This document shows, one piece after another, positions 1 to 64,000 of a stretch of 64,000 nucleotides of DNA. Position 1 is the stretch's first letter, and the number at the start of each line of letters is the position of its first letter. The notes beneath the pieces are model-generated. The model was not told the origin of the DNA, did no database searches, and saw only the letters and a list, made by a program, of their open reading frames with translations. The stretch covers positions 682,001-746,000 of the forward strand of contig JBLDXI010000016.1 in assembly GCA_047495785.1 (NCBI GenBank). Direction: 5' to 3'. Both the position numbers and the translations under genes were made by a program. Origin of the DNA: Lepidodermella squamata (Eukaryota; Animalia; Gastrotricha).

Positions 1-785
1 ACCAACAACAGAAGCCGAGGTCGATTCGGTGTTACACGTATCTGAACATGAGGTTGGAAGGCAGATAGATTTGACAGCCCAACTTTTGCTTAAATCAATG
101 GCAGAGGAAAGCTTGATGATGGCAAAATCCTAATTCCGATTGGTTGCATCAAACTGCGGATGCCACGAAAAGTCCTCAGCCGTTATCGAAAATTCAGTAG
201 ATTCGACGATTTGAGAGTTAACATCTCCAAAAAACGCTCGAACGTGCGATGGAAAATTATTCGAGTTCTGATTGAACAATACGCTTTTGAAGAAAATTAA
301 CTAAGAGTGAGCTCGGTTGGTTTTATGGTCTTACTACAAAGGGCCTGCTGTGGTCAAAAGATATCTGTCGCCGATGATTGTTGCGCTGAAATTGTATGAA
401 TCTTGCATACTCGGAGTCTTGACCACCAGACGGGCATTCCACGGATATCTGACAAAGGGACCTCTGTATCACTACTTTCCTAAATAGAGCAATTCGACTC
501 ACGCGTAAAGAGGAGCATCCACTCCGCCAAGTATTCCTATCCCACTCCGACTCGAAGTATTGAACATAAAAGTATTTAATCCACATTCTGTTGGTATCTT
601 AGGCGGTGTGGTGGTAGTTACGGGCGGAGCCTGAGTGGTAGTCGGAGTCGTAACCGTTGTCGACGCTCGAACTCGAAGGCCTGGCCCGTAGTTTTCTATT
701 ATAGAACTCGGCAAAGGGGGGCATGCTTGGTTTCGATAGGCCCCAAGGACTGCGAGAATTCCGAGAACAAGATTAGCTGCGAGTC
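1..785 (-). pseudogene. Pseudogene of the two-domain S1 serine protease (copy A), running off the window's left edge
   Basis: Same exons as copies B and C (signal-like LVLGILAVLGAY, Thr-rich linker, ILGGVDAPLYA|YPWNARL, GDRYLLTTAG). The ATG-containing segment present in copy C (ttctttttttgatacaATG) is missing, and TAC>TAG creates a stop at 130-132 (NRN*DFAII). Confidence 0.85.
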
Positions 786-1309
786 TCAGCTTCAAACTCT
801 CGAAAATAAAAACTCGTGCATATATATCTGGGCGAACCCGGGTAGTTTCCCTTTTTAATTGCAGATCCTGTGATAATTGCTGCCTTCCTTTTCTATAGAA
901 ACCTCTAACGGAGGCGTGGAAGCGTTGGCAGCTAAGGTCACGCGCATGTTTTCGATCAACCGTTAGGTATGTGGATCCGACTCCGGCTCGTGAATTTTTT
1001 TTCAACTTAACGACTTGGTGTCACGCCTATTCACAACAAAACATTATATTCTTTTGTTTGGTTCGGATGTGGCTATTTATCCTATTTCTGATGAAAAAAT
1101 TGTTTAAGGAAGCGGATGTATGGATATCCTCATAAACCTATCCACTGTTTATGTAGCTTTGGATCAAAACTTTCAGACTGAATATTTTGCAAATTTATTG
1201 GGTACAATAGAAAGAACATTTTAGTTGAAATGGTTTGGAAAATACAATAGGCTGAGCGGTGAGCTAGAAGATGAAACCTTGAGAATGTACTCTCGAACTA
1301 TGAGCATAC

Positions 1310-1740
1310 TCAATTTTGCGAGTTCTTCACGAAAGCGTTGATGATTTTCTGCCAGCGCCTCTCCGACGACATGATGCGGCGAGCAAGCAGCTTGGCCCAA
1401 ATGTAGAACGGATGCGGCGATGCGTTGGCGCAAAGGCTCTTAGCATCATCGTTTGGAAGAATTTCGCGGCAAAGCTTCGCGGCGAGCAGGCGCTCGTTGT
1501 TCGACATTATTTTCAGCAATTTTGATGCAGCTACCAGCTCGCGTTTTGCCACTAGAATCCACACACGTCCTAAAGAAGAAAACTAATGCAATAAAAACAA
1601 CAAATACATAGGATGATAAACTAACGCGCAAGATAGTTTCGTAATCGGATGGTGGATTCGCCCCGTGAAAGGCCTTCGCCGCCACGGTCGCCCATCAGTG
1701 AGCCGATAAGCGTAACCAAAATTGTCCATCGAAAGCACAT
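1310..1740 (-). CDS. Unknown secreted basic protein, family member P1 (subtype alpha), 124 aa, 2 exons (1740-1626, 1569-1310)
   Basis: Spliced ORF MCFRWTILVTLIGSLMGDRGGEGLSRGESTIRLRNYLARRVWILVAKRELVAASKLL...CREILPNDDAKSLCANASPHPFYIWAKLLARRIMSSERRWQKIINAFVKNSQN. It has a 56-nt GT-AG phase-1 intron at the same position as its paralogues and TATAAA at 1772-1777. Confidence 0.85.
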
Positions 1741-2399
1741 TTTTAGTATTTTACAGTTACGGTTACTTAACTTTATAGCCTCCTAGGTATGTGCGCAACC
1801 AAAAGATGTTTGTTTCAAATCTATCATGACAAGAGCCGTCAAGCCGCGTATTTGATACGTCTATTAATTATTCGCTAAAATTTGGGCCCATCAGAGACTG
1901 ACAGTAATGTGTACACCTCATCTGGCTAATCATGTCCTAGTTTGACACTCCCTTCACATAGCAGCCAGGGTTTATGGCTGATACGATAAGTTCGTTATAA
2001 ATGGCTATCTTCCCCGTATAATTGACAGCTATGTCCGCATGCTTCTTGGAAGTTTGGCATATGCTGTCCATAAAATAGGTTAAGCCCGAATTAATGAGGA
2101 GTGTATGTGGTTAGCTTCCTTTAATATCTGTCCAAAATATCAAGTTTTCGAAATATATATCGCAGAACTGGATATCATGTTAATTTCCGCTATCGTTCTA
2201 GGCGCACTGTCCCAGACATGTGCTATACTTCAGAGTGCTCGACCCTTTCGAATTTCAAATCATATTTTTATTGTTGTTGTTCGCTACTGCTTGACTTGGA
2301 AGGGAAGGGACAAAATGATACGGTTCTTCGTATTTTCTTCATTAAAATTTTATAATATAATTTGTTATAATGGCTTTATTTATACTCCTTACGACTAAA

Positions 2400-2627
2400 C
2401 GTCTCTAACGGTTTCCCGTTTTGAAGGAGTGGGCATTTTACTGCCTAACACAGACACACAGGGAATCATGCGCACACACAGGCTTTGCATGTCCAGGTCC
2501 GGGAGCTGGGGCGAAGCGACTTGCACAAGGCCGCAACACTTTTTGGTGTTGCTCTGTGGGCAGCTTGAATCGAACGCACGACCTTCGTCATGATGAGGGG
2601 GCGCTCGATCCACTGCGCCACTGTGTT
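2400..2627 (-). mobile_element. tRNA-derived SINE, CORE-like
   Basis: Minus strand shows A box TGGCGCAGTGG (2620-2610) and B box GTTCGATTC (2575-2567), then CCTTGTGCAAGTCGCTT (2530-2514), resembling the CORE-SINE motif CCTTGGGCAAGTCACTT. There is no complete tRNA cloverleaf, and the 3' end is approximate. Confidence 0.7.
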
Positions 2628-3248
2628 TCATTAAAATTGTTGTCTGGTAATCATCAGTAAAGCAATGGTTTGCTAGCTATTCCGTAAGATTTTATTCGAT
2701 TAGCAGCAACAACTGGGGAAACGTCCCTTCCATTGTCCCTAAAAATCCGTTCTGCGAATGGTTTAATGTACCGAATGGTTTCAGTGCTCAGGAAAACGAC
2801 TCCTCCCATTCCTGTCTTTTGAAAATTTCGAGGGCCCCTCTGATGATCGCAAATTTCGGGCTGCTCGCTAAACCCCGTGAGAGCGGGAACAATTCGCACC
2901 ACTATATGATTTCCTCAAACAGCTTTGAACGCAGCGTGAGGATGATCAGCCTCGAATTCATATCGCATTCAAGATGATAGGAAAGGGGATTCGGACCAAT
3001 AGCAACCTGCTGAACATCGAATTTCCTCCGCTGTCAGTAGCATATTCTATTTGCTCAAAAGCTCCATTACCCTTAGTTTCGTGCGGACCCCAACATTAAT
3101 TGCGCAGTGGCACAAGTCCACTTTTACCCTCTGATTGTGCAATTAGTTTCGGGGGCCACACGAAGGCCGAAGGAGATCCGGAATTGAGCATTGAGCATTC
3201 TATTTAGCAACGGCCGGTGAAATTTCCCGAATGCAGTCCCTCACCTTG

Positions 3249-3420
3249 ATAGCCTCCTAAAAGTTACGAACTAAAGTCTGTTTGTTTCAATTATATCGTG
3301 ACAGGAGCTGTCAAAATACATAATTGAAAGGTCTACACTGCGTCCACTTTACTCCTGGTAATTTGGGTCCATCATCAATCAATTGTTTGACTCTAGACTG
3401 TAATGGGTACACATGCTGTT
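3249..3420 (-). promoter_or_regulatory. Orphan copy of the small-protein promoter with no adjoining coding exon
   Basis: Aligns by eye to 1775-1920 (atagcctccta...tgtttgtttcaa...tgacaggagctgtca...aatttggg.ccatca...gtaatg.gtacac). No family exon is found on its downstream side. Confidence 0.6.
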
Positions 3421-4332
3421 CACCGGCCCATCTCATCCGCATCGCATATTTCTTAGGAAGAGAAGTAATTGCTGTCCACAAAAGCCCGAGGTTACGAGAG
3501 CGTATTTTATGAAAGCAACTTCTCAAAAGTTTGATTGACTGAAAACGTTGATCAACAAAATCGTTTTAGGTACGAGGAATTACCTAAAACCAGTGTTTTT
3601 TTAAGGGGTTTACGTTTAAAACGTAGGCAACGTTGACAAAAATTGGACGGTTTTTTATGGGGATGCCATTCAGAGAAGGGAACATCAAAGTAAAATGAAA
3701 ATGCATGTCTGAGATCCAACCAAGAGCTGACCTTAGGTCATACATGTCGGATTCGCCCGCGTTCAAAACCAGGCGCATTTCCCGGTTTTTTCCTGTTCAG
3801 GAAAGGATGACAGACTTTCGGATCATATAATTAACCCAAATCTCGCGGAAATTGATTTTCTTCCGATATTTTCTCAACAATAGTATATCATCAAATTTAT
3901 TCAGAATCTTTAACAGAGACTTCAATTGACGATACAATTTCGATGACGCCGTGCAGTTCGACTTCACCAGCGCATTAGAATTCAGACTTCAGACCAAAAA
4001 GTAACAAAAATGAGCAGGCTTGTAACATAGGAGTGTTTACATTTGATGCTACGATTCAGGCGAAGCTTACAGTTTAGGTAACATAACCAGTAAAATAGCA
4101 AAACATAACGGTAACAACAGATTAACCCTAAAACGATCATCGGAAATCATGTGATAAATATGTGGAGAAACGAGGAAATGGCATCCACGTTATTACTGGC
4201 GACGACTTCCATTTAAAATATCTTCGTTCTTCTTTTTGTCCGTTTAAAAGTACATTTTATGATAGCGAAACCGTGAGTGAGCAGAACCGCTGCTTCATAG
4301 ATAAATATTTCTTGTTATCGAGCACATGCGTG

Positions 4333-4765
4333 CTACAAGGGTGTTCCTTTGAAGGCATTTGTAATCTGCAGCCATCGCCGCTCCGGGGACATGATGTGGC
4401 GAACAAGCTGTTTAGCCCAAATGTAGAACGGGTGCGGCGAGGCGTTGGCGCACAAGCTTTTCATGTCATCGCCTGGCACAATTTGCCGACAGTGGTCAAT
4501 GGCTATAAGGCGCTCGTTTTTCGACATCAATTTTATCAGCCTAGAAGCAGCTTTCACCTGACCCTTCAAAATTAACATCTGCACGCGACCTAATAACAAA
4601 TTCATAAACATACCAAACTATTAATATAGAACGAGTATTTAACATACTTGCGAGACATTCACGTAACCCAAGTTTAGCATCATATTGCGTTGGAGCATCC
4701 TCTATGTTACTATCGCTTATAAGCGGACCAACGAGCGTAAAGAAAACTGTCAATCGAATGCGCAT
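4333..4765 (-). CDS. Unknown secreted basic protein P2 (subtype beta), 124 aa, 2 exons (4765-4648, 4589-4333)
   Basis: MRIRLTVFFTLVGPLISDSNIEDAPTQYDAKLGLRECLAS|RVQMLILKGQVKAASRL...HCRQIVPGDDMKSLCANASPHPFYIWAKQLVRHIMSPERRW; 58-nt phase-1 GT-AG intron. Confidence 0.85.
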
Positions 4766-5559
4766 TTTTAAATATCAGAGAATGATCAAAATTAAATGAG
4801 AAAACTATTCGCTTAGTTGATGCCATTTTGAATGACGTCACTTTATCATAGGAAGGTCGGAAAATTATTCTCCTACGATCTGAAACCAGGTTATTGTTGA
4901 CAGCTGTTGTATTTAATGCAATTTTCAATTTCAATTTTGCGCTACCTGATTTTTACGTGCCAATGTTGATTAATGTTTAACGGAATACTTTTCATTATTC
5001 CTACTTGTGTTTTATTCTTTCGATTGATTTCGCCCTAGATTGCGATAATTGATGGTTACAAGTGTTTTGTATTGAAAAATTAAGAGGATACGTGCTAAAT
5101 ATGTCCGAACCTTCATTCAGGTACACTGAAATGTCCAATTTTCCGAAGTTCTTGGGCTTGCGAAAACTTCGACTTCTATGCGGGACTCCAGCTAGAGGAA
5201 GGTTGAAAAAACACTTATGGGACCCTTTGGTTTCTTCGGCTAGGTGCTAGAAAGCATCATAGCTCCCGGATCCTACTTAAAGACTCATTGATTCTTTGCA
5301 GCTTTTTATTTGTTTGCGTTACTTAAAAGAACCTATAAAAGCTTGAATATTAGCGCTCATCAAGCGATTGTTCCGTGCTAATTAATACCACCTCATTAGC
5401 TTGCTTGTGCGGGCCTTTTACTTTTTATCCTAAATCATTATCAGATCTTCGCGGCAATTAAACTAAGAGCATCAAAGTCTGGTTTGAAATGATTTTGAAA
5501 ATAATTATTATTAGCCTTGAATAAATACAAATTTGTCACTTGTTGAGTAGGAGAGTCAC

Positions 5560-7917
5560 TCAAACAGCATTAGCCCTAATCCAGTCGATATAGGCAGCAA
5601 CTCGCGTGTAAACCGAGTACATAAGCCCGCAACGGGTGAAACCGAAAGAAGTTATGCCGCAAAGCTTGTAGTAACCCTGCGAGCCCGCCATCATCAACGG
5701 ACCGCCAGAATCACCCTGACATGTGCTGACCCCAGAGGTTTCATAACCTTTAAAACAAAATGAAACCTTCAATTAATCTATAAGTGTCATGGCTGAAATT
5801 GACGAACCTGCGCACATCATAGTGTCCTGGATTAAGCCGGCTGAAAACGTCGCCGAGCATGTGTTCTTACTAACAATTGGAATGATGGCGTATCGTAAAA
5901 CGTCACTCAATCCACCCAAGTAATTCGTCAGACCCCAGCCTGAAAGACAAGAAATCAGGTGAAAATTTACCACATAGCACTTAATAAGACAGCTCTAACC
6001 GGCCACGGTGGCCAATGTTCCAGCTTCGCAATCATCTGAGGCTGATGCTGGCAAGCAGATTTTCTGGACATTCCACTTCGAAAAATCAAGAGCCGCTGCA
6101 TGAAAAGGGTTTAATATACTTCTGAGCCCGATTTAGCAGCAACCTTACCAGGAAGCTTTAATAGCGCGATGTCGTTTATGTAGGTCGCTGCGTTGTGAGC
6201 TGGGTGCGGCTTGCAGATTGTAGTTGACACGGAATATTCGCCGCTCTCGTCTCCTGCTGTCTGATTGTGTTCCCCGACGTAAATTATAGCGGACCTTTTT
6301 AATTGAATCACTTTTTGAAAATTGATAACAATCGCAACTTGATGGATTACGAGAAAGTTGTCCCGGCTAATGAAACGCAATGGGCGGCTGTCAGAACGTA
6401 TCTGCAAAAAGGTTTTACCAAGTAGTGAATTAAAATTGTAAAAATACCTGTCACTGATTATGCTCCCTGTGCATCCTAAGGCCGTTCCATTGGAAAATAT
6501 TGTCAGAATTCGAACCGTCCTAAAAATAAAAGCGCGTGATTGAAGGTTCCAATGTTAAAAGTTCTCCTTAACCAGGGGAATTGATTAGGAAGAGCTATAG
6601 AACCTGCAACAATACCAGATCCAGGCGCATCCCTGCTGTTGTAGTACTTGGAATGACCACAAGTACTCGCGACATTTGTTGGTGATGGTGTCGAAGGAAT
6701 TTGCTGGTTGATAACGTTTTGTATCCAAGGCAAGGCCATACACAGACGTGAGCTGTAATTATGCGAGAATATATGTGAAAATTTCAAGTAGCGCAGCAAC
6801 TTACAACACTGAATCGTAAAGAGTGGAGCCAGACTTGTATCCGTAGGAAAACGCGCCACACAGCGTGTAGCGTGTTCCGTTGAACACCGTCAATCCTGCC
6901 CCGACGTCGTAAGACCAAGGCAGGTATCCATTAGAGTTGGTAGCGCAAAGCTTCGTGTCTGTCACTGGCGCATCTGACGAGCTGTATTGAGCCTGACAAC
7001 TAGCTCTGTTCGAGATTTTCAACGTTGAACTCTTCAAAGTTGGCGATTGCGAAGTAGAGGAAACCGATGTTGAACCCCATCCTGAGAGAGATCAATTCTT
7101 GGTAAAAATAATTTCGTGTTACGACTGCTAGAACATACCAACAACAGAGGCTGTGGTTGACTCTATATTACACGAATCCGAACAGGTAGTTGGGAGGCAA
7201 ATAGATTTGACAGCCCAGCTTCGGCTGAAATCTATGGCGGCCGAAAGCTTGATGATCGCAAAATCGAAATTACGCTTGGATAGCTCAAACATCGGATGCC
7301 ACGAATAGTCCTCAGCCGTTATCGAAAATTCAGTAGACTCGACGATTTGAGAGTCTAGATCTCCAAAATACGCTCGTATATGCGATGCAAAAGCAAAGGA
7401 ATTCTGAGAAAATAAAGGACTTTTGACGAGAATTAACTGAGTGAACTGCGTTATTTTTATGGCCTTACTATAAAGAGGAGGCTGTGGTCAAAAGATATCT
7501 GTCGCCGATGATTGTTGCGCTGAAGTTGAAGGAATCCTGCATATTCGGAGTCTTGACAACCAGACGGGCATTCCACGGATGCCTGACGGAGGGACATTTC
7601 TATTACCACTTTTTTTAAACCAATTTAACTCACGCGTAAAGAGGAGCATCCACTCCGCCGATTATTCCTATCCCGCTTCGACTCGAATTATTGAAGATAA
7701 AAGAATTTAATCCACAGTCTGTTGGTATCTTAGGCGGTGTGGTGGTAGTTACGGGCGGAGCCAGAGTGGTAGAAGGAGTTGTAACCGTTGTCGACGCTTG
7801 AACTCGAAGGCCTGGCCCGTAGTTTTCTATTATAGAACTCGGCAAAGGGGGGCATGCTTGGCTTCGATAGGCCCCAAGGACTGCGAGAATTCCGAGAAAA
7901 AGATTAGTTGGGAACAT
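5560..7917 (-). CDS. Secreted tandem S1 (chymotrypsin-fold) protease, copy B: inactive domain 1 + active domain 2, 11 exons
   Basis: Signal peptide, Thr/Pro linker, then IIGG. Domain 1 has TTASS in place of TAAHC and YDVGAG in place of GDSGG. Domain 2 has IVAG, LTAAHC, NDIALLKL and STCQGDSGGPL. Ten short GT-AG introns keep the frame open to TGA at 5560-5562. Confidence 0.92.
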
Positions 7918-8442
7918 TTTATCAAGAGAATCAACATCGAAATTCTCAAGAATACCCAGCCTATATATATCTGAGCAAAGCCAGTTGGCTTCTCTGTTCA
8001 GTCGCACATCCTGTGAAATTTGCCACCTTCCTTTTTTAATTTCTATTGTAACTTCTGACGGAGACGTGCGATAGCGTGGGGCGGCTTAGGTCACGCACAT
8101 ATTTTTTCCGTTAGGTATCTGGATTTAGGTTCCGGTCATTTGTTTTTTCAACTGCCTCGACCTGGTGTCACGCCTATTCATTACTGAAAACTATGTTCCT
8201 TTGTTCGGTTCGGACGTTACTATATCCTATTTCTGATGCAAAGAAAGTGTAAATAGGCGGATAAAGGAAATCCTCTAAAACGTATCCTGACATTAGATCA
8301 CAAGTTAATCACTGCATATTTAGCTAATTTATTAGGTACAGTAGAAAGAACATTTTAGCTCAAAAGACATGGAAAATTTAACAGGCTGAAGTTTGAGCTC
8401 AAATTTTTGAGAATTTTTGAGAATTTAGAATGAGCTAATGCG

Positions 8443-8790
8443 CTACGAGCCTAATTTTGCTTGCGAGTTGTTCGCGAAAGCGTTAATAATTTTCTGCCAA
8501 TGCCTCTCCGAAGACATGATACGGCGGGCAAGCAGATTAGCCCAAATGTGGAACGGATGCGGCGATGCGTTGGCGGAAAGGCTCTGAACGTCATCGTTCG
8601 GAAGTATTTCGCGGCCAAGTTCAGCGACCAACAGCCACTCATTGTTCGACATCAACCTCAGCAGTTTGGATGCTGCTGCCAGCTCGCATTTTGCCACCAA
8701 AATCAACACACGCCCTTAAGAAAAAATGAATATAATATTCAAACAATTATGCGTAGAAAGATGAACTAACGTGCGAGATATTTGCACCAT
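8443..8790 (-). pseudogene. Small basic protein P3 (alpha), 5'-deleted pseudogene
   Basis: Exon 2 and the intron (8770-8715) are intact, but exon 1 is reduced to ...CKYLA. ATG, signal peptide and TATA are gone, with promoter sequence (aaatctatcatgaca, ~8826) joined almost directly. Both conserved Cys are substituted (LGREILP, SLSANASP). Confidence 0.8.
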
Positions 8791-9859
8791 GATTTATTTA
8801 CCAAATGATTTATGTTGTTTGTTGCAAATCTATCATGACAACTTACCTGCGTCTTCTAATTATTTGCTATAATTGGGGCCCATAAGCAACCTGAAGTTGA
8901 CATCAACGAGTACACCTCATTCAGTTCGTCATGTCATTCGTCATTGATTGGCGTTCTTTTCTAAGCTGCCCTCCTCTGTGCGAAATGGCTTCTAAATAAT
9001 AAGTAATTTACTGAGAAACCAGGGTTGATGAATATATGGAGACGGTAACTTCATTATAAATGGCTGAAAAACTTGTTAATAAAAGTCAAAAGAACGGATA
9101 GGACCGGATTAATCACAACATCCTAAGATCGTGAACTCTTGCGCTTCCGAACTTTTGGTTCGCGTCAAGTAGAGGTTCCCTCTTGCTATAGATAAAGTTG
9201 TGTTGAACTTCAAGTCCTGTTCGCCCCTTACATTAACGTATATTTTTCGAAAAATAGCAGATGGCAGTACCGAAATCCGAAATATTAGAAATATCTTGCG
9301 GCGCGCTGCCGGATGTTTCCGCTTCATAGTCGCCTGCTCTATCGGCATTGCTTGCTACTGTCTACTCTGGATTCACCACTTTTGGGGTTTGCCTCTTATG
9401 TGGCCTGCCGTCTCAAGCTTACAAATCAAACGACTCTTCTTTCGCTCATCCTGAAAGTGGCATCGAAATCTCAAGTTGTGAAAAATATGTTTTGTTCATT
9501 CTTTTAACGGCTTGGTCCAACAAACGGTAAATATGTGTTTTTACATAATCAGTATCGTCATTGAGAACGCTTCTTAAAATCAAACGAGGATTTGGAGGAT
9601 TTCAAAAACTGCCACGTTGTTTACAATTACTCACCATGGCGTGCAAATCTACATTTTGACTGCATAATGTAAATCTTGGCAAACTCATCCGAGTCCTGTT
9701 GAAGGCGTTATTTATCTTTTAAGAATCAACGATAGGTTGAGGAATATCTCATATCTCACATTTTCAAGAAATCAAGTAAATAACTTTAGTAGAACGCAAC
9801 GTCACTTCGGCTAGTCAAGCGAGGCAATTCTCTCACTTGAGATTCCTATTCCGCTTACA

Positions 9860-10050
9860 ATCTTGATTCTCTGGAAAGCATTGCTGATCTTCTACCAATG
9901 GCGTTCTGATGCGGCGAACCAACAGCTTGGCCCAAATGTAGAATGGGTGCGGTGAGGAATTTTTGCAAAGGCTTTTCTTGTCAGTGATTGGAAGAAATTC
10001 CCGGCAGCGTTTAAGAGCTATTAGGTGCTCGTTTTTCGACTATAGTCATC
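9860..10050 (-). pseudogene. Small basic protein P4 (beta), exon-2 fragment
   Basis: Matches P7 exon 2 (SKNEHLIALK..CR..LPITD.KSLC..SSPHPFYIWAKLLVRR). It has an 8-nt frameshifting deletion near 9910 and no 5' part. Confidence 0.8.
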
Positions 10051-10349
10051 AACTGAGCCGCGGAAGAAAATTCATTTTGCCAACGAATCATAACGGCTGA
10101 AAGAATGAAACGCAAGTTGTACATGCATGGACAAAAACAAGTGGACTTGTGGTGTGAGCTTGGAATGTATGATTAACGTCGTTTTCAAGATTGCTTCGCA
10201 CTTTCGACGTGCCAGTATTGATTGATCTGATTAAGCAAACAGAATCTCTTGCGCAAAACGACGCAGGTCAGCTCTGACCACGATTACTGTTTAGCGCTAT
10301 CATTCCTAAAGTTTATCGACAACAAGAAACAAGATATTTAATATTCCGG

Positions 10350-10796
10350 CTAGAAATTTAAGATGGAAATATGACAAGTATACGTGGTGAATTTGTCTGA
10401 AACTGGGCATACACGCAAGCGACGTTCTGACGACATGATGTGGCGAACAAGCAGCCTTGCCCAGATGTAGAAAGGCTGGGGCGAGGCGTTAGCGCTCGCA
10501 TCGCCAGTTGGTAGAATCTTCTGGCAGTCAATATGCGAAATCGTCCGTTCGTTTGCCGACATGAGCCGCAGCAATCTAACGGCAGCATTAAGCCGGCGTT
10601 TGAGAATCAAGTTCCAAACGCGCCCTGAGTCATGAAGGTAATGAAATAGCTTTAGTTTTCGAATTTGGAATATTAACATACTGGCAAGGTATGACCTCAG
10701 GCCCACAATTGGTTCAACGTTCGACGAACCAGCTTCATTGCTCTCGCCTATCAGCGTGCCGACAAGCGTAACAAAAACTGTCAATCCGAGGCACAT
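10350..10796 (-). CDS. Small basic protein P5 (gamma), altered copy with a new C-terminus
   Basis: MCLGLTVFVTLVGTLIGESNEAGSSNVEPIVGLRSYLA|RVWNLILKRRLNAAVRLL... It lacks the RLC tripeptide (second Cys), and after ERR it reads into former downstream sequence (matching 16223-16252). It may be non-functional. Confidence 0.65.
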   Translation of the reverse strand: MCLGLTVFVTLVGTLIGESNEAGSSNVEPIVGLRSYLASMLIFQIRKLKLFHYLHDSGRVWNLILKRRLNAAVRLLRLMSANERTISHIDCQKILPTGDASANASPQPFYIWARLLVRHIMSSERRLRVCPVSDKFTTYTCHISILNF

Positions 10797-11300
10797 TATT
10801 TTTCTGCTCACTGGAACGTGCGGCAGTGACTAAAGGCAGAGCTTACTGACATTTGTCAATACACCCGACGCACCACTGTTTTTGCGGTGTGCGTGTATTT
10901 TAAAGTTGCACTACTGTCATTAAAAAATGCATTCAAGCTATAGAACCCTCACTTTATGCGTTGCCGCCTCAATTACATAAGAAATTGTATGGAATCAAAG
11001 CAGTACTTTTCCCGTTCGCTGTAACCGCATCGCGGATACAATAATTCATGAGCATTAACATGAGCTTATTGACTCATTGATTACTTGCACCTATTTATTT
11101 GTATGTGTTAGTAATAGGACCCTATGAAAGCTTGAATATTAGCGCTTGTCAAGCGTTTATTGTGTTGATAATTGATAACATTGATTTGACCTATGGTCCA
11201 ACTCATTAGCTTGCTTATACGGAATTTTCCAAGTTAAAATATCATCAGATCTTCACGGCTATGAAATTAACTAAGAGCATCGAAATCCTATCCATACAGC

Positions 11301-13653
11301 TCAAACAGCATTTGCCTTAATCCAGTCGATATGGGAAGCAACTCGCGTGAAAACTGAGTATTTGAGCCCGCAACGGATGTAGCCGAAAGAAGTTACGCCG
11401 CAAAGCTTGTAGTAACCCTGTGAACCCGCCATCATCAACGGCCCGCCAGAATCACCCTGACATGTGCTGGCCCCAGAGGTTTCATCACCTTTGAAGCAAA
11501 TTAAAGCCTTGAATTAATATAAGTCGAGGCTGAAACTGAACTTGACGAACCTGCGCACATCATAGTGTCCTTAATTACGCCGCTAGGGAACGCCGACGAA
11601 CACGTGCTCGTACTAACAATGGGCATGGTGGCGTATCGTAAAACGTCAGTCATTCCACCGAAGAAATTCGTCAGACCCCAGCCTGAAAGACAAGGCAAAA
11701 GGTGAAAATCCCACATATATGAAGGACGCCTCTAACCTGCCGTGGTGGCCAATGTTCCAACTCCACAATCATCTGAGGCTGATGCAGGCAAACAGATTTT
11801 CTGAACATTCCACTTTGAGAAATCAAGAGCGGCTGCGTGAAAAAGGGTTTTCTAAACTTCCGAGCCTGATTTGATAGGTATCTTACCAGGAAGCTTTAAT
11901 AACGCGAGGTCGTTTACGTAGGTCGCTGCGTTGTATGATGGGTGCGGCTTGCAGATTGTAGTTGAAACGGAATATTCGCCACTCTCGGCCGTATTTGTCC
12001 GATTGTGTTCCCCGACGTAAATAACAGCGGACCTTTATAATTAAGTCACTTTTTGAAAACGCGAAACAAAACTTGATGGATTACGAGAAAGTTTTCCCGG
12101 CTGCTACAACACAATGGGCGGCTGTTAGAACGTATCTGCGAAACATTATCTAAGGGAAAGTTAATTTAAGGTTGGAAAAATACCTGTCACTGATTATGCT
12201 CCCAGTGCACCATGAGGACGTTCCATCAGAAAAGGATATCAGAATTCGAACAGTCCTACATTAATAAAAACATTTGATTCAAGGCTCAAATGTAACTTTC
12301 TCTCTAACCATGGGAATTGATTGGGAAGAGCTATAGAACCTGCAACAATACCGGAGCCAGGCGCATCCCTGCTGTTGTAATACTTGGAATGGCCACAAGT
12401 ACTCGCCACATTTGTTGGTGATGGTGTCGAAGGAATTTGCTGGTTGATAACGTTTTGTATCCAAGGCAAGGCCATACACAGACGTGAGCTGTAATTATGC
12501 GAGAATATATGTGAAAATTTCAAGTAGTGCAGCAACTTACAACACTGAATCGAAATAATAAGAAGTGGATCCAGAATCGTATACGTAGGATAACGCGCCA
12601 CATAGCGTGTAACGTGTTCCGTTGAAAACCGTCAATCCTGCCCCGACGTCGTACGCCCAAGGGACGTTTCCGTTAGAGTTGGTAGCGCAAAGCTTCGCGT
12701 CTGTCACTGGAGCAGTTGTAGAGCTGTATTGAGCCTGACAACTAGCTCTATTCGAAATTTTCAACGTCGTACTCTTCAAAGTTGGTGATCTCGAAGACGA
12801 GGAAACCGATGTTGAACCCCAGCCTGATCGAGAGATAAATTGAAAAAGGTCCACGCCTCGAGAGCTAGAACGTACCAACAAGAGACGCCGAGGTCGACTC
12901 TGTGTTACACGGATCTGAACATGAGGTTGGAAGGCAGATAGATTTGACAGCCCAACTTTTGCTGAAATCAATAGCAGAGGAAAGCTTGATGATGGCAAAA
13001 TCGTAATTCCGACTGGTTAGATCAAACTGCGGATGCCACGTGTAGTCCTCAGCCGTTATCGAGAATTCAGTGGACTCGACGATTTGAGAGTTAACATCTC
13101 CGAAATACGCTCGAATATGCGATGGAAAATTATTGGAGTTCTGATAAAATAAAGCGCTTTTGACGAAAATTAACTGAGAGTGAACTGGGTTGTTTTTATG
13201 GTCTTACTATAAAGGGGTGGCTGTTGTCAAAAGATATCTGTCGCCGATGATTGTTGCGCTCAAATTGTAGGAATCCTGCATACTCGGTGTCTTGATTACC
13301 AGACGGGCATTCCACGGATGTCTGAGTAATGAGCCTATCAATTAGTTTTACCTTCAATGAACCAATTGAACTCACGCGTAAAGAGGAGCATCCACCCCGC
13401 CAAGTATTCCTATCCCACTTCCACTCTTATTATTAAAGATGAAAGAATTTATTCCACATTCTGTTGAGGGCTTAGGTGTTGTGGTGGTAGTTATGGACGG
13501 AGTGGTAGTAGGGGGATTAATCGTTGTCGAGGCTTGAACTCGAAGGCCTGGCCCGTTGTTGTCTGTGATAGAGCTCTGCACAGTGGAGCATGCTTGGCTT
13601 CGATAGGCCCCAAGGGCTGCGAGAATTCCGAGAACAAACATAGTTGCGAACAT
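11301..13653 (-). CDS. Secreted tandem S1 protease, copy C: inactive domain 1 + active domain 2, 11 exons
   Basis: Same exon structure as copy B. Domain 1 has TTATP and YDVGAG; domain 2 has IVAG, LTAAHC, NDLALLKL and STCQGDSGGPL. Stop at 11301-11303. Confidence 0.92.
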
Positions 13654-14159
13654 TGTATCAAAAAAAGAATCAGCTTCAAACTCTTCGAACTCGCATTTAT
13701 GAGCGAAACCGGGGTAGTTTCCTTTTTTGGTTGCACATCCTGTGATAATTGCTACCTTTCTTTTTCACTTTCCATAGGATATCCTAACGGAGGCGTGTCA
13801 GCGTGGGGTGCTCATACTTTTTTATTTCCAACCGTTAGGTAGTTGTGGGTGTAGCTTCCAGCTCTTACGTTTTTTCAAATGCCACGGTTTGGCGTCACGT
13901 TAATTGTAGCAAACTATGTAGCAAACTTTTGTTTTGTTCGGATTGTTGTGGCTATGCTCGATGGAAAACAAGTGTGTCTCAGCGGGAAACGGATGTTAGC
14001 AAAGCCTCAAAAACTTAGAGAAAAAGTTCAACCCACATTATTCCGTCAGGTTACGTCAATATTACATGAAAATAAAGTTGGATAAGTTTGGAAATATCAG
14101 ACCGCAGCTCAAATGCTCACAAATCCACTGTAGAGAGTACTTGAGCATTGTGAGCCTAT

Positions 14160-14570
14160 TCAAGCTTTCGATTTTTTCACGAAAGCGTTAAAGTTTTTTA
14201 GCCAACGCCTCAACGACGACCGACGCGACATGCTACCGTTAGCATTATCGTTGAATACTCGGATTTAGGCTTGTTTACATCCGTTTCAAGGCGACGGATG
14301 ACAATAAGTACAAAGTGGTTTTATTAGCGTGAATGAAAAGGCAAAAACAAAAGACTTTTCACTTGCCACCTCTCGCCTTCAAACTATCGCAAACATCTCT
14401 AAATCCGAGTTATTCAACGACACGCTAACGATACGGCGAGCAAGCAGCTTAGCCCAAATGTAGAACGGATGTGGCGTTCGGAAGAATTTTGCGGCAAAGT
14501 TTCGTGGATAGCAGGCACTCATTATTCGACATCAACATCAATTACAGCAATTTGGATGCAGCTACCAGGC
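14160..14570 (-). pseudogene. Small basic protein P6 (alpha), disrupted exon-2 remnant
   Basis: Degraded AASKLL...REILPN / PHPFYIWAKLLARRI / RRW..NAFVK sequence with an internal deletion and a MITE inserted at a TA. Confidence 0.8.
14236..14431. mobile_element. 196-bp MITE, Tc1/mariner-like
   Basis: ~32-bp imperfect terminal inverted repeats (cgttagcattatcgttgaatactcggatttag / ctaaatccgagttattcaacgacacgctaacg). TA is duplicated on both sides (14234-35, 14432-33), and paralogue P3 has a single TA here (gacatgaTAcggcg). Confidence 0.85.
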
Positions 14571-15165
14571 AGGCTGCTTCCGCTTCTCACAGCAGCCACC
14601 GTCTCTATCTTAGAGGAAGTGAATAATCGCCCGTGAATAATCATCTTGAGAGCAGCATCAAAATCTCAGGCCGTCAAAACCTTTCACAGACCCTTTTTTC
14701 ACTTGTTAACTTTTCATATTTTCAAAAAATGACTGTACAGAACTGACTACTCGGATCGCCTTGAATCTTTCAACATTAAATTCTGCCGGTTCGGGGGCCA
14801 AACTCGGATGCATGGGAAAATCGAGAGAATCGGTATTTTCATGTCGGATGATTTTAGTCACATTTTTGGTTGTCGGATGAAATAAGACATTGGTCGGATG
14901 AAAAAAGTCACACCCTGTTCAACTGATGGTGAGAAAGTGAAGCGAAAAAATGCTCATTGAGCAAAACAGCGTTGTTGTTTTATCATTTTAAAATATGGCA
15001 AGTTCATCCGAGTTCTGTTGTCTGTTCATCTTCAGCTAGTGGGGTCAAGGAATAGCTGAGAGTTAATCTTAGGCTGCGGAATGTCGAGAAAATTAAAAGC
15101 TCAAGTTAAGCGGATCTTGACCTCGACTATTCAAGCGAAATGATTCAGACAACCAGTGTTCCCGA

Positions 15166-15601
15166 TCAGCTTGCAATCTCGGTACTCTTGAAAGCGTTGC
15201 TGATCTTCTGCCAACGTCGCTCTGATGACATGATGCGTCGAACAAGCAGCTTGGCCCAAATGTAGAATGGGTGCGGCGATGCGTTTTCGCAAAGGCTTTT
15301 CATGTCAGTGATGGGTAGAATTTGCCGGCAGTGCTTAAGAGCTATAAGGTGCTCGTTTTTCGACATCAACCCAAGAATCCTAGAAGCAGCTTTCACCTTG
15401 CGCCTCAAAATTAACATCTGCACGCGATCTGGGAGAATTTCATGTGAAATCTCAAATAAGAAATTTAAAACAAAGCTTTAACAAACTTGCGAGGTATTTC
15501 TGCAAGCCAACTGTTGCAACATATTGCGATAGAGAGTCGTCATCACGGTCGCTCAACAGCGATCCCACCAGTGTAATAAAAATGACCAATCTAAACCACA
15601 T
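15166..15601 (-). CDS. Unknown secreted basic protein P7 (beta), 125 aa, 2 exons (15601-15487, 15428-15166)
   Basis: MWFRLVIFITLVGSLLSDRDDDSLSQYVATVGLQKYLAN|RVQMLILRRKVKAASRILGL...HCRQILPITDMKSLCENASPHPFYIWAKLLVRRIMSSERRWQKISNAF; TATAAA about 30 nt upstream of the ATG. Confidence 0.87.
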
Positions 15602-17300
15602 TTTGCAAATTATGGACTCGGTTCCTAAACTTTATAGCCGTAAGGGCCTAATCATATATCAAATCTATCCTGACAGGAGCTGTCGAGTCACGTAATTGAT
15701 TTGTTTCCTGATTACTCTTCTGCTTAATTTTTGGGTCAATAAGTTATTGATAATGATTTAAGCGTCCTAGTCTGAACGGCCCACACAATTATCACCTCTG
15801 ATGCTAGTGACGAGTGACGGGGCAGTCAAAATTAATGGCATTGATTAGGAGTATATTATACGCGGCAATTTCTGAGGTTTTATTGAAAACGGGATTGGCA
15901 TATCTCAGGAGGCGCGGCCAAGCTGTCCACGAAACACACGTAAGTACGTCCGATCTTGCGAGAGATCTTTGACTCATTCTATCGGGTGTTGGCTTAGAAT
16001 TTTGTTTAATGTCGTTTTCGAGGTTGTTACGCACTTTTGACGTGACAGTAGTGATTAGTGATTAAGCAGACAGAAACTCCGGTAAAACGACGTAGGTCTG
16101 CTCTGCCCATGAGTAATGTTTTGCGCTATCATTCAGTTACGTTGATAGACAAAAATAAAAAGATAGTTAATAGTTACTATTCAGGCTAGAAAGGCTTAAA
16201 GATGCTGAAAAGAGGACAGGGATACGTGGTGAATTTGTCTGAAACTGGGCATCAACGCTTCATTTAATTCAACTATGTTGCTCCCGGACCCGCATAAAAG
16301 TTGTGAGATTTCAACTGTTTCCGATTAATTATGCGCGCAAAGCATCTATTTCTAGATCAAAACATCCATGAGGTCTTTTGCTAGTCGCAATCATAGAGTA
16401 TTCACTGCTAATTTTCGTGCTAGGCGCAATTGGTGACAAAAATTATGTATATCGAAAACCCCTGTCATAACTGATTTTTTCATGCCATAAAACTACGTGG
16501 ACAACGTGGAATTACGTGGTATAATCAACCCCAATTAATGTGACTAGAAAGTCCGCTCTGATTTTTTTTCCCCTACCGTATTAACTGAATTATTACCACG
16601 CCAAACCGAGAGGCAAAGCTGAAGTCACAACAGGCCATAAATTTAAGAAGAAAGTGGCAGGGAGAAGTGGCAGGGAGAAACGTGCTCTAATGTCAATTTA
16701 GGAACTGGAAACTGGAATTCAAAAGCAAAGATCGGCGGTGGATTAATATGATTAAAAATGGATTAGAAAGCATGCATGTATATCTTGATTCCATTAGGAG
16801 CCAAGCCTCAAGTAAGCAGCCTTGCGTAGCTTCATTTCTGCGGCTGCTCTCTTATAGACACCTGCCGCAATTTGACCAATGTCGGTGGAAGGCTGAAAAA
16901 ACACCTCAGTTCCCGCATCCTACTTCGCACACTGGATCGGCATATGCGCGGAATTGACCTATTTGAGGCCTGATATATCATTTCGAATGACCTGAATTCC
17001 GACTTTTTAACGAAGCTGATGACTAACCTTTTTGGCAGTACGGTAATGCTAAGCCGTTACTACGAAGACTTGATTCCACATGGCTGGTACTTCATTTGGA
17101 CTGGTAAAACCCTAGCGATTCATTCTTTTTTGTCTTTATAGAGTAAAAGAGAGATACCTCTTTTGTTTCGAGGGCAATTTACCACTACGGTTGAGGAATA
17201 TAAAAGGATGTTCAAGAAAATTGCAGAAAAATGAGCACAAAGTCACTTCGACTACTGATACTACTGAGTCACATAGTTGAGATTCCCGTTCAGCTTGCAA

Positions 17301-17738
17301 TCACTGAACTTTGGCGTTTCTCTTGAAGGCGTTGCTGATCTTCTGCCAACGTCGTTCTGAAGACATGATGTTGCGAACAAGCAGCCTGGCCCAGATGTAG
17401 AAAGGCTGAGGCGAGGCGTTAGCGCAGAGTCTGCTCGCATCGTCAGTTGGTAAAATCTTCTGGCAGTCAATAGATGAAATTGTCCGTTCGTTTACCGACA
17501 TCAGCCTCAGCAGTCTAACGGCAGCATTTAGCCGACGCGTGAGAATCAAGTTCCAAACGCGCTCTATAAGTGATGAAAGTGATGGATCAGCTTCAGTTTA
17601 TAGAATATAAAATAGTAACATACTGGCAAGGTATGACCTCAGGCCCACAATAGGTTCAACGTTCGTTAGCCCGGCTTCTTTGGTTTCGCCTATCAGCGAG
17701 CCGACAAGCGTAACAAAAACTGTCAATCGAATGCACAT
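17301..17738 (-). CDS. Unknown secreted basic protein P8 (gamma), 125 aa, 2 exons (17738-17624, 17563-17301)
   Basis: MCIRLTVFVTLVGSLIGETKEAGLTNVEPIVGLRSYLAK|RVWNLILTRRLNAAVRLLRL...DCQKILPTDDASRLCANASPQPFYIWARLLVRNIMSSERRWQKISNAFKRNAKVQ. Confidence 0.87.
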
Positions 17739-18413
17739 TCTGCGGAACACCGCGGTTGCAGATAGCAATCTTCAGCCTTATATATCGCAAATTAACGTGT
17801 TCCAATTTAATCCTGCTCTATTCTGACAGGGCGTCAACTTTATTATTCATCTGCTAATCCCTTGTGGTTAATTGCACCAGTTACCGAATTTTCCATAATT
17901 ATGGCCATTTATTTGAGTGTAATCGTGAGCTGAGATTCTAGCGTCATAATAGACATTTCGTTATAAATGTCTGGCCTGTCATGTGTCAATTTCAATCAAA
18001 GATATGAGATTTGAAAGCAATATTACAGCGGACAAATTGCTGGCAAAATATGATTGAAGGCCCAATTCCTAATTATTTGTTTTCCCTGGGATGCGAAACC
18101 TGCAGCGTCTTCAATATTTGAATTTCCTTTGATTCTGAATCGAATACAGAAACCCGAAATAAAGAAGGTTCTAAAACAATATCATGCGATCATAGGAAAA
18201 ACTCGGCAACTAGTCTTGTGTTCTTTTTCAGGAATGTTCTAGGCCAGAAACAACGCGTTCGTGCTAATGCGAAGTCTGTGGTTCTTTCGTGAGTTGACGT
18301 CGCATCATTATCGCGTGACAAAAGATAAGAAATGTCGCGATATTCTCTTATAAGCCTACTATCAGAACTCCCACAACTTGTAATCAGTGCATTGCAATAA
18401 TTGTTAAGAGGAA

Positions 18414-20007
18414 ATGACTTCCGAAAAGCTCGACTTTTATGCAACCCTTGAAGCTGTTAAAAATGCGACGCTGCCAGCTCGCTCCTTGTTCTACCTTGTA
18501 ACCCCAGCTGAGTCATCACCAGCAAGGATTGAAGATGTTCCTGATTTCATCACAGCGAGCTTCCCGTACTTCATTACAATGGTCGCAATGGAGGTCGCTG
18601 CTTCGATTTTTCTCCAAAAGAAATCCTATCAATGGAACGATATGCTAACTTCAGTATCGGCCGGTTTGTTCTCAAGAGTTTTCGAGTAAGACTCCATTTG
18701 ACGTTACTTTCTCTAAGTACTTTATTCCATCTGTTTTACCGCAGCTTATTTCCAAAGAGTATAGATTTAGCTGGGTACCTATACATCTGGAACAACTGGC
18801 GACTAATTGATATGCCGAGTGACTCGATTTGGACCTGGATTTTCTGCATGTTGGCCTTCGATCTGGGGTATTATTGCTTTCACAGAGCTGCGCATGGTAA
18901 GAGAGCATGTCTATGGCCATCCCATTACCAATTTTCGAAATTCTATTAGAAATAAACTTCTTATGGGCATTTCACCAAACACATCATAGCTCGGAGTACT
19001 ACAACTTATCGACCGCTTTGAGGCAGCCTTTGATAGCTAAATGGGGAGCTTTCGTGAGTCTAATCACCTAACCTTAATAATTGTAACTATGCTATTCTGC
19101 TTAGATCTTCTACCTGCCGATAGCATTTTTTGTTCCGCCATCGATTTACCTGGTCCACATGCAATTGAACCTGTTATATCAGTTCTGGATTCATACCGAA
19201 CTCATCGGCAATATTGGCCCTCTGGAGTTGGTTTTGAACACCGCAAGTCACCACCGAGTACACCATGGTCGTAATCCTTACTGCATCGATAAGAATTACG
19301 CCGGTTTTCTCATCATCTGGGATCGTCTTTTCGGAACTTTCGAGGCTGAACGTCAGGAGGAAAAAGTCCACTACGGTCTTATCCACAATATCAAAGATTT
19401 CGATGCTCTTTGGGTTCAATTTTGCTCCGTAAAGGATATGTGGCGTAAATTTAGGGCTAATTCTAAATCGACCAAGTATCACGGGTTGGATAAGGTTAAG
19501 AACTGTTTGAAGTCAATATTCTACGGTCCTGGCTGGTTTAGCAGGAAGCCGTACTTCCGCCTAGGAGATCCAGCCGACCTACCCCCGGTTGAACCTAATC
19601 CAAAAAGATGGGATCCTTATGTTCCTCTGTGGCAAAGCGTTTACGCAGGGGTTCATTTCCTTATCGCTACAGTCATTCATACAATAGGAACAGAGAAGAC
19701 CCGATCAATGCCGCAGATCGCTGTTATGTTAGCAGCTTTCACGATTTTGACCGTAATGTCCGTCGGCAACATTTTCAACCGCAAGAGGCTGGCGAAGCAT
19801 TTTGAGATTGCCCGATGCGCTGTCGTGATTGCCGGAGCTAAACATGTTCTTTCATCGCTTGGCATGACTGCTCTTATCACACCGATGCAAGTTATCTTTG
19901 GTGTTTCCGCAATTTTGTGGTTGTTTGCGGAAAATAATGTTGAAGCTAAAATCCCTGAAGCCGCTGAAACGAAACCGGTTAAAAAAGACGAAGCAAAGGC
20001 GCAGTAA
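18414..20007 (+). CDS. AGMO: Alkylglycerol monooxygenase paralogue 1 (4 exons)
   Basis: Fatty-acid-hydroxylase His boxes [25 protein letters not shown] and [19 protein letters not shown], plus IFYGPGW; three ~55-nt introns. Confidence 0.93.
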
Positions 20008-20383
20008 CTTATGACAACTTGGATAGCTCGCTGAAATATGTATATGCAATAATAAAATTGACGATCCATACATGCTTTCCTGCCATATTGCTATGCATAT
20101 TTTCAATAATTCATTTATCATTTAAGAAATTCTGGAATAAGTTGAATTAGCGGAAAAAAATTCATCAATGGTCTGGCGTAAAAATAGTTTTCCTATTGCT
20201 GAGCACGCGTTCAAATATTCAAATACGCGTTGGCATCACTAAATCCGCCAAGCAAATGAAGCCGAATCAAAATTCGATCTATGAAGCAAAGCTAGCGATT
20301 AGCAATTTAGGCCGAAGTTTGATGCGCATGTTACAATCATATTAACGCAATCACTTTTCACCGGCTTCGAGAGACTCCCTTAA

Positions 20384-20785
20384 CCCTTAGCCGCCGGCGC
20401 AATGACGTGTTAACTCGAGCACCTTTCAGAAAATCCCAGAAAATCAAGAAGAGGCTAAAATCAAATTCTGAGTCGGCAGAAAGTCTTACATTTAGCCTTA
20501 GATTGAAAGCCGAACCTCTTTTTCAGAAGAAATTTACCTAGGTTGCCGTTGCTATGACGTGTTAACGCGTTTTCATGACGTGTTAACAAGTCACTTGAAA
20601 TTTTTCTCACTATTTTCGACCTGGTCGGAATGGCTTTGAAAATTTGGATTTTCGGGGAGTGCTTGTTTCTAGCTATTGATTTATCATAATTTATGACGCA
20701 ACAATGGGTTCGATAGCCCAAATGCTCCGACCACGGTGAATTTTCTCCGGAATTAACGCGTGTACACCTCTTCGGCGGCTAAGGG
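20384..20785. mobile_element. 402-bp non-autonomous piggyBac-like element
   Basis: Perfect 13-bp TIRs CCCTTAGCCGCCG / CGGCGGCTAAGGG, flanked by TTAA at 20380-83 and 20786-89. Internal ATGACGTGTTAAC occurs three times. Confidence 0.88.
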
Positions 20786-21341
20786 TTAATGAGGCCCTTA
20801 GTTTGACCAATTGAGTCGACCGGAGTTTTTTCCTATCATGGAAATAAAAATGAAGCAGGCGCACAGGTAATTGTTCTGCTCTATTGTGCGATTCTCTCGG
20901 CTTCGGTAAAACGTAGCTGTGCTATTTTATGCTATCATTACAGTCGCATGAATCATCAGAAGACAGCTGAGAGCTAGGTTTTTTTCTTTACCAGGTTTTT
21001 CACCCTGCTTTGGCTCTGAGTTATTTCATGCGATTTTTTTTGCTATTCTTCAAAAGAAACAACGAAAGACTAAATGTTTCACCATGCTTTGCAGTCTATT
21101 CTGAGATGCATTTCTATTTCTTTCATGCTTTCATTTTGCTTTGAGTGTGATTTTGACAGAATGATTTTAACATAGAGTATTAAACTAGTTCAATATCCTC
21201 CCTGAGGATTCCAGGTTCAAGGTCCCTCATTTATCTTCTAGTACTGCAGATAAGAAATGTCGCAATACTATCGCTACATTAATCCCCAAGCCGCTCAATA
21301 TATATTCTTGAATGCTTGAAAATTGAAAACTAGGCCATGCA

Positions 21342-22945
21342 ATGAGTTCGGAAAAATTCGACCTTTATCAAACGCTTGAAGTGGTGCGGAATGCAACACT
21401 GCCTGCTCGATCCTTGTTCTATTTGGTTACTCCAGCCGAATCATCACCGGCGAAACTTGAAGATGTTCCTGATTTCATCACAGCAAGTTTTCCCTACTTC
21501 ATCGCGATGGTCGCTATGGAAGTAGCTGCGTCGTTATTTCTACGAAAAAGAGTGTATCAGTGGAACGATATGCTGACTTCGGTTTCAGCCGGTTTATTTT
21601 CTAGAATATTCGAGTAAGGCTGGATTTAATAGGAATTTATGGACAATTCATTTTTCTTTTTTGTCAGCCTGTTTCCGAAGAGCTTAGACTTGGCTGGTTA
21701 TCTTTACATTTGGAGCAATTGGCGTCTCATCGAAATGCCAAGCGATTCGGTATGGACTTGGATATTCTGTATGCTGGCTTTCGATTTTTGCTTCTACGTG
21801 TTCCACAGAGCAGCACATGGTAATCTGATTTATAGTGGATCGTGGATCAAAAATAATCTTACCGATCCCTTTAATTTCAGAAATAAATTTCCTATGGGCC
21901 TTTCATCAAACGCATCATAGCTCAGAGTACTACAACTTGTCAACCGCTCTGAGGCAGCCTGTTATTGGAAAGTTCGCCACAGCGGTGAGTTTTTAATTTT
22001 AAAGCCATAGCTGAGTGATAAGAAAGTTGATTCTCGCAGATCTTTCATTTACCCATCGCGTTGTTTGTCCCACCCCCGATTTATCTGGTCCACGTTCAGC
22101 TTAACTTGCTATATCAGTTCTGGATTCATACTGAGCTCATTGGTAATCTTGGCCCTCTGGAGTTGGTTTTAAACACCGCAAGTCATCACCGAGTACACCA
22201 TGGCCGTAATCCTTACTGCATCGATAAGAATTACGCCGGTTTTCTCATCATCTGGGATCGTCTTTTCGGAACTTTCGAGGCTGAACGTCAGGAGGAAAAA
22301 GTCCACTACGGTCTTATCCACAATATCAAAGACTTTGACGCTATTTGGGTGCAGTTCTGCTCTTTCAAAGATATCTGGCGTAAATTTAGGGCTAACTTGA
22401 AGTCTACAAAGTATCACGGGCTGGACAAGGCGAAAAACTGTTTCAAGTCAATCTTCTATGGCCCAGGCTGGTTTAGCAGGAAACCGCAATATCGTCTCGG
22501 GGATCCAGCCGATTTGCCACCAGTTGAACCTAACCCGAAAAAGTGGGATCCTTACATTCCCTTCTGGCAAGCTTTTTACGCCGGTATACATTTCCTTATT
22601 GCGACATTGCTGCATTCCCTATCAACGGAAAAAGCAAAGAGAATGCCTCAGCTTGGGTACATACTAGCGGCGTTCACTGTTTTGACTGTAATGTCTGTTG
22701 GCAACATCTTCAACAGAAGTCGTCATGCGAAGCTGTTTGAAATCGCCCGATGCACTGCCGTGATTTATATGGGCCAATACGTTTTAACTTCGCTTGGACT
22801 AGCTGTATTGGTCACTCCTTTGCATGTGATCTTTGCTGTTTCACTGGTTATCTGGATTTTAGCGGAAAACAGCGTGGGGATGGAAAAATCTTATGATCCC
22901 GTTGAAACAAAACCCATGGACAGCCAACAGAAAAAAGCTAATTAA
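21342..22945 (+). CDS. AGMO: Alkylglycerol monooxygenase paralogue 2
   Basis: Same four-exon structure and intact His boxes as paralogue 1. Confidence 0.93.
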
Positions 22946-23241
22946 CCTCTGAGTGTTCAACCAACTTTGAATGATTTTTGGTTATTTATGAGAATTATAA
23001 GCGAAATAAAGGCGCTTCTGTGTTCGTTGTTCATTTTCGTGAAATCCTCCATCCGTAATGAAAAAGTTGTAATGATAAGGTTGTTATATGTATCAGGTCT
23101 GGCGCGTCCTGTTGTTGACGTCGCACGCACCAAACCCCGCACGTTCTCAGTTCAAATTGTTATCTTTTACAATTGGTCATACGCAACTGGCTTTGTATGC
23201 TCTTTGGAGTCTAAAAACCTACTTTTGGACATAGTAAAAAA

Positions 23242-24742
23242 ATGATAAATAATTCAATGCTTGAAACAACGAGAAACTCGACGATGCCGTGGAGAGCTCT
23301 GTTCTATTTGATTGAGCCAAGTGAAACATATGGATTTTCAGTCAACGATACATCAGAATTAGCGATCGCCAGCACGAAATGCTTCTTACTAGCTACATTT
23401 GCTGAAATCGTCTACTCACATTTGAACGCTATGGACAATTATCGAATGCGAGATACGCTAACGTCATTCTCAGTGTTTTTACTATTTCATCTTCCAGAGT
23501 AAGTCAAAATCTCTCAGATAACTCGGATAAATCTATTTGCAATCATGTCTCTTAGTTTGATTCACAGAAATCCGGAGATGCTGGGTTATGAATGGATATG
23601 GAGTCATTCGAGGCTTTATGAATTTCATACAAACAATTACTGGACTTGGTTGGCTGTTTTCCTAATAGTAGATCTCTGGTACTACTTCTTCCACAAGCTT
23701 TGTCATGGTCAGTTACTCGATATTTCAATGTAGCCCCATTTCAAATTTTAATAATGTGATCAGGGTCCAACTTTCTAGGAGCATTTCACAACATAACCCA
23801 CAGCTCGAGCTGTTTCAATCTATCAACCGCCCTACGACAGTCCTATTTTGTGAAAATCACTTTCGCAGTAGGTTTCTGATTCATTTTTGTTTCGGGTGCG
23901 ATACTACTCCATTTTATTAGATTTCATGTTACCCCCTCGCCGTGTTAATCCCGCCGCCATTATTCGCTCTCCACTTTCAACTAAACTTCCTACGCCAACT
24001 GTGGCTACACTCTCGATTTATTCAAAACTTGGGCCCCATAGAATGGTTGTTCAATACTCCAAGCCATCATCGGATTCATCATTGCTGCAACAAAAACTTT
24101 GGCGGGTCTTTGATCATCTGGGACCGGCTTTTTTCAACATTTGCGAAGGAGATTGATAATGAACAACATAAAACCGGTCAAATGACGAATCCTGACCCTA
24201 TTGCACTAGCTACATACCCTTTCCTCCAAATTCTCAACATCAAGATGGATACCAGCAGCCGACCTAAGTCGATCAGCTCAGCTATACCGCTATGGGAGGG
24301 ATTTTATGGTTTTTTACACTTGATCATCGCGATTACGACCTTTTACAGAACCCTAGATATGCGTTTGAGTCCTTCTTCTTTCATTACCCTGGGCATAGCT
24401 TTCATAATCCTAGCAACTGTCTGCTCTGTCAGCTTTATTGTGGATCGCAAGCTGTGGTCTAAAGAAGTTGAAGTTTGCCGGCTGTTAGCCATTCTCGCCT
24501 TTTTGAAGCCTATTCTCAAGGCTCTGAAAGCAAAGCATTTAATCACATCGATTAGAATTATTTTCGTGCTTTCGCTTCTGCCATGGGCTTTGGCGGGATC
24601 GGAAAGGAACTCGAATCATGTTACTGCGCTGATGGAGGGCAAACTTGATACACCACGTCTAAGTAAACCCGACGATTCTAACAAGCAGCATGGTCGATTG
24701 AGTCGGTCTGCTAGCGCTTCTGAGCTTGCTACAAGAAAATAA
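23242..24742 (+). CDS. Divergent AGMO-like protein, probably catalytically impaired (paralogue 3)
   Basis: Same intron positions and an open frame, but the motifs read [26 protein letters not shown] and HHRIHHCCNKNFGG. It also has internal deletions and a longer polar C-tail. Confidence 0.8.
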
Positions 24743-24841
24743 TTACTGAGAAAAGGGCGTCGAATCTCAATAAAATGTTAATTGGACCAGTCAGAGTAAG
24801 CAAAAGGAGTCTGAATTCGTTCAAGATTTTTCCTATGATCC

Positions 24842-25376
24842 TCACAAGTTGAGCTGTTTGGTTGCCACCTTCTCTCGTCCTTTAGCTTCGTGTACCTTGA
24901 GGGGGAAATTCATGTTAATTTAAATAAATGGGATAATTATTTTTTCGGCTTACAGATCCATTTGCAGCATTCAAAATGATTAGAGAAGGGACACTTTTAA
25001 TCGTAAAGTGATCAGAAAGCTTGGTCTAAGTAGAATAATATGCCTTAAGTTCTAATTCAGCCAGGAACCACCTTACCCTTCTTTCCTCGTCATCGTAAGG
25101 AATCGTCAACCATGGCATAGTTTTGTAGTACTCGGCGTAGCTTTTCGCATCGTTGTCGCAAGAAACGAAGATAATCTCCAAATTGTTTTTGCCAGATTTC
25201 ACTTGCTTGTAGTAGTCGATTAGATTCGGCGTGAATGCGCGGCACGGTGGGCACCAGTGGCCGGAGAAATACAGACCAATAAATTTGCCCTCACCGCAAA
25301 GGCTAGAAATCGCAACCTCTTGACCGGCTGCATTTTTCACTTTCTCACCTAAGATGGCTGCAACAGTATTAGCCAT
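24842..25376 (-). CDS. Nucleoredoxin/tryparedoxin-like single-domain thioredoxin (WCPPC), 3 exons
   Basis: [32 protein letters not shown], then spliced IKSVPSLIILN and VHEAKGREKV...NL*. Confidence 0.9.
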
Positions 25377-25514
25377 GACTTGAATTAGCTTAAAAATCCT
25401 CTGGTTTTGATGATGTATAAGAAATACTGGGCCATGCCAGGTATAGCGTTTCTAAGAGACCATTGAGAGCCGAAAAAGCGCGAAATTCAAACGAATAGTT
25501 TATTAACACAGGTA

Positions 25515-26049
25515 TCACATGAATTGCTCGGGTGTTAATTCCTTATTCAACAGTTTTTCATAACCATTTTCTTCAAAGATCTAAAGAAATTGTAAATAGT
25601 TCATAATATGAATTAGTTATTTGATGCCTTACGTATCCTGTAGAACCATTTAAGATTATGAGAGTTGGAATTCCATCGATAGAAAAGTACTTTCTAACTT
25701 GATTCTAAAGAAATTTACTATGAGATTTCGACTGAATCAATCAAGGACTTACCCTTAAGGCTTCGTCTTCATAAGGAATGGTCAACCATGGCATAGTTGA
25801 GAAGTAATTTTTGAAGCTATCAGCATCTCTATCGCGAGAAATGAAAACTACCTCGAATTTTCCGCCGGGTTTTACTTTCTTGTAGAATTCGACCAGAAGT
25901 GGCGTGAAAGCTCGGCAAGGCGAGCACCATTGCGCCGAAAAGTACAGCGCAACAAATTTTCCACTGCCGCAAAAACTCTCGACAGCGACGCTTTCTCCTT
26001 GCCGGTTTTTCACTCTATAACCAATGAATTTTTTGATCACTTGGGCCAT
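25515..26049 (-). CDS. Nucleoredoxin/tryparedoxin-like thioredoxin (WCSPC), 3 exons
   Basis: [32 protein letters not shown], then spliced [12 protein letters not shown] and [10 protein letters not shown]...FM*. Confidence 0.9.
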
Positions 26050-26728
26050 GAGTTAATTGTTACGAGTTAATGATGTAGAGTGCAGGCTTATAAAGGTCTG
26101 AATGAACCATCTGCGAGCTCTCGTAGTTACGCTTGGAATGCATTGCTAAAATGCGCATATCGATTCGCATTTACACCTGAGAGTGAGAGTCCGATGCTCA
26201 GTAGCGAGCAATTACGCATTTGAAATGATAGCTATTTGCGGGTTTGTTGTTATAGCCTGAATCACATGAAATATTCATCACCGGGGAAAGTGATTGTGCT
26301 ACATGGTATTGGTGATTCATGATCGGAAAAACGGTCTCCAAGAGTGTTACTTGTTCGATATGGCATGGATCCTAATGCATTAGCGATGTTCTCGATATTA
26401 TAGTGATCGCTTGTTATCACGTCGTTAATTGTTTTGTCATCGCATTACTGTCTGAACTTGTTGCCCCATTAGGCTGTAATCATTCTAAGCTGTTAAAGGC
26501 ATTTGAAAGATCTTATGCCAAATGAGGCTTATTAATTCTCCACTTATAGCTGCTGGCCACCTTGACTGAAAAAGCAAGGATCTGGATATTATCCAAAGTT
26601 GCCTCACTCCAGTTTGAAATCCTGATTTCGATTTATTCAATTAAACCTGAGTATTAAACGATTAATAGGAATAAAACCGACAAATCATTGATTTCTAGCT
26701 TAGTGCAGTCCCTCGTGCTTATAGGCTA

Positions 26729-29071
26729 TTAGCAGATGATGGTTAAAAAAGCGTACAAATTCGTTGCCAAAAACATAGCTATCGAGAAGAGCAGAGCAGA
26801 AAGATCCATTGCTCGAACCAGCGAGACTCCTTGTATGAGGCGAATAAATGAGTCTTTAACCAGCTGCGCTGCAACCTTTTCGCTGTGATGTGACCATCCT
26901 AATATACAGCATTCGTAGACTGTTATAAGAGCCGTAATGCCACTTAGCATGAAGATGTACTGTACAAGAAGTATCGGCTCAGAAGTTTTCGGAATACTCA
27001 TCGCTGCATTGGACTGCGCAACTGTTAGAGATAGCAGAACAGTTGCGCAGAGAACAGATCGATTCGGGTCGTCTGGCGGGAGGAGAAATGAGGCATAGAC
27101 AAGGGTCATGATGATCAGACTCGTCGCAAATGAATTCAGCATGTAATAAGATGGATTTCGGTCCAGCCGAATTTTAACGGCGAAGTAACTTGATAACCTG
27201 TTCTCTCGCATTACTGAATTAGTGATTCCTATCTCTGACCTTGCGGATGAGACCCACCACATATCGCTGTTTAGGTTTTCACGGCCCTTGAAGAGTACGG
27301 CGGAAAATTTCTGAAATTCCGGAGGCTGTTCGATCATAAAGGTAAAGTCACAGCTTTGCGCGTCTAACGGGAACAAGCGAAGGTCCAGCTTGCAGTCGGT
27401 TTGAAATACGCCAAAGCGGACCCAGTGGAAATACAGGGTGCGGTTAGGTCTAGTGGGCAGGTAGACTATGTCAGTCCTATCTGAGTAGTAGAGGCTTGTT
27501 AGGAAAATGTCATCCGAACTGTTGGCTGATATCAAAGTGGGCCTCCAAACTCGGTCACCGTAAGCTGTGAACACGCGTTCTCCGTCATCTGCCCCAGGAG
27601 CTGTCGTTCTCCAATCGCAAGTTCGGACCATCCATTGCAAGCGGAGAGAGGCGAGAACTGATAACTGTTCCCGCATCACATCAATCCCTAGAAGCTTTTC
27701 AACGCTGAAAGTCGCGTAGATCTCCGTATTTGGGGCTGGGGCCATCACTTCAGCATTGATATATGGACAAGGGAGTAGATCGTCGATTATGACTAACGGG
27801 TAAATGTTCCCGTTGATCACATCGGGGATAGGTAACTCTGAATTGGAATAGATCTCATCGATGTGGCCAACATTTGGAATTTTTGTAGTTGTTGAGCTAC
27901 TAGGCTGCGAAGTAGTTGACGTTGAAAATTCTTGGCTGGTCGTCTCAGTCGTCGATGCAGTTGTTGTTGAAGCTGTAGTAGTATCAACAGCCGGGGTCGG
28001 GCTGGTTGCGGGATTGACTGTTGACGAATCCGGTATGGTCGTTGAATCTATGGCAGCGGTTGTAGTCGGTAGGCTAGTTGACGTGGTTGTAGATGATGTT
28101 GACGTGTAACAATCAGGCCCACATGCGATTTTGAACAAATAGAACTTGTTAAGCAAGACATCACCATCAGCATTCCCTAAGGCAGTGATGCTAATCTTCA
28201 CGTTGCCTGTGGCGATCAAATTTCGCAAGCCGGGGACATTCACGTTGCTAAAGCAAGTTCCTGGGACGCTCGAGCCACTTGGAGACATAACAACCTAGTA
28301 AAAAAACAAGGTAAATTATGGGTACATCTTGAGAACAATTTTCCTGTACCGTGATTGTATCGTTGTAGAACTGAATAGCCATGCTGTAATTCGCCATTGT
28401 TCCTGTGAATACATCTGCACCACAAGCCGTACTTGAAGTGGCCGAGGGCGTTCCGGGCATGTTTACACTTGGCGAGGAGGCCATTCCTCCTGGGACTGAG
28501 GTTACGTAAGCCAGCGATCCTGGTTTTATTCTTTGGAAGATTGCCAATCCTTGCATAGAATTAAAGCCGATATTGCAGCCAGATACTTCATTTCCTGTAA
28601 TAAAAGGTTATCTCAACAACAGAACTTTCTATGAAATTTTCACTCACCGAATCCAACCGTTGTAGTCGAAAGAAATATTCCCAGCCAGGCGTTTGTTGCT
28701 GATGTAGCATAGTTCGAAACGGCGTCGTATTCTATGCGGAGCTCAGATACGTCCGCTGGGATCGATTGGTTCATACTAAGCGTTCCGGAGCAGTAAACAA
28801 GTGATCCAAGATTCACGCCTCCCCCAACAAGGTTCATAGCCGTCAGCTGATAGCCTGAGTTGATATTAAGTTGCACACCCAAGGAAGTCGAAATTCCGCC
28901 AGAATTCGCCGTCACGCTTGAGTTGGCTGCGTCGAAAGATTGCCCCGAAAGGTAGGAAGCGGTGTAGAGCAGTGGTAGGGCCATCAGGTTTGTATTCGGA
29001 GTTGGATCTGAGGTTGCTGCATAGGTTTCCCGCGATAAGACATACAGGACAAGCAGACGGAGTGGCATCAT
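26729..29071 (-). CDS. Atypical Cys-loop ligand-gated ion channel subunit with an extra N-terminal domain and Ser/Thr stalk (~744 aa; exons 29071-28648, 28594-28350, 28294-26729)
   Basis: Signal peptide; LRLQW; VWRPTL; Cys-loop CKLDLRLFPLDAQSC; pre-M1 LDRNPSYY; four TM segments, with M2 RSVLCATVLLSLTV. Introns of 53 and 55 nt join the upstream ORFs in frame. Confidence 0.85.
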
Positions 29072-30540
29072 TTAACCGACAATTTGAACTGTCCTTTCTA
29101 GCTGGTTCGCACTCAATTCGGATAGGCACGATGTGGCTAAATAAAGCCTTTCCGCAGATCCGTTAATGAAAGCTATAATCACAAATAATGTTGGTAATTT
29201 ATGCACAAAAATACTGCGCAGTGAGTGCGCAATATGATTCCGGCATTTTTAATTGCCGCAACTTTTTCTCGAAAGCCAGCGGCTGAAGCCGCTTCTTACC
29301 TATGAGAGAAAAGTCACGTGGAATAGGTCACATGCGAATCACATGATGGAGCTTGGAAAACAGACAATTTCAAATGAAACATTAATGACGCTGAATGGTG
29401 CAAAATATTCGCATTCAGCCCAGTTAACTAAATTGCGCAATGAACTGCCTGAATTTAATTGGTTTTTTTAATTGCATTTGAATTTTCCCTGGTTCGCAAC
29501 TGCTAATTGTCCGGCTCAACTTCCATTACACATCGGGTTGTGCTGTCTACATTAAAGTAAAATGGCATAGGAGCTCGTCATCAAATGCAGCTGAATCTTT
29601 CACTAAACCATAGCTTGATAAACCGAAAAACTCCATGTTCATTTATTTTCTGTCTCAACACATTGCAACAAAATAAGGAGACACCGTGCTTGGATTACAT
29701 GTCATCTCAAGGGAACCCACAAAAATACACACGGCGTAACCTAATCACCACAAAAGTTCTTTCATATGACTTGAAGCCTTAAAGTACATGTCGGATGGCT
29801 TCGTCTGATGTTTCGAGGACGATAACCATTTCTGAATTGCAATGCTTGTTTACCATTGAATAATACATTTTGAAAGCATATTTAAAAGCTTTTTAGCCGT
29901 GGAACGGAAGCAAACGCGCGAAATATTATTTCCACCGACGTTCGATGCTGCGCAACGATAAGAGAAGCAATGTTAATTTTTTATTAAAAATGACCGCTTT
30001 GCAATTTGTGGTCTTCTGGGGCTAATTTCACCCGGATATCGCCAGTTCAAATCGCTTGTTTCCCCGATATCAAATAATGTGGCTTAATTTTTTGTCGAAC
30101 TTTTTTCTATCACTTGGGAAATCAAAGGCTCTCATAGAAGTGATTTCCATCAAATTTACGCCAAATTTGTCAGCGGTTGGTGGTAAACAAGCATGCTATT
30201 TATGAATCAGACCTCGAAAACTGACATCCGTGTCCAACATTAAGGTTCAATGATCATAATAAAATTAACGCTACTTATTCCCCCCAGCGTCGCTTGGAGA
30301 TTAATGATGAAGTGTCCACACACATATTTGCCAAAAAAGAGCGGTCGATTGCAGGGCAGAAAAACAGGTTCTCTGAATTTGAAGTAGTGAAGTAGTGGAC
30401 AAGTAATGAATGAATCTTCAGCCATTTAGATTCTTATAAGAGCAGACCGAAGCACAGCAGCTCACATGATTCTGTAACCCAGCAGAAAAATTCGCTGCAT
30501 CAGAACAACCAGCTGACGATTTCAGAGTGCGTAACAGTCA

Positions 30541-31256
30541 AGGCTCGGATAAACGGGCAAACATGTTTGCCAAACATTGACTTCAAACATTGCATTTACA
30601 AGTTCAAACTTTTTGTTCAAACATTGTTAACACCAACTAGGCTTCCAAACATGTTTGACCGTCTGAATACTCGTGTTTGAGAGAAAATGTTTGTGAAATT
30701 TGTTGAAAATGACTTCAAACAAAATCGCTCGACCGAGTGATTTTGTTTGACAAACATGCAAACATTTGGCGCTGTGGCTGCTGCGGAGCTGCCAGCCGGA
30801 ACGACATATGCGGAAGTTTTGCATGCGCTTCTTCAAAAAAATGGATAGAACACGATCACATTGATTCGTAAATGTCGAGGATCGCGCGGCAAGGAAAAAA
30901 AATCATATCAGAGTGGTCGAAAATGTAGAAGCATTCTACCCGTTTTTGTTATTTTTCTCCTATCATAAATTAAGCAAATTACCTAAATAATTTGCATAAA
31001 TTATGCAAATTATGTCCGCTTGCATAAATTATGCCTGATGATTTGCAAACATTTTGCTAGTTTTCTTGCAAACATTGCTTGAGCGTGTAAATGAAAGTTT
31101 GACAAACAAATGTTTGAAGCCTCAGGAAGTGACCTTTCACCTTTTCCAATGTTTGACAAACAAGTTTGTTCGTGTAAATGCATTTCAAACATTTTCATCA
31201 AACATCGATGTTTGAAGTAAATGTTTGACAAACTGTTTGCCCGTTTATCCGAGCCT
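30541..31256. mobile_element. ~716-bp MITE, PIF/Harbinger-like
   Basis: TIRs of about 50 bp starting AGGCTCGGATAAACGGGCAAACA, with 3-bp flanks TCA / TTA and many internal CAAACA/TGTTTG repeats. Confidence 0.8.
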
Positions 31257-31987
31257 TTAAACATATTGAAGGTATCTGGAGGTTCATCTGGAGATGGAAT
31301 TGAAAAACCAGGCTGTCAGAGAAATCATTTGGACTGGGGACCAGTGGATTTCTCAACACGTATAAGTAGCCTTTATTTCTCGTTCGCAAGAATACGAGTT
31401 GAAACTGACGCATTGTATGCACCACATAATTTTTTCAGAAGTATCACTACGTACTACTGCGCCTGTGCCGTGAAGTGAAAGCGACCTTCAAGAACGGCGT
31501 CTGAAACGCTTAAAACGCTTGTCAACTGCAGTAAAATGCAAGACAGCATCAACTCGACCGTTTTTGCACCGAAATCCACCAATTCCTATGCTTTTTCATT
31601 ACCTCGCGCGCTACTTTGGGTAGCAGGTCGGGTGATTTGCAGGTCGAAGACTTCGTGCCACCGGGAAATTTCGTTACGAGTTACGAGAAGAAACAAGAAC
31701 CTGCCTCCCACCCACCGACATCACTGACAAAGCAAAGATGTTCAATTCCTCGAATAAATATTTTCAGGGAAAAATGCTTCCTACCATCTATGTTGATATA
31801 ATCCTCCTTCGCTTATTATATCAGTCCCTTTCGGTTAGTGGCACTGCCAATGAGGAATTTCGTTAGTTAATTTTTGAGGTGCCAGCTTTTATATTGGCTG
31901 CCACAATTTGCAAGGGAATATGGTACGAGCAGGAAACTTTAAGCACGCCTGCTTAAAGGAGAGCAGCAGCTTTTACTGCTTCAACCT

Positions 31988-32059
31988 CGATCCTTCAACT
32001 TTCACAAGATCAGCAAGATTACGACGAATCGCAGCCTTATTTTCAATGCTTAGCGCCAT
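31988..32059 (-). pseudogene. Globin exon-1 fragment
   Basis: MALSIENKAAIRRNLADLVKVEGS, then unrelated sequence and a stop. The upstream promoter is homologous to those at 33650-33950 and 36012-36320. Confidence 0.8.
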
Positions 32060-33128
32060 AGCTGAGTTTTCCATTGAGTCAAAATTTCCAAATTGGGCGG
32101 CATGTGATTCAATTTGAAAAACAACTATCCGTGTCGATTCCATAGTCGAGCGGCTTAAATAGCTGAATTTTGCACAAATATTAATAAATCAATCGGCCAT
32201 GGCTGCATATTCCGTGGAGACCTGTTACCTATCCAGAGGATCGGAAGAACTTTGGTCAGCCCTTAGATTTTTCGTCACGTGCTGGACAATAGCTAATGCA
32301 ATTGACGTTCCCGCTGCGTATAGCACGTATGTGGAATGCAAAACATGGGGAGTTAGTAAAATATGGACAATATTTCGTAACGATTGCCAATTAAAATGTT
32401 CAAATTATTTTCTAAACTTTAGAGCGCTAAACAGAAAAATAGCAATCAATTTAGTTAGATAGAAAACGACAAATCCTACTTTAAAGCCTTGCTTTAAACT
32501 ATAAAATCTGCATTTATACCTCAAAGCTCCACTGTGGAATTTTAAACATCGTAATTTAAAAACTGTGATATAAAATTACCTACACACCTACGCAGGCTTT
32601 ACAAATTCAACTTGACCTGCGGCTACGTACTTGAAAGTTGGAAGATTACCATATTCAATATTGATATTCAAGGAAGAAAATGACCCAGATCATCCGGATT
32701 CAGCGCCCAGTAACGCTGCTTCAAGCACTTAGAAAAGCGTTTGGAGCTTCTAGTGGTCAAAACGTCTTTACGGACGATTAAAGCCCTAATATTCAACCGT
32801 CTGCATAGTTACAGTTTCAGTGACTTTTTGGCGAGGAAAAGGCGTCTCCAATCCCTTGTTACGTCTAGATAATGACTAGGAAAAACGCCTCATCGGAAAC
32901 GTATTGCGGTGTTGCGGTGAACCGAATCATTACCCGAATATATATCTTGTAGTTTGAACGGGCTTGAAGCAATTAATCTCGGCAAGTGGCGTAGCGGAGA
33001 ACGACAATAGTTTATTCTTCTATTAGGCTAACTGCGACGCAAACGTTTGAACTTAGGAAATAAACAATAACTTTGGGTATTCCAGCATGATACAACATGT
33101 CAATGAGTTCTCCAGTAATCAAAACCCA

Positions 33129-33650
33129 TCATGGCTTCTTAGCCTCTTCATCCATTATGCCCTGTGCTGCGGTGACCAGTCTCTTCCAAGCTTCAACATC
33201 AGCCGGCTTCATTTTCGTTCCAAGAAGTTGCTGCATCGTTTTCAGCAGAACAGCAAACGCGTTGACAAAATCTTGAGGCTGAAGACCAATTTTCGAATGC
33301 GCTTTTGATTTCAGCATTCCAGCCAATGCAGCTCGCAACTGCTCTACGTCATCCAGTTTGCCGATCATATCGACTACGACGGCGCCAACTGCTGGAGTTA
33401 ACTTACGCTTCATGTAGTCGCTCTTCGGTAGATCGGATGGCTTGAGATGGCGAATGGCTACAAAATGCTTATGATATCGGGGGTAGTCCTTCAGCAGCCT
33501 TAAAATATAATGAACGGTTAAATTATCATTCGAAGATCAAAGCTGATGAGTTGCTTACTTGGAGTAAAATGTGACCATCGAGCCTTCAACTTTCACAAAG
33601 TCAGCTAGGTTGCGCCGAATCGCAGCCTTATCCTCAGTGCTTAGCGCCAT
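33129..33650 (-). CDS. Intracellular globin, 153 aa (exons 33650-33559, 33498-33129)
   Basis: Globin pattern: B10 Tyr (TFYSK), C2 Pro and CD1 Phe (YPRYHKHF), proximal His (KAHSKIG), H-helix AWKRL. The intron sits at the canonical B12.2 position. Confidence 0.9.
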
Positions 33651-34222
33651 TTCTGAGTTGTTGCCTGAGTCAAAAGTTCAAAATTTAGTTATTGAAGATG
33701 GCTGAAAATGCAAATATCCGTGTCGACTTTATTGTTGACCGGCTTAAATAGCTGTGACAATGAATTACTTGGCTATGGTTGCCATTCCGTTGGGAATTGT
33801 TACCTACAAAGCTCGGGAGGATCATCAGGTGAACTTTTGTCGTCCCTTTACCATTTTTCTGTCACATGCAGAACGATTTTTGGCTTTTGCTAATGCATTT
33901 GACACGGCGCTGCGGATTCTCACGTATGTAGAGCGTAGAGTGTGAGTATGCCATGCATGGAAAAAGTTCCGGAACAAATGACAATTGAAATGTTTAAGGC
34001 GCTTCCCAAACTGTTTAGCGCCAAATTAATCATCGGCCATTATCAGTTTGAAAAAGTTGGAAATTGGGAGCTTCTCGTGTCGCATAGCTTGTGCGGACGT
34101 GTAGTCGTAGCAGCTTGTTTCAACAGCGTACCCGTCCGCTATATTGATTCCTAAGGAGGAAAAATAAAATGCCATTTAGCTTTTTCGTTACTTAAGCTTC
34201 CCTCTTTGGGTGTAATAGCTTC

Positions 34223-34245
34223 TAAATAAATAAATAAATAAATAA
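34223..34245. repeat. (TAAA)n microsatellite
   Basis: taaataaataaataaataaataa. Confidence 0.9.
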
Positions 34246-35774
34246 CCCCATCGAATTTAAGATAGACTGCCTAATCACAAGAAAAGAGCGGAACACCATG
34301 AGTCGCAAATTTTCAGCATGAAAAACGTTCAACATTTCGGTGGGAGAGTAAACAACGAAGTTGATTTTCTTCGATCGATTTCGCTAAACCAGAGCTGGTT
34401 CTCTCGAGTTTGTTGATGGAACCTGGAAGAGCATTTTATGAGGAACAAGATGGTTGTTTTTTTCGTAATTATTAGAATTTTTTTAAATTGCTCCAAATGC
34501 CCTTGTTCATAGTTTTTGAGCTTGCAAATAAAATGGGAAATCGACACTTACCTTCGGGGCTGTTGCGTTCGCCTAAGCCGCCGAGACTCGCCGTCTAGAA
34601 GTCCTTAAAAGCAATTTTCGCGATTCTCCTCGTCCGCCTGGACGACCGGGTACTCATTTCTGTTCTTGATCAGCGCTGTCGCATGCGTCGTATCTCCATC
34701 TTCCTGGCTACCGTTCAATGTCGCTATGCTGACAATGACGTTCGAAATGTTCCTCCTCTGCGTGAGGACGTCGAGAGCGTTCGTCTCACCCCGCCGCCGT
34801 CCCTGAAGTCACCAGTGTTTCTTCTGTCGCCTGCGCACTGTCTATGGCAAGCGCATGTTCACCCTATGCTCGAGCATTCATCGTTTCCTATTACTTTTGA
34901 TTGTTGATTTTGCAATGATTGTTAAAGCGATGTTGGTTGCCTCTAAATTTTTGATAGAAAAATTGTGCAGGGAGAGTGATAAATAAAGGCCATAGCCATA
35001 GCACAAATCGATCGAAAAAAAATCAGCCTCGTTGTTTACTTTCCCACCGAAATGTTGACCTTTTCCATAATTCAGCTGAACATCTGCGACCCATGCTCTT
35101 TTGTCGTGAGTAGGCAGTCTATCTTGAATTATGTCTATGCTCAACCCTTTAGCTACCAGCCCGTGGTAACAGCCGATAGAAGTGTTTGCTATGGGCAAGG
35201 TACGATGCTTTATCTTTCGCATTTTCGTACCACGAGTGCAGAATCTGCAGACATTCTCGGCAGCAAACATGAAATTTCCCACTTTCACAACTTCACAATG
35301 TTAGGAAGGTTCACAATTTCCCGAAAATTACTTAAAACTCAAACTTCCCGGCAGCAACGCTGCCTGGATCTGCAGATTCTACACCCCTCTTTCGTACAAG
35401 CAGTAACTACAAGAAGAGCAATGGAGATTTTCCATTTTGATGTTTAGTAGTCAAATCGATGAAGTGACGAACATGATCACATGAAACTGATTCATTTCAA
35501 TTCAGATTATCGAGGTACGAATAACTACCAGCACCCTTCCCAACTCTATGAACCATTTCATAAGTATATCGAAACCCATTCAAACACAATCAGTCGTATA
35601 ATAGAGAAATTTATTATTGTTTTTCTATTCCGAACTACGATTCCGAAAGTGAACTTTTACGAGTTCACAATCCGTAGTTTACATTTGTCTGATACTCTGC
35701 GAGTAATTCATTCATATCTGAGATTCGTAGCGCAAGATTTGGGAAATCGGAACGAAGGGCAGCGAATTGAGATG

Positions 35775-36012
35775 GCGTCAATTTACGTTTCATGTAGTCG
35801 CTGTTCAGTAGATCTGATGGCTACAAAATGTTTGTGATAGCGAGGGTAGTCTTTCAGAAGCCTGAAAAAAGTGCGAGAATATAGAAGGAAATCAGTCGAA
35901 ATTCATGAGGTGCTTACGTGGAATAGAATGTGACCATCGAGCCTCCAACTTTCACAAGCAAAGTCAGCTAAGTTACGACGAATCGCACATTGTCATCAGG
36001 GCTTAGCGCCAT
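35775..36012 (-). pseudogene. Globin pseudogene (5' half)
   Basis: MALSPDD... with frameshifts. The B12.2 intron is retained, followed by LLKDYPRYHKHFVAI, then a deletion and loss of homology after MKRKLTP. Confidence 0.85.
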
Positions 36013-37370
36013 AGCTGAGTTTTGCCCCGAGTCGAAGGTAAAAAAATTTAGTTGCTGATGATTGCTCAAAAAGTAACTATCCGTGTCGATTCCATAGTCG
36101 ACTGGCTTAAATAGCTGCATTTTGCTGAGTGTTATAGAATAAATAGGCCATGCCTGCTCATTCCATGGAGATTGGCTACCTGCAAAGCTCAGGAGGATCG
36201 GCGTGTGAACTTTTGTCGCCCTTGACAATTTTTTTTTGTCCAGTACAGGACGATTTGTTTTTTTTGCTAATGCATTTGTCTCACCTCTGCGGATGTTCAC
36301 GTATTTTGAATTTAGAGTGCAAATAATTGTGGTGAATATGCAAAGGTTCTATGGACAAGTTGCTTATCAATTTATTAATCTAAATGTTCTTTCAAGTTCA
36401 AGTGCTAAACAAGAAATTAATTCAATTAAATTATAAATATGGATGACTAATTAAAAGATTTTAAAAATACTACGAATTGTTTTCTCACCGTATCGCCATT
36501 CCTGAATTTATCTTGTCTGGCGGCAGGTGACCAAAACGCCGAAACATTATAATGGCTGACTGGATACATGCGGAAGGGCTCTGCTGCTAGGTGTTAACTA
36601 GGATTATTTGCTGTCTTTTTCAATAGCGAAAATGGAATTTATTTCGATGCGACGATATGCACAAGTAGACGGACGAGAGTGGCTTTATCAGCAAATCTTA
36701 GCTCTTAGCTACTTTTCTGAATATTGACTATTTGATCGCCTTGGTTTTCAGTATCGCCATGTGCCCTAGCGCCAGAAGCCATGAAGCTGCCAGTGATGGC
36801 CAAGTATGAACGACTAACCACCGGCTTCGAGGATCCGTATCCTGGCGATACACTCGGATCTCGGAGCTCATACGTGTGTCCTTGGCCCACAGCCGACTTG
36901 CTGGAACTTATTCAACTACTTTAGGTTATTAGTTTGATTGAGTTTGAAATTTTGAGACTGTGCCTCCAATAGATTCTTCTATATAGAGCTATGAACTCAA
37001 CCCACTGGTGAGCTTTTGACCTACGTAATTGCACAAATTTAGCCCCCGTAGACCGTTCATTCCTTTATTGCGAGACTGAGCCCTGTTCGGAGACGTTATT
37101 TACACGAAAATTCCAACCTTCCCCGCGGTCTGCTTCTTGGAGGACATTCCACGAGTAAATTGGGCATGGAGAGTCACCCGATAGATCAATTTATTTTACA
37201 TGTTGCATGGGAATGAAACATTTAATGAGATTTATCAAACACAATGAACATACTTTGTTTCTATTGATGACGTAACCAAGACTAAAACTGATTAGAAAAT
37301 ACGAAAGCCACCGGCCACTTAAGTATAAATGTTGAAACAGGTTCATGTCTCTGGTAATCGCAATCCATCA

Positions 37371-37883
37371 TTATTTCTTAGCTTCTTCGATCATTATACC
37401 CTGTGCAGCGGTGACCAGTTTCTTCCAAGCTTCAACATCAGCCGGCTTCATTTTCGTTCCAAGAAGTTGCTGCATCGTTTTCAGCAGAACAGCAAAAGCA
37501 TTGACAAAATCTTGAGGCTGCAAGCCAATTTTCGAATGTGCCTTCGATTTCAGCATTCCAGCCAATGCAGCTCGCAACTGCTCTACGTCATCCAGTTTGC
37601 CTATCAAATCGACTACAGCGGCGCCAACTGCAGGTGTCAATTTACGCTTCATGTAGTCACTATTCGGTAGATCTGACGGCTTGAGATGGCGAATGGCTAC
37701 AAAATGCTTATGATATCGGGGGTAATCTTTCAGCAGCCTTAAAAATAGTTGGTAAAAAGTATGAAGCAGTCGAAATTCCTTATTTATTTACGTGGAGTAG
37801 AATGTAACCATCGAGCCTTCAACTTTCACAAAGTCAGCTAGGTTGCGACGAATCGCTGCCTTATCCTCAGTGCTCAGTGCCAT
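37371..37883 (-). CDS. Intracellular globin, 152 aa, near-identical paralogue of 33129-33650
   Basis: MALSTEDKAAIRRNLADFVKVEGSMVTFYST|LLKDYPRYHKHF...KAHSKIG...AWKKLVTAAQGIMIEEAKK. Confidence 0.9.
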
Positions 37884-38542
37884 TTTAAAATAGACCGGGA
37901 AAGATTTAAATCAGGACAATGGAAAAATGCTGTCTGTGCCTATCCCAATGTTGACCGGTTTAAATACTCGCATTATTTTTCTGGCCTAAATTATTGATTA
38001 TAATAAGTGATAATGAAAATTGTGCCATAATAAAAACTCAGGAGAGTTTTACCTACAAACCCCCTGAGTGTCTGAGAGCAGAATCTGGTATGCACTCGCC
38101 ATTTTTTGGTCGTTTGTAGGATGATTCTTGGTTGTTCGCCATCACCGATGCACAGGCGGATTTGACGCGTCACTGCAGAGCATGGTGTGAGTTCGCTCTG
38201 TATGGATCACTCGCGAATATGTCGAAAATAAGGATTATGAATGGCCGGTTCTATATGCCCCAGTTTTCCAGTTTCATACATCAAACTGATGATCAAATTC
38301 AACTTGGTAAAATGAAGCTTCCATATTTTGCATACTCTCGATTTCCAGCTCTTGAACTATTTATTTGTAAATTGCAAAGCATCATCGCTATTGATAACTG
38401 AAATGAAAGAAAAATTGAATGGCGGCTCGAGTAGCGTTGCTAGGAAAGAAACCAGACTCAATAGCCCAGTGTAAAATGCGAAAAAATACACACGCTTTGA
38501 CATGTCCACGAATCATGAATAAATGAATAACAGCTGGAATAA

Positions 38543-40380
38543 ATGAAGAATATAATCAATGTGATACTTGTTCTATACCTTATCGAAATCGCTTATGGTG
38601 CTCTGCAAATTCTCAGGTATGCTTGTTTCAATCAATCGCCGAGTCCAAACTTTATTTTTCAATGCATTAGTCCTGGGATAATACGAATATCCGAAGGATC
38701 GAACATTGGATCGACTGGTTGCACGACTAGTTTATCGGCTACAGGTGATGCTGGCAGCATCAGTCTACTTTACACTATCTATCAATCAAGCCCATCTTCG
38801 GGCTTACAAAAATTCGGCATTACAAACAATAGTAGGAGTTTCAGATATTTCTGTTTTGCTAGTCAACATACTTTTTCAGCCATTTTACAATGTTTGTCAA
38901 ACCCTGGGTTCAACGTCTACACAGATGCAGCTAACTACTACCTGTTGATTCGAGGATGTTGCGATGTTTATGAAAGTAATGGATGAGTAACTAAAATTTG
39001 GCGACAGTCTTAATGCATTCCATAATTTTTAGCAAGTGCAACTATAACGGTGACAGTTTCGATTGTCGAGCAAGCTACCGGTCCAGTTTGGAGCAACTAC
39101 GCCCTTCAAGCCAAAATAACCGATTCAACTGCTGCAGGAAGCGTCGTGTTCACTGGGCTTGAAAACTACTGCTCAGCTAGAACAGGGAGTGGCCACTCAA
39201 TTACAACAGTGCTTAGCACAGGAACCGACAATTATTTCAGGTTTGCTCATATTTCCAGTTCAGGATCAGCCCAGGCTAAAGGTCTTGAATTTTCAGCCTG
39301 TCTGGCGGAACAGTTACGTTAAAAGCAGCCTATAGTTTAGACTACCCATCAACTTTAGCTACTTCCTACACGATTTACCCAGTTTGCGTCGATACAACGT
39401 ATAGGAGTAGTGCTACGGCAACTCTAGACGTAATTTGTAGAATTTTCTGGCGATTTTTATGCATCATTTGAATCACAGATAACTATCGCCGATGAGAACA
39501 CGGCTACTCCTGTGTTTAACTTCAGTTCCGGAACTATTTTCACTCTAACAACTTTGGAAGCTGGAGACTTTGTTGCAACTACTCCAGTCTACGGTATGAA
39601 GTTCGAAGTTTCGAGAATTTAGCCTTAAATTATTTCAATAGATTACGATCGGAGTTATCCAAATAATGTTTTCAACTACACGGTTATCAATGACACTTAT
39701 GGCCAGTATTTTATCTACTCGCTGCCTACGACTGGTTACATCACTACGGCTCAGAGATTAAACAACATTCCAAATAAGACGAATATGACAATCACTATCA
39801 AAACTACGGATCTTGGTACGCCGGCCAAATCCTCAACAGCCACCATCACAATTTCCTACAACGCAGCTGTGGTAATTTTTCATATGAATCCGGGATATTT
39901 GCGACAAATTCAAGTTATATAGACCTCGTCTACAAGTTCCACGTCATCAACATCACCTGCTACTACTTCAGCTGCTGTCACAGTTACGGAGTACAATTTT
40001 GCTACTACATCTGGAGGAATTGTAAGTCTGACCACCAACATTCGTGATATTCAAAAATCCTATGCGTTTAGGCTACCATAGTGATCTGCTGCTTGGTTGG
40101 AGCAGCTGGAATTGGCGTTGGGCTTTATTTCTTACAAAAGTATAGCCAGCCTAGTAGATTAGCTCCTTGGGAGTATGGCAAGCGGCCTCCGGCTCCGTTT
40201 CAGCAATACTCGGGTAGGAAGGGCGAACGACCCCCTGCGCCTCAAAGGCGAATGCAAACCCCTCCCCAACGGCCACAATACCGCTCTGAGCCTCACGTTA
40301 TGCCGACCTATAATTGGAATCCTAATGTTCCATCTGACGGTTACTACCTTGCTCCTGGCAAGAAAGTTGTTCTCATGTGA
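38543..40380 (+). CDS. Short cadherin-like single-pass membrane protein 1 (multi-exon)
   Basis: Signal peptide; about three degenerate cadherin repeats (ADENTATPVFNF, DYDRSYPNN, TTDLGTPAKSSTATITI); Thr/Ser stalk; TM (VICCLVGAAGIGVGLYFL); Pro-rich tail. Exon boundaries are partly inferred. Confidence 0.7.
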
Positions 40381-40491
40381 TTCTCAATTGAAATAAAACT
40401 AGACGTGAATCTATTCATCTTTTGAGAGTTGCTAAGAGCTGAATAGCATGCGTTAAACCTGAATGGCTTTTCTACCACTTTCGGTTCGAAG

Positions 40492-42363
40492 ATGAAACTG
40501 AGAAGGAAATTCGCTCAAAGTTTCGCAATATTCATCCAATATTTGCTCTCCGTTTCGGGCGTTCCTGTTTTGGTCAAGTATGGTTATTAGATTTTCTGAA
40601 ATGTTTTTCTACGAATTGATTTTTCAAGTCCTGGTAAGATTTCCATACCAGAGGACGCAACGTCATCAACATCAACATGCACTACTACCCTCCAAGCAAT
40701 TTCTAGTCTCACAGCTGCTGCAATGAACCTCACTTACGTCATAATTTCGACTACCCCAAGCACCGGAACGTCAAAATTCAAGATTACAAACTCCTGTATG
40801 CAATAATTGTTAATCGGAGAATGAGTTTTCGATTATTACTTTTTTCGCAATAGCTGTCCTTCAGTGTGCCAATAGTCCGGCTGGGTTTAACGTCTATACT
40901 GACACCAGGGATTACTTCCTCACAATTAGAGGATGCTGCGACTCTGACGGATGTAGGCGTACTCTTAGCTGTTGAGTTCATTATCAAATTTATTCTACCA
41001 ATAGCTAGCGGCTCGACCACAATTTCGATAACGGTCTCAGAAGTTTCACTCGGGCCATACTGGAACACTTCACTGCTTACAGCGACGATCGCTGAAACAA
41101 CCACTCCGAACAGTCCAGTATTTTCGAGTTTGAACTCGTACTGCTCGGCTAGAACTGGCAGCAGTCATGCTATCACAACTGCCCTCAGTACTGGGACAGA
41201 TCCTTACTTCAGGTTTGCGCCTATAAAGCTCTTGGTAAAGCTCTAATTGCAACTTGAAAACTACTTCAGCTTAGCATCCGGGGTTGTCACTTTAACGAAT
41301 TCCTATTCGCTTGATTTCCCCTCAAATCTACCATTGCAATACCCGATCAACCCTATCTGCGTCGACACGGCTTATTCGACCACAGCTACAACAACCTTGA
41401 GAGTAGGGATACTAATTGATAAATGAGTGGAATTCCTGAATCCGAAGTCAAATTTCACAGTTTACCTTTTCCGACTCGAATACTGCAAGGCCGTTCTTCA
41501 ACCTGACAGCAACTTTGTACACCCTATACTCAGCTGATGCTGGGACGTTTATCGCACAAACCCCATCATATGGTACGCTATAGGCATGAATGAAGGCTGA
41601 AAGTAGCAAGATATTTTGATAGACTATGATCGCAGCTCTCCGAACAATGCTTTGATATATTCAGTATCAAACTCAACAACGTACGGGCCTTACTTTGGCT
41701 ACTCTTCTGCGGCAAACTTGGTAGTAACACAGCGCTTTAGTGTCATTTCGAATGGTACAAGCTTCACCATAGTCCTTCTAGTCAGAGATCAAGTAAGGAT
41801 TTGGCGTCCATATAAATTCAATGAGTAAATTCGGTTCGGTTTACAGGGCTCTCCAGCGCTTTCCAATTCAGCAACTTTGACACTTTTCTTCCTAAATACT
41901 GCTGTAAATTTTGAGATTCAAAGATAGGAGTTAAGCAACGTTTTTTGTAGACGTCGACTTCAACAACAACGTCGACAACAAGTGGAACGACCACCGAGTT
42001 TTTTCTCAGCACTTCGCCTTACACTAATTTTGCTACAACCAAGGAAGGAATCGTAAATATTTGATTTGCTTTTTACACGGTAACTATTTTTTTCTTATTT
42101 TTCAGGCCACGATTGCGGTTTGTAGTGGGGTAGCAGTGATAGGTCTAGCCGTTGCAATGTATTTCATCGCTAAAACAAGCAAAGGAAGTCGAGCCGGGCC
42201 GATGGAGTCGATAAGTGGGCAGACTTTCAAACAACAGCCTTATCGTGATCCAGTTCCGAGGTTGAGATCACCGCCACGGACTTACCCGTCTCCTAGAAAT
42301 AATAACAATGGACGAGTTCCACCTTACTACCCTCATCCGAATTTTACTAACAACTATTATTGA
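40492..42363 (+). CDS. Short cadherin-like single-pass membrane protein 2
   Basis: Paralogous exons to the previous gene (ISIPED, YCSARTGS.H.ITT.LSTGTD.YF, DYDRSSPNN, VRDQGSP), then a TM segment and a Pro-rich tail containing PPYY. Confidence 0.7.
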
Positions 42364-42662
42364 TAATAATAAACAGCAATTTTGAGTTTTGACATTGCAG
42401 TGAAAGCATGTTCAGGTTTCTTCATTCTCAGATCGACTCTTCAGGTCTAGGATGGATTCAGGATATCAAACAGAGGTTTTCCCGAACAGTAAATCAGCCT
42501 ATTTACTCAAATCTTTGAGCATTACCGTCAATCTGAGGTCATTTTTATTCACGGTGATAAGCAACTAGACACCGCTGTAGAATCGCATTTTCAATTCAAA
42601 TGAATGTGAAAAGATCCCACGTGAATAAAATGCATATTTTAACATAGATTGCATAATGAAGC

Positions 42663-43965
42663 ATGAGGTTTCGTTTTTTCCTTTGCGCTTTCTTTGCTTG
42701 CCAGTTCGCCATATTCTTCTTGTGGGCAATATTTGGCTTCCCTGACCGTTTCCCGCCGAATGATCGAAAACATGCGAACAAAGAAACTGAATTCTGGCGA
42801 GAGAGTGATCACCTAATTCTCGAAAATGTCTGTAATAAGCCCGCTGGCAGCCCTGCTCTCAATTTTAACCTCGAAAATGGATTTTTGGACTTCAATGCAA
42901 AACAGCGGATGAAGGCGTCAACAATCCTTGTAATAGCTTTCAATCAAAGGACAAACTATCAAGTCGCCCCTCTAGTCAATGCGCTATTCGCGCGAAATTT
43001 TGCTGAAATCAAATTTTGCGGCCCTTCGCCTAATTCTACCGATTTTTCCAATACTGTAAATTGCTATTTTAATAAATCTTCCGAGCATTTCCGCGACTAC
43101 TTCATACGCAGATATATCAACTACGAATTCTCCGAGCCTGTAATTACGGATAGAGGAGAAACTGCGTACCTCTGCATTAACGAAGCTATCAGGACATCAA
43201 AACTTTCAACATACGCCATTCGAGGAATTTTTCTTGTTCACGACGATGCCTTATTCGGATATTGGAATTTCATATTCAAGTCAAAAGAATTCGATCTGGA
43301 TAGAAGTTACGTCATGTCGAAGGGGGATTTCTACTACGACATCGACACCTTATTCCGATGCAGCGATTCGGGGGAGTGTGAGCTACATAATCCATGGGCA
43401 GCTTGGAAATCAGTCTCGCAATATCCCCTCCAAGAATTTTTTAAAGTAAGTCACCTTGAATGACAAATCCGAATAAAACCGAGCAAATTTGCATAAGGAC
43501 CTGGGCGAAAAAGCTGTTGAAGATCCAAGAAGTTACGGGCATTGTTTAAACAGGATTGCGAAGGTAACAAGCGGAAAAAGGCGTGCCATCAAAGGTCTTT
43601 CCGACATATTTTACATCACAAGGGAAGACTTGCCCACCGCGATTCAAATGTTTGACCTACTGGCCAAGCATCACGTCTATCAGGAAATCGCCGTTCCAAC
43701 AATTTTCCCATGCCTAGGATCCAAGACTAAACCAACCGGTTTTTTTGACACGCGAAATTGGTACACCATCAAGCTGCCGAAAAATGCCTCTGAATTGGCT
43801 GATACAAATATTGTCTTAGTATTGCATCCTTTCAAACTAAGCGGCATTTCAAAATCTTTCTTTCCGGTATTTTCGCCGGAATTAGCAAGACTAAAAGCTG
43901 ACGATATCAATTTCTTCTGTGATCTAGCCTACTTTCCACAAAGACTTGGTAATTTAGAAGAATAA
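42663..43965 (+). CDS. Type II membrane STELLO/DUF288-like putative glycosyltransferase (2 exons)
   Basis: N-terminal TM anchor. Motifs FLVHDDALFGYWN, SDIFYI, EIAVPT and LHPFKLS match the STELLO C-terminal region as I recall it. Intron at about 43446-43497. Confidence 0.65.
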
Positions 43966-44060
43966 TAAATTGACATTTAAATTTATTATTGGAGTTTAAA
44001 AGTGTAGATCGGGAATCGGTAGTTGCTGCTACGACAATTTCCCGTCCTCGTCTGTCCAAT

Positions 44061-46803
44061 TCATACCGAAGTACCAACTCTGATTTCAATTTTCGTGGTA
44101 GATCGAGTCTCGACTGATTCAATTCCGCTCGGCTGTTGCTGCGTTCCAGCCAACGGCGTCATCGTCATCGCCGAAGTACGATCTTTCCTAAGTTGAGACT
44201 TGAACTCCTCCGCATCTCGCGTCGTTCTAACACGCAGTTCCATCGCACTGAGAACAACTGAAATCCAAGCCACAGCTAGGCAGACACCTGATACAGTTAG
44301 CATGAGGTTGTGAGCGTTGGTTGTCTGCACCACGGCCACTAACATGGAGCCAGCTAATAAAGCTGTCATTTCGCAAAAAATCACGATCCCAGTGAGCGAG
44401 TAGCGCAGCGTTCGCTGTCTCTTTTTCACAGCCTTGACAGTCACTCAAATTGAGACTTTTACAAAAGAGATGCAACAACTTACCACAAAGGTTTGCTGAA
44501 CTAATTTGATAGTAAAAACTCCAACAATGCCTTGAAGTAAGCAGAGTTGAAAAAATGACAGTATAGCCGAGGAATCAGATAGATTTAGCCGGCAGTAAAA
44601 CTTTGTTTCAAGATGAATCAGATCAGGATCCGATTCAGAAGCGTGTTGCCCCGTGACTATCTCAGAGTAATCAACCATCGGCAACAGGCCGCCCAGCAGT
44701 GGGACATTTGCAGCAACCCAAAGTGCAACTTTCGAAATTTTGTTCAAATAATGTTCGCGCATTAGTTTAGGCTTTCTTTCTTTCGCATTCAGAAGAATTG
44801 AGCTTAGTTTTACGTAGTTCCCAGCCATTAGTGAGCATAAACCGACAAAGACTATCGTGCCAAATGCTTGGCAAGTTGCAAGTGGATCGAAGTTGTTGGA
44901 AACCGGTAGAACAAAACTTTGGACGTAGAGCAGTAGAGAGCCTATTAATGGATATGCATTTTGAACGATGACATCTCGCACGTTAACGCTTGTGTCTTGA
45001 TCTTCAGGTAACATTGCCGCCAGAATTGGCCTGGGCGGGAATATTAGCAGCAAGGTCGTCAGTACTCCTACAATTCCTAAGACTGGAAAAGGGAATATTT
45101 GTGAAGCAAACTGACTCGGTTTCTTGATTTTCTACCTGCATAAGTCGCGTATATAGATTCAGGGACAAGGGGCGTTATTAATTTATCATACGTGAATTCA
45201 TCAGCGAATGGCTTCCCGGTAGGAGTCCTCCAAACAACGGCATCCAAATAGATAGATGGGGGCTTGTTTTTCTGGCCATCGTAAATTGCTACTGTTGTTG
45301 TAATATTGCCTCTCTTCTCATCCCTTTGCTGTTGTTTGAGAACAACAGGTGAAAACCCGAGTCTGTCTCGATTTGTTTCGGGACTGAATTTGTGAATGGC
45401 TCTCAGAGATCTAAGCGGTGGCATCGAATACAAAGCTTGATCCATGATACGTTTGAAATGCTGAGGGTTTTGGCTTTGAAGTTCAGAGCCAATTGCCCAA
45501 TCGGATAGACTGGCATTAATTCTGTCCAGCCACATTCCAGCAAACAGCGCTAGGTCGTACATGTTGCTAGAGAACATTTGTGGATAATAGATTCCATCAA
45601 TTTTCTCGAGAAGGTCGGTTTCATATTGGTCGTAAGTTAGGCCAGTAACATCAGTCGCATTTTCATCAACGTCTTTCATAATTCCATCGCCAAAATAGAA
45701 GACACTTCGTATGATCTCAGCGAGCTCATCGCAGCTGCATGAATATACGGAGTATTGCGAGTTGTCGCAGTTTTCAGGGTTCAGATCTTCTTCATAGACA
45801 TTGGAAATGAAAAAGGCGTAATGAGTGGCTGAGAAGCCGCGCTGGTGTAAACTGCAAAGAAGCATAGCCACGGAGTCTGAAACGAAGTAGACGATTCTCG
45901 CCCCACTTGCTTTGACTTGGTCTACAGCTGCGTCAACCTCGCTTTGGTCGTCAAGAGTCATCATTTCTGCTATAGTTATCACCTCGATGCTTCGGGAGTC
46001 CAACTGTTCGACGAGTCTTTGTAAAGCGCCATAATAGAAGGAATGGCTGATTATAGCAGCTTTTCGCCAGTTGTAGCGGTAAGTGAAGTCAGCCAATGCA
46101 GTGAATTGATTTCTTTCCGAAGATGAAATGGGGTAAGTTGAAGAATAAACTTGGCTATCTTCCTCCACTTTCACACTACCGGTGTAGGAAACCATCTGAA
46201 AAAATGGCAGATGTTATAACAGCGATTGAAACAACTGTTTAAATCTTACAGATATAAGGCCCAGGGATTTTGAGGCCAGAGACATAACACGCTGGCTTAG
46301 ATCCATGCAAGGTGAGATCATTAGCATAGGCAGTCTCGCAGTTGAGTCTTCGTCATTTAGTAAATTGAAATTGGTAGTTATACCTAAGTCATCCAGGCTC
46401 TGAAATCGCATCACTAATTCAAGTCTTGTTTAAGTAGTAAAAATAACGATGACGCTACCTTGTCATCAACCATTTCAAACACGAGTTCGTAATTTGTTGT
46501 GAGATTTGTCACGAGCTTCAGCCTATCTAGGGCCATTTGAAGAGATCGTGTAGCTGAAGGGCCCATCAAGGGTCTATCTAATTCATCCGAGTAACAGATA
46601 GTCGTCAGAATTGTGAGCACCATTTTGTCGTCTGAAGCATTGTCAAAGAAGCTGGATGATGCTACGAATTGCGGCATAGGCTCATTGAAAGTTGATTTGC
46701 CTCGAATAAACGACTCGTTGACGTTTGTCCGGAATTCCTTCACGTTAATGGCACAGGCAACAGTTAAGTAAGCTGTTAATAGGACTGTTACTATCGTATC
46801 CAT
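44061..46803 (-). CDS. Divergent class C GPCR, GABA-B-receptor-like (Venus flytrap + 7TM)
   Basis: Signal peptide and an ANF-receptor-type ectodomain (VSYT, YNWRKAAII, VKASGARIV, MYDL). There is no Cys-rich domain. Seven hydrophobic segments follow, with a TM3 Cys and an ECL2 FYC, and the protein ends in -TSV. Confidence 0.72.
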
Positions 46804-47246
46804 CTTTTTGTGATTTCTCCTTGAAGAAATTAGGTCGAAAAGGGCTTCAAAATGCACACTTTAACATACTGAATGTTGATAGATATACCTGATGAAAATG
46901 AGAAACTTGAGCATCACCGGCATCGCTCATTAGCCAAAGGAAAAAATTATTATTTTTTCAAACATTTATTGGCTTTAGTTAAGCTCGTGATCATCAGTTT
47001 GATATGCCTAATCAACCTATATATTTGTGCCTTTTCCTCTGCGAATCTTTTTCGATAAAGGAAACAGTGATGTTTTTCCCAAATCCGTGCATTGGGAAAC
47101 GTGGTGCTGAAGTAACGCAAGAGTAAGAGAAGTAAAATCTCTTCAGTTTCTAACGCGGCCTTAATGAGATAAAAAATGTGTAAACTGGGCACGTGCTGAC
47201 CACTTTTTCATGCAACGAGTTCAGACTACAACTCCATTCATTCGCG

Positions 47247-48770
47247 ATGAATAATAAAATGTTTTGCTTTGAAAAATCAGCTACTGTTTCTAGAAGCGAT
47301 GTTGTCGTCGGAACATTTGCAAAATTGTTTGCAAGCTCGGCAAACAGCGACGTAGAATTTTGCTTCGATGACGGGGCGATAATCAAAGCCCACAAGTCGA
47401 TTCTTGCTGCTTATTCTGAAGTTTTCGCAAAGATGCTAGAGCCTAAAGCCTTCAAAGAATCACTCGTCGGCCAAGTTCAGCTGCCAGGCAAGCAAGCTGT
47501 AGTCGTCGAGAAGTTCTTACGCTACCTGTATACCGGGGAGCTGAATTTGAAAGGAATCAGCCTCGAAAACGCATTGGCAATTTATCGCATGGCGCATGAA
47601 TACGACGTGGGCTCGCTTCTCGATGAGCTGGAAATCCTTTTGATGGTAATAGCTCAATTTTCTTAAGCAAATCAACTTTTTTGTTGAGTTTTCAGAGCGT
47701 GATGGATGTAGACAATGTTTGGCCAATCTTCGAAACAGCAATGCTACTTGGAAGGGAAAAATTGGTCCAAACTTGTCGAGGCTACTTCATCAAATACGCG
47801 AGTTACGTCATAAAGTCCCCACTTTTTGCCGATCTGTCGACGAATTCGTTGTTATCTGTGATTACGGATGACTGCTTCTCAGCGCCAGAAATCGATATAA
47901 TTTTGGCGATCCAGCGCTGGCACGACGCCAATAAAGACTTTGATGTCAAGGAAGTTCTCGGCAAGGTTCGATTCGGTCTCGTTGATACCGCTGGCATGAA
48001 CTTTTTCGAAGTTGCTAAGCTCTGCCATTTCCTGTCGACAAATGGCTATGACATGGTTGAAATTAGCCGAAATGAGGATAGTCTCCAGGATTATGGCCGT
48101 CATAGGAAACGCATCCGTCTCTCGTCCATTGGTGAGATGGCTCTCCTTAAAATGTCCAAATATTCACTGTATTTATAGCCGCGATTAACAATGGAACGAT
48201 TGTCGAGGGAATGCGAGCAAATGATGTTTTCAGCAAACCAGATCAAGACTACTTCACAGACTATGCCCACAATGATGCTCAGATTGTGGTAACTCTGCCG
48301 GATCCAGTGGTTCTCGAGACGATTTCATTCTACCTTGAGAGAGCTACAAGCTCAAGCAAGATTACTAAGTATGTTGTCGACGTGATGGCTGATTCCAGCG
48401 GTACATGGCAGAGAATTGCGACGGTCAAGCCGAATGCTACGAATGCTACTTTAATCGAGTGCCGCAGCTATCAGCTACTTTATTTTAAGCCAAGGCGTAT
48501 CCGCAGCAGTAGACTTTTTTCGATTTCATCTGAGCTTAACTAATTTTCTTTTTCTTTTCAGTCAAAATAACGGCATCAGTCACCCGTGAGGATGGTTATT
48601 TTTCCTCTAGATCAGACTTGCCGCCCGGTTACGTGGTAAGAGACTTTCAGTGCCCATCCGAATCGTTTGAGCTGGAGTACTTGTCTGAATACCTCGAGAA
48701 ATGCAGTAATGGTGAAACTCTGTTAATCGACTTTGGTCAAGTCAGCGGTCCTCGCAAAGTGATATTATGA
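47247..48770 (+). CDS. BTB-BACK protein with a C-terminal discoidin/F5-8-like domain (BTBD9-like)
   Basis: SDVEF..IKAHKSILAAYSEVFAKML, FLRYLYTG, BACK motif APEIDIILAIQRW..VRF, and C-terminal IVVTL..YVVDV..WQRI..CRSYQLLYF.PR.IR. Confidence 0.8.
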
Positions 48771-49413
48771 GAACTAAAGAAATCAGCATCCTTTTTCGTA
48801 ATAGCATGATCAATAAAGAGAATTTCAGACTCTGGATTTAAACATGCTCTGAAATAAATGTACGATTTGTAATTTTTGAACTGGGGCATAATAACATAGA
48901 GATAAGTATTATCTCTATCATTCGGACCCATGTAATCCAATGAGACAGACAAAGTATGCCTTAGGGATTAGGGAGCTCTGAGACGGACAATAGCGCGCAC
49001 AAATACCATTGTGTTAGCGTGATTTACAAGATACAGATCATTTTAAAAATAAATGCATTCAATTCCGGGGCCGAGAGCAAGTTAAAAAAAACAATTTAAT
49101 CGCTTCTAACTTCTATGGATAGCGATCAAGTGAGCATCGTGAAGAAAACTGGTTTCTACCTTTTCAGCAGGCCATTTTCCAACCAGACCACGTGCAACTC
49201 CGGACACCTTTGGCTGTCCGGATTATACAAAACCGGATTGTACGGTGTCTGTGCTTCTCAGCACGTGCTATCCAGTTGCACTTTTATCTTCTCGAGTCAT
49301 AGTTTTAGGATAAAGATAACAAGTGTCACGGGCTGAATGTCTCGCCATATAAAGAGCTCTGTTTTACCCCAAATAGACCAAGTTTTCACCCAATTATTAA
49401 ATTATCAAGATAA

Positions 49414-50989
49414 ATGGCCTTTTACCGAACGCTTGAGGTTGTGAAGAACGCAACCCTACCAGCTCGAGCATTGTTTTACCTAGTGACGCCTGCAGAATCT
49501 TCGCCAGGAAAAATTGAAGATGTTCCCGATTTCATAACAGCGAGTTTCCCATACTTCATGGCTATGGTTGTAATGGAAGTAGCCACGTCGTTCTTCCTTC
49601 GAAAACACAGCTATCAATGGAACGATATGATGACTTCAGTTTCGTCCGGCTTGTTCTCCAGAATTGTTGAGTAAGATAGCATGGCAATTTCAAACATCCA
49701 GTATTTATACGTGATGTTTTCTCCAGTTTGTTCCCAAAAAGCATAGATTTAGCAGGTTATCTCTACGTTTGGAGCAACTGGCGGCTTATTGAAATGCCGA
49801 GCGATTCTACTTGGACATGGATTTTCTGCTTGCTTGCCTTTGATCTGGGTTATTATTGCTTCCACAGAGCTGCACATGGTACGTTAATTCATCTCATAAT
49901 TTCCAGTTTAATATCTATGTTTGGATCGAATTTTGCAGAGATCAGCTTTTTATGGCTTTTTCACCAAACTCACCATAGCTCGGAGTACTACAACTTGTCA
50001 ACAGCATTGAGGCATTCAGTGATTGCGAAATTTGCCATTGTTGTAAGTTTTTCGAAACAGCTGCATTTCTGCTATAAAACAAAGATGTTGGATAGATGTT
50101 TTACCTGCCCATTGCACTTTTCGTACCGCCTCCAATTTATCTGGTTCACATGCAACTGAACACACTTTATCAGTTCTGGATCCATACCGAGCTCGTCGGC
50201 AACCTTGGTCCGCTTGAGTTGGTCCTCAATACTGCCAGTCACCATCGAGTTCACCATGGCCGTAATCCTTACTGCATCGACAAAAACTACGCTGGTTTTC
50301 TCATCATCTGGGATCGTCTATTCGGCACTTTCGCAGCTGAACGTGAAGAGGAGAAAGTCCATTACGGCCTTATCCACAACATCAAAGACTTCGACGCTCT
50401 CTGGGTTCAGGTTTGCTCTATCAACGATATGTGGCGCAAGTTCAGGGCTAATTTGAGATCGACAAAGTATCACGGGTTGGATAAGGTGAAAAACTGCTTG
50501 AAATCAATATTCTATGGACCGGGTTGGTTTAGCAGGAAGCCGCACTTCCGCTTAGGAGATCCAGCTGACCTACCCCCAGTTGAGACGAACCCGAAAAGAT
50601 GGGACCCATACGTTCCAATGTGGCAAAGCGTCTACGCCGGAATGCATTTCCTTATCGCAACTGTGATTCATTCTCTTGCGACGCAGAAGAAAATGTCACA
50701 CATTGGTTTCATGGTAGCTGGTATGACAATTCTGACCGCTATGTCTGTCGGTTACATCTTCAATCGCAAGAAGCACGCCAAGATTTTCGAAATCGCTCGA
50801 TGCTGTGTCATGCTAGCCGTATCACCTTATGTACTTGGATTGATTGGAATGCCAGCTCTTGCAACTCCGCTGCAAGTGGTCTTCGTTCTTTCGGCGATAA
50901 TTTGGAGTTTTGCGGGTAGTAACCCTGATCTTAACGAAAGCTCTTCTGAGGGAGATCAAGTGAAACAAGACTCCAAGAAGGCGCATTGA
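49414..50989 (+). CDS. AGMO: Alkylglycerol monooxygenase paralogue 4
   Basis: Four exons; [43 protein letters not shown]. Confidence 0.93.
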
Positions 50990-51495
50990 TTTTCCACTTT
51001 AGGTCAAAAATAAATTGTTATGAAGACGCTTAAAACCATGAAACAAATGGATCTGCATCAATAAAATCCACATTGTTTTACGCTTAAGAAAACTCAGGAA
51101 TTGAGACATTGAATTCTTCTGAATTTTCAAAGCAACCAGATATAAAACTGCATTAATAGAAATCAAAACTGGCTCAATTCAGGGCATCATTGAAAACGCA
51201 AGAAATAGCGAAAAAAACAAGCGTTGACCTTGTTTCGCAAAAACGCGCTAAACGTGACAAACGGCACCGCCCACATCACGCCGGCGTGTTGTTGTTTTCG
51301 CTGTTTTACATCGCCGTGTTTGCGGTTGAAACGAAAGAATTACGCGCGCGCGCACAAAACTGGTCGTGCAAACAGCGCCCAAATCACCACTCGCAAACAC
51401 GCAGCGCGTAAACAGCAGCGCCAGAAACTCTCACATTGCTCGGACCCCAGAATTCCTGAAATTGTACATCAAATTCACTTCAGAGAAATCTGCAC

Positions 51496-54400
51496 ATGTC
51501 CCAACTGTTTTTGATCGCTGTACTATGCGCCGTTCAGCTGAGCGGCGCCATTCGAACTTCGATGGCTTATTCCAATGTCGTCAAGCAATGGTCAGTTAAC
51601 GGGAAGCTAGCCTTCCTCGGCGCAATGCGGGACGAGTGCCTCAAAGATGGGAACAACTGCGAAGACGGCTTCACCGTGGGAATGTGGATCCGCACCACGG
51701 CAACCCAAACAAACACCCAATCTCCTATACCACGAATGATGAAAAGGGCCCCGCAATCAGGTGACGCCGATAGCCGCGACACTGCGTCATACCTAGTCTC
51801 AAACGGCGGCCAGTCGTCTCGCTCGAACGGTTTTTACGTTCGGCGAACAACAGCGCCGGATGAGTTTGAAGTTGGTGTTGCGCATCGCGAGCAACTTTGG
51901 CGCATTTCAGTGTATCTGAGGCAGCAGAAAACGGTTCATTTTATATTCACGTGGCGGGCTACGGATGGCCTGATGGTCTATATTGACGGGCTCCTTGCGG
52001 CTAATACAAGCGAATCGATGCAACGCGAATATTTCGATTATAAAAACGATACAGGCGATCCTTTCCCGCATTTCGTGGCCAACGGGGATTCTTTAGCTTT
52101 CCACCAACTTTTCGACTCCGTAACCTTCCTGCCAACTCTTGACATAACCGAACCCGGGCACGTTATCAACGTAAGCTACTACCACGAATGGAAATCTGAA
52201 ATCAACATCGGCCTAATGACGCTCGACTACGACGATCGCCTTGTCGCTGGGTGCTTCTTCGAAATCCCTTTCGGAGCTGAGTTAATCACGCCGCATGGAA
52301 ATTATTCGAAAGATTCCGGCTTGTCAAAGCAACAAGAGTTGAGTTTGATCTACTTCAAATGCCGCAATGATTGCGTTGTGAGGAATAACCCGAAGGAACC
52401 CTGGCTAGCCTGGCTGGCTATTGTCGACCCTAGAACCTTGAACTGCTACTGCCTCGAGGCTGATTCCTACTTCGAATCTCACCAAAATCTAGTTGATGGG
52501 TCTTCGACTTGTCAAAACACCCTACGCCAAACCAAGGCGCAACTATCGAATGTCGCCCTGTTGAAACCACCTGTTGCTAAGGTGATCAAATCAGCTGTTG
52601 TTGAAGTTACGCAAAAGCCGGCTACAACAATTGACATTTTCAAAAAATTCAGTATTACTGTGCCGTCTATGAAGTGCTTTTTCGTGGTAAATGGCGAGTT
52701 TGGAACGTATGATAAGGCGTCCAGTGCGTGCCGCCGGCGAGGCGCCCAATTAGCCAGCTTAATGAGCGAAATTGATGAACTCTATATGCAAAGCCAATTG
52801 AGTAAGTTTTTCAGGGGCTTTTCAGGGATTTTAACTATCCCGGCACCGCAGTGTAAAATTTTGAAAGCTTCGAAAAATGAAATTTTCTCAAATTTAAAAT
52901 TTCGAAAATTCAAAAACATTTCATTTAATTTGAAATTTGAAATTTGAAAGTTGGTCGCCTGACATTTGAGTACCGCGACACTTGCGCCGCGACACTTGCG
53001 CCCCGACAATTGAGTACCGACATTTGCGCCCAGCTTTAACTTGCGCCCGACGACACTTGCGCCCATTTACAAAAATAATCAATTTATTTCAACTTGCGCC
53101 CAAGCTGGCGACATTTGCGTCCTAAAACACTTGCGCCCAGGACTCAACTGTCGCCGAAATTAAATAAATAAATAGATAGAAACGGGGGAAGAGTTCAAGA
53201 TTTTTTCACCAGTTTTTCAAATAAAGACTAGGGCTTTTGGGAATAAGGGAATACTCTATGGCAAACCATGGAGAAATAAAATTTCTCCCCGATCTGGAAC
53301 CCCGAGCGAGTTTGGCGCAGCCAAACGAATCGAGGGGTTCCAGAGAGGGGGGATATAATTTTCGCCTTCAAATTTAAAAAAATGCGCAATATTCGTGTTT
53401 TTTGGCCAAAACATGACCCTGAATGTGCCGCGTGGACTCCGATCTGGCACCAATCGATAGCTCTAAAATTACAGCAATCGATTGATATATGATATATGAT
53501 GATCCATAGTGAGCCTTACGGTTCGGCCACTTATGGGAATTGAAAATATCGCTTGTTATCCCGTATAAGCTTGAGATCCTCTATATACGCACAACATATA
53601 CGTTAACAATAACAGCGAGTAAATTCAGAATATAACTGGGCGCAAGTGTCGCGGGCTGAACTCAAGTGTCGCCGGGCGTATCTGTCGTGTGTGCAAATGT
53701 CGCCCCTGAATATTTCAATATGGGCGCAAATGTCGCGTACTCAAGTGTCGTTTTTAAAACGGGGCGCAAGTGTTTTTGGGCTCATTTGTCGGGGCGCAAG
53801 TGACGGGGCTTAAGTGTTGCGGTACTCATTTGTCGGCACACCAAATTTTGTAAAAATTTGAAAATTACTCAAATTTAATATTTCGCAAATTAAAAAAAAT
53901 TAAATAAATTATTTGAAATTTTTTTAATTTTTTTAATTTAAAAGAAATCCAAGCAACTGAGTTTTGGCATTCACAGCTAAAAAAAGTGTACATTTTCCTA
54001 AAATATTTTATTTTGTTAGGCTGGGAGCCAATAACTGGAGTTAACAAATCGAGGCAAAAGCTAGTTTGGCTGCAATCAAGGAATCCAGCTCAAAATACCT
54101 GCGATTTCTGCTCGCTTGCTGATGAAAACTGCCAATTTCTTACCAATACAGTAATCTACTTTTTTACAAAATTTAACAATACATTTTTCAATTTAATTTT
54201 TAGCACCGGGAAAAATGTGATTGCCAATGCGTGAATGCCAGTAACGATACGTTATCCGTCGATAATGCGGTCGGAGCCTTGTGCGAAAAAATCGCCTTCG
54301 ATTTGCCTACAGAGCCAAGTGTTGGAAAAGGATTCTGCGGAGTGGTATGTCAACCTTAAAAATTATTTCTTAAATCGCAATAATTTTTAAAAATCTACAG

Positions 54401-55005
54401 CCTGCAGTTTCGATGGAGTCGAGTAATGCATTCATCACAGTTGGAGAGACGGTGAAAACGTTCTACGTCCTACCCGGCAAAATGAGCTGGGACGACGCGG
54501 TTGAGGAGTGTGAAAAGTCAAAATTGGGCGGAGCTTTAGCCTCGATACGATCTCATGAAGAAAACGGCGCCGTTCAACGCGAACTCCATGACAGTAATTT
54601 TCAGCAATTAACCAAACATTTAAAAATCGTAATTTCAATTTTCAGTGTGGTCTGAAAAAACAAGTTCGGAATTTCATTCTATGGAACCAGTTTGGATCGG
54701 CGCCAGACGTTCAGCGCCCCACAGGCCTAATTTTGTATGGCTCGATGGCACGCCGGTAGTTTTCACGGCTTGGGTAATCGGAGAGCCGAATAACGCCATT
54801 GAAAAAAGTGTTCCCGATGGTTTGAAAGGCGAGGAATGCGTCGGAATCTGGCCAAACTGGTCCTCGGGGAATGTGAGAATTTTTCGAAATTTTTTTGAAT
54901 TTTGTTGTAATTTCGAGGCATTTTCAGATGGCTCGCGGGTGGAACGATTTTAACTGCTTCGAAAACCGGACGATGAATTTTGGGGCTCTTTGTGAAACAT
55001 ACTGA
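51496..55005 (+). CDS. Secreted multidomain lectin: LamG/pentraxin-like + WSC-like + two C-type lectin domains
   Basis: Signal peptide; GFTVGMWIR...HFIFTW..DGLMVYIDG (LamG-like); GCF..C...C..CYC (WSC-like). The second CTLD has WIG, WLDG, EPN, EEC and WNDFNC...C. Stop at 55003-55005; no TM segment. Confidence 0.78.
52951..53844. mobile_element. ~0.9-kb foldback/MITE-type element inside intron 1 of the lectin gene
   Basis: ~70-bp imperfect terminal inverted repeats. Arrays of GACACTTGCGCC on the left are mirrored by GGCGCAAGTGTC on the right. No clear TSD. Confidence 0.8.
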
Positions 55006-55624
55006 ATGCTCAAAATATATCAAATTATTCATGAAATATCTTTTCAGTGATATTTCTTCGGCTCAGAATTGCACTGTATGTAATTAGCCCGGATTCGCTT
55101 GGGTGCACCCACATTATATGAATTCTTATGTTTGAACCCGATAACTGCTGAATAAAGCTCAATGTGCTGCGGATTCAAAGTCCCATTTTTTCCCATTTTT
55201 AAACCTTCGCGAGTCTGAATGCTGAATTATTTGCTTTACTTGTCCCACTTTACTGCTGTTTAAACTGAGTTCGAAACCAATATTTTTCCGAAATTAAAAA
55301 AATTAGAGATAAATTACCAAAACTCGCTTTTATTAATTCTCATAATAATTCGATAAAATTCGTAATAATTCATTTGATAAAGAATCACGTCTTGTCAATA
55401 TTACATTTCGATAAATCATGAATACAGCAGTCATTTTGTCGCCATAAAAATTTGTTGTTGAGCAGTTAAAACCGGGCAAAATTATGAGCAGAAAATTTTG
55501 ATTCAAATCACCGAGATTTGTTTCCAAAGAATGCAGCAGATAAAACAAAAATGTTTCAGAAAAAATTATCGGAAAATCTTACATGCAATAATATATAACA
55601 ATAAATGTTGTCACTTGAATTTTT

Positions 55625-58600
55625 TCAATCCATTTTATCGCGGGTCGCCTCGGTCTCGCTCGAGTGAACCACAACAGCCGGGTAGATCTCGACACCATTT
55701 TCCGAATTTTCAACCTTCGAAGCCACAATTTTCGGAGATAAAGGTTGCTGCTCAATGACAACAGCGGACGGGTTCGAACTGGCTGAACTCGGCGATAGGC
55801 GTTTCGAGGCCGATTGAATTGAAACCATGACAATGCCGCTAGAGTTCATGTCGCTGTTTTCGCGATGAGACAGAGTTCGGGCCAGATTTGACATCAAAGC
55901 ATCGCCAGACCAGGAATCAGCACTTTCGTTTTCGTTGCTGAGGCGTGGTTGAGAGCCAGTCGATTTCGGCCGATTGCTACCATTCTTCGACGCAGAGGAT
56001 TTCGGAGTGAGCCTGTTCGCAAAAATATAATGGATATAAAAAATGGATAGAAAAGTTATTGAACATATGTTTGTCGAAAGCCAAGCTAATTTTGACGTAA
56101 AAAACGGACAACCACTCGCCAAGTCAACAATAAATTTGATATGTTCCGTAATAATATCTCAACTTAAGGCGGATACTTTCTACTTTTTTTAGTGTGATCG
56201 AAATTACCAAATTTTGCATTTTCGAAGTTGAAAAAGTTGAAAAAGCCTGAACACAAAAAGCTAAATTTGATATTGCCTTTTTGCTAAATTTTTGCTGTAT
56301 CTACAAAAGCCCGCTTAAATTCTTGAAATTCGTAAAAATAATTAGTCAAATTTCATAAAATTTTAACGATTCAAAAATAAAATCAATCTGATTTCGGACC
56401 TCATTTTGGGAAATTTTGCATTTTTTGTTCACTTTCGCATTTTAAATTGCTTATTTAAGATATGTGCAGCAAACAGGTGCGAAAAAGCCCCTGTGAGATT
56501 TCATGGTCTGCCTTTCTTTATTATTTAGAATCGGAAGTTCTCAACTTTTTCGATTTTTGATCGATTAATTTTAAACTTTGCCAGTGGTTTTCCATAAAAA
56601 AACGTGCAATTCATTTTTTTGAAGCAAATTTTCGGTGAGAAGATTTTTCAAATCTGAGTTTAATTTTGAATCATTTTTGGGGTGGGGTTTCGGGTTTTTC
56701 TGCACACGCAAACCTAACAAATTTAAACCCCTTGAAAAATGCATTGGTTCAAGTGCTTATCAATAATTCCATCCATTTACATCCAGTATGAAAATTGAAT
56801 CGACGAGGACGAACCCTTTTTTAGCTGATTGATGAGCGATTTCATCTGCCCCAGCGGCGTGGCCACGCTTCGACGGCTTGCGCGTGAATTCCAGCAACTC
56901 GACATGCTCATTCGACCCATGATCAGCAACTCCATGGCCATTAGCCCGGCCATTTCCCAGCCGTTTATGCCCACCGTTGCCATTCACCGCAATCGATTTC
57001 ACGCGCATGCCATGGTCAGAATCGCCAGAGTCATCAGAATCCGAGCCAGAATCAGTCGAGCCGTCTTCATAGTCAGAAATCACATACTGAACACGCCGCG
57101 CGTTAGATTTGAGGAAATTTTCAATCGAATCAGTCGCCTGCGCTTGACTCGGGCTAGTTTTCACCGCCGCGGCCGTTAAATCGTCCATAGAAACACTGCC
57201 GACAGCCAACGGAATCGCCGACCCGAAAAAGTGAGGCTCATACGCCAACTGAGCGGCTAGTCGCATTGAATGTTCCGACTGAGCCGCGGCTAATCTCGGC
57301 GAAATCGGAATTGTAACCACGGCTTCGATCGATTTCTCCGACGCCTCCTCGGGAATTGGCGTCAAATCGTCGAGATTTTTACGTTTCGCCAACATCGCCT
57401 CAACATTCTGCTCACCAAACGCTGATCCATTCAAGGAGGTTTGAGTTCCATCAAATTCAACCTCGTCCTCATCGACTAGAATATCACCCCAGCGAGAAAC
57501 GTGGCGAAAGTGGTCGATATCAAGCACTTCGATATGCTTCCGCAAATTATCATTCAGCCTCGCGAAAACAACGGAACGATTCAATCGATAGGCCAGCAGT
57601 AACACCTGTCGAATGCCTTGAAGAGCCGTGAAGTCTAGCCCAGTGATAAATTGGCAGTCAATAATGATTTGACCCACGTCTTTCGACAAAATCTTCGACA
57701 TTCGATCGGTGAAACGGTCAACGCTCGGGAATTGCAGGCCCTGTTGCAGCCGGACGATGACAATTCGTTGAATTTGCTGCGATGAATTCTGTTTTTGCTG
57801 CTCGTCGATTGACGGCGGCGTTTGAAACGGCGTCGATTCAATCGAGCCGTTTTTACGCGTTTTCGTCGATTTCGGCGTCGTGAAATTCGACTGGTCATTT
57901 TGCGCCGAAAGGTGCTCGGTTACAATTTTAAGACGGACAACTGGGGCGAGTAGCATAGCTAACGAGATCGAAATTCCAACAAGAATTCCCTGCCACATGT
58001 TCGTGAATAGAGATGCGAAGAATGTAGCGGCTAGCGGTATCAAATCCCACCGCCATTCCTTCCAGATATGAGCAACAGTCGCTAGATCGATCAACGAAAA
58101 TCCGGCTGATGTGATAATCGCCGCTAGAGCACCTCTAGGAATGAAATAAAACACCGGAGTGGCGAATAGGGCGGCGATAATGACAAGCAGAGCTGATAAA
58201 GAACCGGCTAGTGGCGTGGAAACTCGGCATTGGTCGTTTAAGGCGGATCGAGTGACTGCGGCTGTGATGGGCATTGCGTTGAAAAACGACCCGGCTACAT
58301 TAGCCACGCCTACTGCGATCAATTCCTGCGAATGATCGACTTTGTAGTGGTTTTTACGGCCCAGAGCTTTGGTAATCGCGAAGAGTTCTAGCATCGTCAT
58401 CAGAGGAATAACAGCTAGGGCCATGTTGAGATCGTGAAAAATTTGTGAAAACGATCGAACAACAAGAGCTGAACTAGTCCCATTGCCGATTTTCGTCTCG
58501 TTAAAAATGTTGAATTTCGGCAGGCTGGGTATTGGCAGTCCTGATGGTAGGTAAGCAATTCGAGTCAATGGGATTGTCGGGTCAGAGCGCATGATAATGA

Positions 58601-59575
58601 AGGAGAAAAGCGTTGATAAAGCAACAAGAATGACGTTTCGACTGGCGCAGATTAGGCGGACTATTTCAGTGGTACGAGAACCAGGTCGCACAGATTTGAA
58701 ACGGTTATTTACGATGCCGGGCAAACGTTGCAAGATCATTAGAAAAACCAAGCCGCTTGTACCCAAAAACAAGTCCGCGAAGCTGAAAACTTTGCATTAA
58801 AATATAGATTACGGCTTAGCTTGAAGACTTACTTCATTTTGGTAAAATTTCCAATGACGTGCGCGAGTTGCTGATACGGCGAAGCGCCTTGACTTGGTAT
58901 CCCGAATAGATTCTGAAATGTACCAATCTCAATCACCGAAATTTTGTTGAAGATTTTTCTTACCCCAAGCTGGTTAATTATAATTATCAGACCAGCCGCC
59001 GACGTGAAGCCGCTGATAACAGGTATGGAGAACATGTTGACCAAGAAACCGAGTCGCAGGAAGCCCATCGCGATGAGGATAATGCCACAAAATAGCGACA
59101 TTAGTGTAGTATAGATAGGATTTTGAGTGCCGAGTCCAAGCATGACCTGACCAACAAGCATAGACAACAAATTGGTAGGGCCAAGACCAGCATCTTTGGA
59201 TGTGCCAAGCAGCGTGTAGACAAATAGACCGATGAAGCTGCTATATAATCCATACTGAAAAGAAAATGTGTAATTACCTGCTGCAGTAAGTCAAGTCATA
59301 CCTGAGGGGGAAGATTGGCAACTTGAGCAAATGCTAGGGCTTGGGGAACAAGAGTTAAGCCAACTGTTATTCCGGCAATCAAATCGTTCTTGACAAACGA
59401 CAATCTGGAAGAGAATCAATAGGGATAATTAAAAATTAACAATATTAATAGCAAATAACTTGTAGCTGGGGAGCCAGTTGCATATCGGCACGAAGCGTTT
59501 GAGCCGTTTAGAGTTGCAGTATTTCTTCAAAATAGGTCCAATGCCTCGCCATTTTACAGGTGTCGAGCAGCCCAT
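55625..59575 (-). CDS. SLC26 anion transporter, SLC26A11-like, with STAS domain and long C-terminal tail
   Basis: WLPSY, DLIAGITVGLTLVPQALAFA, YGLYSSF..GTSKD..GPT, PVISGFTSAA, QELIAVG, and STAS (LQFPSVD..IIIDC..LDFTAL). The last exon (56012-55625) is joined by an 802-nt intron. Confidence 0.88.
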
Positions 59576-60645
59576 TTCAACAAAAATAACCTAAATCGTG
59601 ATAGGAAAGGCAATTATTTGAAAGCTTCAAGGAAAAAGAGTCGTGAAATTGTTAGACAGCATGGCACAAGTTGACAAATGGCAGCAAGCATCGATGTTTC
59701 CTGAGACATGTGGCGGGTGAGCCTGATCTAAAAGGATCTGATACACGATACACGATAGAAAACTAAAGATTAATCAGGGCGAAGCAAAGACAACTGACAA
59801 ATGGCTAACGGGATTGCTCACTCAAACAGCAAGAATGGGCTTAACAAAATGGCTACAAGTCATAGATCATTGGCAGCTCGGTGACAGCTGAGAAGACTTC
59901 GTTTGAATTTAGCGGCTTTTGGCATTAGTAAATAAAAAAGCATGCGGCGAAAAAATGAGAAAATAGATAAAATAAGGATTGCTTTTATTTTGAGTTTAAT
60001 GGAAATATTTGCAAAATTAATGTGAAAATGATTTGTCATTTGGCGGGTTTTCCTGTTCGATTTTCGCGATTCGATTTGATATTTTTCGGTTGGGTTTCTT
60101 GCTGCCCTCTCTCATCTCCCAGTTTATGCAGTCTCAGAAATCACGAAACACGATAGCATTATTTCGCTCAACAATCCTGCGCAATGATCAAATCTGCGTG
60201 TGAAAATTTTCGCCTGAAATTACCGTTTGCTCGGCCATTCTATTGATATATTTTCGTGTCTTTTTGTGATTACCCTTAATCAGCCTTTTTGGGGCCGCGC
60301 CCAACTTCTTACGACCTTGTGGCACATCCTAACGGGATGAATCATGCAGAAAGCTTATTAATATCGCTTAGTTTGCCCCACAAGGGTAATTATCTCAACG
60401 CACATGAGATTCGCTTAGTATTAGAAGCGGGTACATTCATCGGCTTTGTTAATTTGAAAGCTCTAAGAGTGGTCTCAACATTCCTACGTTGAAAAAATTA
60501 TTAAAAAAAACGGGGGATAAAACGATAGAGCATCCGAGAATAGGCTACTTAATTCATCAACACATCCATCCTATTAGTCGTTAATGATCTACATGAAATG
60601 TATTCCCCTTTTTTTTAGTTTTTTACTTCTGTCCTTCGAAAAGAC

Positions 60646-61889
60646 ATGGAAGAACTGTGGACTCTCCGGCCGCCGATGAAACTGACGGCTCACATCAATT
60701 TCAAGGCAATATTACCAAACGCCACAAGCAGTGTACAGCGAGTTTGCAGTCAGGCTGATGCTAGTCGACGAGATTTGCTGACAGCTCTCGGATCGGACCC
60801 CGAAAAAGCCACGCCTGATGCCTGTGGCTTGATAAAGCATCTCGAAACTTACCTCTCAATATTAAGCGGAGGTCTTCAACAATCAGTACTCCAGGACTCA
60901 GTGCCATCGTCATGGTCTGAAACGTTGGCCCAGTCATCAAAAACCAAAGTCGACAAGAAAGATGTCGCCTTCGAATACGGCAATATGCTTTTTAACTGCG
61001 CGTTGTGGCACGCGAAACGTGCTGCTTATATAGTCAAGCAGAAAGGTGCAACGCCAGTCCAACTCGAAGCTAACATGAAGGAAGCTTATGTGCTGCTGCG
61101 TACCGCGGTAGGCATGTTGGCACACATTGAACGAGATATCACGTCAAAACTGAAGGCTAGACCCGAGCCATTTAGCGACTTGGATGCGAAAACTCTTCAG
61201 CTGTATCAAAACCAGTTTCTAGCGGAAGCGCAAGAAATAGCTGTAAGTAATTCATTTTAACGTGTTCAATAATTACGAAGTGTACTTATTTATAGTTGAA
61301 GCGAGCGATTGATGCAAAACAAGCGAATGACATAGTTTGCCCGCTGGCAGCTGAAACCGCGAAGCGTTTCGGCGAACTAGCAACTGGTCTTCAACAAACC
61401 GCAAACCTGCCGACTACAGTCAGCAAAAACGCTATCGAACGATGGCGCAAATATGGCGAGGTGAAACGCGCTTTCTGGCAGGCCGTCAGCCGTTGCTACC
61501 AAATCGAAATTCTACTCGGTCAAAATCAAGCCCCACCGGCGTTGAAATGCGTTGAAGATGCAAAAGCTCAAGCTGCGCTATTCGCCAGTGAAGCGGCTAA
61601 AAATCGCAGTGATGTCGGCGGCGTTCCAGACTCGACCTTTCATTTCGTTTCAAAACTGGTCGAGAAAACAGCGAATAAATGCCATACTGAAAACGTGCTG
61701 CTACACCATGCTAAAGCGGCTGCAGAAATGCCGGCCTTAATTGCTAATGCCCAGTTTGGCGTGGCTGCGGCCGCTCAGTTCGATCAGCCGCCAGCGCACC
61801 CGTTATGGGCTGAAGTTTTGCCGCCTAATACCGGCGCGCCGAATAATGCACAGGCTAACAAGGACTCGTCATCGTGCAATGTGATGTAG
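60646..61889 (+). CDS. BROX: BRO1-domain and CAAX-motif protein (2 coding exons)
   Basis: R.PMK.T at the N-terminus, FEYGNMLFN.ALWH.K.A, DLD...LAEAQEI, LAAETAKRF and EN..L.H, ending in the CAAX box CNVM. Confidence 0.85.
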
Positions 61890-64000
61890 CGAAATTTGTA
61901 TTGTTATCAATCTGTAATCTTTAAAGGTAAAATATTCGATGATATCGGCTTTGCGAAGCTAGCTTGCTATTTTTATTGATTTTGGATCGCTGTTTTTTCG
62001 TGGAGCGATGAAATTATGATTTGATTTTCTGACCGCTTTTTACGTAACTAAGTAAACAATAAAATTGCGCTGATAATTTTTCAGAATAAATTGAGTTTAA
62101 GTTACGATCAACACAGTATAATTCGAATATGAACCGATGAGCGAGAAGCATTCAGGGTTCCTGTGCAAACTCGAACTGTTTCCAGAGCTTCCGAGGTGTG
62201 AACAATTGAATAAGCGCCGATTTTCTCACCAATTCTAGACTTTCCCTGTTCGGAAAGTACTCCATAGCTTCAGAAATTAGCTACTGCCAAATTCACCTTG
62301 TCAACGTACTTGTAAATAGCAAAGAAAATCGGTACAGGGGCTTCTTCATCGATGAATTTAACGATTTCGACCCATTCACGTTGCAATTTTCACTCACTCC
62401 GGGTTGATTTTTGTGATTTTCGTAATCAGCCTTGAGGTGGTTACCACTCGGCAGTTGCTCAATTACCGCGTTCATGCTCAATCAGCGATTTCGTATGATT
62501 CTCCACACAATGAAATTACCGACTTCGAGATGGACATTATTTGCTGCCGAATTGAAAATTTCACTCACCATGCATTTAGATTTTCGATTCACGATAAAGC
62601 TTAACACCTCAAGCTGAACACCCCAGCAGCTGCCTCGCATTAATATTTTTCTTAATTACTGAGCAAGATAAAGCCTCCGAGGCCGCACAGTTGGACTGCA
62701 CGCCAAAGCGGACGAGTAATTCCAACGTTCCGATGGCCTACAGCTGTTTTTCTGCTTCCGCCTTGTGACCTTTGAACGCCTCCAAATCAGCGAATTTTTC
62801 TAATTTGAGAATTTTAGGCGGAAATGACGGAATATTCTTTTGCCTCCTGCATGAGATTCAGGACCTTATTGAAGCTCAAAGTATTTAAATAGCTTCGTTA
62901 TTGATTGATTCACATCCGGAGGCAAGCGACCAATTCTTCTTCCACGAATTGTGGCTACGTAAATTCAAATCAGGCCGTAAGCAGCTAGGCTGATATTTAC
63001 CAATTTCGAGAGAGAAATGCCAACCGGTTGTTCCTCGGAATCACAATAATCCAGTGAATCGCAATAGAAATGAAGCATCACAGTACAAATCGAGGCACTG
63101 TGAGAATTGATTTTTTAGAGAAAATACAGGATAAGATGGCTAATCTAAACAAAACTATCAGCTGAGGTTAAGGGGCGAACACATAAAACGCCTCTTACGT
63201 ATGCAGACAGCGGAACACGGGCGGTGATGTAAACACATCGAGAGGCGTTAAAAAAAATCGAATAGGAACCCCGCCATTCGATTTGCAGCTGCTAGTATTA
63301 CCGCCACACCAAACAGATTTTTTGTCTTCAAAAATAACAGAAGATGCAGCGAAACATAACTATGTTTCGGTTTCATGTGCAATGTCACTTCACGTTCATT
63401 CGAGCCGAAATTATTAAATACGCATGTTTACCCTTTATCCTTTGACGAGACCGGAAGGGTGATATAGTGAAATGGTTCCCTCCGCGTATGCGATATATTC
63501 CGCATTACAACGCATCAGTTTTTGATCTAATAGCAACCATTTCCTAATTAGCATAGTTAGTGCTATAAAAACCGGTCATCCCTTCAGCTTATTTACGACT
63601 TCATAAAAATTCCGTGGTAACGTAAACACCCACAAATGCACTTCAGACCAGTTATTGTTAATCTCCCTTTTATTGCTTACCGAAGGTAATAAAAATCAAT
63701 AAGTTGCGCTACCTAAGGTAAGGAAAGCAAGAAACAGGTTTCTCCTGTTCGACCTAAACAATAATCTCCCAGTTATTATTGTTTTTGTAGGAAATTTGTT
63801 TGTATTTATAGGATTTTGTAAAAATGCCGCGAACAACGCTTACTTTGACGCGGAAAGCAGCATCAACAGCTTTCGAGCCTGTGAGGCTCTTGTGGGAGTA
63901 CTTCCTGGCCTCTCTGATCTACATGCTTACATTTCCGTTCTCGGAAATCGCGCTCATGGCTGTTGATAGAGTAAAAATTTTGACTCCGAAAAATTGTTTT

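Follow-up and report, generated by a model that had tools for sequence, protein, structure and literature searches.

Positions 1-17740 of the window (the whole 64-kb stretch of DNA analysed here) hold three tandem copies of one gene block whose genes all lie on the minus strand, and the copies probably represent a tandem gene array, restricted to its lineage, that evolves by birth and death. The block combines a two-domain S1 serine protease gene with genes for small secreted proteins of three subtypes, alpha, beta and gamma. Six of the 11 visible genes are intact (proteases B and C plus P1, P2, P7 and P8), and the remaining five are relics or damaged. The array is a real but ordinary lineage-specific cluster.

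Self-BLASTN of the window returned direct repeats only, with E-values from 1e-50 to 0, so the repeats are not due to chance. The main matches pair 1-1638 with 7137-8783 (78%), 1-928 with 12874-13807 (82%), and 5559-8214 with 11300-13942 (82%). Collinear matches span small genes as well as a single piece of intergenic DNA: 9850-10040 with 15166-15364 (82%), 10151-10416 with 15985-16258 (77%), 10420-10797 with 17350-17739 (85%), and 4349-4768 with 15188-15604 (73%). An initial annotation of this DNA had described about three repeats of one fixed-order unit on one strand and proposed a self-comparison to define the units; the direct, collinear matches bear out that description and give the boundaries of units 2 and 3:

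5276..10811 (.), duplication unit 2, from the 3' flank of protease B to P5, by self-BLASTN
11065..17740 (.), duplication unit 3, from the 3' flank of protease C to P8, by self-BLASTN

The order given in that annotation (protease, alpha, beta, gamma) is correct as listed along the window; because the genes lie on the minus strand, it reads gamma-beta-alpha-protease in transcription. Unit 1 has no gamma gene. The array ends at 17740, on the P8 side, and the next gene, an alkylglycerol monooxygenase, runs from 18413 on the plus strand; the array may extend past the window start. Neither spacer ORFs nor plus-strand ORFs gave a Pfam match, and tRNA and Rfam searches of the window returned no match. 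The gene content is of the compact eukaryote type. A human, viral or prokaryotic origin of the window was considered and rejected in view of this gene content; nothing in it is virus-like.

The protease genes and their domains are as follows:

1..786 (-), protease A remnant, truncated at the window start, with exons 1-3 of 11 in view
5560..7917 (-), protease B, intact, 11 exons, 606-aa product
6710-7665 (-), dead S1 domain of protease B
5563-6613 (-), live S1 domain of protease B
11301..13653 (-), protease C, intact, 11 exons, 606-aa product
12446-13407 (-), dead S1 domain of protease C
11304-12349 (-), live S1 domain of protease C

Splice models of the protease and small genes were built from sequence and paralogue conservation, and signal peptides in both were assigned by eye. 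In these models, protease B has ten GT-AG introns of 46-60 nt, protease C has ten of 48-62 nt, and one continuous 606-codon frame spans both S1 domains in each. Both products consist of a signal peptide, a Thr/Pro mucin-like linker, a dead S1 domain (domain 1), and a live S1 domain (domain 2). Where the domain-2 halves of B and C were aligned, indels occur in introns only. A TAG in the domain-1 frame at the exon 2/3 junction had suggested an alternative genetic code; this was rejected, because all three proteases have a conserved canonical 49-51-nt intron at the junction that puts the frame back in register, and no alternative code is needed. A U12-type intron at the same junction was dropped, as the canonical intron fits. 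Stop-codon use in the long ORFs of the window is mixed. The visible third of protease A has lost its start codon and contains one in-frame stop and no frameshift. Unit 1 had been described as a dead protease with intact alpha and beta genes: P1 and P2 are indeed intact, while "dead" applies to the visible third of protease A, where the lost start codon and the in-frame stop make it a probable pseudogene.

The Pfam Trypsin model (PF00089; cut-off 20.6 bits) scored 52.2 bits with the last exon of protease B, 22.6 bits with the domain-1 exon ORF of C, and 19.7 bits with the middle exon of B domain 2, and 390 PDB S1 proteases match at E < 1e-3. By these matches, the predicted protease is a member of the S1A (chymotrypsin-fold) serine peptidase family (PF00089). 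Domain 2 of B and C carries TAAHC, ND(I/L)AL and GDSGG motifs at aa 407, 460 and 556, and its GDSGGP aligns with the same motif of TMPRSS11D. In domain 1 of B and C, the Asp motif is retained but other residues stand in place of the His and Ser motifs; in A, where the His motif is the only one of the catalytic His/Ser motifs in view, it too is replaced. Matches to Pfam Trypsin and to PDB trypsins show that domain 1 still has the fold signature. Its weak matches include the scabies-mite SMIPP-S protein (PDB 3h7t), and, judged from its motifs, it is a protease homologue and not an enzyme. Six residues ahead of the catalytic Ser, domain 2 has a Ser aligned to an Asp of TMPRSS11D, so the specificity pocket of the live domain is chymotrypsin-type (Ser, not Asp) and outside the trypsin subgroup. 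Both predicted activation junctions have Gly, not Arg/Lys, ahead of the I-I/V-G/A-G N-terminus.

Between B and C, dS is 0.27, dN 0.10, and omega (dN/dS) 0.37; intron divergence, at 0.27, equals dS. The dead domain has an omega of 0.27 and the live domain one of 0.42; for the signal peptide plus linker it is about 1. The dead S1 domain is under purifying selection, tighter than that on the live domain. This constraint fits a putative binding role, which could involve the neighbouring proteins.

By TBLASTN and motif scan, the 64-kb window has exactly eight small-gene cores, all on the minus strand and all inside 1-17740:

1310..1740 (-), P1 alpha, intact, exons 1740-1626 and 1569-1310, 56-nt intron
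4333..4765 (-), P2 beta, intact ORF, exons 4765-4648 and 4589-4333, 58-nt intron
8443..8715 (-), P3 alpha relic, exon-2 frame open
9853..10045 (-), P4 beta relic, truncated exon 2, no exon 1
10350..10796 (-), P5 gamma, damaged, exon 1 intact, frame still open
14424..14568 (-), P6 alpha relic, exon-2 fragment, no exon 1
15166..15601 (-), P7 beta, intact, exons 15601-15487 and 15428-15166, 58-nt intron
17301..17738 (-), P8 gamma, intact, exons 17738-17624 and 17563-17301, 60-nt intron

Four of the eight (P1, P2, P7 and P8) are intact: all have two exons, a phase-1 intron and a stop codon, and all encode a signal peptide. Their products are 124-125 aa long (P1 and P2, 124 aa; P7 and P8, 125 aa), with a basic mature part (pI 9.7-11.1; 10.7 in P1 and 11.1 in P8), two conserved Cys, a conserved N-x-S glycosylation sequon, and the invariant core F-Y-x-W-A-(K/R)...I-M. 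P7 has a TATA box and a shared upstream box, and the region upstream of P2 has no homology to the promoters of the other copies.

P3-P6 have lost one or more of the family features. In P3, exon 1 and the signal peptide are not recognisable, and both conserved Cys are replaced. Exon 2 of P4 and the P6 fragment each contain one or more frameshifts and one or more stops. P5 lacks the promoter box and TATA element; its exon 2 has lost a conserved Cys to one in-frame deletion and, following a deletion of ~1 kb relative to unit 3, has a replaced C-terminal end. The relic state of these copies was read from TBLASTN pieces, and automated frameshift counts are unreliable, as intact controls also scored "frameshifts" at alignment ends. 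Losses in units 2 and 3 are as first annotated: unit 2 keeps an intact protease B, with P3 and P4 as relics and P5 damaged, and loss in unit 3 is limited to the alpha relic P6, with protease C, P7 and P8 intact.

The three subtypes of the initial annotation are real, in that the exon-2 DNA identity matrix separates them: identity is 82-86% within alpha, 71-84% within beta, and 82% within gamma, versus 56-71% between subtypes. The grouping follows this pairwise matrix; a neighbour-joining (NJ) tree put the two shortest of the eight copies, both fragments, in the wrong place. Among the intact small genes, pairwise omega is 0.17-0.37 and dS 0.8-1.9. They are real genes under purifying selection, and the omega range (four sequences) gives no sign of pervasive positive selection. 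The mature proteins, of ~105 aa, are strongly basic and predicted to be all-helical; the Cys pair probably forms one disulfide, and the sequon stands beside the predicted F-Y-x-W-A-(K/R)...I-M helix. AlphaFold2 models were of low confidence (pLDDT 55 and 43 in two runs). Signal-peptide-like N-termini, the Thr/Pro linker, the N-x-S sequon, and the Cys pair make a secretory destination of the products likely.

The small-protein family appears to be lineage-restricted, with almost no known relatives. A Pfam search gave nothing above the E 0.05 significance level, a word search of 5.8 billion proteins gave no match, and a profile search of 1.84 billion representatives gave one credible match (P0004). 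A second relative, L006:3891-4391(-), was identified with an hhalign probability of 88% (E 3e-6). JGI metagenome and viral contig collections yielded no family member, the best match in a PDB profile search had E 0.1, and Foldseek with the low-confidence model gave a best E of 4.7, with no match at E < 1. Two metagenomic ORF types, P0004/P0127-P0129 (197-201 aa) and P0125/P0126 (166 aa), from ENA assemblies ERZ23486764, ERZ27332993 and ERZ27333047, are the only relatives found among billions of proteins. Like the window family, they have their own signal peptide, two Cys at matching positions, an Asn after the second Cys, an N-x-S between the second Cys and the core, and an invariant F-Y-x-W-A-K...I-M core; however, identity to the window family is just 25-30%, and, unlike the window genes, these ORFs are longer, single-exon, and single-copy at their loci.

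One relative gene lies between two Cys-loop channel genes and beside an alkylglycerol monooxygenase gene. The window array has similar neighbours, as it abuts an alkylglycerol monooxygenase array and has a Cys-loop channel gene 9 kb away. At the Cys-loop-flanked locus, the nearest trypsin-type gene is ~8.7 kb off and has an LDLa plus one-domain architecture; at the other locus, there is no trypsin-type gene in the available 3.3 kb. The L004 trypsin gene was rejected as an orthologue of the window protease because of its LDLa module and single active domain. Synteny of protease and small genes in related species had been proposed as a check, and the linkage was absent at both loci of one distant relative: on these short contigs, no two-domain protease stands beside a family member. 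The comparative locus is distant, since the nearest relatives of the alkylglycerol monooxygenase, which are metagenomic ORFs, are only 55% identical; identity to named animals of many phyla is about 39-46%.

Under the birth-and-death model, an ancestral small secreted-protein gene would have triplicated into alpha, beta and gamma beside a two-domain S1 protease gene. The triplication would be old, because synonymous divergence between the subtypes is saturated. At least two rounds of tandem copying of the whole block (~5.5-6.7 kb) would have followed, with unequal crossing-over between units as the simplest mechanism, and individual gene copies would have decayed after the block copying; between-unit identity of the components is now 78-86%, or 71-84% in beta exon 2. 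Each gene would carry its own promoter region, and its product a signal peptide. This looks like ordinary gene-cluster evolution, with the block decaying gene by gene. Because segmental duplication suffices to copy neighbours together, we infer that the co-duplication reflects adjacency rather than function. Unrelated neighbours duplicated together are at least as well supported as a functional module. Our working guess is that the small proteins are extracellular partners or ligands, with at most a loose link to the protease.

The functional secretory module favoured by the initial annotation would have the protease and small proteins produced by the same secretory cells and acting together, with the small proteins as substrates, pro-forms, inhibitors or partners; we consider this unlikely. 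Its premise of real, constrained genes with likely secretion stands, and the partnering becomes a rival reading. Gene order was kept through the three block copies, signal-peptide-like N-termini are found on all products, and both intact proteases and at least one gene per small subtype have been constrained since duplication, all of which fit a module; however, adjacency alone predicts co-duplication. The annotation also stressed complementary losses that leave every component with at least one intact copy. This is arithmetically true but weak, as random loss of five of the 11 genes leaves every gene type with at least one copy in 64% of outcomes (combinatorics). In one version, the small proteins dock on the constrained dead S1 domain and are presented to the live domain, and the lower omega of the dead domain (0.27 < 0.42) would suit a domain kept for binding. 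The candidate substrates are Arg/Lys-rich, but the Ser, not Asp, at the primary specificity position argues against the trypsin-type live domain expected for very basic substrates. Comparison of upstream regions found no convincing promoter motif common to protease and small genes, and pairwise dN/dS gives no hint of the arms-race evolution common in venom, immune and gamete systems. Both family loci in the relative lack an adjacent two-domain protease, although a functional link that arose in the window lineage alone would be compatible with an unlinked distant relative. Taken further, the small basic helical proteins could be new secreted ligands or cofactors docking on the dead S1 domain, making the block a self-contained extracellular processing system, which we regard as a long shot; if true, the targets of its output might be the divergent Cys-loop channels that accompany the small-protein family in two distant genomes.

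It is similarly improbable, in our judgement, that the small proteins act alone beside a protease that is a mere neighbour, either as antimicrobial-type basic helical proteins or as secreted ligands or modulators, with the divergent Cys-loop channels that cluster with the family in both organisms as possible targets. The strongly basic, predicted helical mature proteins fit such roles, as do the positions of the relative's member (between two Cys-loop channel genes, by an alkylglycerol monooxygenase gene) and of the window array; however, a single distant relative supplies this neighbourhood evidence, the low-confidence structure models have no fold match, and nothing ties the small proteins to channels or microbes. 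That the small "genes" are chance ORFs, repeat-element pieces, or all pseudogenes, as the want of a database homologue with a name or domain and the visible breakage of half the copies might suggest, is hardly credible given the gene structure shared by four copies, omega of 0.17-0.37 despite saturated synonymous sites, a Cys pair and core motif also invariant in two metagenomic relatives with signal peptides, and no further copies in the rest of the 64-kb window.

The birth-and-death array has parallels in known systems. Ovochymase/oviductin resembles the polyserases. Polyserases such as human polyserase-2 and polyserase-3 carry several S1 protease domains per chain (PMC1435904). By the domain layout of our splice model, the window protease appears polyserase-like: it is predicted to be a secreted single chain with tandem chymotrypsin-fold domains, it resembles polyserase-2 in that not every S1 domain is competent, and, like polyserase-2 and -3, it lacks a transmembrane or LDLa module. 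It differs from the polyserases in having the first domain dead and the last live, a Thr/Pro mucin-like linker after the signal peptide, and Gly, not Arg/Lys, at both predicted activation junctions. Domain 1 also resembles serine protease homologues such as SMIPP-S in combining an S1 fold signature with loss of the catalytic His and Ser, and as a protease homologue it is under purifying selection; unlike SMIPP-S, it is fused to a live domain, not free-standing, and its binding function is putative.

For the small genes, a parallel is the mouse androgen-binding protein (Abp) cluster, where the duplicated unit is the Abpa-Abpbg pair. As in the window, small secreted helical subtypes have multiplied in one tandem array, and about half of the window copies are pseudogenes. 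The Abp cluster grew by repeated duplication with many pseudogenes, and Abpa and Abpbg encode two subunit kinds of one secreted dimer (PMC2291036, PMC4274081). In contrast to the known dimer subunits and rapid evolution of Abp, omega in the window is low and any partnership is putative; the window block also carries an unrelated enzyme gene.

Altogether, the array is a clean example of the expansion and decay of a multi-gene block in a compact eukaryotic genome. It defines a secreted protein family with near-absent relatives among billions of proteins and adds a polyserase-type protease in which constraint is tighter on the dead domain than on the live one. Should the protease and small proteins prove to be co-expressed partners, the array would offer a natural and tractable instance of an enzyme co-amplified with its partners as a unit.

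Self-BLASTN of the array at 1-17740 yielded direct repeats only, and its main matches pair 1-1638 with 7137-8783 (78%), 1-928 with 12874-13807 (82%), and 5559-8214 with 11300-13942 (82%). Every small gene has collinear matches, as does one spacer (10151-10416 with 15985-16258). Within the 64-kb window, the small-gene core occurs eight times by TBLASTN and motif scanning; each copy is on the minus strand, and none falls outside the array. Thus, the initial description of about three repeats of one unit, in fixed order on one strand, is real. The transcriptional order in each unit is gamma, beta, alpha, protease; unit 1 has no gamma gene. The alpha-beta spacer is ~2.5 kb in unit 1 (1800-4300) vs 0.6-1.1 kb in units 2 and 3, and the 1800-4300 spacer has no repeat or Pfam match. 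The array ends at ~17740, after which an alkylglycerol monooxygenase gene begins on the opposite strand; the other end of the array is truncated by the window start (base 1). The two complete protease genes and the four defective small genes are as follows.

7917-5560, minus strand: protease B (unit 2), predicted 11 exons, one open 606-codon frame
13653-11301, minus strand: protease C (unit 3), predicted 11 exons, one open 606-codon frame
Unit 2, minus strand: P3 (alpha), exon 2 open, exon 1 absent, both Cys lost
Unit 2, minus strand: P4 (beta), fragment with at least one stop and at least one frameshift
Unit 2, minus strand: P5 (gamma), exon 1 kept and frame open, one Cys lost by in-frame deletion
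Unit 3, minus strand: P6 (alpha), fragment with at least one stop and at least one frameshift

The protease models link open frames with trypsin-like sequence via canonical GT-AG introns. B and C share the same 11-exon plan, with ten introns of 46-62 nt each, a size range that holds throughout the array, and all indels between them in the aligned domain-2 half are intronic. Three of the ten introns (2, 7, and 10) end in AAG rather than CAG/TAG, in both B and C. The predicted product starts with a hydrophobic stretch, followed by a Thr/Pro-rich linker. Next comes S1 domain 1 (aa ~85-333), the dead domain, with both its His and its Ser motif replaced; a short invariant linker then leads to S1 domain 2 (aa 366-606), the live domain, in which the TAAHC, ND(I/L)AL, and GDSGG motifs are all present. 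Exons of both S1 domains match Pfam Trypsin, and a PDB search with the last exon returned 390 S1 proteases. Aligned to TMPRSS11D, this exon has Ser at the pocket position vs Asp in TMPRSS11D, and the live domain therefore lacks trypsin-like specificity. At both predicted activation junctions (6613-6625 and 7665-7677 in B; same sites in C), Gly rather than Arg/Lys precedes the new N-terminus, which is unusual; a Cys-Gly lies 16-17 residues upstream of each predicted junction in both copies. Only exons 1-3 of protease A (unit 1) fall in the window, the remainder lying beyond base 1, and this visible part has one in-frame stop and no in-frame start codon.

Between B and C, dS (0.27) equals intron divergence, while dN is 0.10. 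Omega (dN/dS) is 0.27 in the dead domain, 0.42 in the live domain, and ~1 in the signal peptide plus linker. Therefore, both copies have been constrained since duplication.

The predicted gene structure is the same in P1, P2, P7, and P8: two exons separated by a phase-1 intron (56-60 nt). Their products are 124-125 aa long with a signal-peptide-like start, and the mature part (~105 aa, pI 9.7-11.1) has two conserved Cys, an N-A-S sequon beside the second Cys, and an invariant F-Y-I-W-A-(K/R) ... I-M stretch. Comparison of these four gives saturated dS (0.8-1.9) and an omega of 0.17-0.37; they are old coding genes under constraint. In exon 2, DNA identity is higher within types (alpha 82-86%, beta 71-84%, gamma 82%) than in cross-type pairs (56-71%), and therefore the subtypes are older than the block duplication. 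In P5, the C-terminal end is also gone, through a ~1-kb deletion relative to unit 3. The exon models and defects agree with the initial annotation, which had listed P1, P2, P7, and P8 as intact, P3, P4, and P6 as lost, and P5 as damaged.

Upstream of P1, P7, and P8 (before 1740, 15601, and 17738, minus strand), we observed a CTGTCA-GATAGA-like box ~75 nt before the ATG and a TATAAAG-like element ~35 nt before it. The upstream DNA of P2 and P5 has neither and is unrelated to that of P1, P7, and P8; P2 has a perfect TGACGTCA palindrome in their place.

The surrounding genome is eukaryotic and compact, and its gene content resembles that of animals, which led us to reject a human, viral, or prokaryotic origin of the window DNA. 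G+C is ~42% over the 64 kb, many exons are short, and tRNA and Rfam searches of the window gave no match. Pfam identified the following genes outside the array.

18413-24742, plus strand: three tandem alkylglycerol monooxygenase genes, beside the array
49419-50989, plus strand: a fourth alkylglycerol monooxygenase gene, 25 kb away
25026-25376 and ~25748-25973, minus strand: nucleoredoxin-like thioredoxin gene and adjoining partial duplicate (71% identical)
26729-29071, minus strand: divergent Cys-loop channel with a long Ser/Thr-rich N-terminal region (weak matches, E 1e-9 and 1e-7)

Further larger ORFs outside the array encode an ANF-receptor domain protein, a BTB protein, an SLC26 transporter, and a BRO1 protein (Pfam). 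Three of the four alkylglycerol monooxygenase genes share 73-75% DNA identity; the nearest relatives of the alkylglycerol monooxygenases are ORFs on ENA metagenome contigs (51-55% identical), and homologues in named animals, spanning many phyla, all fall near 39-46%. A family of ~300-550-bp direct repeats occupies 31987-37885, with identity up to 87% (33109-33652 with 37348-37885) and no Pfam match for the ORFs within it. Tandem repeats of 14- and 28-nt units lie in 52869-53066 and 53720-53879, just after a 483-aa secreted-looking ORF, and a ~150-bp inverted repeat has its arms at 52923-53066 and 53720-53879.

The small proteins match no Pfam family. A word-indexed search of 5.8 billion proteins gave zero candidates, a PDB profile search gave nothing, and neither JGI metagenome contigs (two scans) nor viral contigs held relatives. 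AlphaFold2 gave all-helical, low-confidence models (pLDDT 55 from the paralogue alignment, 43 from the wider family), and a Foldseek search of the PDB gave no match below E 4.7. Among 1.84 billion representatives, profile searching gave four weak matches: three repeat proteins and P0004, a 201-aa protein with a signal peptide and a Cys ... Cys-x-N-A-S ... F-Y-V-W-A-K ... I-M core. The family has another distant member in a 166-aa ORF on contig L006 (hhalign probability 88%, E 3e-6). The clusters that contain these two are small and come from four ENA metagenome assemblies only.

Overlaps at 96-99% identity join contigs L006, L009/L008, and L004 into a composite locus of a related organism. There, a Cys-loop channel gene flanks the 166-aa gene on each side, with alkylglycerol monooxygenase genes farther out in both directions, and thus the alkylglycerol monooxygenase and Cys-loop neighbourhood of the small family is common to two distant genomes, the window and this relative. 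The full order is alkylglycerol monooxygenase, Cys-loop, small family gene, Cys-loop, alkylglycerol monooxygenase, more channels, and an LDLa-trypsin gene; related metagenomic contigs are filled by arrays of channels similar to the 26729-29071 gene. The trypsin-type gene nearest to the 166-aa gene is ~8.7 kb off and consists of LDLa plus a single domain, and no protease was found within 3.3 kb of the P0004-type gene. A two-domain protease thus adjoins neither family locus, and the linkage of protease and small genes proposed for checking in related species is absent at these two loci of the one relative reached; the pairing with such a protease is not shared with the window.

Altogether, adjacency by itself probably accounts for the co-duplication of protease and small genes. 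The initial annotation had instead read the complementary losses as a sign of a functional secretory module; the losses stand, but the argument from them is weak because random loss of five of the eleven genes would leave each of the four gene types represented in 297 of 462 outcomes (64%). A functional link between protease and small proteins is mildly favored by the gene order kept across units, the likely secretory destination, and the strong constraint on the dead domain. However, the S1 pocket of the live domain is not of the trypsin type, omega is low, no promoter motif common to protease and small genes was found, and the one reachable relative has no adjacent protease, so we regard such a link as unlikely. 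The simplest account is that a four-gene block was segmentally duplicated and its copies then underwent birth-and-death decay.

Follow-up and report, generated by a model that had tools for sequence, protein, structure and literature searches.

The small genes at positions 1310-17738 of the window, by which we mean the complete 64-kb stretch of DNA analysed here, raise the question of what kind of protein they encode and how that protein might act. A tblastn search with the two exons of one copy recovered eight copies of exon 2 in this interval, all on the minus strand and with E-values from 1e-55 to 8e-07, and found no further exon-2 copy in the window past 17.8 kb. The family described here by the first-pass annotation is confirmed, with one correction: only four of the eight copies, of 124-125 aa, are intact, alongside an altered variant (c4) and three dead copies (c3, c4b and c5b).

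The intact genes are c1 (type C, 124 aa; 1310-1740), in which exon 1 (1740-1626) and exon 2 (1569-1310, including the stop codon) flank a 56-nt intron at 1625-1570 (GTTAGT..TAG); c2 (type B, 124 aa; 4333-4765), with exon 1 at 4765-4648, a 58-nt intron at 4647-4590, exon 2 at 4589-4333 and an additional Cys in exon 1 (RECLA); c5 (type B, 125 aa; 15166-15601), with exon 1 at 15601-15487, a 58-nt intron and exon 2 at 15428-15166; and c6 (type A, 125 aa; 17301-17738), whose exons at 17738-17624 and 17563-17301 are separated by 60 nt. The altered variant c4 (type A; 10350-10796) retains exon 1 (10796-10682), a 57-nt intron and exon 2 (10624-10350); a 9-nt deletion has removed its second Cys, and unrelated sequence replaces its last ~15 codons. 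In the pseudogene c3 (type C; 8443-8712), the exon-2 frame is still open, exon 1 and promoter-proximal sequence are deleted, the two Cys are replaced by G and S, and Y, K and R residues that are otherwise conserved are altered too. Two fragments complete the array: c4b (type B; 9871-10039) lacks the N-terminal third and carries a frameshift and a stop after ...VRRIRTP, and c5b (type C; 14424-14562) has an in-frame stop, a frameshift and no Cys loop. In tblastn, exon 2 spanned 1313-1567 (c1), 4336-4587 (c2), 8446-8712 (c3), 9871-10039 (c4b), 10419-10622 (c4), 14424-14562 (c5b), 15175-15426 (c5) and 17304-17561 (c6). Exon 1 was located by tblastn for c2, c4, c5 and c6, and by eye with a frame check for c1. 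The exons were treated separately, and the full-length lengths and charges are exon sums with the junction codon read by eye.

The array originated by triplication of a ~6-kb unit comprising the paralogue types A, B and C together with a gene for a secreted two-domain serine protease. It is a birth-and-death tandem cluster of a lineage-restricted gene family, in which one or more intact copies of every type survive. Such tandem duplication accompanied by copy loss is typical of effector families, a point in favour of the effector reading considered below, and secreted families restricted to one lineage are commonplace.

An intact gene specifies a precursor of ~124 aa. Exon 1 encodes a hydrophobic, signal-like segment of ~17 aa and a spacer of ~20 aa, which is variable, neutral to acidic and includes the sequences DRDDDS (c5) and DSNIED (c2) singled out in the first-pass annotation. 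The segment was judged signal-like by its composition: one of positions 2-4 is basic, ~12 residues are hydrophobic (mean Kyte-Doolittle 1.9-2.8) and position 17 is G or S. Exon 2 encodes a strongly basic domain of ~85 aa with 14-17 K/R against 5-6 D/E and a net charge of +9 to +12; the mature part comprises ~107 aa. For c6 (P8 in the earlier numbering) we reproduced the count of 18 K/R against 5 D/E from RSYLAK onwards, exon 2 contributing 16 K/R and the 5 D/E, and the R and K of RSYLAK completing the 18. C33 and C46 of exon 2 are the sole domain Cys of the intact copies. They enclose a 12-residue loop that is acidic or neutral (PNDDAKSL and similar) rather than basic and that precedes an invariant helix start, N-x-S..PF[YF].WA[KR], in agreement with the motif originally described, C-x12-C followed by [AE]NASP[HQ]PFYIWA[KR].L.R.IMS.ERRW..I.NAF. 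Two AlphaFold2 runs on exon 2, using 7-row alignments, returned all-helical models of low confidence (pLDDT 62 and 68, pTM 0.46 and 0.32), at which neither the fold nor the disulfide is established. Together with the charge counts, these models agree with the cationic helical body proposed at first pass.

All gene models share one homologous phase-1 GT..AG intron of 56-60 nt, as had been noted before, and the signal-like segment escapes the ORF track because it sits in a separate exon. TATA-type promoters are present at the small genes, and ~75 nt upstream of the c1 ATG lies an element, TGTCATGATAGATTTG, with a GATA core within it, followed by GGCTATAAAG (1816-1831, minus strand). The TGTCATGATAGATTTG element recurs at 8825-8840 (c3) and 15660-15675 (c5), and in a weaker form upstream of c6; at up to 3 mismatches, it has 7 matches against 0.85 expected. 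A comparison of paralogues, suggested in the first-pass annotation, yielded pairwise dN/dS values of 0.11-0.27 at dS of 0.5 to >2, which indicate purifying selection and hence real, constrained coding genes; in the C-terminal half of the four intact copies the ratio drops to 0.08-0.13. That these are chance ORFs or the remains of a decayed repeat or transposon, as the broken state of half of the copies might suggest, is effectively refuted by this substitution pattern, and is further opposed by the conserved phase and position of the intron with its canonical splice sites, by the promoters, and by the same architecture in independent relatives from another organism. We are highly confident that the array encodes a real, constrained, secreted-type family without known relatives.

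The family also remained unrecognised in our searches of Pfam, PDB, Foldseek, PHROGs and protein collections, none of which gave a match to a characterised family of another function. Pfam searches with exons 1 and 2 of the copies and with three distant relatives gave no match at E up to 1, only sub-threshold noise; PDB sequences, queried with single sequences and profiles, gave no match (best E 0.81); PHROGs returned nothing relevant; and a word-indexed protein search with exon 2 produced zero candidates. Foldseek comparison of the low-confidence exon-2 models with the PDB, a structural search of the kind proposed at the outset for the spliced proteins, found nothing at E <4. Scans of contigs from viruses, prokaryotic genomes and JGI metagenomes (two passes for JGI, the second led by a relative's sequence) gave pattern matches of which 0 were confirmed, and a full-text literature search for motif strings found no match.

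Credible relatives were limited to P0124, P0125 and P0126, which emerged from a profile search of 1.84 billion representative proteins and from word searching. The profile search returned 5 matches, including P0121-P0123, repeat proteins that align over a short stretch only (e.g. TTFYIWAKD) and were rejected as spurious. P0124-P0126 are ORFs in metagenome assemblies at ENA (biosample SAMN13674978), the source apparently being an animal, and P0125 and P0126 are tandem neighbours. They are true homologues of the window copies: hhalign joins the two groups with 97% probability (E 4e-11 and 6e-11), at about 22-32% identity. They share the layout of signal, spacer and basic Cys-loop domain, both domain Cys (3 of 3) and the motif C-x(8-9)-C-[SA]-N-[ATS]-S-x-x-P-F-[YF]-x-W-A-K. 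Across the 7 window and relative sequences, the invariant columns are C, C, N, S, P, F, W, A and I. In contrast to the window genes, the relatives are intronless, with longer spacers and a Cys loop of 8-9 rather than 12 residues, and P0124 and P0125 stop ~10 residues past the WAK helix, without the SSERRW..I.NAF tail. Their domains carry net charges of +12, +12 and +8; basicity retained at ~30% identity indicates that charge is conserved where sequence is not. Window copies and relatives together define a new family, whose signature, C-x(8-12)-C-x-N-x-S-x-x-P-F-[YF]-x-W-A-[KR], lies within a basic, helical domain that follows the signal-like N-terminus. The window also carries a LamG-type gene, which in a synteny comparison showed no similarity to the LamG-type neighbour of P0126.

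With regard to function, we tentatively propose that the folded basic domain binds polyanionic surfaces outside the cell and serves as a host-defence or a digestive/lytic accessory factor. The precursor would be secreted via its signal-like N-terminus, the two Cys would form a disulfide stapling a helix-loop-helix, and the extracellular domain would attach electrostatically, most likely to the membranes and envelopes of microbes or prey. Before its removal the spacer may shield the charge, and a conserved Arg (KR, RR, SR or NR before V[WQ]) lies at the exon junction. This proposal is favoured by the layout typical of cationic host-defence precursors (a signal-like N-terminus by composition, an acidic spacer and a cationic amphipathic part), which is found in the window copies and likewise in the relatives. 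The basic charge kept at ~30% identity would also favour it, as would the poly-Asp spacer of P0124 (22 D/E against 10 K/R), which by calculation neutralises the basic domain to a mature pI of 7.0. Several observations point the other way. The mature part far exceeds typical helical antimicrobial peptides in length and the Cys loop is not basic, both of which count against the proposal. The maximum hydrophobic moment of the amphipathic helices, 0.62-0.67, is ordinary for packed amphipathic helices and weakens the case, as does selection that is purifying instead of diversifying and acts most strongly on one specific, aromatic/Pro-rich motif. Diversifying selection, which is common but not universal in antimicrobial and toxin families, was not seen in the mature part by pairwise dN/dS, a measure whose averages are insensitive at the saturated dS of these 4-5 sequences. 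As to the membrane-active protein or lysin suggested in the first-pass annotation, we too can infer such an activity from the sequences only provisionally. That annotation mentions neither the decay of half of the copies, nor the co-duplication with serine-protease genes, nor the distant relatives.

Comparison with known systems gives partial parallels. Hydra arminins are taxonomically restricted host-defence precursors composed of a signal, an anionic pro-piece and a cationic C-terminal part, and the window family resembles such cationic alpha-helical precursors in its tripartite layout, its strongly positive C-terminal part and its amphipathic helices, as well as in being a lineage-restricted, multi-copy tandem family with a relative, P0124, whose pro-piece is neutralising. 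However, the basic part measures ~85-107 aa here as compared to 20-40 aa in arminin-type precursors, and an invariant structured motif, a Cys pair and purifying selection set the window family apart, with no sequence homology between the two. Saposin-like proteins such as NK-lysin, amoebapores and caenopores are membrane-active, ~80-100 aa long, often organized in invertebrate tandem families, and stabilized by six Cys in three disulfides. The window proteins are likewise small, secreted-type, predicted to be all-helical and encoded in tandem, but they hold two Cys rather than six and matched SapB neither in Pfam nor, with low-confidence models, in Foldseek, in line with the earlier view that two Cys are too few for a saposin fold. 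The anti-lipopolysaccharide factors (ALFs) of crustaceans and horseshoe crabs are also cationic, secreted-type proteins of ~100 aa from a multigene family, with two conserved Cys closing one loop. The ALF loop, however, is a basic beta-hairpin of ~20 residues in an alpha/beta fold, whereas the loop here has 12 residues (in the relatives 8-9), is neutral or acidic in charge and belongs to a protein that is predicted to be all-helical and has no Pfam match.

Abalone sperm lysin and sp18, helical bundles of ~130 aa with a non-enzymatic action on membranes or an extracellular coat (and, in lysin, no disulfide), provide a further parallel. Like them, the window proteins are secreted-type, highly basic, predicted to be helical and of similar size, and these similarities in kind are what speaks for a reproductive or structural extracellular role, for instance as a dissolver of gamete coats or as a basic matrix or adhesive component. 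We nevertheless consider such a role quite improbable, given that there is no match to Egg_lysin in Pfam, to lysin among PDB sequences or, with low-confidence models, to solved lysin structures in Foldseek, and that purifying selection contrasts with the rapid, strong positive selection on lysin.

The neighbouring proteases suggest another role. In each duplicated unit, the small genes are accompanied by a single protease gene in the same orientation: prot2 (5560-8007, minus strand) and its paralogues prot3 (11304-13653) and prot1 (1-1005, running off the window). The prot2 product has a signal peptide, a Thr/Pro-rich linker and two S1 domains, of which the first is devoid of the catalytic His and Ser and the second retains an intact H/D/S triad. 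Given this co-duplication and the secreted appearance of both products, the small protein could be a cofactor, inhibitor, substrate or processed pro-protein of the proteases. However, segmental duplication alone accounts for the linkage, the TGTCATGATAGATTTG element of the small genes was not found at the protease genes, the (short) contigs of the relatives show no protease neighbour, and Pfam reveals no likeness to known S1 inhibitor families. In S1 proteases, the residue at the base of the pocket sets cleavage specificity; the active domain carries Ser rather than Asp at this position, and cleavage after the conserved Arg is therefore not expected. Taken together, we regard a partnership with the proteases as improbable.

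Against the effector proposal, the strongest constraint, a dN/dS of ~0.1, falls on the specific Pro/aromatic motif, which points to a particular fold or interaction partner and away from generic amphipathicity. As an alternative, the small proteins might be secreted signalling ligands resembling helical cytokines, hormones or pheromones, with the invariant Cys loop and the NxS..PF[YF]xWAK helix as the receptor-binding epitope and types A, B and C as distinct ligands. Purifying selection centred on one motif that persists even at ~30% identity would fit this role, and so would a ~12-kDa precursor of secreted type that contains one Cys pair and a spacer, the conserved Arg at the boundary between spacer and domain, and the retention of all three paralogue types. 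Nonetheless, we found no similarity to known ligand families, the copies have no common amidation or clear dibasic processing pattern, copy turnover is high and has left pseudogenes, and a net charge as high as about +10 to +11 is unusual, though not unknown, among such ligands. On balance, a ligand seems rather unlikely.

Orphan families such as this one are common in invertebrate genomes. It is possible, though doubtful, that the array represents a fold or family not described before, made up of cationic helical effectors that are secreted, stapled by a disulfide and confined to a poorly sampled animal lineage, with a new mode of action. Under this joint reading the new action would be that of a folded protein of ~12 kDa that targets membranes or envelopes and has no relationship to saposins, or else a novel ligand-receptor system. 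Should the proteins indeed target membranes or envelopes, the repertoire of animal host-defence or lytic proteins would gain a structurally new scaffold, namely a basic, all-helical domain that is folded, has a single disulfide and is unrelated to saposins, defensins and ALFs. The family would also exemplify how taxonomically restricted genes can multiply by segmental duplication along with secreted proteases. The signature and gene models allow the family to be annotated where gene callers see exon 2 alone. Across the window, Rfam and tRNA scans gave no match, the long ORFs were absent from the protein collection and nothing resembled human sequence. An AGMO exon is also present; Darwinula scores highest against it through an artefact of domain duplication, and the best protein matches of the exon are only 39-55% identical.

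The minus strand carries eight copies of the family's second exon between 1310 and 17738, and a tblastn search with the exons of one copy found no other in the 64 kb. For five copies, reading of the upstream DNA with arithmetic checks of frame gave two-exon models: c6 (exon 1 17738-17624, 60-nt intron, exon 2 17563-17301; 125 aa), c5 (15601-15487, 58 nt, 15428-15166; 125 aa), c4 (10796-10682, 57 nt, 10624-10350; a variant product), c2 (4765-4648, 58 nt, 4589-4333; 124 aa), and c1 (1740-1626, 56 nt, 1569-1310; 124 aa), all on the minus strand. As the first-pass annotation had proposed, these models share a single homologous phase-1 intron, conserved in position and phase and with canonical GT..AG ends in 5/5; that annotation's coordinates, C-x12-C motif, examples of spacers, and tally of K/R in c6 (its P8) were likewise recovered on reading the copies. 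Intact are c1, c2, c5, and c6. In c4, a 9-nt deletion removed the second Cys, and other sequence replaces the last ~15 codons; c3, its exon-2 frame still open, is missing exon 1 as well as both Cys, and c4b and c5b are fragments that contain stops and frameshifts. The 57-nt intron of c4 is open and in frame, yielding a 153-aa read-through ORF (10350-10811, minus) in the mechanical ORF list; this is probably chance, and protein would still be made if the intron were retained.

Self-comparison of the array region revealed a ~6-kb unit present three times and laid out as type A, type B, type C (the paralogue types), and a serine protease gene. Unit I comprises c6, c5, c5b, and the protease gene at 11304-13653, unit II comprises c4, c4b, c3, and the protease gene at 5560-8007, and unit III comprises c2, c1, and a partial protease gene at 1-1005; no type-A copy was seen in unit III. 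The three protease paralogues (minus strand) share ~82% DNA identity. Each paralogue type retains at least one intact copy.

The family copies are real genes. Across 80 shared exon-2 codons (Nei-Gojobori), dN/dS among paralogues, a check suggested earlier, is 0.11-0.27 and thus purifying, with dS ranging from 0.5 up to saturation; when the comparison is limited to the four intact copies, the C-terminal half gives 0.08-0.13 and the N-terminal half, where estimable, 0.21-0.51. TATAAAG-type boxes occur in the upstream regions, together with a shared element, TGTCATGATAGATTTG, that matches 7 times in the window (0.85 expected). A promoter-like remnant at 3245-3335 (minus) shares 73% identity with the region upstream of c1 and includes a degenerate copy of this element at 3288-3303; no recognisable family member lies downstream, and the remnant may be a relic of a copy lost from unit III.

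Exon 1 begins with M-x-[FIL]-R, followed by ~12 hydrophobic residues (mean Kyte-Doolittle hydropathy 1.9-2.8) with G or S at position 17, and then a variable spacer with 2 K/R against 2-5 D/E. The Arg at the exon junction is invariant (KR, RR, SR, or NR before V[WQ]) and could be a processing site. Exon 2 contributes 84-86 residues, 14-17 K/R against 5-6 D/E, including the C-x12-C loop and the near-invariant NASP[HQ]PFYIWA[KR] segment. Exons were treated separately, and whole-protein totals are exon sums. Two AlphaFold2 models of exon 2 are all-helical at low confidence (pLDDT 62 and 68, pTM 0.46 and 0.32), the second with helices at about residues 2-7, 11-23, 25-36, 40-47, and 52-80. The C-terminal helix is amphipathic (hydrophobic moment peak 0.62-0.67), yet within the range of packed helices.

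In keeping with the earlier view of an unrecognised family, Pfam, PHROGs, PDB sequences, and Foldseek (with the low-confidence models) returned no match, and a word-indexed protein search with exon 2 gave zero candidates. Because the claim rests on absence of relatives, an exhaustive profile search was run, giving five matches with E no higher than 1e-3. Three of these are repeat proteins and were rejected as spurious; P0124 and P0125 are credible (hhalign against the window profile: probability 97% for both, E 6e-11 and 4e-11, respectively), and a word search seeded with these two added P0126. Viral contigs, prokaryotic genomes, and JGI metagenomes yielded no relatives, and a full-text search gave no paper with the motif strings.

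The three relatives are unnamed, intronless ORFs (contigs L001 150-755, L002 970-1383, and L005 1502-1930) in ENA assemblies from a single biosample, SAMN13674978; P0125 and P0126 are tandem neighbours. The best match to the window's alkylglycerol monooxygenase (AGMO) genes, at 55% identity, comes from the same biosample, and the RPL5 gene on the contig of that match gives its top scores with PDB ribosomal L5 chains of vertebrates and insects. The relatives thus probably derive from an uncultured animal, distant kin of the window's organism. In each, a signal-like N-terminus and a spacer accompany a basic domain (net charge +12, +12, and +8) with C-x(8-9)-C-[SA]N[ATS]S..PF[YF].WAK; in P0124 the spacer, which has 22 D/E and among them a poly-Asp run, is strongly acidic and brings the mature pI to 7.0. 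Given that the window copies carry a phase-1 intron, it was gained or lost since the lineages split.

It is established that the family is constrained, lineage-restricted, of secreted type, basic, and helical, with one Cys pair and without known relatives. Tentatively, its members might be extracellular effectors that would bind polyanionic surfaces in a host-defence or digestive/lytic role. This reading is favoured because the layout of signal, neutral-to-acidic spacer, and basic amphipathic domain fits, because charge is kept across ~30% sequence identity, and because the duplicate-and-decay dynamics fit. Four points tell against it: constraint is greatest on a specific Pro/aromatic motif, suggestive of a defined fold or partner; purifying rather than diversifying selection is seen; an antimicrobial peptide would usually be smaller than this mature part; and the Cys loop lacks basic character. 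The proteins might instead be secreted ligands, which we consider rather unlikely. Less probable again is a partnership with the co-duplicated proteases: their adjacency needs no explanation beyond segmental duplication, no copy of the shared promoter element was found at the protease genes, and in the active protease domain a Ser occupies the base of the specificity pocket. Any functional link to the proteases is weak. A reproductive or structural role seems improbable, and that these purifying-selected copies are non-genes is scarcely credible; the leftover probability belongs to functions not named here.

Among known families, saposin-like proteins are defined by six Cys, and the single pair found here bears out their earlier dismissal for too few. 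The family also lacks the defining features of anti-lipopolysaccharide factors and abalone lysin, and resembles cationic host-defence precursors in kind only. We therefore describe it as taxonomically restricted, small, secreted-type, cationic proteins. Orphan secreted families are common; among them, this one is unusually clean, clearly selected, common to a second, unsampled animal, and readily testable.

The gene content of the window is eukaryotic and invertebrate-animal-like: spliceosomal introns are short, and the genes include secreted trypsin-fold proteases, several AGMO paralogues, and one for a Cys-loop channel. There is no indication of human sequence. Each protease product combines a signal peptide and a Thr/Pro-rich linker with two trypsin-fold domains. 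Catalytic His and Ser are missing from the first of these domains, where LLTTASSL stands in for the TAAHC-type motif and YDVGAG for GDSGGP; in the second, the His/Asp/Ser triad is intact and Ser, not Asp, lies at the pocket base, so its specificity is not trypsin-like. The sequence that precedes IIGG/ILGG, SGIG, is non-basic. At least four AGMO paralogues (FA_hydroxylase plus AGMP_C; 18414-20007, 22061-22945, 23942-24742, and 49728-50989) lie in tandem or nearby, and as their best database matches reach just 39-55% identity, the organism has no close annotated relative. In the metagenome animal, five tandem PHO4 (Na/Pi transporter) genes adjoin the AGMO gene (L003 6330-16089). A secreted Laminin_G_3 protein is encoded beside P0126 (L005 3888-5123) and another in the window (51496-52947), with no similarity detectable between the two. 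The Cys-loop ligand-gated channel homologue (26729-28288, minus; single exon, 519 aa) carries a long Ser/Thr-rich, mucin-like N-terminal extension before its ligand-binding domain.
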